The notes under the pieces: model-generated
Databases searched by the model: none
Seen by the model: only the letters and a program-made list of their open reading frames with translations
What the model was told of the DNA's origin: nothing
Made by a program: the position numbers and the translations under genes
Shown here: piece by piece, positions 1 to 64,000 of the stretch
Numbering within the stretch: position 1 is the first letter of the stretch
Layout of the letters: the number at the start of each line of letters is the position of its first letter
Source: Halarcobacter sp.
GTDB lineage: Bacteria; Campylobacterota; Campylobacteria; Campylobacterales; Arcobacteraceae
Length of the DNA: 64,000 nucleotides
Assembly (NCBI GenBank): GCA_048571215.1
Contig: CP182352.1
Coordinates: 2,304,001 to 2,368,000, forward strand
Direction: 5' to 3'

Positions 1-646
1 ACATATGTTCACCAGCTGCTACTAATCCTGCAATATGTGCTATATCTGCAAAAAGGTAAGCTCCAACTGCATCAGCTATTTCTCTAAATTTTTTAAAATC
101 TATTTCTCTTGCATATGCACTAGCACCACAAACTATAATTTTTGGTTGAGTGATTTTTGCTATATCCATTACTCTATCATAATTTATTCTACCATCTAAT
201 TCTACACCATAATAAAAAGCAGAGTAATTTTTACCAGAGAAAGATGGTTTAGAACCATGGGTTAAATGTCCACCATGGGAAAGATCCATACCAAGAATTT
301 TATCACCAGCTTTTAACAATGCTGCATATACTGCTCCATTTGCTTGAGACCCTGCGTGAGGTTGTACATTTGCGTAATTACAGTTAAATATTTTACACGC
401 TCTATCTATTGCTAATTGTTCTGCTTTATCTGCAAATTCACATCCACCATAATATCTTTTTGCTGGGTATCCTTCTGCGTATTTATTTGTAAATACAGAA
501 CCCATTGTTTGCATTACTGCTGGGCTTGTGAAGTTCTCACTTGCTATCATCTCTAGGTGATCTGTTTGTCTTTGCAATTCATCTTCTATTATATCAAATA
601 GCTCTTTATCTGCTTCTTCTAGTGTTTGTTCACTTATGTAGCTCAT
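1..646 (-). CDS. glyA: Serine hydroxymethyltransferase, 5' part (runs off the window start)
   Basis: Translated by hand: [17 protein letters not shown]...[11 protein letters not shown]...[15 protein letters not shown]...[11 protein letters not shown]...[19 protein letters not shown] upstream; absent from the ORF track. Confidence 0.97.
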
Positions 647-732
647 CGTATACTCTCCCAAATCTTATATTTTATGAAAGTATAACAAAAGAAAAAAAAT
701 CAAACAATCCAAATATTGCTAAATATAATATT

Positions 733-1494
733 TTATAAAAAAATAAACATTTTAAGTGCAGAAACACCTAAATCTCTAGGTTCATCCCCTAAAGCTCTAA
801 TAGAATTACCTGTTGCATCCATCATTTGAGTTAAGATTACTTCAAATGAAAAATTAGAATAAGAGTATATAGACTCTTTTTTATTTTTTATATATTCTAA
901 ATTTTCTAAATCATCACTAGTAAAACTTTTATCTTTAAATTTTTTTTCCAGTTCTATTTGCCAATTATTTTGCCAAGTTAAAAAAAGATAATCACCATTT
1001 AAATCCCTATCAACTTTTATTTTCCATTTTATGATTTGAAGATTTTTATATAGTTTTTGTAATTTCTTTACATCATACTCTAAAGCTAACAATCTATGCC
1101 CTTTGTCAAGTTCATAAGCCTCAAATACCATATAATAAAGACCCAAAACCAAATAATCATTTCGTGCAGGTATATCATCTTTGCTAAAAGCCAATTGAAG
1201 ATAGTCTTTATAATTGTCCAAGACTATATTCTTATATTTCATTAAAAATATTTTTTCAGAACTATCTATTAGATTATAAATTTTACTAGAAAGTTTTTTA
1301 TCATAGGAAGTGGGATTTCTACTATCAAGCTTAGTTTTAAACTCTCTTAAGTGAGTTAGTATTTTTTTATAGTCATGTTTGAGTATAGTTGCTGCATTTG
1401 TTTGAAATACATCTTTAACATCATCTTGTTTAGGAATACAACCTGTAAAAAAGAGTGTAAAAAGCAAACTTAGAAGTAGTATCTTTTTTATCAT
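733..1494 (-). CDS. Hypothetical lipoprotein
   Basis: 253 aa ORF; signal peptide with lipobox-like FFTGC. Confidence 0.7.
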   Translation of the reverse strand: MIKKILLLSLLFTLFFTGCIPKQDDVKDVFQTNAATILKHDYKKILTHLREFKTKLDSRNPTSYDKKLSSKIYNLIDSSEKIFLMKYKNIVLDNYKDYLQLAFSKDDIPARNDYLVLGLYYMVFEAYELDKGHRLLALEYDVKKLQKLYKNLQIIKWKIKVDRDLNGDYLFLTWQNNWQIELEKKFKDKSFTSDDLENLEYIKNKKESIYSYSNFSFEVILTQMMDATGNSIRALGDEPRDLGVSALKMFIFL

Positions 1495-1597
1495 TAAATA
1501 TCTTTCATTAATTCTAATAATTTCTTATTATTTTAACATATGGATACATAAAATATATTTGCACTTATCTTTGTGCAACTACTTACAAGTTGAATTC

Positions 1598-3571
1598 TTA
1601 GTTCTCTTTTATATCTATAACGCTTGGTTCACCTAAATAATACCCTTGAGCATAATCTATATCTAATTCTTTAACCTTTGATAGAATCTCTTTGTTTGAA
1701 ACAAACTCAGCAATTGTTTTAACACCAATTCTTTGAGCAAATTCAACTATTGTTTTTGTTACAAGTTGAGATTTTTCATCTTTGTCAATATTTTTTATCA
1801 TACTTGCATCTATTTTTAAATAATCAAAATTTAATTTTAAAAGATATTCAAAGTTTGAATACCCTGTACCAAAATCATCTATAGAGATTGTTGCCCCATA
1901 TTTTTTTACAAGGGTTATAAAACTTATTATCTCATCATAATTATTGATACCTTCCGATTCAAGTATCTCAAATGTAATATTACTTGCAAAATCAAATAAT
2001 TTGAATTGATTTTCTATAAATTTAATGATTTCATCATTTGCCATATCATCTTTAGTTAGATTAATAGAAAATTTATACTTTGTTTTTTTACAAATATCAA
2101 AAGTTTTCTGAAGCATAATCAAGGTTAACTTAGAATAGAGTTTATTCTCTTTTGAAATATCTAAAAAATGTATAGGTACAATATAATCATCTTTATCACT
2201 TTCAATTCTCATTAATGCTTCATATTTAATAATCTCCATTGTATTACAATCAATAATAGGTTGAAAAAGTGGTACAATTTTATCATTATCTATTGCTCTC
2301 ATAAGCCTTTCAGTCCAACTTAATCTATTTTCATACTCTTTTAGGGTTCTCATCTCTTCAGTATATATAAGATAATGTTTTTTATCTTTTTTGGCAAGTT
2401 TAAGTGCCATATCTGCATTTGGAAGCAAAAGAGTTGATCCATGAGAGATTCCTATAGTAAGATTGATAAAAATTGTTTTCTTTTCAGATATTTTAAATTC
2501 ATATTTCCCTAAGTCTCCTATTATATAAGAAGCGATATTCCTAAAATCTTCTAAATCCATCGAACCATGTGATATTACACCAAATTCATCTGCATGCATT
2601 TTATATAATGTTGTAGTTGGAGGGAGAAGCTCTTTAAATTTATCTTTATACTCTAAAAGTATTTTATCTCCTATTTCATCTCCATATAGATTGTTTATTT
2701 GCTCAAATTTATCTATATTGATTATCATAAAGAGTAAATATTTATTATTATCCAAGTCTTCCAATAAGGCTCTTCTATTTTTTAAGCCTGTCAAATGATC
2801 ATAATAAAATTGATACTCTATTGAATCAAGCATTTCATTAAAAATTACTTGCATTGATTGTATCTCATTGATATCGTAATTCACAGCTACTCTTTGTTTG
2901 ATATCACTACTTTTTTTAATAATATTTGCCGTTTTAATAAAATTATTAATGGGAGTGAGCAAATATTTGTTAAAATTCAAAAACAATAAAATAAAAATTA
3001 TAAATGTGAAAGAAATAATGAAAATTGTGAATATATTAATCATATCATTTAGAGATATTTTCAAATCAGTAATAGGATAATTTATATTAATAACACCCAA
3101 TACATCCCCAGAAGTAGCATTCGTATGACAAGATTTACACTTGTCATTGGCAATTACGGGGAAATAATATTTAATAATATCTGAGTTAACTATATCTAAA
3201 GTTTCATCCCCTTTAAAAGCATTTTTAACACTTTTATCTGTAGTTCTTACTAATCTATCATTTTCAATATCTCCAAAGATATTAGCAACTTTATCACCTC
3301 TATAAACCATGATTTCAAGGTTTTTTTCTACTTTGTTAAGTCTATGTATAACTTCTTGAATATCGTCTTTATTCCAACCTTTTTGCATTGCTGAATACAT
3401 AGATTCAAATACTAATCTACTTGTTTTTTTTGCATCCACTTTTGCTAGATTTACTATAACATCTCTTTTTATATATTCAGTATATGCAAAGGCAAGAGCC
3501 AAAGTTATTAATAAAATAATAATAATCATTTTAGCTGTAAGTTGATTGTAGCTTCTATTTTTTTTTGACAT
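1598..3571 (-). CDS. Membrane c-di-GMP phosphodiesterase: periplasmic CxxCH sensor, degenerate GGDEF, EAL
   Basis: Two TM segments, CKSCH, DHLTGLKNR, HADEF in place of GGDEF, YEALMR and DDFGTGYS. Confidence 0.9.
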   Translation of the reverse strand: MSKKNRSYNQLTAKMIIIILLITLALAFAYTEYIKRDVIVNLAKVDAKKTSRLVFESMYSAMQKGWNKDDIQEVIHRLNKVEKNLEIMVYRGDKVANIFGDIENDRLVRTTDKSVKNAFKGDETLDIVNSDIIKYYFPVIANDKCKSCHTNATSGDVLGVININYPITDLKISLNDMINIFTIFIISFTFIIFILLFLNFNKYLLTPINNFIKTANIIKKSSDIKQRVAVNYDINEIQSMQVIFNEMLDSIEYQFYYDHLTGLKNRRALLEDLDNNKYLLFMIINIDKFEQINNLYGDEIGDKILLEYKDKFKELLPPTTTLYKMHADEFGVISHGSMDLEDFRNIASYIIGDLGKYEFKISEKKTIFINLTIGISHGSTLLLPNADMALKLAKKDKKHYLIYTEEMRTLKEYENRLSWTERLMRAIDNDKIVPLFQPIIDCNTMEIIKYEALMRIESDKDDYIVPIHFLDISKENKLYSKLTLIMLQKTFDICKKTKYKFSINLTKDDMANDEIIKFIENQFKLFDFASNITFEILESEGINNYDEIISFITLVKKYGATISIDDFGTGYSNFEYLLKLNFDYLKIDASMIKNIDKDEKSQLVTKTIVEFAQRIGVKTIAEFVSNKEILSKVKELDIDYAQGYYLGEPSVIDIKEN

Positions 3572-3808
3572 TTTTATTAAATCGTCTTTCTTCTTTATTT
3601 TTATAATCTATAACTTTACTTATGTCTCATTCTATCATAATTATTATTATGTTTCTAATATTTTTTAATTTTACTTTTTTTTATTTATTTTTTTGAGTTT
3701 AGTGTGATTTTTTTATTTAGTTTTGAAACTTAAATATAAAAATATTTCTAAGTAGTAATTATGTATTAATATTTGATTTAAATCTCTTTATTAATAGTCC
3801 TATTTAAT

Positions 3809-3841
3809 AAAAAAAGCCCCGTCAAAAAGGACAGGGCTTTT
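3809..3841 (-). terminator. Rho-independent terminator of valS
   Basis: AAAAGCCC-CGTC-AAAAAG-GACA-GGGCTTTT hairpin followed by a T-run on the minus strand. Confidence 0.75.
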
Positions 3842-3865
3842 AAAAATCGAACTAAAGTTTTTTTA

Positions 3866-6481
3866 TTAACTTAAAGAGCTTAATTCCGCTACAACTTTTG
3901 CAAGTTTATCTTTAGCGCTTGCTAAACCAGCCCTATTTTCTTCAATAACATTAGCAGGAGCATTTGCTACAAATTTTTCATTAGAAAGCATTCCAGATAG
4001 TTTAGCTATCTCTTTTTCTAATTTTTCTTGTTGTTTTGTTAGTTTATTAATAATTGGTGTCATATCAATTTCAGATGTTGGAAGATATACTTCTAAGTTA
4101 TCACTAACATCAGTAATTGAGTTCTCAACTTTTGCATCTACAAACTCAATATCTTCAACTTTTGCAAGTTTTTCGATAAATGGTTTTGCTACATTTGTAT
4201 CAATTTGTTTATCAAGTTTGATATATGCTTTTGCGATTTTACTATTACCCATATCTATTACAACTTTTGCTCTTCTAATAGCAGTAATTGCCTCTTCGAT
4301 AATTGCAAAACTAGCTTCTATCTCATCATCTTTTTTGATATCTTTAGGGAAATTCATAATCATAACTGAATCACCCTCTTCTAGTGTAGTACCACTTAGT
4401 TTGTGATATAAATAATCTGCAATAAATGGCATAAATGGAGATATCATTTTAAGAGTCTCTTTAAATATAGCTCCAAGTTCTACAATAGAATCTTTTGAAG
4501 CCTTTGAATACTCAATACCCCAATCACAAAACTCATTCCATACAAATTTATAAAGACTACTAGCAGCTTCATTAAACTTATAAGCCTCAAGTGTTTCTCT
4601 AATATCTTCAACCGCATGAGAAAGTCTACTTTGCATATATAAACCAAGTGGTGTTTTGATCTCAATATCTTTTAAATCAGGGAAAGTATCCACATTTAAT
4701 TGTAAGAAATTTGATGCATTGTAAAGTTTATTTGTAAAGTTTCTAAACTGCTCTAAGTTTTTAGCTCCAAGTTTGATATCTCTTCCTTGAACAGCTAAAA
4801 AAGCAAGTGTAAACCTAATAATATCAGCACTATGCTCTTCAACCATATCAAGTGGGTCTATAACATTCCCTTTTGATTTAGACATCTTAGCCCCATGTTC
4901 ATCCCTAACAAGAGCATGCATATAGATATCTTTAAAAGGTAATTCCCCTTGGAAATGTTCCCCCATCATCATCATTCTAGCAACCCAGAAAAACATAATA
5001 TCAAAACCTGTGATAAGTAGTGAGTTTGGATAAAAGTTTTTCATATCTTCAACTTCATTATATAACTCTTGAAGTTTTCCATTATTTCCCCAACCAAGTG
5101 GTGACATAGCCCATAAAGCTGAACTAAACCAAGTATCCAAAACATCTGGGTCTTGTATCATTTTTTTACTTGAACATTTTGGACAAGATTCTGGTTGATC
5201 AGCTTTATCAGCCCATTGATGACCACACTCTTCACAGGTAAATACAGGAATCCTATGTCCCCACCAAAGTTGTCTTGAGATACACCAAGGTCTTAACTCA
5301 TCCATCCAAGCCGTATAAGAGTTGATCCAATGTGCTGGGTGAAAGTTGTTGTGTGCTTTTGTTTTTTCAATTGAGTTTTTAGCAATATCTTCACTTAAAA
5401 ACCATTGTTGTGAAATAAATGGCTCCACAATATTTTTACATCTATAACAATGACCCACTTGATGAACATGCTCATCTATTTTTACTATATAACCCTCAGC
5501 TTGAAGTTTTTCAACAATAGGTTTTCTAGCTTCTAGTCTCTCAAGTCCAGCAAACTCTCCGCAATAATCATTTAAAATACCCTTTTCATCAAATACTTTA
5601 ATAAACTCTAAATCGTGTCTCTTACCAACTTCGTAGTCATTTTGGTCATGTGCAGGAGTTACTTTTACAACCCCTGTTCCAAACTCCATATCAACATGTG
5701 AATCTGTAATAACCTTAATCTTTCTATTAGTTAGAGGAAGAAGTACCTCTTTACCAACAATATCCGTATATCTGCTATCCTCAGGATGAACCATAATAGC
5801 AGTATCTCCAAAATATGTTTCTGGTCTTGTAGTTGCAACTTGTAATTCACCTGAACCATCTGCAAACTTATAAATCATGTGATAAAACTTACCATTTACC
5901 TCTTCATGTTCAACTTCGATATCAGATAAGGCTCCATCATGGGTACACCAATTTACCATATAATTATTTTGTGTAATTTTCCCTTCATTGTATAAAGAAA
6001 CAAAAGCTTCTTTAACAGCTTCTTTAAGTCCCTCATCCATAGTAAACCTCTCACGCTTCCAAGCGGGAGATACACCTAATTTTCTCATTTGATGAACAAT
6101 ATTTCCACCTGAAGTTTCTTTTTGTTTCCAAGCTCTTTTTAAAAACTCTTCTCTACCAATCTCTTCTTTTGTAGTACCTTCCGCTAAAAGTTGTTTTTCT
6201 ACAACATTTTGAGTAGCAATACCTGCATGGTCTGTTCCTGGTTGCCAAAGAGTTTTATACCCATCCATTCTCTTATAACGAGTTATAATATCTTGTAATG
6301 TAAATGTTAAGGCATGACCAATATGTAAAGAACCGGTTACATTTGGAGGAGGCATCATAATCGCAAAATTTTTACCATCTTCTTGGATAGGCTCATTTCC
6401 AGTTATCTCAAAATAACCCCTATCTTCCCAGATTTTATAATATTTGTCTTCTACTATTGAAGGTTCATACTTTTCACTCAT
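3866..6481 (-). CDS. valS: Valine--tRNA ligase
   Basis: PPPNVTGSLHIGH, KMSKS and WCISRQLWWGH motifs; C-terminal coiled coil. Confidence 0.99.
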   Translation of the reverse strand: MSEKYEPSIVEDKYYKIWEDRGYFEITGNEPIQEDGKNFAIMMPPPNVTGSLHIGHALTFTLQDIITRYKRMDGYKTLWQPGTDHAGIATQNVVEKQLLAEGTTKEEIGREEFLKRAWKQKETSGGNIVHQMRKLGVSPAWKRERFTMDEGLKEAVKEAFVSLYNEGKITQNNYMVNWCTHDGALSDIEVEHEEVNGKFYHMIYKFADGSGELQVATTRPETYFGDTAIMVHPEDSRYTDIVGKEVLLPLTNRKIKVITDSHVDMEFGTGVVKVTPAHDQNDYEVGKRHDLEFIKVFDEKGILNDYCGEFAGLERLEARKPIVEKLQAEGYIVKIDEHVHQVGHCYRCKNIVEPFISQQWFLSEDIAKNSIEKTKAHNNFHPAHWINSYTAWMDELRPWCISRQLWWGHRIPVFTCEECGHQWADKADQPESCPKCSSKKMIQDPDVLDTWFSSALWAMSPLGWGNNGKLQELYNEVEDMKNFYPNSLLITGFDIMFFWVARMMMMGEHFQGELPFKDIYMHALVRDEHGAKMSKSKGNVIDPLDMVEEHSADIIRFTLAFLAVQGRDIKLGAKNLEQFRNFTNKLYNASNFLQLNVDTFPDLKDIEIKTPLGLYMQSRLSHAVEDIRETLEAYKFNEAASSLYKFVWNEFCDWGIEYSKASKDSIVELGAIFKETLKMISPFMPFIADYLYHKLSGTTLEEGDSVMIMNFPKDIKKDDEIEASFAIIEEAITAIRRAKVVIDMGNSKIAKAYIKLDKQIDTNVAKPFIEKLAKVEDIEFVDAKVENSITDVSDNLEVYLPTSEIDMTPIINKLTKQQEKLEKEIAKLSGMLSNEKFVANAPANVIEENRAGLASAKDKLAKVVAELSSLS

Positions 6482-6591
6482 CTAAATTCCTATGTTTTGA
6501 TTGCATTGTTTTTAAAATATCCGCGATTATATCCAAAAAAGGTTTTATTTTAGGTAACACATCTAATTTGTAAATGTTTATTTTTATAAAG

Positions 6592-6622
6592 TAAGTACTA
6601 AAGTAAAGTGCTTTAGTACTTA
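6592..6622 (-). terminator. Hairpin after the flotillin gene
   Basis: TAAGTACTAAAG-N7-CTTTAGTACTTA perfect 12-bp stem just past the stop codon. Confidence 0.6.
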
Positions 6623-6626
6623 GAAG

Positions 6627-8330
6627 TTATTTGTTTAAATCTTTTGTAAAGCTATTTAAATCAGCTCCATCAAGGTTTAATTCTTTTAGTAGTGAGTCTA
6701 CTATAGGTGATTGAGCTCTATATTTTAAGGCACTATTTACAAGTTGGTCAGGTAAAGAATCTGATGCTGAACTATTTGATTGTTCCCCACTAGAGCTTTG
6801 TCCTTGTTGACTTAGTCCATCAACTTGCAATATTTTGATACTCTCTATTTGTTCCATTGGTTTTACACTTTGAGCAATTATTTCAGGTAATTGTTCTATG
6901 AGTTTTAGTTTTATTTGCATAGCAATTTGATCTACTGATAAGGTATTTGATGCATTATTAATAGCCTCTTTTCCTTCAGCTTCAACTTTATATTCAATCG
7001 CTTTTGCTTCTGCTTTTAATTTTTCTGCTTCATTATCACTTTTTGCTGTAATAATTGCTTTATCAGCTAAACCATGAGCTAAGATTCTTTGTGCTTCTGC
7101 TTGATCTTCTGCCGCTTGTTTCTCTGCTTCTGCACCAACTTTTATGCTAATAGCTACTTTTTCTGCTTCTTGTGAAGCTTCAACTAATTCAATAGATTTA
7201 GTTCTTTCTGCAACCTCTGTTTCCCTTACAGTTTTAACTTTTTCTTCTGCTTTTACAGCCTCTGCTCTTGCTTCATCTGCTTGTGCTTTTGCAATAGATT
7301 GCATTTTTGATTTTTCTGCAACTGCAATCTCTCTATCTTGGTTTGATAGTTCTATTGATTTATTTTTTTCAATATTCTTTTCTTCTAATAATTGTTCTTT
7401 TAAAATTCTTGCTTGTTCAGTCTCTTTTTCTGAGGCAATTCTTTTTTGTTCAATCTCTTGATCAGCAAAGATTTTTGAATTTTCTGCTTCTTTTCTTTGT
7501 TCTGCTTCCTCTTTAGCAATCTCAGTAACTTGAGAAGCTCTTCTTACTGCTACTTCTCTTTCTTGTTGTAAAACGGCATACTCTTCTTCTTTTTTAATCT
7601 CTAAAGATAATCTTCTTGTTTCTAAGTCTTTTTTCTCTATTTCTACAGCGGTATCTCTTTCTATATCATTTCTTATTTTTCTTCTTGCTTCAATCTCTTG
7701 AGTTAATCTTGTAAGACCCTCTGCATCAAAAGCATTATCTGGATTGAAATACTCTTTACTTGTTTGGTCAAGTCCTGTTAAAGAGACTGATTCTAATTCT
7801 AAACCATTTTTTAATAAGTCTTCAGATACAACTTGTTGTACTTTTTGAACAAAATCTACCCTTTGCTCATGTAATTCAACCATATGCATTTCAGCAGCAA
7901 CTGCTCTTAGGGCATCTACAAATTTTCCCTCTATTAACTCTTTTAGCAAATCAGGTTGAGTAGTTCTTATACCCAACGTTTGAGCTGCAAAAGCAATTGA
8001 TTCATTTATAGGTTTAACCCTTACATAAAATTCAGCTAAAACATCAACCCTCATTCTATCTTTGGTAATAAGTGCTTGTTCATTTGACCTTTGAACTGCA
8101 AGTCTTAAAGTATTCATATTTACAGGGATTATCTCGTGTAAAATTGGTAATACAATAGCACCACCATTCATAATAACTTTTTCACCACCTAATCCTGTTC
8201 GTACAAAAGAGATCTCTTTTGAAGCTCTTTTGTATAATCTTGTAAAAATCATTCCAAGTGTAATTAATGCAAGTATTATAGTTGCTGGAATAACTAATGC
8301 CATTGATGATAAATCTAATCCAAAATCCAT
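6627..8330 (-). CDS. Flotillin/SPFH family inner-membrane protein (YqiK-like)
   Basis: N-terminal TM, SPFH domain (ALITKDRMRVDV, GLELESVSLT, FDAEGLT), long EA-rich coiled coil. Confidence 0.92.
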   Translation of the reverse strand: MDFGLDLSSMALVIPATIILALITLGMIFTRLYKRASKEISFVRTGLGGEKVIMNGGAIVLPILHEIIPVNMNTLRLAVQRSNEQALITKDRMRVDVLAEFYVRVKPINESIAFAAQTLGIRTTQPDLLKELIEGKFVDALRAVAAEMHMVELHEQRVDFVQKVQQVVSEDLLKNGLELESVSLTGLDQTSKEYFNPDNAFDAEGLTRLTQEIEARRKIRNDIERDTAVEIEKKDLETRRLSLEIKKEEEYAVLQQEREVAVRRASQVTEIAKEEAEQRKEAENSKIFADQEIEQKRIASEKETEQARILKEQLLEEKNIEKNKSIELSNQDREIAVAEKSKMQSIAKAQADEARAEAVKAEEKVKTVRETEVAERTKSIELVEASQEAEKVAISIKVGAEAEKQAAEDQAEAQRILAHGLADKAIITAKSDNEAEKLKAEAKAIEYKVEAEGKEAINNASNTLSVDQIAMQIKLKLIEQLPEIIAQSVKPMEQIESIKILQVDGLSQQGQSSSGEQSNSSASDSLPDQLVNSALKYRAQSPIVDSLLKELNLDGADLNSFTKDLNK

Positions 8331-8339
8331 ATTTTCCCT

Positions 8340-8999
8340 TTATTTTAATTTTTCTGGTATATCTTTTATTGCAAAAAAAAGTTTTTCATTTTGCCCTGAG
8401 ATTAAAACTTTTTCCCCTTGTAAAAAAACATCATTTTCATTTTCTGGTTCAATCATAAAATAATGAACCTGACCACTTTGATCTCTTACTTTTGCTTCTG
8501 CTGGTGAACCTTTTTTTGCTTTGCCTAAAGTTATAATTGCTATATGTCCTATTAGTTCATTTTTTGATATTGATGAAGTTTCATCTTTTGGTAAAATTTT
8601 TGCTACTATTCCACCAAAAATTCTTAAACTAATAATTGAACAAATAAAAGTGGGAATTAATACTATATATTGAAGCCACAAAATCCCCAAAAAACTATAT
8701 AATACAGCTTGTATTAATAATCCAATAAGGGCAAATGAAGTTAAAAATATCACTAGCAACATCATAATAGGAACTTCTTTTAGCCTAATCCAACCAAAAA
8801 ATTTAGTTAAAGAAAACTCTGTATCCACATCAAAATCCAAATCTGTATCAAAATCTGGAATTAGTGAATCAAGCATGTCAGATAAGCCTAAGCCTATTAA
8901 AACAAAAGCACCTTCTAACAAAGCAATAAATATCATCAATATAAGAGCACCAGTAAAGATAATATTATTACTGTTAAATAAGAAATCTATTAGACTCAT
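8340..8999 (-). CDS. YqiJ-like membrane protein with C-terminal NfeD-type OB fold
   Basis: TM helices; LIG..A.ITLG.A..G.PAEAKVRD..GQ.HY motif; directly upstream of the flotillin gene. Confidence 0.85.
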   Translation of the reverse strand: MSLIDFLFNSNNIIFTGALILMIFIALLEGAFVLIGLGLSDMLDSLIPDFDTDLDFDVDTEFSLTKFFGWIRLKEVPIMMLLVIFLTSFALIGLLIQAVLYSFLGILWLQYIVLIPTFICSIISLRIFGGIVAKILPKDETSSISKNELIGHIAIITLGKAKKGSPAEAKVRDQSGQVHYFMIEPENENDVFLQGEKVLISGQNEKLFFAIKDIPEKLK

Positions 9000-9628
9000 T
9001 TTCTATTTGCTTTTAAACTTTGCAATCTTTCTGATACTCTATTATCTCTTGATAATTTATCAAGTTCTGCTAATTTCATATCATCATTATTTAAAAACTT
9101 AGAATCCACCCCTGTATTTACCCTATTAAAAGCCTCTTCAGCTTTTTGCATATTGTTATTTATATTTGAAGAGGTTTTTTCCTCTTTATTGATTTTAATA
9201 AACTCTTCAAGCTCCTTTTGCATCTCTCTTTTTTTTGCATTTAAAGCATCAATATAGTTTTCTAGCTTAGTTATGTTTTTTTGTATTTGTGAAACTGTTT
9301 CCTCTAAAATAGGAATTTGTGTTTCAATATCCATTTGTCTAGATATTGCAGATTTAGCCAAATCATCCCTTTGTTCTGAGATTGCTATCTCTATTTGCTC
9401 TGTAAGTTTTTCATATTTTGATTTTTCATTTTCCATTTGTTGTTTAGTTTTTCTAAACTCAATAGTCTCCTTACCCAATGAAACCTTTACCTCATCAATA
9501 GTTGAATCAATCTCTCTAATTGTCTCTTTCATTACAAGTTCAGGAGAAAGCGATTCAGCTTTATCAATCACAGCATTTATACTTCCAGAAATCAGCCTAC
9601 TAACCCTCGATGTTATATTTTCATTCAT
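8996..9628 (-). CDS. PspA/IM30 family protein
   Basis: N-terminal amphipathic helix (RVSRLISGSINAVIDKAE..PE), RDDLAK motif, coiled coil. Confidence 0.85.
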   Translation of the reverse strand: MNENITSRVSRLISGSINAVIDKAESLSPELVMKETIREIDSTIDEVKVSLGKETIEFRKTKQQMENEKSKYEKLTEQIEIAISEQRDDLAKSAISRQMDIETQIPILEETVSQIQKNITKLENYIDALNAKKREMQKELEEFIKINKEEKTSSNINNNMQKAEEAFNRVNTGVDSKFLNNDDMKLAELDKLSRDNRVSERLQSLKANRK

Positions 9629-9657
9629 TTACTTATCCTTCAAAGTTGAGATAAAAT

Positions 9658-9690
9658 ATAATAAATAAAAAACGTCACATTTCCGTCACA
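9658..9690 (-). promoter_or_regulatory. Putative promoter of the pspA operon with TGTGACG-N4-TGTGACG direct repeat
   Basis: + strand CGTCACA at 9673-9679 and 9684-9690; on the minus strand a TATTAT hexamer follows 9 nt downstream; same layout at 20551-20583. Confidence 0.55.
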
Positions 9691-9809
9691 AATTAACTAA
9701 ATTTTGAAATTTTTATCAAAAAAACCTATTTCTAAATCTTTCTAAAACTTTTTGGATTTTTATTTAAGCTTTAATTCTTATAATCCTTAGCTTGAAGAAT
9801 GGAGAAAAG

Positions 9810-10739
9810 ATGGATATAACAAAAACGATTGAGGATTTTTTATTTCATTGTATATATGAAAAAAATCTAAGTGAAAAGACAATTAAAGCATATAAAATAG
9901 ATTTAAATCAATTTAAAAAATTTAATACTTGTAAAAACATAAAAGATATAGATAAATATACCTTAAAGGAGTATCTAAAACTATTATATGAAAAAAAACT
10001 AAAAGAGAAAACTATAAAAAGAAAGTTTGCAACGCTTAAAGCTATGTTTACTTACCTTGAGTTTGAAGAATATATTTTAGTAAGTCCATTTAGAAAAATG
10101 AAACTAAGTATAAAAGAACCTCAAAGACTTCCTAAAACAATAGAATTAAAAGAGATAAAAAAGCTTTTTATTTATGTATATAAATTAAAAAATCAGTTCA
10201 AAAATAAAAATACCTATACATACAAAAGTATCATAAGAGATATAGCTGTACTAGAACTGCTTTTTGCAACAGGTGTAAGAGTAGCAGAAGTTTGTGACAT
10301 AAAAACAAAAGATTTCAGCTCAAACTTTAGTGAACTTAAAATCATAGGAAAAGGAGACAAGCAAAGAACAATACATATCTGTAACAATGAAGTAAAAAAT
10401 GCCCTAAAAGAGTATCAACTTTTCTTCAAAGAAAAGATAAAAAAAGACGACAACTTTTTTATAAATAGATTCAATAAAAAATTATCAGAACAATCAGTTA
10501 GATTTATGATTAGAAAATATCAAGAACAAAGTAAAATAGAAAAACATCTAACCCCACATATGTTCCGCCATAGCTTCGCCACTCTACTTTTAGAAGAAGG
10601 AGTAGATATACGATATATCCAACATATGCTAGGACATAGTTCAATATCAACCACACAAATATATACAAAAGTAAGTCTGAAACATCAAAAGAAAATTTTA
10701 AATACCAAACATCCTAGACGAAGTTTTGAAGTAGATTAA
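9810..10739 (+). CDS. Tyrosine recombinase (Xer-like, no arm-binding domain), probable invertase/integrase
   Basis: Complete catalytic set: GVRVAE (R), GKGDKQR (K), HMFRH, LGH, TTQIY; ATG 9810 has a GGAG RBS (ORF track starts at TTG 9792). Confidence 0.95.
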
Positions 10740-10780
10740 TACTAGATAATATTTTTAGTTTTTTATTGTCTTTTTTAATG

Positions 10781-10807
10781 AAGGATAATAGGATATTATG
10801 AATAATA
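10781..10807 (+). repeat. Inverted repeat, left copy (IR-L), containing the RBS and ATG of the 807-aa gene
   Basis: AAGGATAATAGGATATTATGAATAATA is the exact reverse complement of 20481-20507 (27/27; 31/32 if extended to 10812). Confidence 0.95.
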
Positions 10808-13221
10808 GAGAAAATAATTTATTACTTTTAGTTGTAGGTTTAGGAGGTGCTATTGGTACAACTTTAGCATCAGGTTTTGCAATACCGAATAGTGAATCAA
10901 AATTAGGTTTAATGACAGAGAATCCATTAATAAAGTCATTAGGTATAAAATTTATTACTTCAAAAAATATTACACTTAGTGGTTGGGATATTAATCAAAA
11001 AAATCTTTTTGATATTGCTAGCGAATTAAAAATTGTTCCTGCTGAAAGACTACTTCAATCAAAAAGATACTTATCTTCAATTAAACCGCGTCCAGGCATT
11101 ACAAGAAAACATAATCTAAAAGAATGGTTTTATACAGAAATTGAACAATTAAACATATTAATAGAACAGACTCAATCTGATCAAGTTATAGTTTTAAATC
11201 TTCTTCCTACAGAACCAAATTATTTACAAGTAGATAAAGAGATAGATTGGGATAGTCTTGGTTCCATTTCATTAGAAACAGAGGAAGTGACTCTAAGTAG
11301 ATTATATTTTAAATTAGCTATAGAGTTGGGAGCTCATTATATTAACTTCACTCCAAATAATGCAGAAACTACACAATTGCAAAAACAAGCAATTTCCAAA
11401 AATCTAATTTTTTGTGGTAGAGATGGAAAAAGTGGACAAACATTTTTAAAAACTGTATTAGCACCTGCATTTTATCAACGTAACTTTAAGATTAATGGTT
11501 GGTATAGTACAAATCTATTAGGGAATAAAGATGGCTTAGCACTTGCTGATCCTGTAATATTTGAAACAAAAAGACAATCTAAATCCAAATGTTTAGAAGA
11601 TATAATAGGCTATGCACCAGGTGGAATAGAAGAAGCTTCATATGGACATCAGGTTCATATACACTATTATCCTCCAAGAAAAGATGCAAAAGAATCATGG
11701 GATAATATTGATTTTAGTGGTTATTTTGGTGAAGAGATGCAGTTAAAACTAAATTGGTTAGGAAAAGATTCTATTTTAGCTGCACCTATGGCATATGATC
11801 TTGTTAGAATAGTAGAGTTAAGTTCAAGGTTTAGTATAAAGGGTATTATCGAAGAAACAGGTGTATTTTTTAAAACACCTCTTTATAAATCAAAATATCC
11901 AATACACTCTTTTCCTACACAATTTGAAAATCTTTTAAAATACCTAAAAAAACTCAAATTAAATGACAATGCTTCTATTCATAATGATTGGCTGGATATA
12001 TTAAAAATATCTCCGCTATCTTCTCAAACAGGAATATACTTACATGCTTCAGAAAATATGCTCCCATATTCAGCTCGTTTAGCTCAAGCTTTAGAAGCTA
12101 TAGAGAGATACTCTTTAAAACCTCACGAGAAGTTTGAAGACAATGATATATATTTTGCAAATAATATCCCATTGCAAAAAGTCAAACAAAATTTGATAGA
12201 TAAATTTCAAGAAGTTCTATCTAGCTCTTGGGTAAGTGTGTCTGCTTTATCTGGGTTACATGCCACAGAAATATGCTTTAATTCATTTGTGAAATTAGAT
12301 GATGATGTATTTATTGTTTCTCCAAAACATGGTGGACATCCATCTATGGAACCTTTACTTAAAAGTATGAATGTAAATGTGCATTTTCTACCTTTTTTAG
12401 AAAATCAACTTATTGATGTAAATAAATTAAAAGATATGATATATAGTATAAAACCTGTTTTAATTGTATTTGATATTAGTGATTCTTTAAGAGAACAGGA
12501 TTTAGATTTTATAAAAGATATTAAAGGTAAATCTATAATTTTATTTGATGTATCCCAAACTTTAGGATTAATTATTGGAAAATCATTAACTAACCCTTTA
12601 GATAAAGGAGTAGATATTATAATAGGTACTACTCACAAAACATTTCCAGGTCCCCACAAAGCTATAATCGCTTCAAATAATAAAAAAATAGCAGAAAAAA
12701 TAGAAAATACAATCTCCATAAAAGTTAGTAGTGATCATACAGATCATATATTGAGTTTAAATGCTGCTTTAGATGAATTTCTACCCATAGCTGAAGAATT
12801 TGCAGAACAATGTAAAATAAATATTCAACTTTTTGCAAAGCTACTTAAAACATATAATATTAATGCTATTGATAGTGTTCCTTTAGATACTCATCAAATT
12901 TGGGTAATTTTTTTAGATCCTGAAGAAGCAAAAAAAGCTTATTTAGATTTAGAAAAAGCAGGTATATTTACAAATCTTAGAAAACTACCATTTAACTATG
13001 GATGGGGACTTAGAATAGGACTTCATGAAATAACACTAAGAGGTTTTAAAGAAGAAGATATAAAACAATTAGCAAAACTTTTTTCTAAAATTATCATAGA
13101 AAAAGTAGAACCATTAGAAGTCAGAGACCATGTAATTAAGTTAATAGAAAACCTTGTTCCATTATTAAAAACAAAGACTCCATTGAGTGAATTTTTACAA
13201 AAACATTTACTAGGAGAATAA
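10798..13221 (+). CDS. Fusion of myo-inositol-1-phosphate synthase (N-terminal ~390 aa) and an SHMT-like/threonine-transaldolase-like PLP enzyme (C-terminal ~410 aa)
   Basis: MIPS motifs VGLGGAIGTT, GWD, NFTP, GRDGKSGQT, NLLGNKDG, DSILAAP; SHMT-fold motifs HASEN, SGLHA, HGGH, DVSQ, TTHKTFPGP, GLRIG. Confidence 0.9.
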   Translation: MNNRENNLLLLVVGLGGAIGTTLASGFAIPNSESKLGLMTENPLIKSLGIKFITSKNITLSGWDINQKNLFDIASELKIVPAERLLQSKRYLSSIKPRPGITRKHNLKEWFYTEIEQLNILIEQTQSDQVIVLNLLPTEPNYLQVDKEIDWDSLGSISLETEEVTLSRLYFKLAIELGAHYINFTPNNAETTQLQKQAISKNLIFCGRDGKSGQTFLKTVLAPAFYQRNFKINGWYSTNLLGNKDGLALADPVIFETKRQSKSKCLEDIIGYAPGGIEEASYGHQVHIHYYPPRKDAKESWDNIDFSGYFGEEMQLKLNWLGKDSILAAPMAYDLVRIVELSSRFSIKGIIEETGVFFKTPLYKSKYPIHSFPTQFENLLKYLKKLKLNDNASIHNDWLDILKISPLSSQTGIYLHASENMLPYSARLAQALEAIERYSLKPHEKFEDNDIYFANNIPLQKVKQNLIDKFQEVLSSSWVSVSALSGLHATEICFNSFVKLDDDVFIVSPKHGGHPSMEPLLKSMNVNVHFLPFLENQLIDVNKLKDMIYSIKPVLIVFDISDSLREQDLDFIKDIKGKSIILFDVSQTLGLIIGKSLTNPLDKGVDIIIGTTHKTFPGPHKAIIASNNKKIAEKIENTISIKVSSDHTDHILSLNAALDEFLPIAEEFAEQCKINIQLFAKLLKTYNINAIDSVPLDTHQIWVIFLDPEEAKKAYLDLEKAGIFTNLRKLPFNYGWGLRIGLHEITLRGFKEEDIKQLAKLFSKIIIEKVEPLEVRDHVIKLIENLVPLLKTKTPLSEFLQKHLLGE

Positions 13222-13222
13222 A

Positions 13223-13966
13223 GTGGCGATGAAAAAAGATATAAAAGTATTTATTGCTTCAACAGGAACGCAAATTTATAGAGAAAAAGCTAAAGAATTA
13301 GCTGAAAGTTTAGCTAAGCATTTTACAATTTATTTTTGGGAAGATGTTTTTGAACCAGGAGATACAAATATAGAAGCATTAGAAAAAGCTGTAAAAAACT
13401 GTGATTATTCTGTAGCTTTTTTAAGTAGTGAAGATTTAACTGTGAAAAGTGGGATTGAAAACCTTCAACAAAGAGACAACCTTATCTTTGAATTTGGTTT
13501 ATTTACTGGTGCTTTAGGTAGAAAAAGAAAATTTGGAGTAACCTTTGGTAGAGGTAGTGAAATAAGCTTACCTTCAGATTTAAATGGCTTAGTTTTAATA
13601 AAAGAAAATATCAACTCACATAATTTAATAAGTGATATTTCTAATAAAATTTTAGATTGTATTCAAGAGTTAGGATTCAAAGATAAAGATAATAAAGAAG
13701 TATATTTTTTATATGATTCATATAAAGTATTTGAACTCACTCCAAAGTGTATTGATATATTTGAAAAATTATTTAATAACTTTTTAAGTATTAGAACTTA
13801 TATTGAGAGAATTATTAATATATATCTATTAAATAGTATACCTGAAATTATTATGGATAAAATGTTTGTAGGTTTCCTATATTATATAGGTGATGGCATT
13901 AAAATAACTCAAAATAATACTAATAACTCTCTTGTATATTTTTGTAAAGATAGTGCAATAGCATGA
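13223..13966 (+). CDS. TIR-domain protein (CAP12/Pycsar-effector-type TIR) with an unrecognised ~90-aa C-terminal region
   Basis: VFIAS...W..VFEPG...EAL...DYSVAF...RDNLIFEFGLF.GALGR, with the putative catalytic Glu; GTG start with AGGAG RBS. Confidence 0.88.
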   Translation: MAMKKDIKVFIASTGTQIYREKAKELAESLAKHFTIYFWEDVFEPGDTNIEALEKAVKNCDYSVAFLSSEDLTVKSGIENLQQRDNLIFEFGLFTGALGRKRKFGVTFGRGSEISLPSDLNGLVLIKENINSHNLISDISNKILDCIQELGFKDKDNKEVYFLYDSYKVFELTPKCIDIFEKLFNNFLSIRTYIERIINIYLLNSIPEIIMDKMFVGFLYYIGDGIKITQNNTNNSLVYFCKDSAIA

Positions 13967-13976
13967 GAAAAGATAA

Positions 13977-15164
13977 ATGAATATACCTAAGTGGCCAAGA
14001 ACAGATAAAATGGGGGAAAAGTATATTTTAGATGTCTTAGCTTCTAATCAATGGGGAGCAACGGGAATAAGATGGAGAAAAAAATCATATGAAACAAAGT
14101 TCACCAATAAATTTGCAAGTTATAATAATAGTCCATATTGCCTAACTACGTTAAATGGATCTACAGCTATAGAGTTAGCTCTTTTAGCTTTAGGCATAAG
14201 AAAAGGAGATAAGGTTTTAGTCACTGCACTTACTTGGGTATCTTGTGCTACTGCTATATTATCAGTAGGTGCCATTCCTATATTTATTGATATAGATAAG
14301 TCAAATTTATGTATGGATATTGCTAAAACTAAATATGCATTAAAAAAATATAAAAAGTGTAAAGCAATTTTATTGGTTCATGCTTATTGTAGTATTGCTC
14401 CAATTGAAGAATTTATAAAACTTACAAAAAAATATAAAGTACATTTAATAGAAGATTGTTCCCAAAGTCATGGTGCTAAATATAAGAACCAATTGTGCGG
14501 TTCATTTGGAGTATGTGGTATATTTAGTATGCAAAGTTCAAAAGTATTATCAAGTGGTGAAGGAGGTGCAATAATATTTCAAAAACAAAAATATTATACT
14601 AAAGCTCAAAAACTTAGACTTGATGGAAGAGTTCCTTCAAATTTTCCTATCGGACAAACCCTTGTTAAAACTTATAATCCTATAAGTGGTAGAAATAGAA
14701 CTATTACAGAGTTTCAACATGCATTACTACTTAGAGGGTTAGAGTTATTAGATAGTGAAAACAGTATAAGAACAAAAAATGCTTCATATTTAGGAGATAT
14801 TTTATCACAATATAATATTTCATATTTTTTTCAAAAGAGTAAAAAAGTACTTCCATCATTTTATAGATTTATATATTTTTTTGATAAAGAAAAAATGTAT
14901 GGAAATGATATTGATGAACATATTGAATATTTAGTAAAAAATGGTATACCAGCAGAAAGAGTTCATATACCTATACCTTTAAATCGTGCTATTCCAAAAA
15001 ATTTACAAAAAAATAAAAAATTTGTAAAAGATAATTTTCCTATTTCATTAGAAATTTATAATAGTTGTGTGACATTAGCTCATCAATGTTTACTCATGGA
15101 TGGAGTTAATATAACTGAACTATCAAAATACATAATAGAAGATAAAGTAGATAATTTTGAATAG
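13977..15164 (+). CDS. DegT/DnrJ/StrS PLP aminotransferase, BtrR/StsC-like (inosose aminotransferase)
   Basis: NGSTA, LTW..ATA, IEDCSQSHG, FSMQSSKVLSSGEGG; the N-terminal P.WP...W..G...E.KF and LR.DGR pattern recalls BtrR. Confidence 0.88.
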   Translation: MNIPKWPRTDKMGEKYILDVLASNQWGATGIRWRKKSYETKFTNKFASYNNSPYCLTTLNGSTAIELALLALGIRKGDKVLVTALTWVSCATAILSVGAIPIFIDIDKSNLCMDIAKTKYALKKYKKCKAILLVHAYCSIAPIEEFIKLTKKYKVHLIEDCSQSHGAKYKNQLCGSFGVCGIFSMQSSKVLSSGEGGAIIFQKQKYYTKAQKLRLDGRVPSNFPIGQTLVKTYNPISGRNRTITEFQHALLLRGLELLDSENSIRTKNASYLGDILSQYNISYFFQKSKKVLPSFYRFIYFFDKEKMYGNDIDEHIEYLVKNGIPAERVHIPIPLNRAIPKNLQKNKKFVKDNFPISLEIYNSCVTLAHQCLLMDGVNITELSKYIIEDKVDNFE

Positions 15165-15873
15165 AAATATAAATCTATCATGTATTGAAATAGAGATTAA
15201 TACAAAATGTAATTTTAAATGTTCTTATTGTCCCTCATCATTTAACAATGTAAAAAATTCATATATGTCTTTTGAAAAATATAAGATTATAATTGATAAG
15301 TTAAAACAAGTTGACTTTAATGGTAGATTATCATTTCATTTTTACAATGAACCTACTTTGCACCCTGATCTTGAAAAATTTATAAAATTTTCCTCAAAAG
15401 AACTTCCTAAAGCATTATTGAGACTATATACAAATGGATCAAGATTAAACGATAAGCTTTATTGTAGATTATCAAATGCTGGTGTGGATCAATTCTATGT
15501 AACACTTCATAAACAAACCCCTAATCTACCTACAAGACCAAAGCAGGTAGTAAGAGAATTGAGTAACATAGATATTACAAATAGAGGAGGTTCATTGCAT
15601 AGTATTAATAATCATTTAGAGATACCTTGTATGCTTCCTCAAGAGTTCTTATTATTTGATATAAATGGAAATGCACTAATGTGTTTTGAAGACTATTATA
15701 AAACTGAAATATTTGGAAATATTTTTATAGATTCTTTAGAAAAAATTTACTTCAATACTAGATTAGAAATATTTCGTAAACATCTATCTCTAGGAGATAG
15801 AACAATTTGTAATATTTGTAAAAAATGTGATAGCAAAGCTTATCAAAAACTAGGTCAGGTATATATAGAATGA
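15157..15873 (+). CDS. Radical SAM enzyme with twitch domain, BtrN-like (aminocyclitol dehydrogenase)
   Basis: IEIEIN..CNFKCSYC, GRLSFHFYNEP, YTNG, NRGG, C..P, CFED, CKKC; size and motif order match BtrN as recalled. Confidence 0.85.
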   Translation: MNRNINLSCIEIEINTKCNFKCSYCPSSFNNVKNSYMSFEKYKIIIDKLKQVDFNGRLSFHFYNEPTLHPDLEKFIKFSSKELPKALLRLYTNGSRLNDKLYCRLSNAGVDQFYVTLHKQTPNLPTRPKQVVRELSNIDITNRGGSLHSINNHLEIPCMLPQEFLLFDINGNALMCFEDYYKTEIFGNIFIDSLEKIYFNTRLEIFRKHLSLGDRTICNICKKCDSKAYQKLGQVYIE

Positions 15874-16820
15874 ATACAACTTTAGAAATATGGCCAGCAA
15901 AATGGTTACAAAATATTCATTGGACATTTTGGGAAGAAACAGTTAAAAACAATTTTGGCTTAAATAGTCCATTTTTTGATATTAATTTTTTTAAAAGTAT
16001 TATATCTTATCAACCCTATAGTTATAGTATGGTATTTAAATCTAAAGGGGGTATTATTGCTATGTTACCTTTTGAAGTGGCTACAAAAAATAGAGCAAGA
16101 CTTTTATCTCCAGATATAGTAGGACTACATGGACTTATAATTCATAAAGACAATTTAAATAAAATTGATTTAAAAACTGCCATAAAAAAAGCTGGATTAA
16201 GATATTTACTCTTTGATCAAGTTCCTGGATGGCAAAGTACTTTTAATCCTTTTACAAGAATAGAAGATAATGCACCAAATCTAATACTTTCAAAAAGTAT
16301 TGAACGCACTAAAGTAAGTTGGAAAAACTCTGGGCAAAATACATTTGTAAATATAGATTTTAAGACTAGAAAACTTGAGAAAAAAGGTAGGCTTACTTAT
16401 ATATTTGATACAGTATCTCCTTTACTTTTTAGATATTTATCTTTAAATAAACAAAATCAATTTTATAAAACAGGTGAAGAGAATCTTTTTAGTACTAAAG
16501 AGTTTCAATCTATTTTAAATTATTTAAAAATAAATAAATCAAACAATTGTAAACTGGTCCTTTCAGCTCTTTATTTAGATAATATTCCAATAGCTGCACA
16601 TTTAGGATTATCTTCTAAAAAGACTTTTTATTCTTGGTATCCTGTGATGGATAAAAAAATAGGAAATGATTCCCCTGAATTAGTGTTATTTGGATATATT
16701 ATAAATACTCTCCATAAAAAAGGTTACAAAGTTTTAGATTTTGGCACTCAACCTATGCTTTATAAAACAAGATTGAGCAACTCCTCTTATAAAATAAAAA
16801 GAGGACTTATTCGCCCTTAG
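15870..16820 (+). CDS. GNAT-fold acyltransferase (CelD/BcsL, Acetyltransf_6-like)
   Basis: LSALYL...PIAAHLG...SWYP...SP..VL...G..VLDFG....YK.R. Confidence 0.8.
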   Translation: MNTTLEIWPAKWLQNIHWTFWEETVKNNFGLNSPFFDINFFKSIISYQPYSYSMVFKSKGGIIAMLPFEVATKNRARLLSPDIVGLHGLIIHKDNLNKIDLKTAIKKAGLRYLLFDQVPGWQSTFNPFTRIEDNAPNLILSKSIERTKVSWKNSGQNTFVNIDFKTRKLEKKGRLTYIFDTVSPLLFRYLSLNKQNQFYKTGEENLFSTKEFQSILNYLKINKSNNCKLVLSALYLDNIPIAAHLGLSSKKTFYSWYPVMDKKIGNDSPELVLFGYIINTLHKKGYKVLDFGTQPMLYKTRLSNSSYKIKRGLIRP

Positions 16821-19800
16821 TTACTCTAAGAATTTCTCTTGCCATTTCTTCAAAATATGTGTCAAAGTCATAAGTTTTAAATATTTTTTCGTACCAATTA
16901 AAAAATAATTCTAAGTGTTTACATGAGTCATTTAGTAAAAAGTATTTTGCTATTTCATCATGATCCCATTCTTGACCTGAAATATCTAAGTCAAGTTTAT
17001 TAGCTAATTTATCAATTTCAACATATAAATCATAATACTTTTCTTTATTTAAAACAAACTTTACTTTTTTAGGATAAATTTGAGCCATTCTAGCTAATGT
17101 CTCTTTTATCCAATATTCTGGAATTATATTTTCATCTTTTATTTTTAAAACTTCAAGTATAGCTTTAAGAGATGCATCTGGAAATATACGAATCATCTTT
17201 CTTATGGATAAAAAGTTTAGTTTTGTATATTTTACATCTATTGCTTTTGGGACTTTTTTTAATTCTTTTGCTTCCATAACATTTTTAATTCCTTTTGAAA
17301 ATATTGGTATTTCATTATCATAATTATACAAAAGTCCCTCTATCATAGCAACTTGATTCATGGGATTATATGTTTCATTAAGCGGATTTTCACATGATAA
17401 TGTTAAGAAAAAATTCTCTGGCTGAGTTTCTTCAAAATAATACATCCATTCTTCCATTTCATTTAATATTTTTTGACAACCATCTCTATCATTTTTATCA
17501 AGTTTAAATATGGCTATTCTTTGTGCTAAGCATAATGCAGCATCTATTGAAAAGTAAAAATTTGACTTAATAAAATGTCTTAATATCCCCATACCCACTT
17601 CAGAATCAAAATACGCAGATTTTAATATACAATATCTAGCTAATATGTGTTCTATTCTATATGAATATAAAGTTGGATTACTTTTTGTCATGTCCGCTGG
17701 TTCTTTAACATCTGAACAAAAGAACCTCAATATTTCAATTTCACTATTATTAAGTTCATCTTTATTACAAACTTTTTTATACATATTTCGTAGTTGTTTT
17801 GCATAATTCTCAACATCATCACTCATTTTCCATAGATATTCTAAATGGTTATGATTTGCATCTAATGAAAAGAAATTATCAGCATAGTTTTTAATAGACA
17901 ATATAAAACTATTTATTAAATTATTTTCAAAATTAATTTTATTGGTTGAACTATTTATAACTCTATTTAGTGTATAAAGTATATTTTTTCCTATATCTCC
18001 ATCTAATTTAATACTTTTATCAAAATAAATTGATAATACAAAAATCAAACCTACCAATTGTTCTGATGTTATCGATGAGTTTTTTGCAAAATAACTTTCA
18101 AATTTAGAAAGCAGTTTTCCTCTTCTACTTGGAGTTAAAAAGTTTAAATAGATACCATATCTTGACTTTTCATACCATTTTTTATTTCCGCTTAATATAG
18201 TTTCAATTAAAAAACTTACAGCATGTAAATTATCTGAACAATACTCAACTATAAATTCTAAGAACTGTTCTTTGTCGTTAAAAGCTTCTTCAATAAAATC
18301 AAAGCCTTCACCACCATTTTCAACTAGAATTTCTTGCAAAGTATCTTTTATTAGAAGTTTTACATCATTATTTTCAATATTTAAAAGCTCTCTTAGTCTT
18401 GATATATCTGTAAGTAATGAACTTCTATTTGGTGAGTCAATGTAATTACAGCTAATATTCACTAGTGCAGATTTTAAACCTTGTATTAAATGAAACTCTC
18501 CTTTTGACTCATTTAAAATATTAACGATTTTAGAAGTGTCAAACCCCTCATCTAATTCATAAAGTTCTATAATAGATAAACCCAAAATATACTCAAAAAA
18601 TCTATCATATGTAAAACTATATCTATCATTATGAGAGCTGGTTTTATTGATTATTCTTTCATCATACAAAATATCATAAAAAGTTTTTTCTTGATCTTTT
18701 TGAGGAAATAATGATACTAAACTTTCATCAAAAGAAAATTGTTTTTTAGAAGTATTATACCCCATTGTTTGTTTTAAAAATCTACTACCTAATGATTTTA
18801 ATATTCTTTCAAACATAAACTTCTTTGGTAGTTTTTCTAAATACATTTTAAAAATAGAAAAAGCAGGTGCATATTTTGGAATTGTATCATTATTATACGC
18901 TCTTGCCATAAGATTCATTAATAGTGGATCAGATAAATGTTCTTTAAAATGCTCATCAAGACTTTCCCACTCACCTAATAAATTATAGGCTCTTTTATAT
19001 GATTTAAAAGCTAAAGGAGCCTCTTCTTTATTATATTTTTCTATTTTAAAAATTTTACTATGATGATAAAACTTAGTTATATTAGATGAATTATGCTCCA
19101 TTTGATTCCAATATATCTCTCTGCATGAAAATAGAATTTTTATTCTATCTCTTAAAACACCATCTAAAGCTAGATTTTCTATCTCTTTTTTTAGATTGCT
19201 AGGTGTAATTGTAGTAAATTCATTTATTGCATCAATTTGTATTAAAAGATTTAAATTATTTAGCTCTAAATAAGCATTTAGTGCAGAAAACCAAGTATCT
19301 TTTAAGTAAGGTTTAAATGTAAATTTTTTACTTAAGTATTCTAATAAAGAATTGTTATTATCAAAACTCTCTGGCTCTATTGTTAACGTTAAAAAAGAAC
19401 TACATTCATATCTTTTCATTGTATTATAATATATATATGTAGATTTACCCATCCCAGCTTCACCAACTAATGCAAAAATTTTAGAGTCATTTTTTAAAAA
19501 ATCATTATAGGAGTTGTTTACAGATATTCTTTCTATCAAAGTATCCATACCACCATCTGGAATTTTAGATTCTAAATTTGATAAAGCAGAATTATTAATA
19601 TTTTTTAACTTTTGTAATAAGTTTTCTTCTTCGGCATATAATCTAAATTCTTGATGGTTACTTATATACTTTAAATATTTCTCTTTAATAGGGTTATTAT
19701 TGTTAATATGGGAAAAAGTTTCTTTCATAAATTCTGAAAAATAGTATCCTAAGGTTATATATTCTCTATTTAGAAAATGATTTGTTCTGTTTTTTTTAGA

Positions 19801-20490
19801 CATGACATATACAGGGTTTTTAGTACTTTGATCTATAAACTCAAACAAAGGCTTATCTTGAAAAGAATAACCTATGGATAATATAGGATTTAAGAATATG
19901 TCAGTTAAAAACTCTTTAACTGATTCTTGAAAACTCATTTTTTCACTTCTAAATACAGCTTCAACATATGATAAATCACCCCATAAATGAGCAATAACTA
20001 CTTTATTGTTATTTAGTTGTTCTTTGATTTTAGCTATATTTTCAGTATGATTATCATCTCTTGTAAAAGAAATAGATTTTATGCTTTCATCATTCATACA
20101 AACAGCTTTGTGTGCATCTTCAAGAAGATCGTCATAGTTTGTAGTAAGGATAATTGTAGAATAACCATTTCTTTCCCTTACTCTTGCTAGACAAAAAGAT
20201 AAAAATTCAATATGCACTGAATTGGGGTGTCCGACTAATTTAGTTTCACATTCATTTTGAATATCTTTTTCATATTTATTTAAAAATTCATCAAATTTAT
20301 TTTCTAATTCATCTTTTGTTAAATTATGATAACCATATCGATTTAGGATATCTTCTTTAATTTCAGTATATGATGGTATTTTCTCACCATTTTCTTTTAT
20401 TCCTTCAGTTGATGCGCCCGCACCAACTAAAATTGTCAAAGTACCTTTATAGCTTATCAAGTTTTCAATAATTTCTTCTATATTATTCAT
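16807..20490 (-). CDS. SIR2-like domain + STAND (NACHT/Avs-like) NTPase + long helical C-terminus; candidate antiphage protein
   Basis: LVGAGAS, TTNYD, IGYSFQD (SIR2_2); GEAGMGKS Walker A, LLIQIDAINE Walker B, FSCRE, DPLL, FTYDRFFEY. Confidence 0.88.
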   Translation of the reverse strand: MNNIEEIIENLISYKGTLTILVGAGASTEGIKENGEKIPSYTEIKEDILNRYGYHNLTKDELENKFDEFLNKYEKDIQNECETKLVGHPNSVHIEFLSFCLARVRERNGYSTIILTTNYDDLLEDAHKAVCMNDESIKSISFTRDDNHTENIAKIKEQLNNNKVVIAHLWGDLSYVEAVFRSEKMSFQESVKEFLTDIFLNPILSIGYSFQDKPLFEFIDQSTKNPVYVMSKKNRTNHFLNREYITLGYYFSEFMKETFSHINNNNPIKEKYLKYISNHQEFRLYAEEENLLQKLKNINNSALSNLESKIPDGGMDTLIERISVNNSYNDFLKNDSKIFALVGEAGMGKSTYIYYNTMKRYECSSFLTLTIEPESFDNNNSLLEYLSKKFTFKPYLKDTWFSALNAYLELNNLNLLIQIDAINEFTTITPSNLKKEIENLALDGVLRDRIKILFSCREIYWNQMEHNSSNITKFYHHSKIFKIEKYNKEEAPLAFKSYKRAYNLLGEWESLDEHFKEHLSDPLLMNLMARAYNNDTIPKYAPAFSIFKMYLEKLPKKFMFERILKSLGSRFLKQTMGYNTSKKQFSFDESLVSLFPQKDQEKTFYDILYDERIINKTSSHNDRYSFTYDRFFEYILGLSIIELYELDEGFDTSKIVNILNESKGEFHLIQGLKSALVNISCNYIDSPNRSSLLTDISRLRELLNIENNDVKLLIKDTLQEILVENGGEGFDFIEEAFNDKEQFLEFIVEYCSDNLHAVSFLIETILSGNKKWYEKSRYGIYLNFLTPSRRGKLLSKFESYFAKNSSITSEQLVGLIFVLSIYFDKSIKLDGDIGKNILYTLNRVINSSTNKINFENNLINSFILSIKNYADNFFSLDANHNHLEYLWKMSDDVENYAKQLRNMYKKVCNKDELNNSEIEILRFFCSDVKEPADMTKSNPTLYSYRIEHILARYCILKSAYFDSEVGMGILRHFIKSNFYFSIDAALCLAQRIAIFKLDKNDRDGCQKILNEMEEWMYYFEETQPENFFLTLSCENPLNETYNPMNQVAMIEGLLYNYDNEIPIFSKGIKNVMEAKELKKVPKAIDVKYTKLNFLSIRKMIRIFPDASLKAILEVLKIKDENIIPEYWIKETLARMAQIYPKKVKFVLNKEKYYDLYVEIDKLANKLDLDISGQEWDHDEIAKYFLLNDSCKHLELFFNWYEKIFKTYDFDTYFEEMAREILRVTKGE

Positions 20491-20507
20491 AATATCCTAT
20501 TATCCTT
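20481..20507 (-). repeat. Inverted repeat, right copy (IR-R), containing the RBS and ATG of the SIR2-STAND gene
   Basis: + strand TATTATTCATAATATCCTATTATCCTT is the reverse complement of 10781-10807. Confidence 0.95.
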
Positions 20508-20550
20508 TATTTAATATATTATAAAATAATCTTAATTAATATAATAAATA

Positions 20551-20583
20551 ATTCTATCATATTTACGTCACAAATTCGTCACA
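20551..20583 (-). promoter_or_regulatory. Putative promoter pointing into the cassette: TGTGACG-N4-TGTGACG-N9-TAGAAT (extended -10 TGnTAGAAT)
   Basis: + strand CGTCACA at 20566-20572 and 20577-20583; ATTCTATCA at 20551-20559. Confidence 0.6.
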
Positions 20584-20750
20584 TTAATATTATAAAAAAG
20601 ATTATTTTTAAAATTTATATTGATTTGTTTATATATAATAGTTATAAAATTTACCAATGGAGATTTTTAAAAGAATAAAATTTATGATTGTACATACATA
20701 AAAGTATGCAAATAAATTTTATTTTTTAATATAGAGATTGTATAAGAATA

Positions 20751-22793
20751 CTAATCTTCCTCTTTTTTTACAAGTCCTGCTTCTTTTAAAAAGGGGCTAT
20801 TTACAAAGTCCATTTTTTTTATCTTATCGTATTTGGCGTAGCTTAGATATAAAACATCTTTTGCTCTGGTTACTGCTACATAAAAGAGTCTTCGCTCCTC
20901 TTCTAGACTTCCACCTTTGCTCATTAGTTTTCTATTTGGAAATCTTCCATCCATAAGGTCGATTACAAAAACCTCTTTAAACTCTAAACCTTTACTAGCA
21001 TGAACAGATAGAAGGTTTACCCCCTCACCTTCACTCATCTCTCCACCACCTAGAATCATTGAGTTTACGAACTTTGAAAGGTCTGAGAAATTTCTTGCTA
21101 AATTTTTTAGAAGCATCACTTTTCTATTTATTTTTGCTAAACCTTTTGCTTTTTGGGTTGGATGTATTGTTCCATCTTTTTGAGTTGCTCTTTTTGTTGC
21201 TAAAAAATCTTTTATTTTTGAATACATCATAGATGAAGTTATTGAAGTAACTAAACTTTCTGGATTCTTTGTTCTTCTTAGTTGTTTTATAAGTAGATAA
21301 AAATCATAAATATATTTTGCTCCATCAACACCCAGTTTTGGATGTTTTAATATTGGATTTCCTAAAAATGCTTCCTCAAAACCACAATCTTTAAACTTAG
21401 AAACTGAACCTAACTCTAAAAAATCATCAAAAAGTCCAAGCTGAATATTTTTCACTTTATTGGTTTCAAAAGGATTGTTTATAGCTTCATCAGGGTGAAA
21501 TAAACCTTTAAACATATCTCCACCACCTAATTTTATCAAAGCATCAAAGATATCCTTTGCAATTGACTTTCCTATCCCTTTACCATGCTCTAATACATGG
21601 ATAAATGCCATCATATCATTATGACTTAATTGCATAACCAAAACATCTATTACAAACTTTACCTCAACAGAATCAAAAAATGACATTCCACCTCTTCTTT
21701 TAGCTGGAATCCCATACTCTCTTAGGTTTGATTCTATTCCATCTGCACTTGAATTATTTCTAAAGATTATTGCTATCTCTTCATGGGGTGTAGAACTTTT
21801 TGAGATAAGGTCTGAGATATAATGGTATTGGGAAAAAAGTTCATTAAACTCCAATAACTTGGGTTTTATATCAATATCAGTTCTCATAACTTGCAAATCT
21901 TTTTCATAGACTCTTTCGTTATGTTCAATAACTCTTGTAGCTAGATCAAGTATTGGTTTACTTGAACGATAGTTTTTTCTAAGTGTATAAACAGTTGCAT
22001 CTTTATATCTAGTTGAAAATGTTGAGATAATCCCTATATCTGAACCATTAAAAGCATAAATACTTTGATCATAATCCCCTACACAAAAAAGGGATTTTGG
22101 CTTAAACCCATCTAATAGTCTACCTTGCAATGGATTAGTATCTTGGTATTCATCAACAAGAATCTCTTTAAAAGGAAATTCATTTTCTTTCAAAGTCTCT
22201 AGCATAATTGTTAATAAATCATCAAAATTAGCATATCCATATTTTATTTTTAACTCATTGAACTCTATAACCACATCTTCATAAATAGCCGTATATAGTT
22301 CATGATCTGAATTTTTATTTATTATCCATGTGGCAAAATCCTCGCCCTCGTTTGAGTTTAGGTATAAAGAGTACATATCATATAAATACCCTCCATCATA
22401 AGGATTTGCGTCATCACTTCTATCGTAAAAAACTCTTTTTTCATAAAGTGATTTAAAAAGTGTTTTTAATTCACTTGGTTGTTTTAGTGTTATATTTACA
22501 TTTAACTGTTTTAATAGTTTATATGAAACAGAGTGAAAGGTTCCTGCCATTATTTTTTGGGCAATCTCTTTTCCAAAAAATTTAGCAACTCTTATTACCA
22601 TCTCTGCTGCTGCTTTATTTGTAAAAGTTAAGAGAAGTATCTCTTCAGGTTTAACACCTTTATTTATCAAATTTGCTATTCTTCCAACAATTGTAGAGGT
22701 TTTTCCTGTACCTGCACTAGCAATAATTAGGTTGTAGCCTTCATTACATGTTGCTGCACTTAGTTGTTCTTGATTTAGATTTGATAATGGCAT
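20751..22793 (-). CDS. UvrD/Rep/PcrA family ATP-dependent DNA helicase
   Basis: ASAGTGKT, LVDEYQDTN, VGDYDQSIY, NYRS, HASKGLEF, EERRLFYVAVTRA. Confidence 0.96.
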   Translation of the reverse strand: MPLSNLNQEQLSAATCNEGYNLIIASAGTGKTSTIVGRIANLINKGVKPEEILLLTFTNKAAAEMVIRVAKFFGKEIAQKIMAGTFHSVSYKLLKQLNVNITLKQPSELKTLFKSLYEKRVFYDRSDDANPYDGGYLYDMYSLYLNSNEGEDFATWIINKNSDHELYTAIYEDVVIEFNELKIKYGYANFDDLLTIMLETLKENEFPFKEILVDEYQDTNPLQGRLLDGFKPKSLFCVGDYDQSIYAFNGSDIGIISTFSTRYKDATVYTLRKNYRSSKPILDLATRVIEHNERVYEKDLQVMRTDIDIKPKLLEFNELFSQYHYISDLISKSSTPHEEIAIIFRNNSSADGIESNLREYGIPAKRRGGMSFFDSVEVKFVIDVLVMQLSHNDMMAFIHVLEHGKGIGKSIAKDIFDALIKLGGGDMFKGLFHPDEAINNPFETNKVKNIQLGLFDDFLELGSVSKFKDCGFEEAFLGNPILKHPKLGVDGAKYIYDFYLLIKQLRRTKNPESLVTSITSSMMYSKIKDFLATKRATQKDGTIHPTQKAKGLAKINRKVMLLKNLARNFSDLSKFVNSMILGGGEMSEGEGVNLLSVHASKGLEFKEVFVIDLMDGRFPNRKLMSKGGSLEEERRLFYVAVTRAKDVLYLSYAKYDKIKKMDFVNSPFLKEAGLVKKEED

Positions 22794-22882
22794 TAGTTAG
22801 TAAGTATTTTATATAGTTTTTTCATTTGCGAATATTATCATAAAGATTCTACGTTAATTATAAAAGTTCAAAAAATATAGCT

Positions 22883-23000
22883 AAAAAAAAAGCTCCTTAG
22901 GAGAGGAGCTTTTTTACACACAAGGAAACAAATTTCTGGAGAATTTAAAAAATTCGCAATTTTAAATTATTTAAGAAGATTCGCGTTTCTTCTTATCCAT
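22883..23000 (-). ncRNA. Putative sRNA, copy 1 (~118 nt)
   Basis: TATAAT at 23012-23007, two hairpins, C/U-rich linker, GCTCCT/AGGAGC terminator followed by T9. Confidence 0.65.
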
Positions 23001-23075
23001 AAGAAAATTATAATAGATGGGGATTAACTAAAGCATAATAAAAAGTTAATGGTTAGTTAATTGAGATTTTTAGGC

Positions 23076-23192
23076 AAAAAAAAAGCTCCTTAGGAGAGGA
23101 GCTTTTTTACACACAAGGAAATAAATTTCTGGAAAATTTAAAAAATTCGCAATTTAAATTATTTAAGAAGATTCGCGTTTCTTCTTATCCAT
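23076..23192 (-). ncRNA. Putative sRNA, copy 2 (~117 nt)
   Basis: Same promoter, hairpin and terminator layout as copy 1. Confidence 0.65.
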
Positions 23193-23277
23193 AAGAAAAT
23201 TATAATAGATGGGGATTAACTAAAGCATAATAAAGAGTTAATGATTAGTTAATATTAGTGTATATTTATAAAATAAG

Positions 23278-25350
23278 CTATTTTATTGGCAAAATAATGT
23301 CAAATTTTGCACCCTTGTATTTTTTATCTTGATAAATAAAATTAGTGTTTTCTACACTTATAGTACCATTCATCCCAGCAACTATAAAATTATAAGTGAT
23401 ATTTAACCCCAATCCTGTTCCCATACTTTTGTGTTTAGTAGTTGTATAGGGTTCAAATATATTATCCATAATCTTTTTATCAATCCCTCCACCATTATCT
23501 TTTAATGACAAATAGACAAAGTTATCTCTTTTTTTCAATGTTATAAAAAACACTCTTTCATTTTCTGGTAAATTTATTAACACATCTTTAGCATTATTGT
23601 AAATATTTATAATAGATTGTATAAACTCATTTGGATAACCTTTTATAACTATACTTTCGTCACAATCTAATATAATATTTATATAATTATTTGAAATTGA
23701 AGCCTTTACCAAAGTTAATAGTTGTTGGATAGTATCAAAAATATTAAACTCAACTAGGATTCTTTCGCCTCTTATAAAATTTCTAAAATCATCTATAGTT
23801 TTAGATAAAAATTGTGCATTATTGTTAATCAAATCCATATTATCAAATAACTCTATATCCTGTAAACTTCCCATCTCTTTTTTAAGTTTTGTCCCTGTTG
23901 ATACAGTTGATATTACACTTAAAGGTTGTCTCCATTGATGGGAAATATTTCCAATCATTTCCCCTAAAGATGCCATTTTTGATTGTTGTAGTACAATATT
24001 TTGTTGTTTTATATAATCAGTTATATCTGTTATATATCCTAAGATATCTGTTATTTTTCCATTTTCATCTTTTAAAGTTACTATATAATCTAAAACCCAC
24101 TTTATTTCATCATCTTTTGTAATAACCCTGTAAGGTTCATGTTTAAAATATTCTATTCCTCTGTTGATATTTGTGAATAATTCATTCTTTACAATATTTA
24201 CATCTTCAGGATGGATACAAGAAATATATGAAACCTTTTTATTAATAAATGCTTCTGATTCATACCCTAGTAGCTTATTTATAGATAAAGATACATATTG
24301 AGCATCTAAACTTAAGCTATCTTCCCAACTAAACTTAAATAAAACTACATCACTCTTATCAAATAGTGATAGCAAAGTTCTTTGGTATTGGCTTAAAGAT
24401 TCAGCTATTTTTTTCTGTTCATTTAACTCGTCATATGCAATAGCTAGTTTTTGATTTATACTTTTTATTGACCTATTTTTATATATTACAATTAATACTA
24501 TTAATGAAAAAATACCAATTACATAAAAAAGTTTTGAATAATCAAAAACCTCTTGTACTTTTATCTCTATCCATTTCCCTACAATGGTTCTAATTCTATC
24601 TTGGTCAATCGCATCTAAAGCTTTTTGCATAATAGTGTTTAATATAGGTTCATCATTTCTTGAAGCAATACTCAAATCAATAGTAAACTCTAACTTTCCA
24701 GCGATTTTAATATCATATAAGCCATATTTTTGAATATTATAACCAACAGCTTCCATAATATCTATGTATCCAAAAAGCTCTCCATTTTGAACTTTTTCTA
24801 AGCCCTCTTTTGCATTTTTCACTTCAACTATTTGTATATTGGGATTACGTAGTTTTAAAACCTCAATAAAAGCATAACTTTTAACAATGCCAATTTTTTT
24901 ATTATCTAAATCTTTAGTATCTTTAATAAAAAACTTATCTAGTTTAGTAGCAATAACAAAGGGTTCTTTCCAGTATGCCTTAGTAAAATTCATATAATCT
25001 CTTCTACTTGGAACATCCATGGCAACAGGAAGAATATCACACTTTCTTTTTTTTATATTTTCCAATGAAACAGCCCAACTTTTAGTAGGTACTAAAACAA
25101 TAGGGGTATTTATATACTCTGATACTAATTTGATTAAATCACTTCCTATACCATTGTGTTTATTGTTTTCATCTATTTGTTCAAAAGGCATCCAATCTGG
25201 TAAAACACACATTTTTATAGGACGATGATTATGTAACCATTGTTTTTCTTGGCTTGTAAGGTTTATATTAGAATTTGCAAAAAGTGTAGGTATAAATAAA
25301 ATATTAAATATTAAGATAAACAAAAAAATTTTATACTTAGATTTTAACAT
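23278..25350 (-). CDS. Sensor histidine kinase (periplasmic solute-binding domain, PAS, HisKA/HATPase)
   Basis: MASLGEMIGNISHQWRQPL, DNGGG, GTGLGL; IHPED-type PAS motif. Confidence 0.93.
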   Translation of the reverse strand: MLKSKYKIFLFILIFNILFIPTLFANSNINLTSQEKQWLHNHRPIKMCVLPDWMPFEQIDENNKHNGIGSDLIKLVSEYINTPIVLVPTKSWAVSLENIKKRKCDILPVAMDVPSRRDYMNFTKAYWKEPFVIATKLDKFFIKDTKDLDNKKIGIVKSYAFIEVLKLRNPNIQIVEVKNAKEGLEKVQNGELFGYIDIMEAVGYNIQKYGLYDIKIAGKLEFTIDLSIASRNDEPILNTIMQKALDAIDQDRIRTIVGKWIEIKVQEVFDYSKLFYVIGIFSLIVLIVIYKNRSIKSINQKLAIAYDELNEQKKIAESLSQYQRTLLSLFDKSDVVLFKFSWEDSLSLDAQYVSLSINKLLGYESEAFINKKVSYISCIHPEDVNIVKNELFTNINRGIEYFKHEPYRVITKDDEIKWVLDYIVTLKDENGKITDILGYITDITDYIKQQNIVLQQSKMASLGEMIGNISHQWRQPLSVISTVSTGTKLKKEMGSLQDIELFDNMDLINNNAQFLSKTIDDFRNFIRGERILVEFNIFDTIQQLLTLVKASISNNYINIILDCDESIVIKGYPNEFIQSIINIYNNAKDVLINLPENERVFFITLKKRDNFVYLSLKDNGGGIDKKIMDNIFEPYTTTKHKSMGTGLGLNITYNFIVAGMNGTISVENTNFIYQDKKYKGAKFDIILPIK

Positions 25351-25409
25351 ATATGAACTTTTTTATTTAATTATATCATAGCTTTGTATTCTTAATACCT
25401 AAGTATTAT

Positions 25410-25964
25410 TTAAACTCTATTTTTTCTTATTATTTGTTGAAGTAACTTACAATATGAAATTAGAAGAATTATTGATATATATACTAATTGTAAAATTGAT
25501 AATGATTTTTGTGCCATTATAAAATGTATTGTGATTAAAACAAGTGCTAGATATACAAACTTATGATATTTATTATACTTTGCAAATAGTTTTTTTGTGG
25601 AAGTTAATGCCATAAATACTAAAATAAAAAAAGCTATCATACCAAGATATATAAATGGTTTATCTAAACTTTCACTAATAACAAAAGAAAAATCCAGCTC
25701 TGCATCTAAAATATAAAAATTTAAAAAGTGCAATAGGGCATAAAAAAATCCAAAAAGTCCTATCATTCTTCTATATTTCATTAGATTTAAATACTTTTTT
25801 ATCATAGATATACAAATAGTAAAAAATAAAATAACAGTTGCACTAACCCCAGTAATTGTATATATATATTTTATAGGATCACTTACACTTTGTAAAATAA
25901 ATAACTCTATAAGCAAATAAAAAAATGGGATTAAAAGAGTTAAAAATAGTGCAATATTTTTCAT
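25410..25964 (-). CDS. msrQ: Methionine sulfoxide reductase heme-binding membrane subunit
   Basis: RRMIGLFGFFYALLH, ALTS; adjacent to msrP. Confidence 0.9.
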   Translation of the reverse strand: MKNIALFLTLLIPFFYLLIELFILQSVSDPIKYIYTITGVSATVILFFTICISMIKKYLNLMKYRRMIGLFGFFYALLHFLNFYILDAELDFSFVISESLDKPFIYLGMIAFFILVFMALTSTKKLFAKYNKYHKFVYLALVLITIHFIMAQKSLSILQLVYISIILLISYCKLLQQIIRKNRV

Positions 25965-25973
25965 AATTTACTT

Positions 25974-26933
25974 CTAGAAGTATTTTCTTAAGTCCATCCC
26001 TTTATAAAGATGGGCAACTTCATTTTCATATCCATTAAACATTAACGTTTTTTGTTTAAAAAAACTTCCCAAAACTCTTTCCCTTTTTTGAGACCATCTA
26101 GGATGGTCAACATTTGGGTTTACATTTGCAAAAAAACCATATTCTCTTGGATTTTCTTTTTGCCATGAGTTTAAAGGTTCTTTATCTGTAAAAGATATTT
26201 TTGCAATAGATTTAACAGATTTAAATCCATATTTCCAAGGTACAACTAACCTTATAGGAGCACCATTTTGTTTTGGCATACTTGAACCATATAATCCTAC
26301 AGCTAAGATTGTTAAATCATTCATTGCTTCATCCATACGCAAACCTTCCACATAAGGGTAAGATATGGTTGAAAAAATTCCTCTTGCTTGATCAGGGAAC
26401 ATCTCTTCATCAACAAGTGTCTCAAATCTTATATATTTTGCACTAGATAAAGGTTTTACATATTTTATAAAATCAGATAATTTAAAGCCAATCCAAGGGA
26501 CAACCATAGACCAACCCTCAACACATCTAAATCTATAGATTCTCTCCTCAAGTTGAAAGTTTTTTATAAAATCTTCAAACCTTACTATTAAATCTTTTTC
26601 AACAAGTCCATCAATTACAATATCCCAATTGTTAGTATTCAAAGTATGAGCCATAGGTTTAACTCTCTCTTTACTTGTAGTAAATTCATAAAAGTTATTG
26701 TATGAAGTTATTTGATCATAGGTATTCAAAGTAAGATTATTTGGGTTTTTATCTTCTATATATTTTAGATTTTTTAAAGGTATATTCTCTTTTGCTAAAG
26801 CTTCAAATATCATCCCTGATGAAACTAACGAGGCAGCTCCAAGTTTTAAAAAATTTCTTCGTTTATCAAAAAGCTCTTTGGGTGTTATATCTTTTTCATC
26901 TAATTGCCATGTTGGTTTTTTTATAATATTCAT
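25974..26933 (-). CDS. msrP: Methionine sulfoxide reductase catalytic molybdo-subunit
   Basis: TAT RRNFLK, YNNFYEF, RCVEGWS, QNGAPIRLVVPWKYGFKS, HPRWSQ. Confidence 0.97.
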   Translation of the reverse strand: MNIIKKPTWQLDEKDITPKELFDKRRNFLKLGAASLVSSGMIFEALAKENIPLKNLKYIEDKNPNNLTLNTYDQITSYNNFYEFTTSKERVKPMAHTLNTNNWDIVIDGLVEKDLIVRFEDFIKNFQLEERIYRFRCVEGWSMVVPWIGFKLSDFIKYVKPLSSAKYIRFETLVDEEMFPDQARGIFSTISYPYVEGLRMDEAMNDLTILAVGLYGSSMPKQNGAPIRLVVPWKYGFKSVKSIAKISFTDKEPLNSWQKENPREYGFFANVNPNVDHPRWSQKRERVLGSFFKQKTLMFNGYENEVAHLYKGMDLRKYF

Positions 26934-27003
26934 AACACATCCTTTTCATATTCTTTTTAAATTCTATATAAATAGTGTTAAGAGTATGTGTAGATAGTTT
27001 AAT

Positions 27004-27037
27004 AAAAAAAGGTAGAAGAAAAAATCTCCTACCTTTT
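27004..27037 (-). terminator. Terminator downstream of tpx
   Basis: AAAAGGTAG...CTACCTTTT stem with a T-run on the minus strand. Confidence 0.6.
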
Positions 27038-27063
27038 AAAATATATTCAATTAATATAAATTA

Positions 27064-27552
27064 TTAGTTAATAGCGCCTAAAGCAGCTTCGTAATTTGGC
27101 TCTTCAGTAATTTCTGGACAAATCTCTTTATATGTAACTACACCGTTTGCATCTGTTACAAAAATTGCTCTACAAGTAACACCTGCTAATGGTCCATCAG
27201 CAATTAAAACTCCATATGCATTTGCGAAATCTTTATTTCTAAAATCTGAACCAACTTTTAAGTTTTCGATACCTTCAGTTGTACAAAATCTTCCCATTGC
27301 GAATGGTAAGTCCATAGAAACTACTACAACTTCTGCATCAGATTTTGCTGCTTCTTCGTTGAATTTTCTAGTTTCTGCTGCGCATACAGGAGTATCTAAA
27401 GATGGTACTACCACGATAACTTGAGCTTTTCCACCAATTTCAACTTCAGATAAATCTTGAGCTACCACTTTTACTACAGGAGCTTTATCCCCTACATTTA
27501 CTTCAGTTCCCGCTAAATTTACTAAATTACCTTTAAGGTTTGTTGTTGCCAT
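27064..27552 (-). CDS. tpx: Thiol peroxidase
   Basis: VPSLDTPVC, SMDLPFA..RFC, EPNY. Confidence 0.96.
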   Translation of the reverse strand: MATTNLKGNLVNLAGTEVNVGDKAPVVKVVAQDLSEVEIGGKAQVIVVVPSLDTPVCAAETRKFNEEAAKSDAEVVVVSMDLPFAMGRFCTTEGIENLKVGSDFRNKDFANAYGVLIADGPLAGVTCRAIFVTDANGVVTYKEICPEITEEPNYEAALGAIN

Positions 27553-27684
27553 TTTTTCCCTTTTTTTAAAAATTTACTGAGAATTATAATTAAAGATAAT
27601 AAACATTTTCTTAATTATAAACTCTAATATTAATTATATCGTAAAAATTTATTTTATCAATAGTCCAAACATTATATTTAAAAT

Positions 27685-28518
27685 TTATATTAACTTAATA
27701 TTATCTTCATTTAATTGTATTTTTTTATCATTGATCAATTTTGTCAAACTTGCTTTAAAAGCTTTTTTACTCATAGCAAAAACATTTTTTATATCTTCTG
27801 CACTACTTTTATAAGTAAATGCTAGTTCTCCATCATTTTGTTTCAATATTTCTAAAACTTTATTTACAAAATCATCATCTTTTTTTGCACCAATTTTTTG
27901 TAAAGAGATATCTAGTTTACCATCATCCCTTACATATTTTATATAAGCTTTAGTTCTATGTCCAACTTGTATGTTTTCAAATATTTCATTGTGGTATATA
28001 AGCCCCTCATAGGTATTGTTTACTATAACTTTAAAACCTAAAGGGGTTTTAATATACAATAAAATATCAACCTCATCATTTTTTACAAGGTTTTTAGGTT
28101 CTTTACTTAAAGTAAATTTTTCACTTCCTATAAGTCTATTTGTTTTTTCATCTTCAATAATTTGTACAACTTTTATATCTCCTACCCTAAAAGTACTTTT
28201 TTGCTTGTTTTTAGGTACTAATAAATCCTTAGGTAAGCCCATATCTACAAAGGCTCCAAATTTTGCAGTGTCGACTACTTCTAAAGCTGCAAATTGATTT
28301 TTCATGGCATAAGGTTTAAGCGTTGTTGATACCAGTCTATCTTCACTATCAGTATAGATAAAAACATCTAAAGTGCTTCCAATTTCCATCTCTTTTTTTA
28401 CATAACAATTTGGTAAAAGAACCTCCTGCTCATCTTCACTTATCAAATAAAGACCTGGCTCACTTACTCTGTTTATTTTTAGAGAATTTATCTCCCCTAA
28501 TTCAATTTTTTTATTCAT
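27685..28518 (-). CDS. CvfB/YitL S1-domain RNA-binding protein
   Basis: FIYTDSEDR, GAFVDMGLPKDL, F.MSKKAFK winged-helix end. Confidence 0.88.
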   Translation of the reverse strand: MNKKIELGEINSLKINRVSEPGLYLISEDEQEVLLPNCYVKKEMEIGSTLDVFIYTDSEDRLVSTTLKPYAMKNQFAALEVVDTAKFGAFVDMGLPKDLLVPKNKQKSTFRVGDIKVVQIIEDEKTNRLIGSEKFTLSKEPKNLVKNDEVDILLYIKTPLGFKVIVNNTYEGLIYHNEIFENIQVGHRTKAYIKYVRDDGKLDISLQKIGAKKDDDFVNKVLEILKQNDGELAFTYKSSAEDIKNVFAMSKKAFKASLTKLINDKKIQLNEDNIKLI

Positions 28519-29312
28519 TTTTTTCCTAAAATTTTTACAAGAACTAAAGTTATAACACCAACTATAATTATACTAGCCCCTGAACTTATATCATAATAAT
28601 ATGAAATAACCAAACCACATAGTGTCAAAAATACTGCAACCAAAGAACTTATAATCATCATAGTAGATAATTTTTTTGAATAAAGCTCTGCTAAATATGT
28701 TGGTATGGTTAATAATGCAATCACTAAAATCAATCCTACTACTTTTATTGCAGCAACAACACTAAGTGCTGCTAATATTAAAATAAGTGTATAAAAGAAA
28801 TTTACTGATATACCCCTAAGTTTTGCAAACTCACTATCATAAGAAACTGCTAATATTTGTTTATAAAATAGTAAAACCATCCCTATAATAAAAAAATCTA
28901 AGATACCTAAGTAAACTAAATCTTCATTTGAAACTGCAATAATTGAACCAAAAAGATAACTCATCAAATCAACATTATATCCAGGGGTTAAATCCACAAA
29001 AATAATACCTAAAGCCATCCCAAATGCCCACATTATTCCTATTATAGAGTCTATTCTTTTTTTATTGTTTATTGTAATTACTGCAATTATAAGAGCTGTT
29101 GTAATTGCAAAAACTGTTGCTCCAAATAATATAGGTAAACCTAAATATATAGCTAAACCAATCCCTCCATATGAACTATGGGCAATTCCCCCTGCTAAAA
29201 AAGTAATTCTATTTACAACTACTAAAGAACCAATGATTCCAGCTGCAATAGAAACCAATATACCTGCTATTAAGGCATTTTGTATAAAATCGTATTGTAA
29301 AGCTTCTAACAT
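28515..29312 (-). CDS. znuB: Zn/Mn ABC transporter permease
   Basis: GIAHSSYGG, YLFGSI, VGLILVIALL. Confidence 0.85.
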   Translation of the reverse strand: MLEALQYDFIQNALIAGILVSIAAGIIGSLVVVNRITFLAGGIAHSSYGGIGLAIYLGLPILFGATVFAITTALIIAVITINNKKRIDSIIGIMWAFGMALGIIFVDLTPGYNVDLMSYLFGSIIAVSNEDLVYLGILDFFIIGMVLLFYKQILAVSYDSEFAKLRGISVNFFYTLILILAALSVVAAIKVVGLILVIALLTIPTYLAELYSKKLSTMMIISSLVAVFLTLCGLVISYYYDISSGASIIIVGVITLVLVKILGKK

Positions 29313-29324
29313 ATAATATCCATT

Positions 29325-30071
29325 TTAAATATGTGTATGATTACAACAAACTTCAGTTTTACCCAAAGCTGATAAAAGTTCAACTTCACAAAGATGCTCA
29401 TCACTTACAAACTCTTTTTTATCATTGTTTTTTAAATGATGATAAACCATATTTTTATTTATATGAACAACATTTTTTGCATAATTTAAAAGTACAGAGA
29501 TATCATGACTAACAACAACTATAGTCATAGATTTATTCAAGTTTTTTAATAGTTCATATATATCTCTTTGACCTTTTACATCTATACTTGCAGTTGGTTC
29601 ATCTAAAAGCATAAGTTTAGGATTTGCACATAAAGCACGAGCTATAAAAACTCTTTGCCTTTGACCTCCACTTAAATCTGAAATTTTATTTTCTGAAAAC
29701 TCTTTCATACCAACTTGTTCAAGAGAATTCAATGCACAAGAGATCTCCTCCTTGCTATATCCAAAAAGCTGTCTTTTTCCACCTATATGTCCCATAAGTA
29801 CAACCTCAAGTGCTGTTATAGGAAAATCGATATTTAAATTTGTATTTTGGGGAACATATCCTATGTTATCACTTTTTATATGTTTTATCATCTTGCCACT
29901 TTTTGGTTTCAAAAGCTTTAGTATGATTTTTAATAAAGTTGATTTTCCACCACCATTTGGACCTATAATAGCTAAAAAATCATTCTCTATAATATCTAAA
30001 TTTATATCTTCTATCACATTTAGTCTATCGTATGCGTAGCAGATATTTTTAAGCTCTAATATTTTTTCCAT
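29325..30071 (-). CDS. znuC: Zn/Mn ABC transporter ATP-binding protein
   Basis: GPNGGGKST, GYVPQ, LSGGQRQR; His/Cys-rich tail. Confidence 0.85.
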   Translation of the reverse strand: MEKILELKNICYAYDRLNVIEDINLDIIENDFLAIIGPNGGGKSTLLKIILKLLKPKSGKMIKHIKSDNIGYVPQNTNLNIDFPITALEVVLMGHIGGKRQLFGYSKEEISCALNSLEQVGMKEFSENKISDLSGGQRQRVFIARALCANPKLMLLDEPTASIDVKGQRDIYELLKNLNKSMTIVVVSHDISVLLNYAKNVVHINKNMVYHHLKNNDKKEFVSDEHLCEVELLSALGKTEVCCNHTHI

Positions 30072-30125
30072 TTCTATTTACTTCACCTTAAAAAGTGCGA
30101 TTATACTTAAATAAAAGCAAGCTTG

Positions 30126-30890
30126 TCAATCTTTAGGTTTAGTTATGAAATTTAAAAAATTATTATATAAAATCCCTAAATATTCATGCATAGATACATC
30201 TGTTTTTCTTAAGTGACTAACCTTTGGTATAGAAAAAAAATCCCCATTTCCTTTTGAGAGATAATCAGTTGGTGCAGCGATTGGATTCATCTTTGCATTT
30301 TTAAATATTGCCATTGCTCTTGGCATATGGCTAGCAGAAGTAACCAAAATAAACTTATTATCTCCTATTACTTTTTTTGCATAAAGTGCTTCTTCAAAGG
30401 TATCTTTTGCTTTTTCTTGGGTTAAGATTTTACTTTTTGGAACTCCTAGAGAAATAGCAACATCTTTTGAGACAAAGGCATGAGGTACTTTATCAGGTCC
30501 AGCATATCCCGATACAATAAGTTTAGCATCATTGAGTTCTCTAAATATTCTAATACCTTCACCCAATCTCATCAAAGCAGTTTGAGATAGTTGAGATAAA
30601 GAGGAGATGTTTTTATTTGTTTCATGTCCACTTCCTAATACAAGTACATACTTTACAGATTTATCCACATTTATATATGCTGGATATTTTTGCTCTAAAG
30701 GTTTTGTAATATAATTTGCAAAGGGTGAATAAGAGACTATACACAACCATAAAAAAGAGAGGGTAAGATATATTTTGGCTTTCTTATAACTTTTGAAAAA
30801 AAGTGCAAACAATCCAAATAGAAACAATAAAAGTCCTATTGAAAGGGGCATAAAAAATGCAGAGATAATCTTTTTTAGAGTAAAAAGCAT
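30126..30890 (-). CDS. ElyC/YdcF (DUF218) family protein
   Basis: VLGSG, SGY, LVTSASHMPRA, HEYLG. Confidence 0.88.
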   Translation of the reverse strand: MLFTLKKIISAFFMPLSIGLLLFLFGLFALFFKSYKKAKIYLTLSFLWLCIVSYSPFANYITKPLEQKYPAYINVDKSVKYVLVLGSGHETNKNISSLSQLSQTALMRLGEGIRIFRELNDAKLIVSGYAGPDKVPHAFVSKDVAISLGVPKSKILTQEKAKDTFEEALYAKKVIGDNKFILVTSASHMPRAMAIFKNAKMNPIAAPTDYLSKGNGDFFSIPKVSHLRKTDVSMHEYLGILYNNFLNFITKPKD

Positions 30891-30891
30891 C

Positions 30892-31698
30892 TTAACTCTT
30901 TACAATTAAAGCTGAGGCATAGCCCACTACACTACTATTATCTTTAGTCCTATCAAAACTTGTACAGTAGTGTAAGAATTTAGTTTTAAACCCTTTTTTT
31001 AAAGCACTATTAACCATAGCTTTTACACCTATTTTTCCACAAGCCTCACACCCCTTATCAAAAAGTTCCAAATCCATATTCACTATTGCATTTAAACAGA
31101 TATTATCAAGTTTTTTTGCTTTTTCAAGGGTGTAAAAATGACTTAAATCTGTACTAATTACCACAAAATTATCATCATCTTCAAGTAATTGATCAATCAA
31201 AGTTGATAAGGTTTTAAAATCTTGTCTACCATACACTATCTCAACTACAGAAGTTTTATCAAAATAGTTTTTAATAAAAGGCACTTGGGTTTCTGTTGAA
31301 TGTTCGTGATGTGCTTCCTCAAAAAAGTTTAAAAACTCATATTTATCTTTTAATTTTTTTGAATACTCTAAATCTATTTTTATATCCCCATAAGGTGTTT
31401 CATAATTATCATATAAGGCTATTGAAGAACCTTCTAAGTATACCTTATGGCTTGGACCTATTACAATAACTCTTTTTATCTCACTTTTTAGATTTTGATT
31501 TAGACTTAAATTATAAGCTAAATTTGCAGTAAATCCACTATAAATATATCCCGCATGGGGTACTATAACTGCTTTTATATCAAGCTTGGTATCATTTTCA
31601 AGATTAAAACTATCATTAAAAGTTTTAATATATTTATCAATCTCATCTTTACTTTTTGGATAAAAAGTTCCCCTTACTGCTGCTTTTCTAATACTCAT
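30892..31698 (-). CDS. amrB: AmmeMemoRadiSam system protein B (MEMO1 family)
   Basis: GTFYP, PHAGYIYSG, GPSH, EHS.E, STDLSH, ACG, VVGY. Confidence 0.92.
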   Translation of the reverse strand: MSIRKAAVRGTFYPKSKDEIDKYIKTFNDSFNLENDTKLDIKAVIVPHAGYIYSGFTANLAYNLSLNQNLKSEIKRVIVIGPSHKVYLEGSSIALYDNYETPYGDIKIDLEYSKKLKDKYEFLNFFEEAHHEHSTETQVPFIKNYFDKTSVVEIVYGRQDFKTLSTLIDQLLEDDDNFVVISTDLSHFYTLEKAKKLDNICLNAIVNMDLELFDKGCEACGKIGVKAMVNSALKKGFKTKFLHYCTSFDRTKDNSSVVGYASALIVKS

Positions 31699-31700
31699 CT

Positions 31701-32693
31701 CTAACCTTTAAATACACCTGCTATTTTTTCACTACATTGAGGACAAGTAGAATTTATTATTTTATTATAGTTTACCGAAAAATGCTCTCTACTTATTAAC
31801 TCAAAACCACACTTTGGACAAAAAGTATTATTTTTAAATCCAATATTTCCTATATAAACATAGTTTAAACCCTCATTTTTTGCTAAATCATATGCCATTT
31901 TAAGAGTTTCAAAAGGGGTTCTTGGAAGATCTTGTTCCTTATAATCTGGATGAAAGGCTGATATATGCCAGGGGGTGTTTACCCCTAAGTTTTCCTTAAT
32001 CCATTTTACTATCTTTGTTAGCTCTTCTTTCGTGTCATTTTTACTTGGGATTACTAAAGTTGTAATTTCAGTATGTATACCATTTTTTTGTAAGTGGATT
32101 AGATTATCTAAAACTTGATTCAAATTTCCACCTAGACTTTTTTTATAATACTCTTCACTAAAAGATTTTAAATCAACATTTATTGCATCAATAATCCCTT
32201 TCATATCTTCAATCACCTCGGAACTTTCAAAGCCATTACTAACAAAAACCGATTTTAAACCATACTTTTTAGCCTCCAAAGCTATATCTTTTGCAAAGGG
32301 ATAAAAAATTGTTGGTTCATTATAAGTATAAGAGATAGATTCACATCCCCTTTGTTTTGCTATAAGTGCCACATCTCTTGCACTTATATATTTTGATTTA
32401 TCTATCTTTTTTTCTTGAGAAATACCATGATTTTGACAAAAACTACAATGGAAGTTACAACCAACTGTTCCTAAGGACAAAGATTTTGAGGTGGGTAAAA
32501 AGTGATATAAAGGTTTTTTTTCAATTGGGTCTATATTAAAAGCACTAATATGTCCATAAACCAAACACTCTATTTTATCTTCGACATTTTTATTTACACC
32601 ACATATCCCTATTTGATTTGGTTTTAATTGACAATAATATGAACATAAAAGACAAGTTAACTTTCCATTTGCTGTGGCTTTAAAATAGTTCAT
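31701..32693 (-). CDS. amrS: AmmeMemoRadiSam system radical SAM enzyme
   Basis: DPIEKKPLYHF, GCNFHCSFCQN, YTYNEP. Confidence 0.93.
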   Translation of the reverse strand: MNYFKATANGKLTCLLCSYYCQLKPNQIGICGVNKNVEDKIECLVYGHISAFNIDPIEKKPLYHFLPTSKSLSLGTVGCNFHCSFCQNHGISQEKKIDKSKYISARDVALIAKQRGCESISYTYNEPTIFYPFAKDIALEAKKYGLKSVFVSNGFESSEVIEDMKGIIDAINVDLKSFSEEYYKKSLGGNLNQVLDNLIHLQKNGIHTEITTLVIPSKNDTKEELTKIVKWIKENLGVNTPWHISAFHPDYKEQDLPRTPFETLKMAYDLAKNEGLNYVYIGNIGFKNNTFCPKCGFELISREHFSVNYNKIINSTCPQCSEKIAGVFKG

Positions 32694-32701
32694 TTTTACC
32701 C

Positions 32702-33247
32702 TTATTTAAACTTTTCAACCTCATAAACTTGTATCTTTGGATAGCCACTTAAATCTGATGGATTTAAACCAGCTTTTTTAACTAATTGAACCATAAAAGA
32801 ATCAAAATCATTAAGTTGCTCCCAAACCTGAGGTAAAAAAGTTGCTCTTTTCCCATCAAGTTCAAGAATAACTCCATGTTTATTTGGAATAATTTTCTTT
32901 TTTAAATCCTCAAAATCTTTATACTCTAAATCCTGAGCAGGGCTTAGAATAGAAAGTTCAACTTGAACATTTTCAAACTCTTTTTTAGTAAGTTTAGGAA
33001 AACGAGGATCAGCAAATGCAGCAGCTTTTGCATTATGAATAATATCATCAAGTAGATTTCGATGAGCAACTAACGAACCAATACAACCTCTTAACTTTCC
33101 ATCTAAGTTAAGTGTAACAAAACTAGCACCCAACTCTTTAAACTCAGAATACTTTTCAAACAATGAGTTTTTACTTATTAAAACTTTTTTTTCAAACTCT
33201 TCTTGAATAGATTTTTTTGCAACCTCAAGTAAGACCCAACTTTCCAT
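32702..33247 (-). CDS. amrA: AmmeMemoRadiSam system protein A (AMMECR1 family)
   Basis: FVTL...LRGCIG, DPRF, ATFLPQVW. Confidence 0.93.
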   Translation of the reverse strand: MESWVLLEVAKKSIQEEFEKKVLISKNSLFEKYSEFKELGASFVTLNLDGKLRGCIGSLVAHRNLLDDIIHNAKAAAFADPRFPKLTKKEFENVQVELSILSPAQDLEYKDFEDLKKKIIPNKHGVILELDGKRATFLPQVWEQLNDFDSFMVQLVKKAGLNPSDLSGYPKIQVYEVEKFK

Positions 33248-33302
33248 AAAAACTCCCTCTAAACTAAAATTTTACTAATTTATCAACTACACAATTATTT
33301 AC

Positions 33303-34235
33303 TCAATGCAAAATATCCTTTATAGCTTCAATAAACATTCTACTGTCATTAACACATTTACAAACCTTATAATCTAAAATCCCAATCTTATCAGCTAACT
33401 CTTTATACTCTAAACTAAGTTCAAAATCTGTTTCGGAATTATCAATAATAAAAGCAATAGGATAGATTAGAACCTTTTGGTTTCTATATTTTGTCAAAGT
33501 GTCATCTAAAGAGGGTGTTAACCATTTCATAGGCCCAACTTTTGATTGATATGCCAAGGAGATAGATTTGAACTCTATTTTATTTTTTGATAACTTTTGA
33601 GATAAAATTTCCACATGTTCATTAACTTGTTTTTCATATGGATCACCCTTATCTACTATTTTTTGAGGAAGACCATGGGCTGAAAAAATAAGATTATATT
33701 CCCCATAATTTTCTACAGTTGATTTTATAGTATCTATTATAGCATCATTAAATTTATCATTTTTATAAAAAGGTTCTATAACTTCAATATTAAACCCATT
33801 GCCAGCAACTTCAATAAAATCTTCAACAGACGATTTTGTAGTAGTAGTTGAGTATTGGGGATATAAAGGGAAAAGTATCACATCTTTTATCTTTTTTCTT
33901 TTTAACTCTTTTATACTTTCACTTGCAAAAGGGGGTGTATATCTCATAACTTGCATTACACAAACATCTGATAATATATCATTTAGTTTAGAAACTAACT
34001 TTTCTGTCAAGGGGTTTATAGGTGATCTACTACCTATTAGCTTATAGTTTTCCCAAGCTTTGTCTGTTCTCATTTTTACAATAAATGAAGCTAATAATGA
34101 CCTAAAAAAATCACTTTTTATAGTCAATATATTTTTATCATTAAACATATTTGTTAAAAACATTCTCAATTCATCTTTATTTCTAGCTCCACCCATATTA
34201 AGTAAAATCAATGCTTTTTTACAATCTTTATCCAT
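33303..34235 (-). CDS. hemH: Ferrochelatase
   Basis: LLNMGG, PLYPQYS, FSAHGLP, YQSKVGP..WL.P. Confidence 0.97.
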   Translation of the reverse strand: MDKDCKKALILLNMGGARNKDELRMFLTNMFNDKNILTIKSDFFRSLLASFIVKMRTDKAWENYKLIGSRSPINPLTEKLVSKLNDILSDVCVMQVMRYTPPFASESIKELKRKKIKDVILFPLYPQYSTTTTKSSVEDFIEVAGNGFNIEVIEPFYKNDKFNDAIIDTIKSTVENYGEYNLIFSAHGLPQKIVDKGDPYEKQVNEHVEILSQKLSKNKIEFKSISLAYQSKVGPMKWLTPSLDDTLTKYRNQKVLIYPIAFIIDNSETDFELSLEYKELADKIGILDYKVCKCVNDSRMFIEAIKDILH

Positions 34236-34237
34236 AA

Positions 34238-34834
34238 TTAATCTAACCTTATTATTTTATCGCTACACCAACGTGCAAGTGTCATATCATGTGTGATTAA
34301 AACAATAGCACAACTATCTAAATATTTTATTAACATCTTCATCACATCAACTGCAATTATATTATCTAAAGCTGATGTTGGTTCATCAACCAAAAGTAAA
34401 TCTGGTTTCATCATAAGTGCTCTTAATATAGAACATCTTTGAAGTTGTCCTCCACTTAGTTCATGGGGTTTTTTATTTAATAATTCAAAATTTAAACTAA
34501 GCTCTTGACAAAAACTTTTAACATCTTCCCTAAAATTGCTATTTTTTTCTAATACATCTTCAATTTGATTTATAATTGAAAAAGAGGGATGAAAAGAGGT
34601 ATAAGGATCTTGATAAATAGAACTTATCTTTTTAGTTCTAATCTCTCCACTAAGTGGTTTTAAGTTTCCACATATCAACTCAAATAAAGTACTTTTTCCA
34701 CTTCCACTTTTCCCAACAATAGAGAATAACTCCCCTTTTTTAAGCTCTAAATTAAAATCCTTATATATTAATTGATCTTTCTTATAAGCAAAATTTAGAT
34801 TATCTATTTTTAAAATAGTCTCTTCTAAAGACAT
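34238..34834 (-). CDS. ABC transporter ATP-binding protein (peptide/nickel type, stand-alone)
   Basis: GKSGSGKST, LSGGQLQR, DEPTSALD; start placed at the ATG with AGGAAG RBS. Confidence 0.85.
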   Translation of the reverse strand: MSLEETILKIDNLNFAYKKDQLIYKDFNLELKKGELFSIVGKSGSGKSTLFELICGNLKPLSGEIRTKKISSIYQDPYTSFHPSFSIINQIEDVLEKNSNFREDVKSFCQELSLNFELLNKKPHELSGGQLQRCSILRALMMKPDLLLVDEPTSALDNIIAVDVMKMLIKYLDSCAIVLITHDMTLARWCSDKIIRLD

Positions 34835-34994
34835 ATAACTTCCTAAATTGTTTTTATTGCTAACTATAATCAAATTATACTAAATGGTTCATTATAACTC
34901 ATGTTTATAATTTTCATACCAAAAAAATGTCAATTTATAAGTTAAATAAAAGGAAATAGTGCTAAAATTTAACTTTTAAAATCAAGGAGAGTAT

Positions 34995-35273
34995 ATGAAA
35001 AAGATTGTTTTAGGAACAATGATTGCTGCTGCATCTTTAATGGCTGCAAGTTTCGCACCATGTGCTGGATGTCATGGAGCAAAAGCTGAGAAAAAAGCTT
35101 TAGGGAAGTCTCATGTTATCGCTGGATGGCCAGTAGATAAAATTGAAGCTGCGCTACACGGATATAAAGATGGTTCTTATGGTGGAGCTATGAAAGGTGT
35201 TATGAAAGGTCAAGTTGCAAGACTTTCAGATGCAGACATTAAAGATTTAGCTGAACAAATTTCTAAATTCTAA
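34995..35273 (+). CDS. Cytochrome c553-type monoheme cytochrome
   Basis: Signal peptide, CAGCH, Met ligand in GAMKGVM. Confidence 0.93.
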   Translation: MKKIVLGTMIAAASLMAASFAPCAGCHGAKAEKKALGKSHVIAGWPVDKIEAALHGYKDGSYGGAMKGVMKGQVARLSDADIKDLAEQISKF

Positions 35274-35302
35274 TTTTAAGTATTTAGTTTATATAAAGTG
35301 AA

Positions 35303-35533
35303 TCACTCTTTTGGTGATTCACTTTTTTTATGCTCTTTTTTTGCATCATTTATTTTCTTTTCTTTATTTACAGCATCATTTAAATCATCTGTACTATCAA
35401 ATAATAAACCATCCATCATTTTTCTACTATCATCAAACTGACCATTTTTTGCACCCCAGATAAATACACCCAAAACTGCAAAAGAGATTACAAGACCTAC
35501 AACCAACATCATCAAAAGTGTATCGTTTATCAT
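35303..35533 (-). CDS. ccoS: cbb3-type oxidase assembly protein
   Basis: TM followed by WGAKNGQFDD. Confidence 0.92.
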   Translation of the reverse strand: MINDTLLMMLVVGLVISFAVLGVFIWGAKNGQFDDSRKMMDGLLFDSTDDLNDAVNKEKKINDAKKEHKKSESPKE

Positions 35534-35540
35534 AATTTTC

Positions 35541-37982
35541 CTACTTTTTCATTTTTATTCGCATAGAGTTAGCAACAACAAGCAATGAGCTTAAACTCAT
35601 AGATAAAGCTGCAACCAAAGGTATTACAAAACCAGCCATAGCAAGGGGAATTGTAACTGTATTATAGATCACAGACAATAAAAGATTTTGTTTTATAAAC
35701 TTATATGTTCTTCTTGAGATAATAAAAGCTTGTTTTAAACTCTCCAAAGAGTTATTTAATAAAACAATATCAGACACACTAATAGTCACATCAGCTGAAT
35801 TACCCATAGCAACAGATACATCACTAGAAGCTAAAGCAACAGAGTCGTTTATCCCATCTCCTGCCATTATAACTATTTTTCCATCTTCTCTTAATCTTTT
35901 TATATATTTAGCTTTTCCTATTGGGTCTATATTTGCAACAAACTTTTTAATACCAACTTTAGAGGCAACTTTAGAAGCAACTTGTTCATTGTCTCCTGTT
36001 AACATCACCAATTCTAAACCATTTTTTATAGCTTCATTTACTAAATCCTTAGCATCCTCTTTTAACTCATCTTCAAGTTCAAAGGTTGCAATAACTTTTC
36101 CATTTATAGCAAAAAGATATACAGAGTTTGTACTATCAAAGTTATAGTTTATTCTATTTTCTCTTAATAGTTCAATATTTCCACCAACTAGAAAAAACTC
36201 TTTACCTTCTATATTTTCATATTTTGCAAGCAATCCTTTTGCTTGTACATTTTTAACATCTTTTAATTTTTTTAAACTAAGATTATCAAAACTTTTATCC
36301 ATATGTTTTTTTATAGATTTTGAGATAGGATGATTTGAACTATCTATTAGGGAATACAAAAGATTTAATTTATGAATATTTTTATCTAAAATTCTCATCT
36401 TTTTAACTTTTAGTTCCCCTTTTGTTAAAGTTCCGGTTTTATCTAAAACTAAAGTATTAGCTTTTGCCAAGGTTTCAATAAATCTTGCTTCTTTAAATAA
36501 AAGACCTTTTTTTGCTAACTCTGAGATACCTATTAAACTTGCTATTGGAGTAGCTAAGGCTAAGGCACAAGGGCAAGCTATAACAATAACAGAGATCGCA
36601 ACAATAAATGACTTTTCAAAATGATTAGCCCCATCATAATCAAAACCTAAATCTATCCCAAAAAAATACCAAACAATAAAAGTTAAAATAGCAAGAGTTA
36701 AAATTGAGATGGTAAAACCTTTTGATATCTCATTTGCTGTAGTTTCTATTTTTGGTTTTGAACTTAAAGAGTCTTCAAGTAGTGTTACAATTGAGTTTAA
36801 AGTTGAATCTTTATAAGTTTTTGTTACTTCATATAAAATAACTGTATCATTGTTTATAGTCCCACTTAAAACAGTATCGCCCACTTTTTTAAAAATAGGC
36901 AAAGACTCCCCTGTCAAGCTTGATTCGTCAAAAGTTCCTTCTCCACTTACAATCTTTCCATCAACACAAACTTTTTGACCACTTCGTATCTCAACTATAT
37001 CTCCAACTTTAATACTATCTAAAGAGATACTTTTTTTAATCCCATCTTCTAAAATAATAGCTTCTAAAGGGATAGTACTTTTTATCTTATCAAGAGTATC
37101 TACGGCACTTTTTTTACCTATAACTTCAAGGTATTTACCAACTAAAACAAAGGTGATAATCATAGTGACAGAATCAAAATAACTCTCCCCTTTCCCACCA
37201 AATAGTACATATAAAGAGTAAATATAACTTAAACTAGCTCCTGAACTTACCAAAAAGTCCATATTTAAAATTTTATTTTTTAAGCCATAATATGCCCCAC
37301 GGAAAAATATCCATCCAGAATAAAATAAAACAGGAGTAGAAAGGATAAACTCTCCAAGATGGATATAATCTCTAATCTCTTGGTCAATCCCCATAAAAAA
37401 GCCACTGTATTTTGCAACAGATAACATCATAATATTTACAGTTGCAAAAACTGCCACCATCATACGAATAAAATAGTCTCTTTTATATTTTACAGCTTGT
37501 TCATCAGCTATTTTTGCATCATAAGCATATGCATTGTAACCGATATTTCTAATTTTTAATATTATTTCAGATAGTTTAATTTTTTCATCATCCCAAATAA
37601 TTTTTGCTTTATTATTTGTGAAATTTATATCTGCACTTATTATGCCTTCTGTTTCATATAAAACTTTTTCATTTAGCCAAATACAAGCTGCACAATGAAT
37701 CCCTTCAATAATCAAATCTACACTTTTAAAACCTTCTGATGTAGTGCTAATAAAGTTTTGTTCAAAACTTTGAGTATCAAATCTTTGAATATCATCATCC
37801 ACCTCAATTGGCGGTGAAATGGACTTATTCCCCAATTTATCATAAAAAGAATCTAAACCATCACTTTTCAAAAGATGGTAAACACCTTGACAGCCTTTAC
37901 AACAAAAATTCAAATCATTTTCTTTTATCATTACCTTTTCATCATATTCTAAATGGCAATGGTCACACCTAATTATAGACAT
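35541..37982 (-). CDS. ccoI: Cu-transporting P1B ATPase (CcoI/FixI type)
   Basis: CDHC/CCKGC N-terminus, HCAAC HMA, CPC, DKTGT, GDGIND; upstream of ccoS. Confidence 0.88.
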   Translation of the reverse strand: MSIIRCDHCHLEYDEKVMIKENDLNFCCKGCQGVYHLLKSDGLDSFYDKLGNKSISPPIEVDDDIQRFDTQSFEQNFISTTSEGFKSVDLIIEGIHCAACIWLNEKVLYETEGIISADINFTNNKAKIIWDDEKIKLSEIILKIRNIGYNAYAYDAKIADEQAVKYKRDYFIRMMVAVFATVNIMMLSVAKYSGFFMGIDQEIRDYIHLGEFILSTPVLFYSGWIFFRGAYYGLKNKILNMDFLVSSGASLSYIYSLYVLFGGKGESYFDSVTMIITFVLVGKYLEVIGKKSAVDTLDKIKSTIPLEAIILEDGIKKSISLDSIKVGDIVEIRSGQKVCVDGKIVSGEGTFDESSLTGESLPIFKKVGDTVLSGTINNDTVILYEVTKTYKDSTLNSIVTLLEDSLSSKPKIETTANEISKGFTISILTLAILTFIVWYFFGIDLGFDYDGANHFEKSFIVAISVIVIACPCALALATPIASLIGISELAKKGLLFKEARFIETLAKANTLVLDKTGTLTKGELKVKKMRILDKNIHKLNLLYSLIDSSNHPISKSIKKHMDKSFDNLSLKKLKDVKNVQAKGLLAKYENIEGKEFFLVGGNIELLRENRINYNFDSTNSVYLFAINGKVIATFELEDELKEDAKDLVNEAIKNGLELVMLTGDNEQVASKVASKVGIKKFVANIDPIGKAKYIKRLREDGKIVIMAGDGINDSVALASSDVSVAMGNSADVTISVSDIVLLNNSLESLKQAFIISRRTYKFIKQNLLLSVIYNTVTIPLAMAGFVIPLVAALSMSLSSLLVVANSMRIKMKK

Positions 37983-38086
37983 TCTGTTCCTAAAATATTA
38001 ATTATTATCTTTTCTAATGTTTTTCTCAAACCTATATTTAATCAATTGTATATTATTATATCGTAATAACTTTGGAGTAAGTCTTA

Positions 38087-39709
38087 ATGATATCTAATGT
38101 CTCGATACTAAAAAACATTACAATTCTATATGCTGAAGATGAAGCAGCACTTAGAGAAATAACCTTAAATATCCTAAAAGGCTTTACAAAAAAACAATTT
38201 GTGGCGGAAAATGGTGCCCAGGGGTTAGAGCTTTTTAAAAATAATGAATCAGAAATAGATTTAATTATCACTGATGTAAATATGCCTATAATGAATGGTT
38301 TGGAGATGATTAGGCAAATAAAAAAAATAAACCCAAATATCCCTATTATTGTTGCAACTGCCTTTTCAAATACTGAATATCTACTTGAAGCTATTGATAT
38401 TGGTGTTGATAAATATGTTCTAAAACCAATTGATATGAAAAAACTTTTACAACTTATGAGTCAATCACTACTTTATCATGAACTAAAAGATTTATATATT
38501 GATAACTTAACCCACTTACCAAATAGAAATAGATTAAAAAAAGATATAGAAGATTCTTCTGAAGGTTTAATGGCAATGATAAATATTGATAAGTTTTCTA
38601 CTATCAATGACCTTTTTGGTGAATCAAATGGAGATAAAGTATTAGTTGAGTTTTCAGATAACTTAAAAGAGTTCTTTAATAAAGAGGAATATACAGTTTA
38701 TAGAATTGAAGCAGATAAGTTTTTAGTTGTTTCAAAGGATTATACAAGAGATGTTCAAGAGCTTTATAATCTATGTAGAAAATTTGAAGAGTTTATTGAA
38801 GAGGATCCTGTTTATATTGATGAACATGAAATTGATTTAAATATCACTATTGGTATTGCTAAAAACTCTGATAACAATGCATATAAACACGTACAAAGGG
38901 TACTTTCATATGCAAGAAGAAAATTTGAACCAATCTTGATTTATAACGATTCTTTTAATATCCAAGAATCTTTTGAAGAGAATATCAAATGGATTAAAAA
39001 GATTAAAAATGGTGTAAAAAATGATAATTTTAAAGCATTTTTCCAACCAATTGTTGATACTCAAACAAAAGAGGTTTATAAATATGAGGCTTTAATTAGA
39101 TATATAGAAGAGGATGGAACAGTAATAAGTCCTTTTGCTTTTTTAGATATTGCAAAAAAAGCAAAACTATATCCTAATATCATTAGAATAATGATTCATG
39201 AAGCCTTTAATCTAATTAAAAACAAAAGAAAAAGAGTTGCTGTAAATATCTCCTTTGAAGATATCGCAAGTGCTCATACTATGGAGTATGTTTACTCTAT
39301 AATTGAAGAAAATAAAGATTATGCAGATCTATTAGAGTTTGAAATTTTAGAATCAGAAGAGATTTCAGACTTTAAAGAGGTTTTTAAATTTATCCAAAAA
39401 GTAAAAGATTATAAGATTAATGTTGGAGTTGATGACTTCGGTGCTGGTTACTCAAACTTTAATATGCTTATTAATTTAAATGTATCTTTTGTAAAAATAG
39501 ATGGTTCTTTAATCAAAAATATAGATACCTCTGAAAATCAAAGAATTATTGTACAAACTATTACAGAGTTTGCTAAAAAGTTTAATTTTAAAACTGTAGC
39601 AGAATTTGTATCAAGTGAAGAGATTTATAACACCATCAAGGAGATTGGGGTAGACTACTCACAAGGATACTACTTTGATGCACCAATTAGTTATGATAAA
39701 ATAGACTAA
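38087..39709 (+). CDS. Receiver + degenerate GGDEF + EAL protein
   Basis: AEDE/TDVNMP receiver, EADKF, YEALIR, DDFGAGYS. Confidence 0.9.
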   Translation: MISNVSILKNITILYAEDEAALREITLNILKGFTKKQFVAENGAQGLELFKNNESEIDLIITDVNMPIMNGLEMIRQIKKINPNIPIIVATAFSNTEYLLEAIDIGVDKYVLKPIDMKKLLQLMSQSLLYHELKDLYIDNLTHLPNRNRLKKDIEDSSEGLMAMINIDKFSTINDLFGESNGDKVLVEFSDNLKEFFNKEEYTVYRIEADKFLVVSKDYTRDVQELYNLCRKFEEFIEEDPVYIDEHEIDLNITIGIAKNSDNNAYKHVQRVLSYARRKFEPILIYNDSFNIQESFEENIKWIKKIKNGVKNDNFKAFFQPIVDTQTKEVYKYEALIRYIEEDGTVISPFAFLDIAKKAKLYPNIIRIMIHEAFNLIKNKRKRVAVNISFEDIASAHTMEYVYSIIEENKDYADLLEFEILESEEISDFKEVFKFIQKVKDYKINVGVDDFGAGYSNFNMLINLNVSFVKIDGSLIKNIDTSENQRIIVQTITEFAKKFNFKTVAEFVSSEEIYNTIKEIGVDYSQGYYFDAPISYDKID

Positions 39710-39736
39710 TATAGTAGAATCTATCTACTATATTAT
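39708..39736. terminator. Hairpin between convergent genes
   Basis: AATATAGTAGA-N5-TCTACTATATT. Confidence 0.55.
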
Positions 39737-39752
39737 ATCTCTACGAAAAAAA

Positions 39753-40523
39753 CTATTTTAATCTTCCCGTTATAAATCTAACTATTAAAAATACAACAAC
39801 AGAAAATCCAATAATAACAGCTGCTACAGGTGCAGAGAAACTTAAGCCATAAGAGTTAAATCTATCGAAAATAAGAACCGGTGTTGTCATAGGATGATAT
39901 ACAAGTATAACCACAGCTCCAAACTCACCTAAACCTCTACTCCACATCATAAGGGCACCATTTATAATATCTTTTTTTGCATTAGGTATGGTGATTCTAA
40001 AAAATACAGATATAGGATTAGCCCCTAATGTTCTTGCAACTTTTTCTAGTTTTACATCTACTTTTCTAAAACCATCTTTTGCAGAATTTATTAAAAAAGG
40101 AGCTGATAAAAACATCATTGCAATCATAATTCCATATTCAGTTCCTACAAACTCTATACCAAAGAACTTAAAAAAATCCCCAAGCATAGTATCCCCAAAA
40201 GTTGTCAAAAGTGCAATACCAGCAGCAGTATGGGGAATCATAATAGGTATATCTACAATTGACTCCAAAAGACTTCTTCCATAAAAGTCATATCTAGCGA
40301 TTATATATGCCAAAGGCAATCCCGTAAAAAGTACAAAAATCATAGCCCATGCTGATACCTTCATAGTAAGTAAAATAGAATCAATAACTTCACCATTTTG
40401 AATAGTCTCCATAAGTTTTGAACTTCCAACCCCAACAAACATCTTTAAAATGGGGATAGATAGAAAAAATATTATAATAAAACCTAAGCTTATTAAAGTG
40501 ATAATAAATGATTTATTTTTCAT
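39753..40523 (-). CDS. wtpB: Tungstate/molybdate ABC permease
   Basis: DIP...PHT.AGIALL, ARTLGA, R.LGEFGA. Confidence 0.8.
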   Translation of the reverse strand: MKNKSFIITLISLGFIIIFFLSIPILKMFVGVGSSKLMETIQNGEVIDSILLTMKVSAWAMIFVLFTGLPLAYIIARYDFYGRSLLESIVDIPIMIPHTAAGIALLTTFGDTMLGDFFKFFGIEFVGTEYGIMIAMMFLSAPFLINSAKDGFRKVDVKLEKVARTLGANPISVFFRITIPNAKKDIINGALMMWSRGLGEFGAVVILVYHPMTTPVLIFDRFNSYGLSFSAPVAAVIIGFSVVVFLIVRFITGRLK

Positions 40524-41506
40524 ATGAAACTTATATCCTTTCTATCAAATCCAATATTTATAATACTTCCATTATGGGCATAACACCCCTCATAATCCCT
40601 TTTAAGTATTTTTATAAAAAACTGGTGTTCATTTATATTTACAAAGAGTTTATAATGGTCTACTATTCCCATACACTCTTCAAGTTTTCCTTTAAAAATA
40701 TAATCACAAAAAAGCTCATCTTCAACAGAAACTTTTATTACATTTGGATCAACAGAAAAAAACTCAGAACTTGAAGCTTTATCAATAAAAGAAGCTGGAA
40801 AAATATTTTTAAATCCCAAAAATCTTGCAACATCTATATTATTAGGTTGATTTAATACCTCTTCCGCAACTCCTACTTGTTGTATTTTTCCATCCATCAA
40901 AATAGCTATCTTATCGGCTAAATATGAGGCTTCTCTAAAGTTATGCGTAACATGTATAGTGGTTAAGTCATATCTTTTATGAATATCTTTTAAACTTTTC
41001 ATAATAGAGTTTCTAAAAGTTGGGTCAATGGCACTTAAAGGTTCATCAAGAAGTAAAATCTTAGGTCTAGAAAACAAAGCTCTTGCTATAGCAACACGCT
41101 GTTTTTCTCCACCACTTAAGTTTTCAATCTCTCTTTTAAGTAATTTTTCAAGCTTTAAAAAACCTACTATATCATCAAATAACTCTTTTGATTTTTCTAT
41201 TTTTTTATATCGTGATGAAAATCTTATATTCTCTTCTACATTTAGGTTAGGGAAAAGTGCAAACTCTTGATATACAAAACCAACATCTCTTTTTTCAGGT
41301 GCAAAACTTACAATATCAATATCATGATGATATATACTTCCAGAACTTTCATTTAAACCAGCAATAGTCTCTAAAAGTCTAGTCTTTCCACTACCACTTT
41401 GCCCCAAAAGTACAAAATATTCATTTTTATCTATGTTTAGGTTTATATTATCAAGCAAGAAATTATCAATCTTGCTTGTTAATTTTTCTATTCTTAAATA
41501 ACTCAT
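40520..41506 (-). CDS. wtpC: Tungstate/molybdate ABC ATPase
   Basis: GQSGSGKT, LSGGEKQRVA; operon context. Confidence 0.78.
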   Translation of the reverse strand: MSYLRIEKLTSKIDNFLLDNINLNIDKNEYFVLLGQSGSGKTRLLETIAGLNESSGSIYHHDIDIVSFAPEKRDVGFVYQEFALFPNLNVEENIRFSSRYKKIEKSKELFDDIVGFLKLEKLLKREIENLSGGEKQRVAIARALFSRPKILLLDEPLSAIDPTFRNSIMKSLKDIHKRYDLTTIHVTHNFREASYLADKIAILMDGKIQQVGVAEEVLNQPNNIDVARFLGFKNIFPASFIDKASSSEFFSVDPNVIKVSVEDELFCDYIFKGKLEECMGIVDHYKLFVNINEHQFFIKILKRDYEGCYAHNGSIINIGFDRKDISFI

Positions 41507-42465
41507 TATCTTCCTATAATTGAAGCATCACCAGTGATAATTGGTGGGTTGATTACACCTTGACCATTTTTAGTCATAATAGCTTGTCCTTCAGGTGATA
41601 ATACAAAGTTTACAAACTTGATTGCACCATCTTTATTTTGAGGAGATTTTTTGTTTTGTGCAACTGTAATACCATAAACCATAGCTCCACCTTTTTTAGT
41701 GATAAGTTGTCCTGGTTTTTTTCCATCAATTTTAAATGATGCAGTTTTATAAAACTTAGCATTTTCATTATCTTTTAGTGAAACCTCTTTTGGAAGTGTA
41801 ATATATTTTAAACCATGTTGTTCGGCAACTGATTTATAAATATATAAATAATCATAAGCATTAGCTTCAATAAGTCCGAGTAAATCAGTCTCTTTTGGTC
41901 TTACTATAACTTTTTGTTTATTCTCTTCACCAACTTTATATGACTCGCCATATCCAAATAATTTATCATAAAATCCTGGCATTTTATAATATGATTCTGC
42001 TAGTTTTGTAACAAGCATTGATCTATATCCACAAGGGTCCATATTTGGATTTGAATGTCCAACTTTTACACCATCTCTTAGGAAAATCTCTGGCCAGTTT
42101 TGAGCATTGATTTCATTTGCATATTTTGCTTTAGGTGTATACGCTATTGCCATCTCATTTGTTGCAAATTGTGCATTAAATTTTGCATCTTTTGGGATAA
42201 GTAAATTATCAATCACTTTATAATCTGCACTTGCCATAACATCAGCAGCTTTACCAATCTCAGAGATTTTTCTAGCAGCTGCTCTACTTCCTGATGCTTC
42301 TCTTTGTACATCATATTGTGGATACTTAGCTTCAAAAGCTTTTTCAACTTGTGAGAATGGAACTGCTAAACTCCCTGCGTGAAATACTACTATTTTCTCT
42401 TTTGCCATAAGGCTACTTGCAACAACTGCACTTAATCCTAGTGTTAATAAGGTTTTTTTAATCAT
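41506..42465 (-). CDS. wtpA: Tungstate/molybdate-binding protein, WtpA type
   Basis: FHAGSL, ASGS, SADY, DPCGYRS, YKSVAEQH; start at the ATG with AGGAGA RBS. Confidence 0.85.
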   Translation of the reverse strand: MIKKTLLTLGLSAVVASSLMAKEKIVVFHAGSLAVPFSQVEKAFEAKYPQYDVQREASGSRAAARKISEIGKAADVMASADYKVIDNLLIPKDAKFNAQFATNEMAIAYTPKAKYANEINAQNWPEIFLRDGVKVGHSNPNMDPCGYRSMLVTKLAESYYKMPGFYDKLFGYGESYKVGEENKQKVIVRPKETDLLGLIEANAYDYLYIYKSVAEQHGLKYITLPKEVSLKDNENAKFYKTASFKIDGKKPGQLITKKGGAMVYGITVAQNKKSPQNKDGAIKFVNFVLSPEGQAIMTKNGQGVINPPIITGDASIIGR

Positions 42466-42493
42466 TTTTTCTCCTAATTTTAAATTTAATTTT

Positions 42494-43729
42494 TTAATTG
42501 TAAACATCTGATTTAAAACTTTTTAGTTTTAAACCAAAAGGGATAACTTTTATAATCTCCCCCTCTTTAACAAAATCTTTATCATCTAAAGTTATCATTG
42601 CACAATTACTTTCGATAATTGGCATCAACATCCCTGAACCATATTTATTATTTCTTGTTACATTAAACTCCCCATTTATTAGATTTCCTAAAACTACATT
42701 TGCTCTTTTTGGTCTAACTTTATACTCTTTGACATTTTTAGCATAAATGAAATCATGATAAAACTCACTACTCCCACTTATTTTATAAATAATTGGAAGG
42801 GCTAAAAGATAAGTATTAACCAAAGCTGTAAGTGGATTTCCAGGCATAGCCATAACAAATGTTTTATCCATCTTACCCATCATTGTTGGACGACCAGGTT
42901 TTACTTTTACCCCATGAAATTCAACTTCTAAACCATTTTCAATAAAAGCTTGTGCTATAAAATCTGCATCTCCCATAGAGATACCACCTGTAGTTATAAC
43001 AAGATCATAAGATTTTAAATTTGCAATGAATTCGATTGATTTTTCTAAGCTATCAGGAACAACTCCCACATAGGTTGCATCAAAATAATGCTCCTTTAAC
43101 ATAGAGATTATTGCATATGAGTTTGAGTTATAGATTTGATCCTCATTAGCACTTTCCCAAGGCTCTTTTAGCTCATTTCCAGTTGATAAAACAGCAATAC
43201 TTGGTTTTGAAAAAACTTCAATCATTGTGATACCTTGAGCTGCTAAAATTGCAACCATAGAAGAGTTTATTCTATCCCCTTTATTAAAGATTATTTCACC
43301 ATCTTTTTTCTCTTCACCCTTAGGTCTAAAATGGTTTCCTTTTTTTATATCATTTGGGAACTCAACATACTCTTCATCAAAACTAACAGTATCTTCAATA
43401 GGAACAATAGTATCCGCACCATTTGGAACTTTTGCCCCTGTCATAATTTTTACACACTCTCCATCTTCTACAACTCCAACATCACCCTCACCTGCAAATA
43501 CAACTCTTTTTACTTTTAATTTTTTTCCTGCATCACTTGCTTTAAAGGCAAATCCATCCATAGCTGAGTTATCAAAAGATGGAAGATTTTTTTTACATAT
43601 AATATCTTGTGAAAATACTCTTCCAATTGCATTTTCAATATTTATAAATTCAGTTCTTTTTATTACATTTGCAGCTTCCAAACCTATATTTACTGCACTT
43701 TTATAATCTAAATATGTAAGTTGTTTCAT
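42494..43729 (-). CDS. moeA: Molybdopterin molybdo-/tungstotransferase
   Basis: SAMDGFA, IMTGA, STGNEL, TTGGIS.GDAD, KPGRP, PGNP. Confidence 0.96.
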   Translation of the reverse strand: MKQLTYLDYKSAVNIGLEAANVIKRTEFINIENAIGRVFSQDIICKKNLPSFDNSAMDGFAFKASDAGKKLKVKRVVFAGEGDVGVVEDGECVKIMTGAKVPNGADTIVPIEDTVSFDEEYVEFPNDIKKGNHFRPKGEEKKDGEIIFNKGDRINSSMVAILAAQGITMIEVFSKPSIAVLSTGNELKEPWESANEDQIYNSNSYAIISMLKEHYFDATYVGVVPDSLEKSIEFIANLKSYDLVITTGGISMGDADFIAQAFIENGLEVEFHGVKVKPGRPTMMGKMDKTFVMAMPGNPLTALVNTYLLALPIIYKISGSSEFYHDFIYAKNVKEYKVRPKRANVVLGNLINGEFNVTRNNKYGSGMLMPIIESNCAMITLDDKDFVKEGEIIKVIPFGLKLKSFKSDVYN

Positions 43730-44697
43730 CCTAAAACCTTTATCTGTCTATATTTTTTATTGATTTTTTTTACTACATTTTTAATTGTTTCATCATCTAA
43801 TTCTTCACTAAAATCCAAACTAAGTCCCCATCTAGCTTCATTCTCTTTATATCCCATCTCTTGCAATACTCTAGAGGGTTTTAAAAGCCCTAAAGAGCAC
43901 CCCTCACCATTACTTAAAAAGATATTTTCTAAAGCTAGAGTTCTTATAATCTCTCTCATTTTTATACCTTTTAATCCTATATGTAAGGTATATTCTAAAG
44001 TTTTATTTTCATCTACGAATAGATATAAATCATCTTTAAATTGTTTTTTAAACTCATCTAAAAACTTATACTTTAAATCTAAATTAATACTTTGATTATT
44101 TAAAGCTTTTAAGCTTAGGTCCAAAGCTAAAAGATTGATTTGAGAGATTGACTGTTCTTCAAACTCATCTTCATATATAACAACACCCATACCACCTAAG
44201 CCACAAAGTTTATACGAATCTAAAAGATAAATATCACTATGTAAACTCATATTTGCACTTGCATTTGATATTAATTTTGCTTTTGTTTTCTCTTTGATTG
44301 ATTTTATATCCACCTTTATATAGGTATCTATAATATATGAAGAGATAAAAATAAAATCATATTTATCCAAATCTTTTTCTTCTAAAGTTCCATCTTTATT
44401 TATATTGATAAAACTAATATCCAAACCAAACTCTTTTGCCATAAGTCCTGCTTGAACTATATATTCACTTTCACCTAAACTAATAGCAATCTTCCCTTTT
44501 AGTTTTCTTATTAGAGCAAATAAACCCTCCTTTGAAAAGGAGATATTTTTTACCTTATTTAAAGAAAATTTTGTTTTATACTCACCCAAAAGTGAGTCAT
44601 ATATACTATTAACACTTAAAGGTTCTAAGGCATATTTTGAAACTTCAATTTTTTTTATTAAAGGATTAAATTGCAAACAATTAAACTTCATTTTCAT
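43726..44697 (-). CDS. Divergent cysteine desulfurase-like (class V PLP fold) protein
   Basis: SYKLCG (HK..G-like Lys), SNGEGCS (SxGSAC-like Cys), PSRVL..MG. Confidence 0.65.
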   Translation of the reverse strand: MKMKFNCLQFNPLIKKIEVSKYALEPLSVNSIYDSLLGEYKTKFSLNKVKNISFSKEGLFALIRKLKGKIAISLGESEYIVQAGLMAKEFGLDISFININKDGTLEEKDLDKYDFIFISSYIIDTYIKVDIKSIKEKTKAKLISNASANMSLHSDIYLLDSYKLCGLGGMGVVIYEDEFEEQSISQINLLALDLSLKALNNQSINLDLKYKFLDEFKKQFKDDLYLFVDENKTLEYTLHIGLKGIKMREIIRTLALENIFLSNGEGCSLGLLKPSRVLQEMGYKENEARWGLSLDFSEELDDETIKNVVKKINKKYRQIKVLG

Positions 44698-45058
44698 CTT
44701 TTTTTACTTCATTTAATAACATTTGACCATCTTTTATAAAAAGCTCATCAAATCTTTTTTTTGCAAATTGATTAATATCGTGTTGTAGTATTTTATATGC
44801 TTGGATTAGTTCTCGTGCCTTTGGTGTTAATTGTGTTCCACCATTACTTCCTTTATTAACCAACACTAAATCATCTGCAACATTTTCTTGTAAAATTTTT
44901 ATATGATTCCAAGCTTTTTTATAATTCATACCAACTTTTTCTGCCGCGTCTTTTATTGAACCTGTTTGGTCTATATACTCTAAGACTTCTGTTTTTCCAC
45001 CGCCAAAAATAAGATTTCTTAAATCATCTTCAATCCAAATTTTTACTTTTGCTTCCAT
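44681..45058 (-). CDS. ModE-family winged-helix regulator (no molybdate-binding domain)
   Basis: GSI..AA..VGMNYKKAW, GG..LT. Confidence 0.88.
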   Translation of the reverse strand: MEAKVKIWIEDDLRNLIFGGGKTEVLEYIDQTGSIKDAAEKVGMNYKKAWNHIKILQENVADDLVLVNKGSNGGTQLTPKARELIQAYKILQHDINQFAKKRFDELFIKDGQMLLNEVKKDENEV

Positions 45059-45444
45059 TTTTTTCTCCCTTCTTCAAAACAACCAAGCTGACAATAAGTT
45101 ACAAATAAATCAGTTTGATTTACCGTTGATCTAACTTTTTTCATACTACTTAGTTTTGCTTCTTCCCAGAGTTTAATACACTCAACTTTTTTATTATCAT
45201 CCCCATAAGATACAATTTTTTTATAAAGCTCTTTATCAACTTCACCTAACTCTTTATCCCCAAAAACTCCCAACTCACATTGACCAATTTTTATCTTTAA
45301 CTCATCTGTGATTTTTAACATACTTTTTGGGTCTATTTTTAATGATTTTGCTATTTGTAAAGCTTTGATACAAGGTAACTTTCCTTTTTCATTTACATTT
45401 TCTAAAATCATACTTTTTTCATGTTGCATTAAATTATTTTTCAT
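45043..45444 (-). CDS. Hypothetical protein with duplicated C..LG.F repeats
   Basis: LPC..A...KIGQCELGVF and C...CQLGCF; translationally coupled within the operon. Confidence 0.7.
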   Translation of the reverse strand: MKNNLMQHEKSMILENVNEKGKLPCIKALQIAKSLKIDPKSMLKITDELKIKIGQCELGVFGDKELGEVDKELYKKIVSYGDDNKKVECIKLWEEAKLSSMKKVRSTVNQTDLFVTYCQLGCFEEGRKKWKQK

Positions 45445-46225
45445 TTATTCTTCCTTGATGAGTATAAATATTCATCTTTTTACCCCTTGCAAATCCAATT
45501 AATGTTAAGCCATGATTATGTGCTGTTTGTACTCCAAGAAAGGTTGGTGCTGTTCTTGATACAATTATAGGAACTCTATGCATAACAGCTTTTACAACCA
45601 TTTCAGAACTTAGACGACCTGATACAAAAAGTACTGACTTTGTTGTATCTAAGCCTTGTAATTTACATTTTCCAACTACCTTATCAATAGCATTGTGTCT
45701 ACCTATATCTTCAGAGGTTATAGTAGTTCCATCTTCTAAATAAATCATTGCTTTATGAACACAACCTGTTAAGGTATAAAGTTCACTTTGGTCATAAAAT
45801 TTTTTTACTTCTTTACTTATTATTTCTGGTCTAATCACAAAACTTGTTTGGTTAAATGGAACTTCTACGCTTCCTGAAATATTTCCTGTAACTCCACCAC
45901 CACAACCACTTACAAGTGTTTTTTCTTTATATAGATTTTCTAAAGAGTCTTCATCAACTGCTGCTTTAATATCAACTCTTAATCCATCTTCACTTAATAT
46001 AATCTCTTCTACATCATCAAGAGATGATATTATATTTTCACTCATCAAAAAACCTAAAGCATGAGCTTCTTGATCTAAAGGGATACACATCATAGAGATT
46101 GCCTTATTCCCATTTAGATATACATTTAATCTAGCCTCTTCAATTGTTACATCTTCAACCTCAACAATCTCATCACCTAGAACTTTATCAATAATCACTT
46201 TTCTTAAATACTTTGTATTGTCCAT
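45434..46225 (-). CDS. fdhD: Formate dehydrogenase accessory sulfurtransferase
   Basis: SGCG, TGCVH, EDIGRHNAIDK, SGRLSSEMV.K. Confidence 0.96.
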   Translation of the reverse strand: MDNTKYLRKVIIDKVLGDEIVEVEDVTIEEARLNVYLNGNKAISMMCIPLDQEAHALGFLMSENIISSLDDVEEIILSEDGLRVDIKAAVDEDSLENLYKEKTLVSGCGGGVTGNISGSVEVPFNQTSFVIRPEIISKEVKKFYDQSELYTLTGCVHKAMIYLEDGTTITSEDIGRHNAIDKVVGKCKLQGLDTTKSVLFVSGRLSSEMVVKAVMHRVPIIVSRTAPTFLGVQTAHNHGLTLIGFARGKKMNIYTHQGRINEK

Positions 46226-46301
46226 TTTCCCTCTAATTCAAATATGCAAATTTTGCATATTTAAAAATATAAAAAAATTGCCTCCAAAAAGGAGACAAGT
46301 T

Positions 46302-47201
46302 TTATATTTCATTTTTCTTTTTTAATTTTTTATAAAAAGAACTGTGCAGGATTTCAACCTCTTCTTCCTCTTTATAACCAGTTATCATTGAATGTATTGC
46401 ACCTTTTATGGCAAATACTGACATATATATATGTGTTAAAAACAAGGCTAATACCGCCATACCTAAAACATTATGTACTATTGCACTTGCTCTTAAAAAG
46501 TCAATTTGTGAGATACCATTTGAGGCCAATATTTCAAGTTTAAAATCTTGAAAATACATAGCTGCACCAGTAGCAATCATCACAAAACCACCTAAGGTAG
46601 CTAACCAAAACCAAGTTTTTTGTCCTGCATTAAATTTACCTGCTGGAACTGGTTGTTTACTTTTATTTAAATATCCACCAACAATCATTAACCACTTTAT
46701 ATCATCCCAATGAAGGAACATCCATCTAGCCCACATAGTAAACATAGGAAATACACTAATTACAAATAAAAGTGTAGATACTGCATGAATCTCTTTACAA
46801 GCTCTAACAAACTCTCCACCACCAAATGTAGAACCAAACATCATCACTAAACCTGTTGGTACAAGTAAAATAAAAGCTATTGCAGCTATTGAATGGATGA
46901 TTCTATTAAACAGTGTAAAAACATAAATCTTTTTTCTATCATGGGAAAAAATCATTGGTCCAATTATTAGATAATGGATAAGAAAAACTGCCGGTACCCC
47001 TAAAAGTACTCCTAAAAATATAGGTTTAAAGTAAGTACTTTGTAAAAGTGTAAAGTAGTATCCTAAATGTAAAGAACCCTCTTTATCATAACCTGCTATA
47101 TTCGGTATCAAATCCTTACCAAAAATTGCACTATCAGCATTAGCACCAAAGGCTAATGTTGATAGAATCAATAAAGTAAGAATTGCATATTTAGTTTTCA
47201 T
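46302..47201 (-). CDS. fdhC: Formate dehydrogenase cytochrome b (gamma) subunit
   Basis: RIIH, GKFNAGQK, THIYM; follows fdhB. Confidence 0.92.
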   Translation of the reverse strand: MKTKYAILTLLILSTLAFGANADSAIFGKDLIPNIAGYDKEGSLHLGYYFTLLQSTYFKPIFLGVLLGVPAVFLIHYLIIGPMIFSHDRKKIYVFTLFNRIIHSIAAIAFILLVPTGLVMMFGSTFGGGEFVRACKEIHAVSTLLFVISVFPMFTMWARWMFLHWDDIKWLMIVGGYLNKSKQPVPAGKFNAGQKTWFWLATLGGFVMIATGAAMYFQDFKLEILASNGISQIDFLRASAIVHNVLGMAVLALFLTHIYMSVFAIKGAIHSMITGYKEEEEVEILHSSFYKKLKKKNEI

Positions 47202-47210
47202 ATCAATACC

Positions 47211-47822
47211 TTATTTATTTCCATACGCTGTACTCCAACCATATGGTTGGGTTTTTGGTCCATGGCCTGCTGATAAAACTCTTTGTCTATATATATTTGA
47301 TATCTCCATAGAATCACCAACAAGTAAAGCTTTTGTTGAACACATTGCTGCACAAGCAGGAACTTTTCCTTCAGCAATTCTATTTTGACCATATAGTTCT
47401 CTTTCATGTTCACTATTAGTTTCTAATGGACCACCTGCACACATAGTACATTTATCCATTGCACCTTTAGTACCAAATGCTCCATCTTGTGGAAATTGTG
47501 GCGCTCCAAAGGGACAAGCATATAAACAATATCCACAACCAATACATTTATCTTTGTCGTGAAGAACAATCCCATCTTCTCTAATATAAAAACAATCTAC
47601 TGGACAAACTTTTTCACAAGGTGCATCTGTACAATGCATACAAGCAATTGACAATGAATATTCTAGATTTTGAATACCTTCATTCATTGTAATAACTTTT
47701 CTTCTATTTATACCAGCTGGTAATTCATGTGCTTCTGCACAAGCAACAGAACATCCGTCACAAGAGATACATCTATTTTCATCACAATAAAATTTTAGTC
47801 TAGCATTTTCACTATTACTCAT
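47211..47822 (-). CDS. fdhB: Formate dehydrogenase Fe-S (beta) subunit
   Basis: Four Cys clusters (CISCDGC, CMHCTDAPC, CIGCGYC, CTMC). Confidence 0.95.
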   Translation of the reverse strand: MSNSENARLKFYCDENRCISCDGCSVACAEAHELPAGINRRKVITMNEGIQNLEYSLSIACMHCTDAPCEKVCPVDCFYIREDGIVLHDKDKCIGCGYCLYACPFGAPQFPQDGAFGTKGAMDKCTMCAGGPLETNSEHERELYGQNRIAEGKVPACAAMCSTKALLVGDSMEISNIYRQRVLSAGHGPKTQPYGWSTAYGNK

Positions 47823-47832
47823 CTTTGACCCC

Positions 47833-50664
47833 TTACGCTAGTTCTACTCGGCATAATCCACCTTTAGTCTCAGGAATCTGAGTAATGATGTCATAACCAT
47901 AGTTTGTTACTGTATTTGCACTTTCACCTACTGCATAAGGTTTAGTTCCCTTAGGATATTTGTGCGATAAATCTTCACCTTGAAAAACACCTGCAAAATG
48001 GAATGGTAAGAAGATTCTATCTTCACTTACACTATGAGAATATTTTGCTTTAACTTTAATTCTAGTTCCCTCAGGAGAATAAATCCACATCATAGCACCA
48101 TCTCTAATACCATGTTTTCCTGCAAGATCTGGATTGATATTACAAAACATCTCAGGAGTTAAAGCAGCTAAATATTTACTTGCTCTATTTTCCATACCAG
48201 CACCATTTAAGTTTACAAGTCTTCCTGTTACTAAATTTATAGGAAAATCTTTTGACCAATCTTTTTCATTTTGTTTAGTTTTATATAAAGTATCAACTCT
48301 ATAGTGATTCCCTTTATCTTCATAACTTGGATATTCTTTAACTAAATCTTCTCTTGGAGAATGAAGTGGTTCTCTATGCATTGGTATTTGATCAGGGAAT
48401 GTCCATACTTTTGCTCGAGCTCTTGCATTTCCATAAGGAGCTATCCCTTTTTCCATACATTTTTCAGCAATTATATTAGATGTATCAACTTTCCAGTTTT
48501 TACCAATTCTTTTCTTTTCATCTTCTGTCAAAGTTATTCCAAGAACTGCTTCAATATTGTCTCTTGTAATTTCAGGATATCCATCTTTATTTGATGAATT
48601 TTTAGGAGCACTTCCCTCTCCTGCTAATAAAGAAACCCCATCATGTTCTAAACCAAATCTATTTCTAAATCCCATTCCACCATCTTCAACACTTCTATTA
48701 ATATTGTAAAGAATTGGCGAACCACCATGTGTTTCTGTCCATACAGGCCAAGGTAAACCATAATATTCACCTTTCATTTCACCATAACCTCTTCCAGAGA
48801 TTTGATCAAACATATGCCAATTTTGAGTATGCTTTTTAATTCTTTTTGCAGTCCAACCAGTAAGACCAATAGTCTTAATAATTCTTGCAATCTCATCAGT
48901 TGCATCTTCTGGCCAAGTAAAATCTTTTTTGTTTTCTTTTATTTTCATTCCAGCTGTAAACTGTTCATAAAAACCTAATCTTTTAGCTAGTTCAAACATA
49001 ATTTCATGGTCAGTTTTTGATTCATACATTGGCTCAACTACTTTAGTTCTCCATTGTACTGATCTATTTGTTGCAGTAACAGAACCACTAGTCTCAAACT
49101 GAGTTGCAGCTGGTAAAATAAATACATCATCTTGTTTATCAGTTAAAATTGCAGCTTCATTTACAAATGGATCACAAAGAACTAACATCTCTAAATTGTC
49201 AAGTCCCTCTTTTACCTTTGCTTGTTGTGCAATAGAAGTAACACCATTACCCATTACAAAAAGAGCTTTTAGGTTTGTTCCTGCATTATCAATTTTGTCA
49301 TTTCCATTTTTACCATCAAGAACACCTGCCCACCAACGTGCTAAGGTGAAACCTTTTTTACCCATCCATGATGGATCTTTAAATCTTCCTTGTAGCCAGT
49401 TGAAGTCTACACCCCATGATTTTGCAAAATATTTCCATGAACCTTCAGATAATCCATAATAACCTGGTAAAGTATGTGATAAACAGCACATATCTGTAGC
49501 ACCTTGTACATTATCATGACCTCTTAAGATGTTTGTTCCACCACCTTCTTCACCCATGTTTCCAAGTGATAATTGTAAGATTGGCGCAAGTCTTGTATTA
49601 GATGAACCGATTGTATGTTGAGTTAAACCCATAGCCCAAATAAGAGTACCTGGAGTAGATTTAGCATAAAGTTTTGTTATTTGAATTAATTGTTCAGCTG
49701 GTACACCTGTAATATCTGCAACTTTTTCAGGATTCCATTTTTTAGCTTCTTGCTTAATATCTTCCATACCATAAACTCTGTCATTGATAAAACTTTCATT
49801 ATGCCAATTATTTTTAAAAATCAGATGTAACATTCCATACATAAATGGAATATCAGTTCCTGGTCTTATTCTGCAATAATGATCCGCCTTAGCAGCAGTT
49901 TTAGTATATACTGGATCTACAACAATAATTTTTGCGTTATTTCTCTCTTTAGCTTTTAAAAAATGTCCAAAACCAACTGGATGATTTACAGCAGGATTTG
50001 CACCAAATATAATAATTGCTTTCGCATTTTGGATATCTCCAAGTGAGTTGGTCATAGCACCGTAACCCCATGTATTCGCCACACCGGCGACTGTAGCACT
50101 ATGTCAAATTCTAGCTTGGTGATCTATATTATTAGTTCCATACATTGCTGCAAACTTTCTAAAATAATAAGCTTGCTCTGTACTCATTTTTGCTGATCCT
50201 AAAAACATTGCAGAATCAGGTCCAGATGTATTATGCATATTTGCCAACTTAGTTGCGATTCTATCTAAAGCATCGTCCCAAGATAATCTTTTCCATTTTC
50301 CACCCTCTTTTACCATTGGATGTTTAAGTCTAACCTCAGACCTAACCATATCAATCATATCAGCACCTTTACAACAATGACCACCAAGTGAAATTGGATG
50401 ATCTTGTGCAACCTCTTGTCTTACCCAGACACCATTTTGAACCTCAGCAATAATACCACATCCAACAGAACATGCAGTACAGATAGTTTTAACATTTTTA
50501 GAACCAGGAAAAGGGTTTTTTATCTCTTCCTTAGTAGCAGGTCGTGTTACACCATCATTTGCCAAAGCACTTGTTACACCAGTAGCAGCAGCGACAGCAG
50601 CCATTTTTAAAAATGATCTTCTACCCACCTTTGCTTTGAGTGTCTCATATGCACTTTTTGACAT
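47833..50664 (-). CDS. fdhA: Formate dehydrogenase alpha subunit, selenoprotein (UGA at 50106-50104 read as Sec), 943 aa
   Basis: The 186-aa and 749-aa ORFs are in frame across TGA: DHQARI-U-HSATVAGVANTWG; TAT RRSFLK; CTACSVGC. Confidence 0.96.
50051..50103 (-). promoter_or_regulatory. Bacterial SECIS element of fdhA
   Basis: Just 3' of UGA: lower stem CAUAGUGC/GUGCUAUG and apical UCGCC-GGUGU-GGCGA hairpin. Confidence 0.75.
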
Positions 50665-50682
50665 ATAACTACCCCTTTAATT

Positions 50683-50889
50683 TTATAAAGCTTGTTTGTA
50701 AAACTCTTCCCAAGCTTTAGTTTTTTTGTAAAGAATCTCTTTTTTATTTGATTTCCCCACAACAACTCCATTTGAATCCACTTCTAAAGAAGTAGAACTG
50801 TTAGCAGCAGCTAACGCAGTGGCACCTACAGCAGTAGCACCAACAACTATTGCAGTTTTCTTAGCAAAATCTCTTCTACTTTTTTGCAT
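50683..50889 (-). CDS. Small twin-arginine-motif protein upstream of fdhA
   Basis: MQKSRRDFAKK; AGGAGA RBS; C-terminal ILY.KT.AW..FY. Confidence 0.85.
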   Translation of the reverse strand: MQKSRRDFAKKTAIVVGATAVGATALAAANSSTSLEVDSNGVVVGKSNKKEILYKKTKAWEEFYKQAL

Positions 50890-50976
50890 AGTTGTCTCCT
50901 TTTTTGTGATTAGCCCCATAAATGAGACTTAAATAAAACAAAAGTATTGTCTTATTTAAGTCTCAATAAATAAAAC

Positions 50977-51753
50977 CTAAATATCATCCTCCACATCATA
51001 TGCTATATGTACAGGGCAAGATTCATCTTCTTTGTTTTTTGGACCATTAGCTTTCATAGCTTTATTTCTAGCTCTTCTTGCTAATTCTTCTTCTGATATA
51101 TTTTCTACTTCTTTTTTAGGTGAACTTTTTGTAACTATTGTAGGTTTTGAAACCTCTAAATAAACTCTTTCAAACTCTATAAAAGCATTTAAAATCACAA
51201 TTACATTTTTAAAAATATTTGCACTCTCATGTTCATAAACCTCTTTTGAGAACTCATCTACAAATTCATTTAAAATTTGGGCAAAAATACAATGAACAGT
51301 ATCTGAATATTGTACTTCCCCTTGGGCTTGTAAATTAGTCAATTCACTTAAAACTGAAAAAATAAACCCAATATGGTCTTCATAATCAGAATATTTTTTT
51401 TCATCTCTTCTAATTTTAGTTTTGGCTAAAAAGTTTTGCATCTCAACTCTTTTTTTACCACTTTCTATATTCTCATCATAATATGAAGCTGTAGTTCTAA
51501 CTGTCCTAGTCTCAGGTGAGTGGAAAATATCATCAAACTCATTCATTAAAGCTATATTAGAATCACTTTTTACAAGCTCTTTTATATCTTCAAAGGCTTG
51601 TTTACTTGTAGAATCAAGAGGGTTTTCTTTTAAAATATCAATTAAATTAACTAGTTCTAAATATCTTTTATTATCTGTAGTAAAAACAAAGAATCTTGAA
51701 AAAAGACTGTAATATAAAGCTCTAGCTTTATTTATTTTTACATCATTCATCAT
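50977..51753 (-). CDS. TorD/DmsD family redox-enzyme maturation chaperone
   Basis: ASYY and EDHIG motifs; in the fdh operon. Confidence 0.88.
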   Translation of the reverse strand: MMNDVKINKARALYYSLFSRFFVFTTDNKRYLELVNLIDILKENPLDSTSKQAFEDIKELVKSDSNIALMNEFDDIFHSPETRTVRTTASYYDENIESGKKRVEMQNFLAKTKIRRDEKKYSDYEDHIGFIFSVLSELTNLQAQGEVQYSDTVHCIFAQILNEFVDEFSKEVYEHESANIFKNVIVILNAFIEFERVYLEVSKPTIVTKSSPKKEVENISEEELARRARNKAMKANGPKNKEDESCPVHIAYDVEDDI

Positions 51754-53453
51754 AAGGCAACTCCTTGTTTATTGTTATATCCTGCACTATTTTTCATATA
51801 ACTTTGCATCATAATTTTAGGTTTACAACTTTCACAACAGTAAAGTGTTTTCTCTTTAATTGGATCAGATTTAAATATTGGAGCCATAATTGAAGCTATT
51901 TTTTCTATAGCTTTTTTAGTGGCGAACTCATTTCCACACTCAACACAAGCAAAGAGCTCATCTTGGGCTAAAACTTCATCTTTGAACCATGAAGGTGTTA
52001 ATTTAATCACATCATGTTGTATTGTTAAACAATCACTTTCTGGACATGAAACTTCACAATAACCACATGAAGTGCATAAAGAAGGATTGAGTCTTAGTGT
52101 ATTATCACTTGGATTTGCAAAAATCGCATCCACATTACAAGCCCCTACACATGATAAACACAAGGTACAATTAGCTTCATTTACTTTTACATGTGCATAA
52201 TGTACATTTGGTCCTGTTTGAACCTCTCCTAGTGTTTCATCTCCAACAAGGTTTTTTAATCTATAAGAGAAAATCTCTCTTTTTTTCATCCCCTCTTGAT
52301 TGAAGTTAAAATAACTCTCAGCTATAAAATCAACCTTTGATATGGCAGCACTCAATTGTTTTTCATCTTTTGCAACTAATATTGCATCTTTTCCATATTT
52401 TTTTTGATATATTTCATTTAAAATATTTATTGAATCACTTGTACCTTTTGACAAAAAATCACTATAAAATATAAGTTGAGATGATGAAATTTGTGCCAAA
52501 GTCAAAAATGTTGCCTCATGGAAAAATTTTTCCCCTTCTATTTTAAAAGGTAAAATATTTTCTTTTAACTCTACATTTAAATTGTCCAATGACATCTTTT
52601 GTGGGATAATTAAAGGATGAGTGTTTTTAAAGTTTAAACTCATCTCATATAAAGAATCTTTGTTTGTAGGAGAATAATCTAACGCACCACTTGGACAAAT
52701 AGAGATACAACCTCCACACCCATGACAATCAACTTGCGAAAAAACCAAATGTCTATTTGTTTCATCTTTTGTGATAGCAACAGTAGGGCATACCTCTTCA
52801 CATCTTCCGCAGATATCTTCTCTTCTTTCATGGTATTGACAAATATTTTTATCATAAGTTGTAAAATTTCTATATTCAAAACTATTTATATTTTCTCTTA
52901 TAGTTTTAAGGGTTTCTTCAACTCCCAATTTTTTAGGGTCATAGGTTCCACTTTGTTTCAAGCTCTCTTCTTTTGCATCAAACCAAATAATTTGGTGTAC
53001 ATTTATATTTACATCTTTTCCTTGATCATCAACTAAAACATTAAGCTCACCTATTTTTCCATCAATCGATTTAAGTATTGATTCATCAATATGAAACATA
53101 TCAAACTCATTTGCTTTGACAAGTCTCATAACTTCACCTGCATTTTCTAAATTTGCTATTAGTAATACTCTATTTCCTATCTCTAAAGGGTAGGTAAAAT
53201 CTTTTGCATTGTCATATTTTAATGAGGCAATATCATATAGTTTTTTTATATTTTCTATTTTTTTTGATACTAAATCTTTAGTATTTTTAATATAAAACTC
53301 AATTTCATTTGCTACAACTTCACTATTTACATCTTTTGAATTTGATATTAGAAAATTATTATTGTTTAGTTGTAAGATATCATTGCTAACTTGTATCTCT
53401 TCATGTAGGGGAAAATCTGGTAATTGTTTAGAATAATAAACATACTCCTGCAT
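51750..53453 (-). CDS. Multi-[4Fe-4S] ferredoxin-domain protein of the fdh operon
   Basis: CGRCEEVCP, CHGCGGCISICP, CTLCLSCVGAC, CTSCGYCEVSCP. Confidence 0.9.
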   Translation of the reverse strand: MQEYVYYSKQLPDFPLHEEIQVSNDILQLNNNNFLISNSKDVNSEVVANEIEFYIKNTKDLVSKKIENIKKLYDIASLKYDNAKDFTYPLEIGNRVLLIANLENAGEVMRLVKANEFDMFHIDESILKSIDGKIGELNVLVDDQGKDVNINVHQIIWFDAKEESLKQSGTYDPKKLGVEETLKTIRENINSFEYRNFTTYDKNICQYHERREDICGRCEEVCPTVAITKDETNRHLVFSQVDCHGCGGCISICPSGALDYSPTNKDSLYEMSLNFKNTHPLIIPQKMSLDNLNVELKENILPFKIEGEKFFHEATFLTLAQISSSQLIFYSDFLSKGTSDSINILNEIYQKKYGKDAILVAKDEKQLSAAISKVDFIAESYFNFNQEGMKKREIFSYRLKNLVGDETLGEVQTGPNVHYAHVKVNEANCTLCLSCVGACNVDAIFANPSDNTLRLNPSLCTSCGYCEVSCPESDCLTIQHDVIKLTPSWFKDEVLAQDELFACVECGNEFATKKAIEKIASIMAPIFKSDPIKEKTLYCCESCKPKIMMQSYMKNSAGYNNKQGVAL

Positions 53454-53467
53454 AACCTATGCCTTTT

Positions 53468-53485
53468 GGTAAATTTTATTTTACC
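53468..53485. promoter_or_regulatory. Palindromic operator GGTAAA-N6-TTTACC upstream of the fdh operon
   Basis: GGTAAATTTTATTTTACC; degenerate second copy at 53522-53539. Confidence 0.55.
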
Positions 53486-53605
53486 TATTTTATATCTTTA
53501 TTAATAAAATTACACTTAATTCATAAATTTTATTTTACCTTTTTGTATTTAAATATATTTTTGTTTACAAATGATATAATTGAAACCTAAAGAGATAGGA
53601 AAAAT

Positions 53606-54757
53606 ATGATATATAGAATGTTTATTGTAGTAGTAACTGTAATAGTTACACTAAGTTTATTTAATACTAATAAAAAATATAATGCAGAAACAATAATACT
53701 GGGCACTTCTTTACCAAAAAACGGAATTATAAAAGAGTGGGGAATTAGTGTATTAACTGGGGCTAATGCATATTTTCAATACGCAAATGAAAAAAAACTT
53801 TTAGATAAAAGAAGTATTCATCTTCTTAGTTATGATGATAAATATGAACCTGATTTAACATATGCAAATACTAAAAAATTGATTACTGAGGATAATATTT
53901 TTGCACTTTTTGGATTTGTAGGAACACCAACAGTAAAAAGAATTTTACCATTAATAGAAAATACAAATATCCCTTTTATAGCACCCTTTACAGGAGCTAG
54001 TTTTTTAAGAGATAAACGATATACAAATATTATCAATTTAAGAAGTAGTTATAAACAAGAGGTTTATAAAATTGTAAAATATCTAAAAAATAAAAAAAAT
54101 ATTAGTAATATTGCAGTATTTTATCAAAATGATGACTATGGAGAAGAGGTTTACTCTTCACTTTTAAATGTTTTAGATGAAAATCAACTAAAGCTAGTAA
54201 GTGAAGGGAGTTATAAAAGAAACACCCTTTCCATAAGCCATGCCTTACATACTATGAAAAATAAAAAAATTGGTGCAATTGTAATGGTTGGGGCATATAA
54301 GGCCAATGCTTTATTTATCAAAAAAGCTAGACAAATTGAGAGTCTAAAAGATACTATTTTTGCAACAGTATCATTTGGTGATGCAAATGCAATGATAAAA
54401 GAATTAGATTACAAAAGTAAAAACCTAATTTTTTCTCAAGTTATTCCAAGCTACAACAATATTTCACTAGATATTGTAAATGAATATCATAAAATATATT
54501 CAAAATATTATCCAAAAAGAGAGTATAGTTTTATCTCTTTTGAAGCCTTTATTGCAGCAAAGGCTGTTGTAAAATCTTTACAAAAAGTTGAAGATAATCT
54601 AAGTAGAGAGAATTTTATTGAAGCCTTAAAAAATCTTAATGGAAATGATATAAAAGATTTAAATATAAAATTTAAAAACCAACAATTATTAAATAAAACA
54701 TATCTTTATAAGTATGAAGATTCAAAATTTAAAGAGATAAAATATGAACTTAGATAG
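53606..54757 (+). CDS. Periplasmic ligand-binding protein (branched-chain amino acid/type 1 PBP family)
   Basis: DDKYEP, GFVGTPT, NLRSSY..E, FYQNDDYG; coupled to the kinase gene. Confidence 0.88.
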   Translation: MIYRMFIVVVTVIVTLSLFNTNKKYNAETIILGTSLPKNGIIKEWGISVLTGANAYFQYANEKKLLDKRSIHLLSYDDKYEPDLTYANTKKLITEDNIFALFGFVGTPTVKRILPLIENTNIPFIAPFTGASFLRDKRYTNIINLRSSYKQEVYKIVKYLKNKKNISNIAVFYQNDDYGEEVYSSLLNVLDENQLKLVSEGSYKRNTLSISHALHTMKNKKIGAIVMVGAYKANALFIKKARQIESLKDTIFATVSFGDANAMIKELDYKSKNLIFSQVIPSYNNISLDIVNEYHKIYSKYYPKREYSFISFEAFIAAKAVVKSLQKVEDNLSRENFIEALKNLNGNDIKDLNIKFKNQQLLNKTYLYKYEDSKFKEIKYELR

Positions 54758-56291
54758 ATTAATCTCCTTTTTTGACAATCTTGCCTTTGGCAACAAAACC
54801 AACTTTCTTATTCTAATTATTGCAAGTGGAATGTTTTGTATTATAGTACTTTCTCAAATATCAACTTACTCTATAAAAAGTGATTATGAAAGATTATTTG
54901 AAAAAAGAACTAAGCCATTAATACTTTTGGAAAACCTAAAAGATGTATATGAGATAAATATCCAAGATACAATTTATGATATAAAAAACAATGCTATTTC
55001 ATATAAAAATGGAAAAGAGGTATTAGACTTAGCTAAAAAGCTTTCTACTAGTTATTGGAGTAAATATAAAATTAACAGATTTGATGACTTTGAAAATAAC
55101 TATTTTCTAAGATTTATAAAAAAGCTTTTTTTAAAAAAAGAAAAAAATGTAACAAAAGATATATTACTAAATGCACTTATCAATAATATTGACACTAAGT
55201 TTAAAAATATAAATAGCTATATTGATAAATTTGATTTAAATACTTATGATGAATTAAACTATGAAATAAATAGTGTAAAGGTATATATAACAAGTTTGAT
55301 TAACCATGATTTAAAAGTTGCAATAGAAGAGAAAAGAGATACGGATATACTTTTTAACTATATCTCTTTATTTTCTATCATCTCAATTATTTTTGTATTT
55401 TTATTCTCAATTTTATTATCCGTATTGATTATAAATCACTTTAAGAAACTTCATAATCTTTTAGAATTAAAAGTTGAAAATAAAACAAAAGAGCTAGTTG
55501 AATTAAATGATAATCTTGAAAAAAGAATCAATAAAGAGGTAAAAAACAGTAGAAAAAAAGATATTATCATGTTTCAACAAGCAAAACTAGCTTCAATGGG
55601 AGAGATGCTAAATAACATAGCCCACCAATGGAGACAACCTTTAGGTTCCATTTCTATGATAATACAAAGTTTCCAAACAAAAATGCAATTTGGAAAATTA
55701 ACTCAAGAGTTTGTTGATACAAAAGTGAAAGATGCCCTATTTTTAGCAGATAATATGTCAAATACCTTAGATGATTTTAAAAATTTTTTCTCTCCAAATA
55801 AAACAAAAAGTGAATTTAGTTTAAAAGATTGTATTGAACACTCTTTTGAATTATCTAAATATATTTTAGATAAATACAATATAGCCCATACAATTGATAT
55901 AAAAAAAGATGTTATCATCAATGGTTTTTACAATGAATTATCCCATGTAATTTTAAATCTAATAAACAACTCAAAAGATGCATTAGTAGATAAAGAGTGT
56001 TGTGTTAGAAAAGAGATAAAAGTGATACTAAAACCTTATAACTCAAAAGTAGTGATAAATTTTATTGATAACGGTGGAGGGATTCCTGATGATATCTTGC
56101 CAAAAATATTTGAACCATACTATACTACAAAATATAAAAGTGCAGGAACAGGAATTGGTCTTTATATGTCAAAACAAATTATAGAAAAACACATGAATGG
56201 TTCAATAGAATGTAAAAATATTAAAAACACCCAACCTTTATGTGAGGATTGTAAATCAACTCTATTTATCATAGAGATTCCCCTAGACTAA
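54744..56291 (+). CDS. Sensor histidine kinase
   Basis: LASMGEMLNNIAHQWRQPL, DNGGG, GTGIGL. Confidence 0.94.
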   Translation: MNLDRLISFFDNLAFGNKTNFLILIIASGMFCIIVLSQISTYSIKSDYERLFEKRTKPLILLENLKDVYEINIQDTIYDIKNNAISYKNGKEVLDLAKKLSTSYWSKYKINRFDDFENNYFLRFIKKLFLKKEKNVTKDILLNALINNIDTKFKNINSYIDKFDLNTYDELNYEINSVKVYITSLINHDLKVAIEEKRDTDILFNYISLFSIISIIFVFLFSILLSVLIINHFKKLHNLLELKVENKTKELVELNDNLEKRINKEVKNSRKKDIIMFQQAKLASMGEMLNNIAHQWRQPLGSISMIIQSFQTKMQFGKLTQEFVDTKVKDALFLADNMSNTLDDFKNFFSPNKTKSEFSLKDCIEHSFELSKYILDKYNIAHTIDIKKDVIINGFYNELSHVILNLINNSKDALVDKECCVRKEIKVILKPYNSKVVINFIDNGGGIPDDILPKIFEPYYTTKYKSAGTGIGLYMSKQIIEKHMNGSIECKNIKNTQPLCEDCKSTLFIIEIPLD

Positions 56292-56333
56292 TTTAAAATA
56301 ATCTTTGATATAATACAAGTTCAAGGATAAGCT

Positions 56334-56999
56334 ATGGTTATAAAAGATTTAAATATTTTAAAAAATTTCAATGTACTTTATATAGAAGATGATGAAAATC
56401 TTTTGACACATACAAAAGATGTTTTAGAAGACTTTGTAAATAATATTTATGCAGTAAAAACAACAAAAGAGGCTTTAGATATCCTTTTCAATAAAAAAGT
56501 TGATATCATAATCTCAGACATTTTATTAAAAAATGAAAATGGTATAGAGTTTTTAAACTACCTAAAAAATGAAAAACAGCTAGAGATACCAGCTATTTTG
56601 ACAACAGCACATACAGATACAAAATACCTATTAGATGCCATAAAATTAAAAGTTGAGAACTATATAGTAAAACCAATAAACATAAAAGAATTGCTTGATA
56701 GTTTGCATGATGTTCTTTTACCTATAATACAAGAAAAAGAGATTCAAAGAAACAATAATATCATAAAAATAATTGGAGCAGTTACAGATAGTAAACAAGT
56801 AGATGTTATAAAATATATTATAAACAATTTAGATACAGACAATCAAATAAACACTTCATATAGTGAGCTTATGGAGATAATCAATATTTCAAAACCAACA
56901 CTTATAAAACTTTTTAAAGAACTTGCCCTAAAAGGAATATTAACAAAGGTACAACACAAAACTTATAGATTTGATGAGCAAGCACTTAAGAAGTTATAA
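56334..56999 (+). CDS. Response regulator with C-terminal HTH
   Basis: IEDD, SDI, YIVKP; ISKPTLIKLFKEL helix-turn-helix. Confidence 0.9.
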   Translation: MVIKDLNILKNFNVLYIEDDENLLTHTKDVLEDFVNNIYAVKTTKEALDILFNKKVDIIISDILLKNENGIEFLNYLKNEKQLEIPAILTTAHTDTKYLLDAIKLKVENYIVKPINIKELLDSLHDVLLPIIQEKEIQRNNNIIKIIGAVTDSKQVDVIKYIINNLDTDNQINTSYSELMEIINISKPTLIKLFKELALKGILTKVQHKTYRFDEQALKKL

Positions 57000-57001
57000 G
57001 T

Positions 57002-57277
57002 TTACTGTTTATCTTTAGTAGATACTTCTATAGCTTTATAAGATGTTTTATCTACAGCTTCAATGATATCTTTTAAAGCTAAACTATCTTCATATACAAC
57101 AGTAGCTTTTTTTGTATTTAATCTCACACTTACACTTTTTACTCCAGCAACACTTTTAATAGCTTTTTTAACAGCTGTAGTACACAAAGGGCAGTGCATT
57201 TTAGGGATACTTAAAACTGATATTTTATCAGCAAAACTAAAACTCAAAAATAAAACAAATAGTAAAAAAATCTTCAT
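57002..57277 (-). CDS. Periplasmic heavy-metal-binding protein (MerP/HMA-like)
   Basis: Signal peptide, MHCPLC. Confidence 0.9.
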   Translation of the reverse strand: MKIFLLFVLFLSFSFADKISVLSIPKMHCPLCTTAVKKAIKSVAGVKSVSVRLNTKKATVVYEDSLALKDIIEAVDKTSYKAIEVSTKDKQ

Positions 57278-57280
57278 AAT

Positions 57281-57607
57281 TCAATCCATAAAAAAAGGTA
57301 TTATCTCAGGATAAAAAAGTAAAAAAAGTATAATAATACTTATAGAAAAAGCTAAAAATATTTTTCTTTTTTTTTCTTTTTTATCTACACACTCACATTT
57401 TAAAGGGCTTTTTTTATAAAAAGCGAAAAAAAGCAAAGCAATAGAAACTATTGCCATAGGGATTCTAATAAATCCCAAAGAGCTTAATGTAGAAAAATAA
57501 GCACTTGATACTCCTAAGAATAGAAATAAAAATGCTGGTAAACAACATAAGGTTGACAATAGTGCAGTAAAAACTGCCCCTATTATACTAAGCTTTTTTA
57601 GATTCAT
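57281..57607 (-). CDS. MerT-like metal transport membrane protein
   Basis: STLCCLP in TM1, three TMs, CEC loop. Confidence 0.85.
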   Translation of the reverse strand: MNLKKLSIIGAVFTALLSTLCCLPAFLFLFLGVSSAYFSTLSSLGFIRIPMAIVSIALLFFAFYKKSPLKCECVDKKEKKRKIFLAFSISIIILFLLFYPEIIPFFMD

Positions 57608-58698
57608 TTATGTTCTTGAGAGGTATAAGAATAAATAAATGTTTTTGGTGAATAATAATCTAATGGATCTTCTCCAACTTCTGCATAAGGGTATCCAAGC
57701 ATATTTAATGGATATTGTGTTGGTTTAGGATTTAGAACAAAATCTCTTGCATAGTTAAAAGCAACCCAGTTCATCTCCCAATTTCCAAACATAAATTTTT
57801 TGGTTTGTTTTGTTTTTTGGCTCTCGTTAGTTAAATTTTCTCCAAGTCTTACTTTTGTAACATCAGCAGGATCAGCTGGAACCCAACCTAAACCATTTAT
57901 ATAAAACTCAGCACGGCAGTGTTGACCACCAGTTATTTTTGCAAAACCATTGTCATCAGCTTTCCCACAAACTTTTGAGATTTTTGATTTACCAGCTCTG
58001 ATACCAAATACTTCCCTTGCAGGAATATTTGCATTTCTTAATAAACAAACAAAAACAGAACTAATATCTGTACATTTTCCACCATAAATTTTTTCCTCAA
58101 GGGCTTTATTAGCATCACCTAAACCACATCCGATTACACTATTGTCTCTATACATAGTTGTAACTGTCCAATCATATATAGCTTGTGCTTTTTCTAATGG
58201 TGTTTTTGCATCTTTTACTATATCTTTTACAAAAGCTTTAAGTTTATCATTTACAGGGATATGTGTTGTAGCTTCAAGAAAAACTTTTTCTTCTTTTTTA
58301 TAATTCATATCATTTTTAGCTAAAGATAAATCAATAAATTTTTGGTGAGTTATTACATCAAAAGTTATATTCAACTCTTTTGTTTCTTTCCCTTTTGGCC
58401 AAAATACATATAAAACTTTTGTATTATAGTCATTTGTTACAATTTCTGCTTTTTTATAGTTACCATTATATGTTATATTTGCCAATTCTTGATACTTAGA
58501 ATTTAATGGGATTGGAACCCAAATTTTTGTATCTTCATCACTTGCTTCAAGTTTATAACTATTTGTAATAGTAAACTTTCTATATCCCTCTTTGATACCA
58601 AAAGGATTTGTTTGAGTTTTTGCAAATGCAAAATTAGGGTTTACTAACATAGTAGTAGATAGTAGTACAGAACCTTTTAAAAATGTTCTTCTTTTCAT
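57604..58698 (-). CDS. TAT-exported transglutaminase-like protein
   Basis: RRTFLK; C-H-D triad (GKCTD, HCRAEFY, WVPADPAD). Confidence 0.9.
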   Translation of the reverse strand: MKRRTFLKGSVLLSTTMLVNPNFAFAKTQTNPFGIKEGYRKFTITNSYKLEASDEDTKIWVPIPLNSKYQELANITYNGNYKKAEIVTNDYNTKVLYVFWPKGKETKELNITFDVITHQKFIDLSLAKNDMNYKKEEKVFLEATTHIPVNDKLKAFVKDIVKDAKTPLEKAQAIYDWTVTTMYRDNSVIGCGLGDANKALEEKIYGGKCTDISSVFVCLLRNANIPAREVFGIRAGKSKISKVCGKADDNGFAKITGGQHCRAEFYINGLGWVPADPADVTKVRLGENLTNESQKTKQTKKFMFGNWEMNWVAFNYARDFVLNPKPTQYPLNMLGYPYAEVGEDPLDYYSPKTFIYSYTSQEHK

Positions 58699-58834
58699 AG
58701 ATTACTCCAAAATTTATTTTGAAGCATATGTAGTCATAAATTTCATGCATAGGATTTATGTCTAACCTAAACCTTAGGTTAATGCTTATTTGTAATCGTA
58801 ACTATAATAAAGAACTTATAAAAGTTTTCTTAAA

Positions 58835-58852
58835 GGTAAAAAAAATTTTACC
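58835..58852. promoter_or_regulatory. GGTAAA-N6-TTTACC palindrome upstream of the yedF-like gene
   Basis: AAAGGTAAAAAAAATTTTACCTTT. Confidence 0.55.
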
Positions 58853-58920
58853 TTTTTTTAATATAGATAGATGTAAAATATTTGAACAAAATTATAGCTA
58901 TACTTAAAAAAAGGAAACAA

Positions 58921-59262
58921 ATGGATACTTCAAAAAAAACTCTTTTTCTAAAATCTGATAAAGTGGGTGATGGTGAACTAGGTTCAATGCTAATAAAAGG
59001 TTTTTTAAATGCTATTTATGAACAAAAAGAAACTCCCAAAGCAATTGTTTGTGTTAATAGTGCAGTTTTATTAACAACGGCAAATATAGAAGATGAGATT
59101 GTTCAAATCTTAAAAAAAATAGAAGAGAAAGGGGTGGTTATATACTCTTGCGGAACCTGTTTAGATTATTATGAAAAAAGAGATGATTTAAAAGTTGGTA
59201 TCGCTGGAAATGCTTTAGATACAGCTAAGATGCTCTTAACTGAAAATATAGTTTCACTATAA
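58921..59262 (+). CDS. Selenium metabolism protein YedF-like (DsrE fold)
   Basis: G.GELG..L..GF, N..V.L, SCGTCLDYY; upstream of selD; AAGGA RBS before ATG 58921. Confidence 0.85.
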   Translation: MDTSKKTLFLKSDKVGDGELGSMLIKGFLNAIYEQKETPKAIVCVNSAVLLTTANIEDEIVQILKKIEEKGVVIYSCGTCLDYYEKRDDLKVGIAGNALDTAKMLLTENIVSL

Positions 59263-59473
59263 TAAACAATAACAATAAAGAGCTTTTGTAAAAATAATTT
59301 AAATGTTAATTAAGACTTAAAGGGTAAAACAAACTTTACTTTTATAATTTTATTTTAACTAAATAGAGGGTAAAATGTTTATACATTAAACCTATGGAAT
59401 AGGTATACATAAATGTTTTACTTCAATATAACTACTTATATACATATTCCATAACATATAATTCGAGGATAAA

Positions 59474-60508
59474 ATGAGCGACGAATATAAATTAACCAAA
59501 TTCGTATGTGCTGCTGGTTGAGCTGCTAAATTGGGTCCGGGTGATCTTAAACAAACGATTAGTAGTTTAGCAACATATGATGAAAAAGTACTTGTGGGAT
59601 TTGAAAATAGTGATGATGCTTCTGTTTATCAAATAAATGATGATGAAGCAGTTGTACAAACACTTGATTTTATTACACCAGTTGTAGATGATCCATATAT
59701 TTTTGGAAAAATTGCAGCTGCAAACTCTCTATCAGATGTATTCGCAATGGGTGCAGAGGTAAGGACTGCCCTAAATATTGTGGGCTTTGATAGAAAAAAT
59801 TTTGAAAAAGATGCCTTAGGAGAGATACTTAAAGGTGGAAATGAAAAAATAAGAGAGTGTGGTGGATTATTAATGGGTGGACATACTATTGAATCACCTG
59901 AGATGTTTTATGGATTGTCTGTTATGGGGATGGTACACCCTAATAAAATCTATAGAAACAATAGTGCAAAAATTGGTCATGTGTTAGTGCTTACAAAACC
60001 TCTTGGAATGGGTATTTTAACCACAGCAATTAAAAATGATCTTATAGAAGAGAGTACTAAACAAGAGGCAATAAAAATTATGGAGACCCTAAATTATCTC
60101 CCATCAAAAATATTAAGACAATATGATGTAAGTGCTTGTACAGATATTACAGGCTTTGGTCTTTTAGGTCATGCTTTGGAGGCAACTACAGATTTTACCT
60201 CTTTTGCTATTCATTGTGGAATAGTACCAGTTATGCAAGATGCACAAGAGTTAGCTCTACAAGGGGTAGTTCCAGGTGGAACAAAAAGAAATATGAAATA
60301 TATGGAAGATAAAACAACTATAATGTGCCCTACTTCAAAATGTTATCAAATGTATTGTGATGCACAAACCTCTGGTGGCTTGCTAATAGCTATGGATCCA
60401 AATGATGCAAAAGAGTATGTAAAAAAAGTTGAAGAGTTAACTTATGGTTATGCAGCTATTATTGGGGAAGTTATCCCAAGAGGTGTTACACCTATAATTA
60501 TTCACTAA
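59474..60508 (+). CDS. selD: Selenide, water dikinase, selenoprotein (UGA at 59519-59521 read as Sec), 344 aa
   Basis: ATG 59474 with GAGG RBS: MSDEYKLTKFVCAAG-U-AAKLGPGDL, in frame with the 59531 ORF; DDA, DFITP, ANSLSD, GGHT, TDITGFGL, DAQTSGGL. Confidence 0.96.
59522..59566 (+). promoter_or_regulatory. Probable SECIS element of selD
   Basis: GCUGCUAA/UUAGUAGU lower stem and GGGUC-CGGGU-GAUCU upper hairpin directly after UGA. Confidence 0.55.
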
Positions 60509-60512
60509 AATT

Positions 60513-60611
60513 TGGCGAGAAGGCGTAGGAATCGAACCTACCGCGGTGTTTGTCATCAAAACCGCCATCAGGGTTGAAGCCTGTGGTGTCCACCAGGATC
60601 ACATGCCCCCC
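60513..60611 (-). tRNA. selC: tRNA-Sec (anticodon UCA)
   Basis: GGGGGGC...CTGGTG...CAGG-CT-TCA-AC-CCTG, long variable arm, GTAGG-TTCGATT-CCTAC, ends GCCA; 99 nt. Confidence 0.95.
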
Positions 60612-60673
60612 AAATTTTTTTATTGAGAAGGAATTCTACAATAAAAAGATTAAAAATTTCTAAAAGGGTAAAA

Positions 60674-62023
60674 ATGATTTTACTAAAATCTATTCCAAAA
60701 GTGGATAAATTTGTTTTAAATGAGGCATTTAAACATATGTCACTCCACTTGATTACTTCTATTGCAAAAGAGATAATACAAGAGTTAAGAGAAGATATTT
60801 TAAATAAAAAAATTGAAAAAATAGATGAAAATGAGCTAATAAAAAAAGTTATACAAAGATATCAATATATTACAAACCCCTCTTTACAAAAAGTTATAAA
60901 TGCAACAGGTGTGATTGTACATACAAACTTAGGAAGAAGCCTTATAGATGAAAAAACTTTTGATAAGGTAAAACAAATAGCTATCTCATACAACAATTTA
61001 GAATACAATTTACAAGAGGGAAAACGGGGAGAAAGATATACCCATATCTCAAAGGTAGTTTGTAAAGTTTTAGGATGTGAAGATGTTCTAATAGTAAATA
61101 ACAATGCCAGTGCTGTTTTTTTAGTTCTTAATACCTTTGCTCAAAATAAAGAAGTTGCAGTAAGTAGAGGTGAATTAGTTGAGATAGGAGGAAGTTTTAG
61201 AGTACCTGATGTTATGCAAAGTAGCGGAGCAATACTAAAAGAGATTGGGACTACAAATAAAACCCATCTAAGAGATTATGAAAATATCATAAATGAAAAC
61301 ACAGCAATGCTTATGAAAGTACATAAATCAAACTATTCAATAGAAGGTTTTAGTAGTGAAGTTTCTTTTAAAGATATTGTTAAAGTTGCTCAAGAGAATA
61401 ACTTAATAGACTACTATGATATGGGAAGTGGGCACTTAATTGATCTACCTTATAATCTAAGTGAAACTGAACCCTCTGTGATTGATTATATGAAATACAA
61501 GCCATCTTTACTTAGTTTTTCTGGGGATAAACTATTGGGTTCTGTACAAGCTGGTATTATAGTTGGAAAGAAAAAATATATTGAAAAACTAAAAAAGAAT
61601 CCACTACTTAGAATGTTAAGGGTTGACAAATTAACTTTGGCTTTACTTGAAGAAAATATCAAATCAATTTTGCTTAAAAACTATGATGAGATACCTACAT
61701 TAAAAATGCTATTTAAATCTATTGAAGAGTTAAAAAAAGATGCACAAACATTAAAAAATGGTATTAAAGATATTTGTGATTGTGAAGTGATAGAAACATC
61801 TACAGTTATAGGGGGAGGAACCACTCCAAATAAAAAAATACCAACTATTGCTTTAAGTATAGAGTTTAATAACTATAAGCCAAATAAAATAGAAAAACTT
61901 TTTAGGGCTAAGAATATCATAGGAAGAATTGAAAATGAAAAATTTTTATTAGATTTTAGAACAATTCAAAAAAATGATATAGAGTTTATAAAACAAACTA
62001 TAAAAGAGCTTATAAATGAATAA
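60674..62023 (+). CDS. selA: L-seryl-tRNA(Sec) selenium transferase
   Basis: INATGVIVHTNLGR, VNNNA, SRGELVEIGGSFR, FSGDKLLG; start placed at MILLKSIPK. Confidence 0.97.
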   Translation: MILLKSIPKVDKFVLNEAFKHMSLHLITSIAKEIIQELREDILNKKIEKIDENELIKKVIQRYQYITNPSLQKVINATGVIVHTNLGRSLIDEKTFDKVKQIAISYNNLEYNLQEGKRGERYTHISKVVCKVLGCEDVLIVNNNASAVFLVLNTFAQNKEVAVSRGELVEIGGSFRVPDVMQSSGAILKEIGTTNKTHLRDYENIINENTAMLMKVHKSNYSIEGFSSEVSFKDIVKVAQENNLIDYYDMGSGHLIDLPYNLSETEPSVIDYMKYKPSLLSFSGDKLLGSVQAGIIVGKKKYIEKLKKNPLLRMLRVDKLTLALLEENIKSILLKNYDEIPTLKMLFKSIEELKKDAQTLKNGIKDICDCEVIETSTVIGGGTTPNKKIPTIALSIEFNNYKPNKIEKLFRAKNIIGRIENEKFLLDFRTIQKNDIEFIKQTIKELINE

Positions 62024-63851
62024 CTACATTATAGGAACAGCAGGACATATTGACCATGGTAAAACTGCTTTAATAAAAGCATTAAATGGTTATGAAGGTG
62101 ATAGTACAAAAGAGGAAAAACAAAGGGGTATAACAATAGATTTAAGTTTTTCTAATCTATCAAATGGAAAACAAAATGTAGCTTTTATAGATGTACCTGG
62201 TCATGAAAAGTTAATTAAAAATATGATTGCAGGAGCCTTCTCTTTTGATTGCGTAATGATTGTAGTAAGTGCAACAGAAAAGATTATGCCCCAAACTATA
62301 GAACACTTGGAGATTTTAAATCTACTTGGGATTAAAAATGCCATATTAACAATAAGCAAAAAAGATTTAGTTGAGAAAGAAAAGCTTCCTAATATTATTG
62401 TAGAAATAGAAAACTATATAAAAGAGTTTGAGTTTAATATTTTATTTACAAGTGCTGTTTCAATTTATGATGAAAGCTCTATAGAGACCCTAAAACAAAA
62501 ACTTTTTAGTCTTAATGCAAATACCAAACTAGAAGAAAACTTCTTTAGATATTATATTGATAGAGTTTTTTCAAGCTCAGGGGCAGGTACAATCGTAACA
62601 GGAACTGTTTTAGGAAAACCCATAGAACTAGATGAGAAACTTTTTATTTGTGATATAAAAAAAGAAGTAAAAGTTAAAAACCTTCAAGTTCATAACAAAA
62701 ATGAACAGCAAGCTAATATCTCTAATAGAACTGCCATAAATCTAACTGGGGTAAAAACAAGTGATATTAAAAAAGGTTTCATAATCTCTAAAAAGGGTTT
62801 TTTAAGAGGTTTTAATACAGTTGATATCTCTTTTAAAACTTTACAAAATAAAGAACTAAAACATAATCAAACCTATTCTATTTTTATTGGTTCTAAAAAA
62901 GTTGAAGGAAAGGTTTTACTTTTCAATAGTGAAACTTCACTTAAAAAAGGTTTTGCAACATTAAATTTAGAGCAAGAAATCTATAGCATTTACAAGGAGA
63001 AACTAATCCTTAGACAAGGTACTGATACAATAGCAGGAGGTATTATCCTAAACCCAATTGCAGATCCAATGAAAAAAAACCAAAAACTTGAACTTCTAAA
63101 AGCATTAGAAAAAGAGGATATTATAAAAACCTATGAAATTCTTTTAACTGCCCATAAAAAAGGTTTAGGTTTGATATCTTCTGCCCAAAGATTTGCACTA
63201 AGCCATAAGGAGGCTTTAGAGTTTGCAAAATCTTTAAAAGATACCTTTATAGATGAAAACTCTTTAGTTTTATACCCTTTGGAAACAAAAAATCTAATCA
63301 AATCAACGATAAAAGATATCTATAAAAAAAATCAATATGCCCTACTTTCAAATGCATCTGTTTTACTTAGAATTAAATGGGCAAGTAAAAATTTTATTCA
63401 ATTAGCACTTAATGAATTAGTAGAAGAAGATTTTCTCTTGCAAGAAGGCAATCTATATAAAAACATAAATATTAAAGAGAATTTTAAAACCTCCTTAGAA
63501 AAAACTATTTTAAATAGATTGTTAGAAGAATCATTTAGCCCTACAGCACCTTATAATATCTATGATGATATGGACTTAGATAGAATGATGGGAGATAATA
63601 TCCTAAAATCTTTAACAGAAAGAAAACTTGTAGTTAGACTCCAACACAATATATTTATCCATCACGAAAACCTAGTAAAAGTGATAAAACTAATAAATAA
63701 TCTAATAAAAACTATAACCTATGTAGATATTCAAGTTTTAAAAAAAGAGCTTCCTATTAGTAGAAAATATTTAATAGCATATTTAGAGTATATGGATAAC
63801 TTTGAACATATAGAAAAAGTTGGAGATAAAAGAGTCTTTAAGGAGTCTTAA
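62016..63851 (+). CDS. selB: Selenocysteine-specific elongation factor
   Basis: GTAGHIDHGKT, RGITIDL, DVPGHEK; C-terminal SRKY...LEY.D winged helix. Confidence 0.97.
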   Translation: MNNYIIGTAGHIDHGKTALIKALNGYEGDSTKEEKQRGITIDLSFSNLSNGKQNVAFIDVPGHEKLIKNMIAGAFSFDCVMIVVSATEKIMPQTIEHLEILNLLGIKNAILTISKKDLVEKEKLPNIIVEIENYIKEFEFNILFTSAVSIYDESSIETLKQKLFSLNANTKLEENFFRYYIDRVFSSSGAGTIVTGTVLGKPIELDEKLFICDIKKEVKVKNLQVHNKNEQQANISNRTAINLTGVKTSDIKKGFIISKKGFLRGFNTVDISFKTLQNKELKHNQTYSIFIGSKKVEGKVLLFNSETSLKKGFATLNLEQEIYSIYKEKLILRQGTDTIAGGIILNPIADPMKKNQKLELLKALEKEDIIKTYEILLTAHKKGLGLISSAQRFALSHKEALEFAKSLKDTFIDENSLVLYPLETKNLIKSTIKDIYKKNQYALLSNASVLLRIKWASKNFIQLALNELVEEDFLLQEGNLYKNINIKENFKTSLEKTILNRLLEESFSPTAPYNIYDDMDLDRMMGDNILKSLTERKLVVRLQHNIFIHHENLVKVIKLINNLIKTITYVDIQVLKKELPISRKYLIAYLEYMDNFEHIEKVGDKRVFKES

Positions 63852-64000
63852 TTAGTTCCTATCCACTCTTTTATAGTTTGTTCTTTATCAAATAACTTTG
63901 TTTTTTTTCTTGTTATGTTTGCAATACTAAGTAACTCTTTAGATGCTGTTTCTAAATCATCATTTATTATAAGGTAGTCATATTTTTGAAAAGATTTTAT
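63848..64000 (-). CDS. gmk: Guanylate kinase, 3' end (partial)
   Basis: Minus-strand frame IKSFQKYDYLIINDDLETASKEL...; YDY.I.NDDL is typical of the Gmk C-terminus. Confidence 0.75.
   Translation of the reverse strand: MKSFQKYDYLIINDDLETASKELLSIANITRKKTKLFDKEQTIKEWIGTN

Follow-up and report, generated by a model that had tools for sequence, protein, structure and literature searches.

In the sediment bacterium Halarcobacter sp., 9.7 kb of genes for immune-type proteins and for the synthesis of small molecules lie between pcrA and the pspA operon. This block is probably best explained as a locus with a fixed frame and a cassette that is flipped by a recombinase, so that one end is up in each orientation and the cargo can be replaced. 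Under this explanation a small mobile locus would consist of the frame (a recombinase, a silencing left flank and a promoter-bearing right flank) and the replaceable 9.7-kb cassette. All coordinates refer to the 64,000-nucleotide stretch of DNA that was analyzed, hereafter the window. The cassette contains six ORFs, with a five-gene operon on the plus strand convergent to a 1227-aa ORF on the minus strand. In the assembled orientation the SIR2-STAND protein would be up and the aminocyclitol/TIR operon down, flipped cells would show the opposite, and the flip would set which half each cell makes in quantity.

The cassette is bounded by a perfect inverted repeat of 27 bp with identical copies at 10781-10807 (plus strand) and 20481-20507 (minus strand). 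As the earlier note had claimed, these copies hold the start codons of both modules, namely ATG 10798 of an 807-aa ORF and ATG 20490 of the convergent 1227-aa ORF. The 3.61-Mb genome contains no third copy with up to 5 mismatches allowed, and the possibility that the 27-mer is a common translation-start motif was rejected on this count. The repeat is thus real and unique; the conserved unit, however, is TnAAT-N4-GATAAT-N5-ATTAT and not the full 27-mer. The left site (10775-10807, plus strand) has the outer TnAAT and a core at 10784-10799, and the right site (20481-20513, minus strand) has its core at 20489-20504, both with the spacer AGGAT. Most relatives share only about 16 bp, the working core GATAAT-N5-ATTAT, and in most of them the start ATG lies outside it. 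Of 66 related tyrosine recombinases, 47 are followed by this core and the remaining 19 are not. Each position of the outer AAT, on which the search did not depend, is conserved in 18-22 of 22 sites. A second, distant inverted copy of the core occurs in 21 of the 47 site-bearing homologs, and in several loci the site starts 2 bp after the recombinase stop. Additionally, a contig end lies no more than 700 bp away in 21/47 site-bearing homologs versus 1/19 without the site, an excess that is suggestive, although short metagenome contigs bias it.

Site-specific inversion of the whole cassette is strongly supported. The locus is present in four sequencing runs (X1-X4, none of them an RNA run), whose contigs derive from at most two samples of one study that is possibly the source of this genome. 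In X1-X3 the contigs cover 6000-10807, 10781-20507 and 20481 onward at similar depth (48, 43 and 46.5 in X1), and those of X4 also end at 10807 and 20507. The ends at the left site are therefore 10807 and 10781 and those at the right site 20507 and 20481, and in three of the four runs the assembly graphs break exactly where mixed orientations predict. Simulated assembly at k=31, a value inferred from 30-bp contig overlaps elsewhere in the same run data, produced no break from one orientation and exactly the observed ends from both; the repeat as the only cause of the breaks was rejected at this k, although one orientation at k=28 gives the same ends. A control simulation with foreign cargo does not match the observed ends. 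No inversion joint is among the contig matches listed. In silico inversion of the segment truncates neither ORF and leaves the proteins unchanged, in agreement with the claim that recombination within the repeat spares them.

Related genomes provide additional evidence. Loci L053 and L096 have flanks that are 99.8-99.9% identical and a cassette that is 99.9% identical and lies in opposite orientations, and cassettes are also reversed between L056 and L058 (94.6%) and between L001 and L059 (75.5%). Both orientations thus coexist, as indicated indirectly at the window locus and directly between near-identical relatives. It is very improbable that the cassette has ceased to flip and that the repeat is only a relic or was produced by the assembly, with breaks contributed by other strains or library chimeras. 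The origin of the contigs from one study only would fit such a history, but the simulation with two orientations, unlike the foreign-cargo control, reproduces all four junction ends, depth is even over flanks and cassette, the recombinase is intact and near-identical relatives hold opposite orientations.

The enzyme that flips the cassette is inferred to be the neighboring Xer-like tyrosine recombinase (309 aa; 9810-10739, plus strand; Pfam PF00589 and PF02899). It ends, as had been described, 41 bp before the left repeat, with the catalytic motifs R157, GKGxK, H250-x-x-R253, H276 and Y285 all intact. Its scores fall below the cut-offs of XerC (243 bits, cut-off 335), XerD (238, cut-off 330) and IntI (114, cut-off 265), and it is not of the FimB/FimE type (57 and 55 bits, cut-offs 222 and 221). 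Relatives of the recombinase were not found in viral contigs. It would exchange strands within the two inverted GATAAT-N5-ATTAT cores and so flip the cassette, which would require the 5-bp spacers of partner sites to match. The spacers differ from one cassette to another, so several cassettes in one genome may flip independently of one another.

Expression of the two ends appears to be governed by the flanks. Outside the right repeat there is an inward promoter (20551-20583, minus strand) with TGTGAC-N5-TGTGAC at 20567-20583, a 10-nt gap and a -10 hexamer TAGAAT at 20551-20556, which is part of TGATAGAAT at 20551-20559 on the minus strand. The earlier note had pointed to this promoter, and it looks real: the geometry matches host copies of the repeat and is kept in 10 of the 13 in the genome. 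The promoter thus appears, from its motifs, to belong to a host promoter class that is common to the pspA operon. A second candidate -10 (TATAAT, 20518-20523, minus strand), 13 nt outside the right core, is conserved in L001. A generic promoter scan gives no support, as it did not pick up the right promoter and reported fewer sites than in shuffles. Another copy of the element, that of the pspA/yqiJK operon (9674-9690, minus strand), marks the host side of the insertion, and in the empty locus of genome G002 this left copy is retained immediately before pspA. The two GTCACA tandem repeats were also considered as a target-site duplication and rejected, both because the motif is a promoter element with 13 genomic copies and because the empty locus matches the left GTCACA copy together with its upstream DNA. 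An Rfam search of the locus gave no match.

On the left, an RNA hairpin is predicted over the ribosome site and AUG of the proximal gene (10750-10804, plus strand; -15.7 kcal/mol, z -4.5; 0/200 shuffles as stable). It has 25 pair positions, with 16 Watson-Crick and 7 G-U pairs, and its arm is a U-rich antisense copy of the site that pairs with whichever gene is proximal. The G-U pairs are all transitions, a pattern that a decaying DNA repeat would also give. Since this fold would mask the ribosome site and the start codon on the proximal side, it is probably the distal end that is ON and the proximal one that is silenced. The end facing the right flank would be transcribed from the host-regulated promoter with its ribosome site free, whereas the end facing the recombinase would receive only read-through RNA in which the ribosome site and AUG are predicted to be folded away. 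The view that the left side has no promoter holds only in part, as there is a -10-like hexamer of the recombinase (TATAAT, 9779-9784, plus strand, conserved in L001) and no canonical terminator was found downstream of that gene. With regard to a single expression site, the window locus has the right promoter and the predicted left hairpin, but read-through from the recombinase is possible. Treponema- and Oscillospiraceae-type loci have promoter-like hexamers on the recombinase side, so this polarity is not universal. Against the preferred explanation as a whole, only 8 loci out of 23, belonging to two lineages, have a site-covering hairpin, and 19 of 66 homologs lack the site.

The cargo differs entirely between loci with conserved flanks in four pairs: window/L001, L053/L058, L144/L145 and L147/L148, the last with a right flank that is alike over 44 bp only. 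In L060 the flank is complementary to one spacer and the cassette bears another, and tandem cassettes with different spacers are present in L070 and L059. From these comparisons we infer that cargo may be exchanged at the sites across related genomes. Neither this exchange nor the left hairpin was part of the earlier note, nor was another cassette of the same invertible family that lies in the same genome as the window locus, at genome coordinates G000:C1:2230194-2233462. The four swaps and the tandem cassettes would also suit a recombinase that captures cassettes in the manner of integrons or pdif, with both ends expressed in either orientation and the flip being a by-product or only tuning their ratio. 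The lack of a canonical terminator after the recombinase, the sites 2 bp past the stop in several loci and the promoter-like motifs on both sides of L070 point the same way. This alternative is nonetheless unlikely given the predicted hairpin over the ribosome site at the window locus, the terminator-like hairpins on the recombinase side in L036 and L063, the single-direction cargos of L036, L060 and L063, in which a flip can act only as an ON/OFF switch, and the fact that inverted sites yield inversion and not excision.

Recognized defence-type domains occur in 9 of the 16 cargo types found. In seven of the 13 two-ended types an enzyme is combined with a STAND, SIR2 or TIR protein; among them is the L070 cassette, with ThsA and ThsB of one Thoeris system at opposite ends. 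These pairings make the ends look like halves of one system. Both RM cargos keep their genes co-oriented. No ATP-grasp match was found in plasmids.

In the window the operon begins with an inositol-3-phosphate synthase fused to an SHMT/threonine-transaldolase-like PLP enzyme (807 aa; 10798-13221, plus strand), a fusion that is full length in 3 close homologs. There follow, all on the plus strand, a CAP12/Pycsar-type TIR protein with a short C-terminal domain (247 aa; 13223-13966; PF10137, E 9e-22; a PADLOC TIR effector), a BtrR-like glutamine:2-deoxy-scyllo-inosose aminotransferase (13977-15164; PDB 2c7t, E 5e-68, next family 6e-33), a BtrN-like radical SAM/SPASM dehydrogenase (15157-15873; PDB 4m7t, E 2e-39) and a GNAT protein assigned by Pfam (Acetyltransf_6; 15870-16820). 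The BtrR-like and BtrN-like matches bear out the proposed aminocyclitol-type operon. A STING-like C-terminus of the TIR protein, an Atlas lead at 0.82, was dropped as it lacks Pfam support. Where the SHMT-like or BtrN-like part matched plasmids, the surrounding gene cluster was unrelated. The convergent protein (1227 aa; 16807-20490, minus strand) is Avs5-like, with a SIR2 fold followed by a STAND NTPase with an intact Walker A. Trp170 occupies the position of the catalytic His of SIR2 NADases and aligns with KomC H146, whose mutation abolishes NADase activity according to the portion of 10.1101/2024.12.20.629578 consulted. The window protein and its full-length relatives all lack this His and have Trp, Phe, Tyr or Leu instead. 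The best Foldseek match is Avs5 (9jap, E 5e-12) with a TM-score of only 0.30, and PADLOC gave neither an Avs match for this protein nor a complete system for either module. Its homologs were absent from plasmids, gave 1 weak match in viral data and among 401 genomes of the phylum were found only in G000. As a hint only, the SIR2-STAND homolog P0003 and the BtrN-like homolog P0308 both have a longest contig of 10508.

The chances are about even that one end makes a metabolite and the other senses, as the two halves of a single immune-type system; against this, transfer of whole cassettes could by itself account for the pairs staying together. A fuller account, which we put forward tentatively, is that widespread dedicated invertases flip exchangeable cassettes with the signal-making and sensing halves of one immune system at opposite ends, here a TIR/aminocyclitol pathway for a small-molecule signal and a His-less SIR2-STAND receptor of that signal behind a pspA-type promoter, such that the halves would be together only just after a flip or be split between siblings. 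Alternatively, in line with the bet-hedging of the earlier note, flipped and unflipped cells might express modules that are unrelated and each sufficient by itself, either an Avs5-like protein acting by abortive infection or the aminocyclitol operon. The evidence for inversion and polarity fits such bet-hedging equally, the best fold match is the stand-alone Avs5, aminoglycosides are described to block phage infection (PMC9239200, in part) and vpma loci follow the same logic (PMC2268961, in part). We nevertheless regard it as rather unlikely, and the claim of two independent defences as doubtful: the catalytic His is absent, PADLOC recognizes no complete system, the operon lacks a glycosyltransferase or exporter, the pairing of enzyme with sensor recurs with different enzymes and ThsA and ThsB are split in a related cassette. 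Thoeris needs both of these proteins.

If a flip does separate the halves of one system, it would be a novel means of restraining autoimmunity or of dividing labor. Recombinases beside defence genes are usually taken as markers of mobility, whereas here one defines a switch. The short searchable site motif is a pointer to new cargo, most cargo pairs being uncharacterized, and sites with different spacers may serve as independent genetic switches. The window cargo also links aminocyclitol chemistry, a TIR domain and a pseudo-SIR2 NLR-like protein in a testable manner.

Our literature search did not find this family of invertible cassettes described. The closest known system is Mycoplasma vpma/Xer1. 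In M. agalactiae vpma and M. bovis vsp a neighboring tyrosine recombinase (Xer1/Mbr) inverts DNA at 5' UTR sites, so that a complete silent ORF comes to lie behind the single promoter, the alternatives being surface lipoproteins with shared 5' ends (PMC2268961, in the part consulted). The window locus likewise has an adjacent intact tyrosine recombinase and inverted sites at ORF 5' ends. It differs in that its ends encode unrelated cytoplasmic-type enzymes and immune-type proteins rather than paralogous lipoproteins, with an operon of five genes at one end, and in that cargo is exchanged between genomes, spacers vary and the proximal end has a predicted anti-RBS hairpin. The opposed ORFs of Ureaplasma mba/UU376 and UU172/UU171 also alternate by inversion at short inverted repeats, but there either ORF becomes joined to a common 5' coding part, the products are surface antigens and the excerpted text of PMC3047005 does not name the recombinase. 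Inversions with an adjacent recombinase occur in defence loci such as hsdS shufflons and BREX/DISARM, and the screen for gene-altering inversions, as excerpted from PMC9881135, used repeats of at least 22 bp with one strictly inside a CDS and concerned chimeric alleles. In contrast, the window proteins are unchanged on inversion and most relatives share about 16 bp. Phage Mu has a G segment that is an invertible segment comparable with the P segment of PinQ/e14. Judging by its section titles, PMC12529663 describes inversion and recombinase induction during phage infection for the latter, which resembles our locus in tying inversion to phage defence and differs in its serine recombinase and chimeric tail-fibre-like product. 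With FimB/FimE the promoter lies inside the segment and the genes outside, whereas here the genes are inside and the promoter outside. As for the cargo, Avs5 (AVAST type V) shares an N-terminal SIR2 fold followed by a STAND NTPase, from which the window protein differs by its missing His, low TM-score and lack of a PADLOC Avs match. The BtrR-like and BtrN-like enzymes recall butirosin/2-deoxystreptamine biosynthesis, but the cassette begins with an inositol-phosphate synthase, has no 2-deoxy-scyllo-inosose synthase, glycosyltransferase or exporter among its six ORFs and adds a TIR and a transaldolase-like domain. Integrons and pdif/XerCD modules carry exchangeable cargo between tyrosine-recombinase sites and form tandem cassettes; the present locus differs from them by its own recombinase, which is below the XerC, XerD and IntI cut-offs, and by inverted sites around a two-ended cargo.

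The 27-bp inverted repeat described in the earlier note is present at 10781-10807 (+) and 20481-20507 (-), and the start codons of an 807-aa open reading frame and of a convergent 1227-aa open reading frame both lie inside it. Among gene starts elsewhere in the 3.61-Mb genome the 27-mer is not common, as a search allowing up to 5 mismatches returned just these two copies. The adjacent tyrosine recombinase is indeed intact, contains every catalytic motif and stops 41 bp left of the repeat. Domain and motif analysis defines this 309-aa protein as an Xer-like tyrosine type, scoring below the XerC, XerD, integron-integrase and FimB/E profile cut-offs, and its closest named relative is from an Arcobacter sp.

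Inversion of the 9.7-kb cassette is very likely, and the locus probably represents a real, active programmed inversion. The locus was found in four DNA runs, which come from a single study, represent no more than two samples and are possibly the genome's own source. In three of these runs one contig covers 6000-10807, a second spans precisely 10781-20507 and a third begins at 20481, all with similar depth; the fourth, X4, is fragmented and contains many 1-base deletions, and it too has contigs ending at 10807 and 20507. A 27-bp repeat cannot make a branch in a k=31 assembly graph, and simulation at k=31 gave no break with one orientation, exactly the contig ends in the runs with both orientations, and a pattern unlike the runs with a foreign-cargo control. 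A single orientation assembled at k=28 would give the same contig ends; 30-bp overlaps elsewhere in the same data indicate that k=31 was used. No inversion joint is listed for the four runs because the predicted junction pieces are just 33 bp. Additionally, sequence comparison of relatives offers independent support. Recombinase-homolog loci L053 and L096, with flanks 99.8-99.9% identical, share a 3.46-kb cassette that lies in opposite orientations in the two, and further reversed cassettes occur in L056/L058 and L001/L059.

The core of the repeat, GATAAT-N5-ATTAT, sits no more than about 150 bp from the stop codon of recombinase homologs. After removal of partial matches and short duplicates, the fetched loci contained 66 near-full-length homologs (at least 40% identity, some being near-copies), with the site present in 47 and absent in 19. 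An inverted copy occurs 1.6-9.7 kb away in 21 of the 47, the stored DNA stops within 700 bp in another 21, and 5 have no partner; partial loci L005 and L019 are also paired, giving 23 paired loci in total. An outer AAT (-7 to -5) that formed no part of the search pattern is conserved on both sides, with each position retained in 18-22 of 22 sites. The 5-bp spacer has nine forms, and in 22 of 22 loci the two ends share the same form, a match that is partly by construction because the partner search tolerated up to 2 mismatches. Close homologs lacking the site (L033, L037, L062, L064, L065 and 14 more) may be orphans or may act at a different site. Genome scans located the recombinase in 5 of 25 members of the genus and 14 of 401 of the order; scans of the class around an Oscillospiraceae genome gave 16 of 401, and those of the phylum around a Treponema genome gave 2 of 301.

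The inward right-hand promoter proposed earlier lies exactly 10 nt downstream of TGTGAC-N5-TGTGAC, a geometry reminiscent of OmpR/PhoB-type activation. The repeat has 13 copies genome-wide (9674-9690 and 20567-20583 in the window), and in 10 of them, the pspA promoter included, a TAnnnT hexamer is spaced identically; this promoter class is also seen before the gene that follows pcrA in several relatives. A second TATAAT on the right stands 13 nt outside the core. No canonical terminator was found after the recombinase, and the 41-nt left gap, a U-rich sequence antisense to the site, is predicted to pair with the ribosome site and AUG (-15.7 kcal/mol, z -4.5, 0/200 shuffles), with no fold predicted at the right junction. 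At this locus the distal end would thus likely be up and the proximal end damped. The hairpin could have originated as a decayed DNA repeat, since all seven of its G-U pairs are transitions. Of 23 loci, 8 (from two lineages) show such site-covering pairing at a probability above 0.7 on the recombinase side and none does on the far side, and two more loci have recombinase-side terminator-like hairpins. The remaining 13 of 23 have neither feature, and Treponema- and Oscillospiraceae-type loci have promoter-like hexamers (by eye) on the recombinase side, both of which argue against a general polarity.

One product of the left module joins an inositol-phosphate synthase to an SHMT/transaldolase-like enzyme; the others are a CAP12-type TIR, a BtrR-like and a BtrN-like enzyme, and a GNAT. 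These enzymes support the suggested aminocyclitol product; a full aminoglycoside cluster is not supported. The right protein model (pLDDT 88.6 over residues 1-600) is closest to Avs5 (structure match, E 5e-12, TM 0.30). Its SIR2 motif reads HLWGD where the catalytic H146 stands in KomC, a position occupied by F, W, Y or L in full-length relatives. Mutation of KomC H146 causes loss of NADase activity, according to passages of 10.1101/2024.12.20.629578. The SIR2 domain is more likely ligand-binding or altered than an NADase. Homologs P0124 and P0150 are 550- and 233-aa pieces identical to this SIR2-STAND protein, which suggests a frameshifted call in another assembly.

Our own grouping gives 16 cargo types. 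In seven of 13 two-ended types an enzyme faces a STAND, SIR2 or TIR protein (one by eye). Among these seven, the invertible cassette of L070 holds convergent genes for ThsA and a ThsB-like TIR (1596-3914 and 4897-6533) and is succeeded by a further cassette whose spacer differs, and in L007 another SIR2-STAND faces an ATP-grasp/kinase operon. There is about an even chance that the two ends are partners in one immune-type system, while the earlier view of independent alternatives appears rather unlikely. Two of three single-direction types are restriction-modification systems (L059:11410-17040; L060:2690-6681; L063:2931-5234), implying ON/OFF switching of whole systems.

Comparison of relatives shows flanks that are kept around differing cargo. 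The locus follows pcrA in 2 of 25 genus genomes (the window and L001), and pspA directly follows pcrA in two others, G002 and G016. L001, the other filled locus, keeps both flanks (88% and 86%) around a different 1.6 kb, with similarity ending at the cores. The same is observed in L053/L058, L144/L145 and L147/L148 (right-side match of 44 bp only in the last), and these four locus pairs appear to support cargo swapping. The L060 left flank is complementary to one spacer and its cassette has another, and L059 and L070 each have two cassettes with differing spacers and a single recombinase. Outside the window, the genome carrying it (G000) has at L038 (G000:C1:2229250-2233462) another recombinase of the family, 64% identical, with a 3269-bp cassette that sets a 707-aa STAND-TPR opposite a 328-aa ATP-grasp protein; its spacer, AGGTA, differs from that of the window cassette, and the locus lies next to an IS and relaxase-like genes. 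Elsewhere in the window, a ~193-bp unit that contains a GC-rich hairpin is repeated in tandem between pcrA and a histidine kinase gene (22878-23279); the two copies have no Rfam match and are possibly duplicated small RNA genes. A selenocysteine tRNA lies on the minus strand at 60517-60611.

A full-text literature search, whose passages included PMC2268961, PMC3047005, PMC10028968, PMC11868660, 10.1101/2024.12.20.629578, PMC9881135 and PMC12529663, turned up no account of the family; the PhaVa inverton tables could list such loci. One supplement of PMC9881135 gave no match and its others could list such loci, and a term search in PMC13069673 gave none. The locus would work like the vpma inversion of Mycoplasma agalactiae, yet falls outside the vpma family. 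What is new relative to known inversion systems is that the immune-type cargo is exchangeable and that one system may be split between the two ends.

Follow-up and report, generated by a model that had tools for sequence, protein, structure and literature searches.

To our knowledge, all known bacterial immune signals are derived from nucleotides or NAD. Panoptes and Hailong work by keeping an effector repressed, and the fimS element is inverted by FimB/FimE. The logic of a repressed effector is also found in PanDA, where a toxic effector is kept repressed by a molecule that its synthase produces constitutively (excerpt of PMC13640721). The antiviral STAND proteins described so far sense phage proteins, according to passages of PMC13581612. 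The locus reported here lies in a 64,000-nucleotide stretch of contig CP182352.1 of Halarcobacter sp. (the window) and suggests an undescribed immune switch with a natural-product ligand. Neither this cassette nor the five-gene system of the original prediction was found in the literature, mostly open-access text without supplements.

The cassette is a 9.7-kb segment which comprises a five-gene operon and a convergent SIR2-like–STAND gene (16807-20490) and is bounded by inverted sites of 27 bp (Table 1). The two arms face each other, and the sites carry the ribosome-binding site and the start codon of each arm: the left one, with the core GATAA-N7-TTAT, overlaps this region and the first codons in the MIPS gene, and the right one does so in the STAND gene. 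Genome-wide, the 27-bp site occurs once per strand. The adjoining recombinase, which probably starts at the ATG at 9813 and scores below the NCBIfam cut-offs for XerC, XerD and XerA, is presumed to be the invertase of the cassette.

Table 1 Features of the invertible segment and its flanks (positions in the window)
Feature	Position	Strand	Size or basis
Xer-like tyrosine recombinase	9792..10739	+	Pfam Phage_integrase E 6e-39
Left recombination site, 27 bp	10781..10807	+	perfect inverted copy of 20481-20507; contig break point
MIPS fused to SHMT-fold PLP enzyme	10798..13221	+	807 aa; Pfam MIPS + SHMT
Cap12/Pycsar-type TIR	13223..13966	+	247 aa; CAP12-PCTIR_TIR (PF10137) E 9e-22
BtrR-like (deoxy)inosose aminotransferase	13977..15164	+	395 aa; Pfam DegT
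BtrN-like radical SAM dehydrogenase	15157..15873	+	238 aa; Pfam Radical_SAM + SPASM
GNAT acyltransferase	15870..16820	+	316 aa; Pfam Acetyltransf_6 E 4e-15
SIR2-like + STAND/NACHT-type NTPase + all-helical C-terminal sensor	16807..20490	-	1227 aa
Right recombination site, 27 bp	20481..20507	-	contig break point, simulation, genome site search
TATAAT hexamer	20518..20523	-	directly outside right site; read by eye; kept in G017 element

Both orientations of the cassette occur, and public contigs break exactly where a mixed population is expected to break them. In the public runs X1, X2 and X3 the region is present as contig pieces 8500-10807, 10781-20507 and 20481-22500. Furthermore, there are four extra 33-bp records in X1 and X2 and at least three in X3, two of which fit over 30 letters only. 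A simulated mix of the reference and the inverted allele gave seven unitigs matching the observed contig pieces and 33-bp records, the reference alone a single one. The four runs (X1-X4) belong to one study, possibly the source of the genome itself, and three of them contain the 9727-bp piece without differences to the reference. Inverted sites, an adjoining recombinase and both orientations, as required of an inverton, are all present. The TATAAT hexamer may be the −10 element of a fixed promoter that would read into the cassette; a sigma-70 scan did not report it, and sites in such scans were rarer than in shuffles. CGTCACA heptads paired at the island ends were dropped as att sites because of four further copies elsewhere in the genome.

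The original prediction had described five tightly coupled genes. Their coordinates are correct: the ORFs lie on the plus strand, separated by 1 and 10 bp and then overlapping by 8 and 4 bp. Their identities as MIPS::SHMT, TIR, BtrR-like, BtrN-like and GNAT proteins agree with Pfam and solved relatives. MIPS converts glucose 6-phosphate to inositol 1-phosphate. The PLP domain fused to it is about equally near to archaeal SHMT and threonine transaldolases and keeps the PLP lysine motif; four full-length fused relatives are 60, 53, 52 and 34% identical. The best solved relative of the aminotransferase is BtrR (2c7t, E 5e-68; next family 6e-33), and BtrN (4m7t, E 2e-39) is the sole protein match of the radical SAM enzyme among solved structures, with seven of seven cysteines kept. 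Cyclitol synthase, dehydrogenase and inosose aminotransferase, the core set of aminoglycoside clusters, are all at hand. The GNAT is a tailoring gene seen in the window copy only and has no match in the related clusters. None of the seven ORFs of the island encodes a glycosyltransferase, exporter or phosphatase, as had been noted before, or a self-resistance gene; three genes of the inositol-monophosphatase family are located elsewhere in the genome. Among plasmids, a BtrN search led to a butirosin-like cluster, and in a Streptomyces plasmid a GNAT adjoins a DegT gene. A Sodalis cluster (L011) carries a GT and an ABC exporter, unlike the island of the window.

The conserved partner of these enzymes is the STAND, which lies outside the region of the original prediction; the operon taken there as the whole unit is one half of the invertible segment. 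The protein has Walker A/B motifs and the layout of Avs receptors (effector, STAND NTPase, helical sensor). Foldseek with its structure model (pLDDT 79.9) gave Avs4 (8dgf, E 3e-8) as best match and NLRs next. No Avs family profile matches it at E 0.1; Avs2 profiles match the NTPase of relatives in part (best E 1e-14). An ESM Atlas search with the sensor reached a best score of 0.78, which was uninformative, and ThsA SIR2 matches weakly in the relative L094. A CHAT domain is missing in the window copy. The SIR2-like domain keeps TTNYD at 116 and has HLWGD where the KLHG motif of the family would fall; on this basis we take the position to be that of His171 of DSR2. The family His is replaced by W, F or L in all seven SIR2-like motifs read, and the domain seems to have no catalytic His. 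In DSR2, H171A is a catalytic mutant (excerpt of PMC11850899).

Related clusters with the same MIPS subfamily, STAND family and paired sites were found in Acidobacteriota, one Desulfobacteraceae MAG and metagenomes. The STAND family is present in all six informative loci of the MIPS subfamily and in 0/76 other MIPS loci; both travel together across phyla. Their trees are congruent for the 7 pairs known, a result that linkage without interaction would also give. The samples of 300, 401 and 401 genomes contained no further full-length member; in G445 the NTPase match is partial and no cluster genes occur within 20 kb. Viral contigs yielded no relatives of the fusion or the STAND, and plasmids no STAND match. 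Ten TIR-only loci and one pattern match, an outgroup MIPS, were seen in viral contigs. Two apparent split forms (P0121, P0315), whose contigs are equal in length to two X4 contigs with many single-base gaps, were discarded as probable artefacts.

Paired sites measure 17-25 bp in L013, L015, L126, L128 and L130 and 20 bp in G061, and contig L126 starts and stops at its own sites. Recombinases 48-50% identical to that of the window adjoin L013 and L128, and a more distant one adjoins L130; in the window and L128 the gene is found at the MIPS end, in L013 and L130 at the STAND end. The same recombinase family accompanies convergent ATP-grasp/large partner pairs (L118, L133, L135, L141) and methyltransferase/partner pairs (L117, L137, L138). 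BtrR directly follows MIPS in six related clusters and an FMN enzyme in a seventh, and the tailoring enzymes differ, comprising BtrR, BtrN, a kinase, GT2 (L013, L126) and a StrB1-like amidinotransferase (L130, E 7e-114 to StrB1). In G061 the best BtrN match is not a close one (E 8e-9), and its locus lacks BtrR. Since one STAND family is combined with very different tailoring sets and with the gaps of G061, a single shared ligand is not assured.

Our main reading, to which we give a probability of about 0.45, is that an inosamine ligand made by the enzyme arm holds the STAND in check and that the flip alternates the two arms. From known enzymology, MIPS would supply inositol 1-phosphate, and BtrN-like oxidation with BtrR-like transamination would lead to an inosamine, which the PLP domain and the GNAT probably acylate or aminoacylate; in relatives, phosphorylation, amidination or glycosylation would take the place of acylation. 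The product would remain intracellular and, as a 'self' ligand, keep the STAND inactive. If the ligand were lost through phage shut-off, sequestration or loss of the element, the STAND would be released and would then arrest or kill the cell, in copies having a CHAT protease by means of it. The flip would exchange the arm behind the recombinase transcript for that behind the right-end promoter, so that a stock of ligand could build up before the receptor is synthesised. The truncated TIR is not required in this scheme. The odds are slightly in favour of the wider view that these loci form an immune cassette family, in which a dedicated NLR-like STAND has as its ligand a lineage-specific inosamine from a miniature aminoglycoside-type pathway, decoration (acyl, phospho, amidino, glycosyl) diversifies in step with the receptor, and inversion times the arms; the product would be a natural-product second messenger or self-mark.

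An unlikely alternative is bet-hedging, in which the STAND would sense a phage protein directly, as Avs do, the enzymes would make an aminoglycoside-like antiphage compound and the flip would pick the expressed arm. Avs4 as best fold match and the Avs2 matches of the relatives agree with it, as does the block of phage infection by aminoglycosides described in part of PMC9239200. However, it leaves the 6/6 pairing of MIPS subfamily and STAND unexplained, while the recombinase family carries many other pairs. It is quite improbable that the locus is not antiphage and brings about a phase-variable inosamine modification of a glycan, lipid or protein, the STAND being its addiction or kin-discrimination partner. 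The locus is not one of surface glycans, an exporter is absent, and SIR2-like, CHAT and STAND domains typically belong to immune proteins; pointing the other way are the GT2 genes, the modifying enzymes among the other pairs of the recombinase family and the defence models, none of which reached system level. Homologous clusters without TIR in LPS, capsule or flagellin loci had been named beforehand as counter-evidence to the original prediction; they do lack the TIR, but the setting is not one of surface glycans.

The remaining alternatives involve the TIR. It retains Glu90, invariant across the family alignment, has its own ribosome-binding site and resembles its neighbours in GC3. Its ORF extends past only one strand of the GAF-like domain, the first, and stops at a position matching residue 244 of 444 in P0165; the ligand-sensing domain is incomplete, whereas four full-length TIR-GAF relatives (444, 465, 469 and 482 aa) have it complete. 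No remnant of the lost part was detected elsewhere in the genome at E 0.01, and a sequencing error was rejected owing to the identical piece in three runs, though these are possibly the genome's source. That the TIR ADP-ribosylates the aminocyclitol in place of a glycosyltransferase, or senses it, as originally proposed, is very improbable in spite of tight translational coupling, the intact catalytic motif and the gap which the TIR could fill in a copy without GT2 and CHAT effector. It occurs in none of the six informative relatives and is cut mid-domain at 247 aa, which does not support it as the missing glycosyltransferase; relatives that glycosylate carry GT2, and those without GT2 (L128, L130, G061) are also without TIR. 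By TIR profile, the window's own was the sole TIR in the 15 loci scanned, and the TIR was rejected as a conserved member. The TIR is probably a passenger or remnant, dispensable for the cassette. Since the neighbourhoods of P0001-P0004, the closest MIPS::SHMT fusions, and of the four TIR-GAF proteins lie outside the scan, a TIR-bearing subtype may still exist; full-length TIR-GAF was absent among 40 plasmid records. It is doubtful, slightly more so than bet-hedging, that infection leads to the synthesis or unmasking of the inosamine, which would then switch on the STAND, and that its second receptor was formerly a full-length TIR-GAF, the sensor of which is lost here. The GAF-like domain of the relatives, the preserved features of the TIR and the contexts of the closest fusions, which lie outside the scan, would allow this. 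None of the related clusters seen has a TIR, however, and the enzymes have no phage-sensing domain (Pfam). Moreover, product carried over after a flip would kill, so that each flip would be lethal, a poor fit to both orientations being common.

The part of the original prediction that gains support is a pathway, carried by a mobile element, to an aminocyclitol derived from inositol, with a tie to an immune-type protein. If the main reading is true, control of a STAND by a host-made amino-inositol would add immune ligands of a new chemical class, connect the enzymology of aminoglycosides with the biology of NLRs and explain why recombinases occur next to defence genes. The cassette is compact and self-contained.

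Repression of an effector by a constitutive product, as in Panoptes-type systems, is the logic proposed for the cassette. However, those systems use nucleotide signals, one synthase, membrane effectors and a plain operon, whereas the cassette combines several inosamine-pathway enzymes with a STAND and DNA inversion. With Avs (Avs4, Avs2 and the SIR2-STAND Avs5) it shares an N-terminal effector-type domain, the STAND NTPase and a helical sensor; it differs in the missing Avs profile match of the window protein, the apparently missing SIR2-like His and the constant company of biosynthetic enzymes within a segment that can invert. The main text of PMC13581612 contains no 'inositol', 'inver' or 'recombinase'. 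Butirosin (BtrR/BtrS, BtrN), streptidine (MIPS, StrB1) and rhizopine (MosB) pathways have enzyme types in common with the cassettes (parts of PMC13707489 and PMC6668481). In contrast to these, the cassette joins MIPS to BtrN/BtrR without DOI synthase, NAD-dependent inositol dehydrogenase or exporter, and the cassettes comprise 3-5 genes and a STAND partner. The TIR subfamily and catalytic motif are those of CBASS TIR-STING and PycTIR, but unlike for Cap12/Pycsar effectors no CD-NTase or pyrimidine cyclase is found among the seven island proteins (Pfam, NCBIfam, PADLOC), and the sensor, a GAF-like one in the relatives, is truncated in the window. The proteins of the window do not match ThsB/ThsA of Thoeris. 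PinQ stands for recombinase-driven phase variation (excerpt of PMC12529663), and as in fimS/PinQ-type systems inverted sites and an adjoining recombinase lead to two orientations in one population. In the cassette, however, whole genes are flipped past fixed flanks, ribosome-binding site and start codon are part of the site itself, and an enzyme set forms one arm and an NLR-like protein the other.

The segment that carries the five-gene block and the convergent SIR2-like–STAND gene (STAND) flips, and both orientations occur. It is bounded by a perfect 27-bp inverted repeat which, at either end, spans the ribosome-binding site and the first codons of a gene, MIPS at one and STAND at the other; inverted repeats of at least 25 bp occur in at most one of 200 random 14-kb windows of the host genome. 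Logan contigs of four sequencing runs break at the positions of these sites. Runs X1 and X2 contain four 33-bp records that span the sites; two agree with the reference over their whole length, the other two over just 30 letters. X3 has three bridging 33-bp records among the matches listed. Simulated assembly of the reference alone gave one piece; reference plus inverted allele gave seven pieces with the coordinates observed and two new 33-mers. By rough word depth, the alternative junctions make up approximately one third in X1 (12.7 and 13.5 vs 35 and 21.2) and about half in X2. The four runs are metagenomes of one study, possibly the source of the host genome itself.

Coordinates of the cassette and of features around and related to it
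Feature	Sequence	Position	Strand
pspA-like, yqiJ and flotillin (yqiK-like) genes, left of island	window	6627-9628	
Paired CGTCACA heptads near both island ends	window	9673-9690; 20566-20583	
Further CGTCACA heptads	host genome	812438; 1330023; 2378659; 2408019	
Xer-like tyrosine recombinase	window	9792-10739	+
27-bp inverted repeat	window	10781-10807; 20481-20507	
Five-gene block	window	10798-16820	+
SIR2-like–STAND gene	window	16807-20490	-
tRNA-SeC gene	window	60517-60611	-
Second cassette of same design	host genome (L118)	G000:C1:2229250-2233460 (L118:3251-7463)	
Cassette with methyltransferase	genome G017	L117:3445-5997	
SIR2-like–CHAT gene, outside invertible segment	L128	5362-6879	
Methionyl-tRNA-synthetase-like::FkbM methyltransferase fusion, just outside STAND-side site	L015	17935-20343	
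Butirosin-like cluster (DegT aminotransferase, DOI synthase, glycosyltransferase, BtrN-like enzyme, ABC exporter)	Sodalis praecaptivus plasmid pHS1 (L011)	583-15496	

Block, recombinase and STAND gene sit between pspA and uvrD, flanks that lie next to each other in genomes G002 and G016; DNA comparison with 60 relatives gave no match to the cluster in other genomes. The five ORFs, their spacing and annotations were all borne out by ORF check and domain annotation. The closest solved relatives of the aminotransferase and the radical SAM protein are BtrR (2c7t, E 5e-68) and BtrN (4m7t, E 2e-39), and the sequences preserve the MIPS motifs, the PLP lysine and the cysteine motifs. The SHMT-fold domain scores nearly equally against archaeal SHMT and the 7k34 enzyme, titled threonine aldolase (95 bits each); with the profile models the gap is likewise small, SHMT giving 158 bits and fluorothreonine transaldolase 148 bits, both below cut-off. 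Its reaction may thus be of either the SHMT or the transaldolase/aldolase type.

The conserved partner of the enzymes is STAND. A genome_contigs scan yielded 190 relatives of MIPS, and 80 of these were retained; four of the 80 (L012-L015) form a subfamily with the window's MIPS. A pattern search added eight metagenome loci, two outgroup and six subfamily (L125, L126, L128, L129, L130 and L131, the last looking like the same gene as L128). Contigs stop early in four of the ten subfamily loci, at MIPS in L014, L129 and L131 and within BtrN in L125. In all six informative loci a full-length STAND homologue faces the enzymes, and paired inverted sites of 17-25 bp lie ahead of both arms; the other 76 MIPS loci of the genome_contigs set have no STAND homologue. 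Both genes share a contig in L013, L015, L126, L128 and L130. In G061 the two genes lie on separate contigs; both extend into an FMN glutamate-synthase-like gene and begin at an identical 20-bp site, from which we infer that the contigs are adjacent. The L126 contig starts and ends at inverted sites, and those of L130 and L012 have one end at such a site. A recombinase flanks the cassette at the MIPS end in the window and in L128, and at the STAND end in L013 and L130; the surroundings of L015 yielded none. The MIPS and STAND trees are congruent over seven pairs, which demonstrates co-inheritance and nothing beyond. Further full-length STANDs of the family were absent from 300, 401 and 401 sampled genomes and from a plasmid search; one more member (P0314, 41%) is known from the protein alone.

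The chemistry of these cassettes varies. The extra genes in L013 and L126 are a GT2 plus an APH-type kinase; L015 has a remnant of a GT2, and L128 a kinase and a second BtrN. In L130 they are a kinase, a histidine phosphatase and also an amidinotransferase, which best matches the inosamine-phosphate amidinotransferase StrB1 (E 7e-114). The G061 set consists of the MIPS::PLP fusion and the FMN enzyme alone. The window copy is a mosaic: its fusion resembles that of G061, its BtrR and BtrN those of the other loci, and TIR and GNAT are extra. In the streptidine pathway, as outlined in PMC13707489, inositol is converted to inosamine, followed by amidination; because the StrB1-like enzyme fits this route, the product likely has an inosamine core.

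The predicted STAND model (pLDDT 80) comprises an NTPase followed by helical repeats and best matches Avs4 and animal NLRs. Four STAND relatives begin with a CHAT protease domain that has both the His and the Cys motif; that of L130 lacks the SIR2-like domain. The separate SIR2-like–CHAT protein of L128, whose N-terminus resembles that of the cassette STAND, is a candidate protease recruited in trans via like domains. The SIR2-like motif reads HLWGD, HLLGD, KLFGD or RLFGD in seven matched rows, at a place where the family motif is presumably KLHG. The motif His is catalytic in DSR2, according to PMC11850899. The SIR2-like domain of STAND may be an adaptor.

In the host's family, 18 of the 151 genomes have the recombinase. 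Among 23 loci read, six have the strict inverted-site-pair pattern (L117, L118, L121, L130, L133, L135). In L118, L133, L135 and L141 an ATP-grasp ligase is convergent with a large protein, of P-loop type where an annotation exists; convergent methyltransferase-partner pairs are found in L117, L137 and L138 and, by likeness, L139 and L142; the remaining loci include unrelated cargo. In the host's second cassette (L118), whose recombinase is 63% identical, inverted GATAATAGGTAGTTAT sites 3.3 kb apart enclose an ATP-grasp ligase convergent with a 707-aa P-loop/TPR protein. In G017 a recombinase 90% identical occupies the same pspA-uvrD site, and the near-identical sites there enclose a methyltransferase together with a protein of 247 aa that matches no Pfam family; cargo has thus been exchanged at this locus. 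The CGTCACA heptads, also present in G017, are better read as the site of a regulator than as att sites.

The original prediction, that the TIR modifies or senses the aminocyclitol, now appears very improbable. The TIR, of Cap12/Pycsar type, retains Glu90, a ribosome-binding site and GC3 similar to its neighbours, which counts in its favour; a TIR profile run over 15 loci, however, matched in the window only, and the ORF is cut mid-domain. Among 1.84 billion representatives its only other match below 1e-30 is P0165 (444 aa, 44% over residues 5-244), whose predicted model of modest confidence (pLDDT 64) contains a TIR followed by a second domain with GAF-like matches. Its C-terminal extension is common to P0181, P0204 and P0284 (465-482 aa), a small TIR family with a GAF-like C-terminal domain without Pfam match; like the closest MIPS fusions (P0001-P0004), these are known from the protein alone. 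The window ORF terminates after the first strand of this domain, and no remnant of the missing part was found elsewhere in the host genome. An inosamine that activates STAND, with a TIR-GAF protein as a second receptor since lost, is a rather unlikely reading. Two independent defences are slightly less doubtful, though still unlikely. A non-defence modification combined with an addiction module is improbable.

Tentatively preferred, at a probability of roughly 0.45 and by analogy, is a writer/reader pair. The enzyme arm would make an inosamine that would hold STAND repressed, and each flip would exchange the arms between two positions of fixed expression; here we infer ligand, promoters and phenotype alike. 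The parts are of known kinds, and we could not find their coupling of enzymes, STAND and flip described: full-text literature searches found no such system, and the terms tried do not occur in the main text of PMC13581612, a 2026 survey of STAND proteins in prokaryotes whose supplements might list the clade. The model for the proposed repression of STAND by inosamine is PanDA, in which, according to PMC13640721, c-di-AMP represses PanE.
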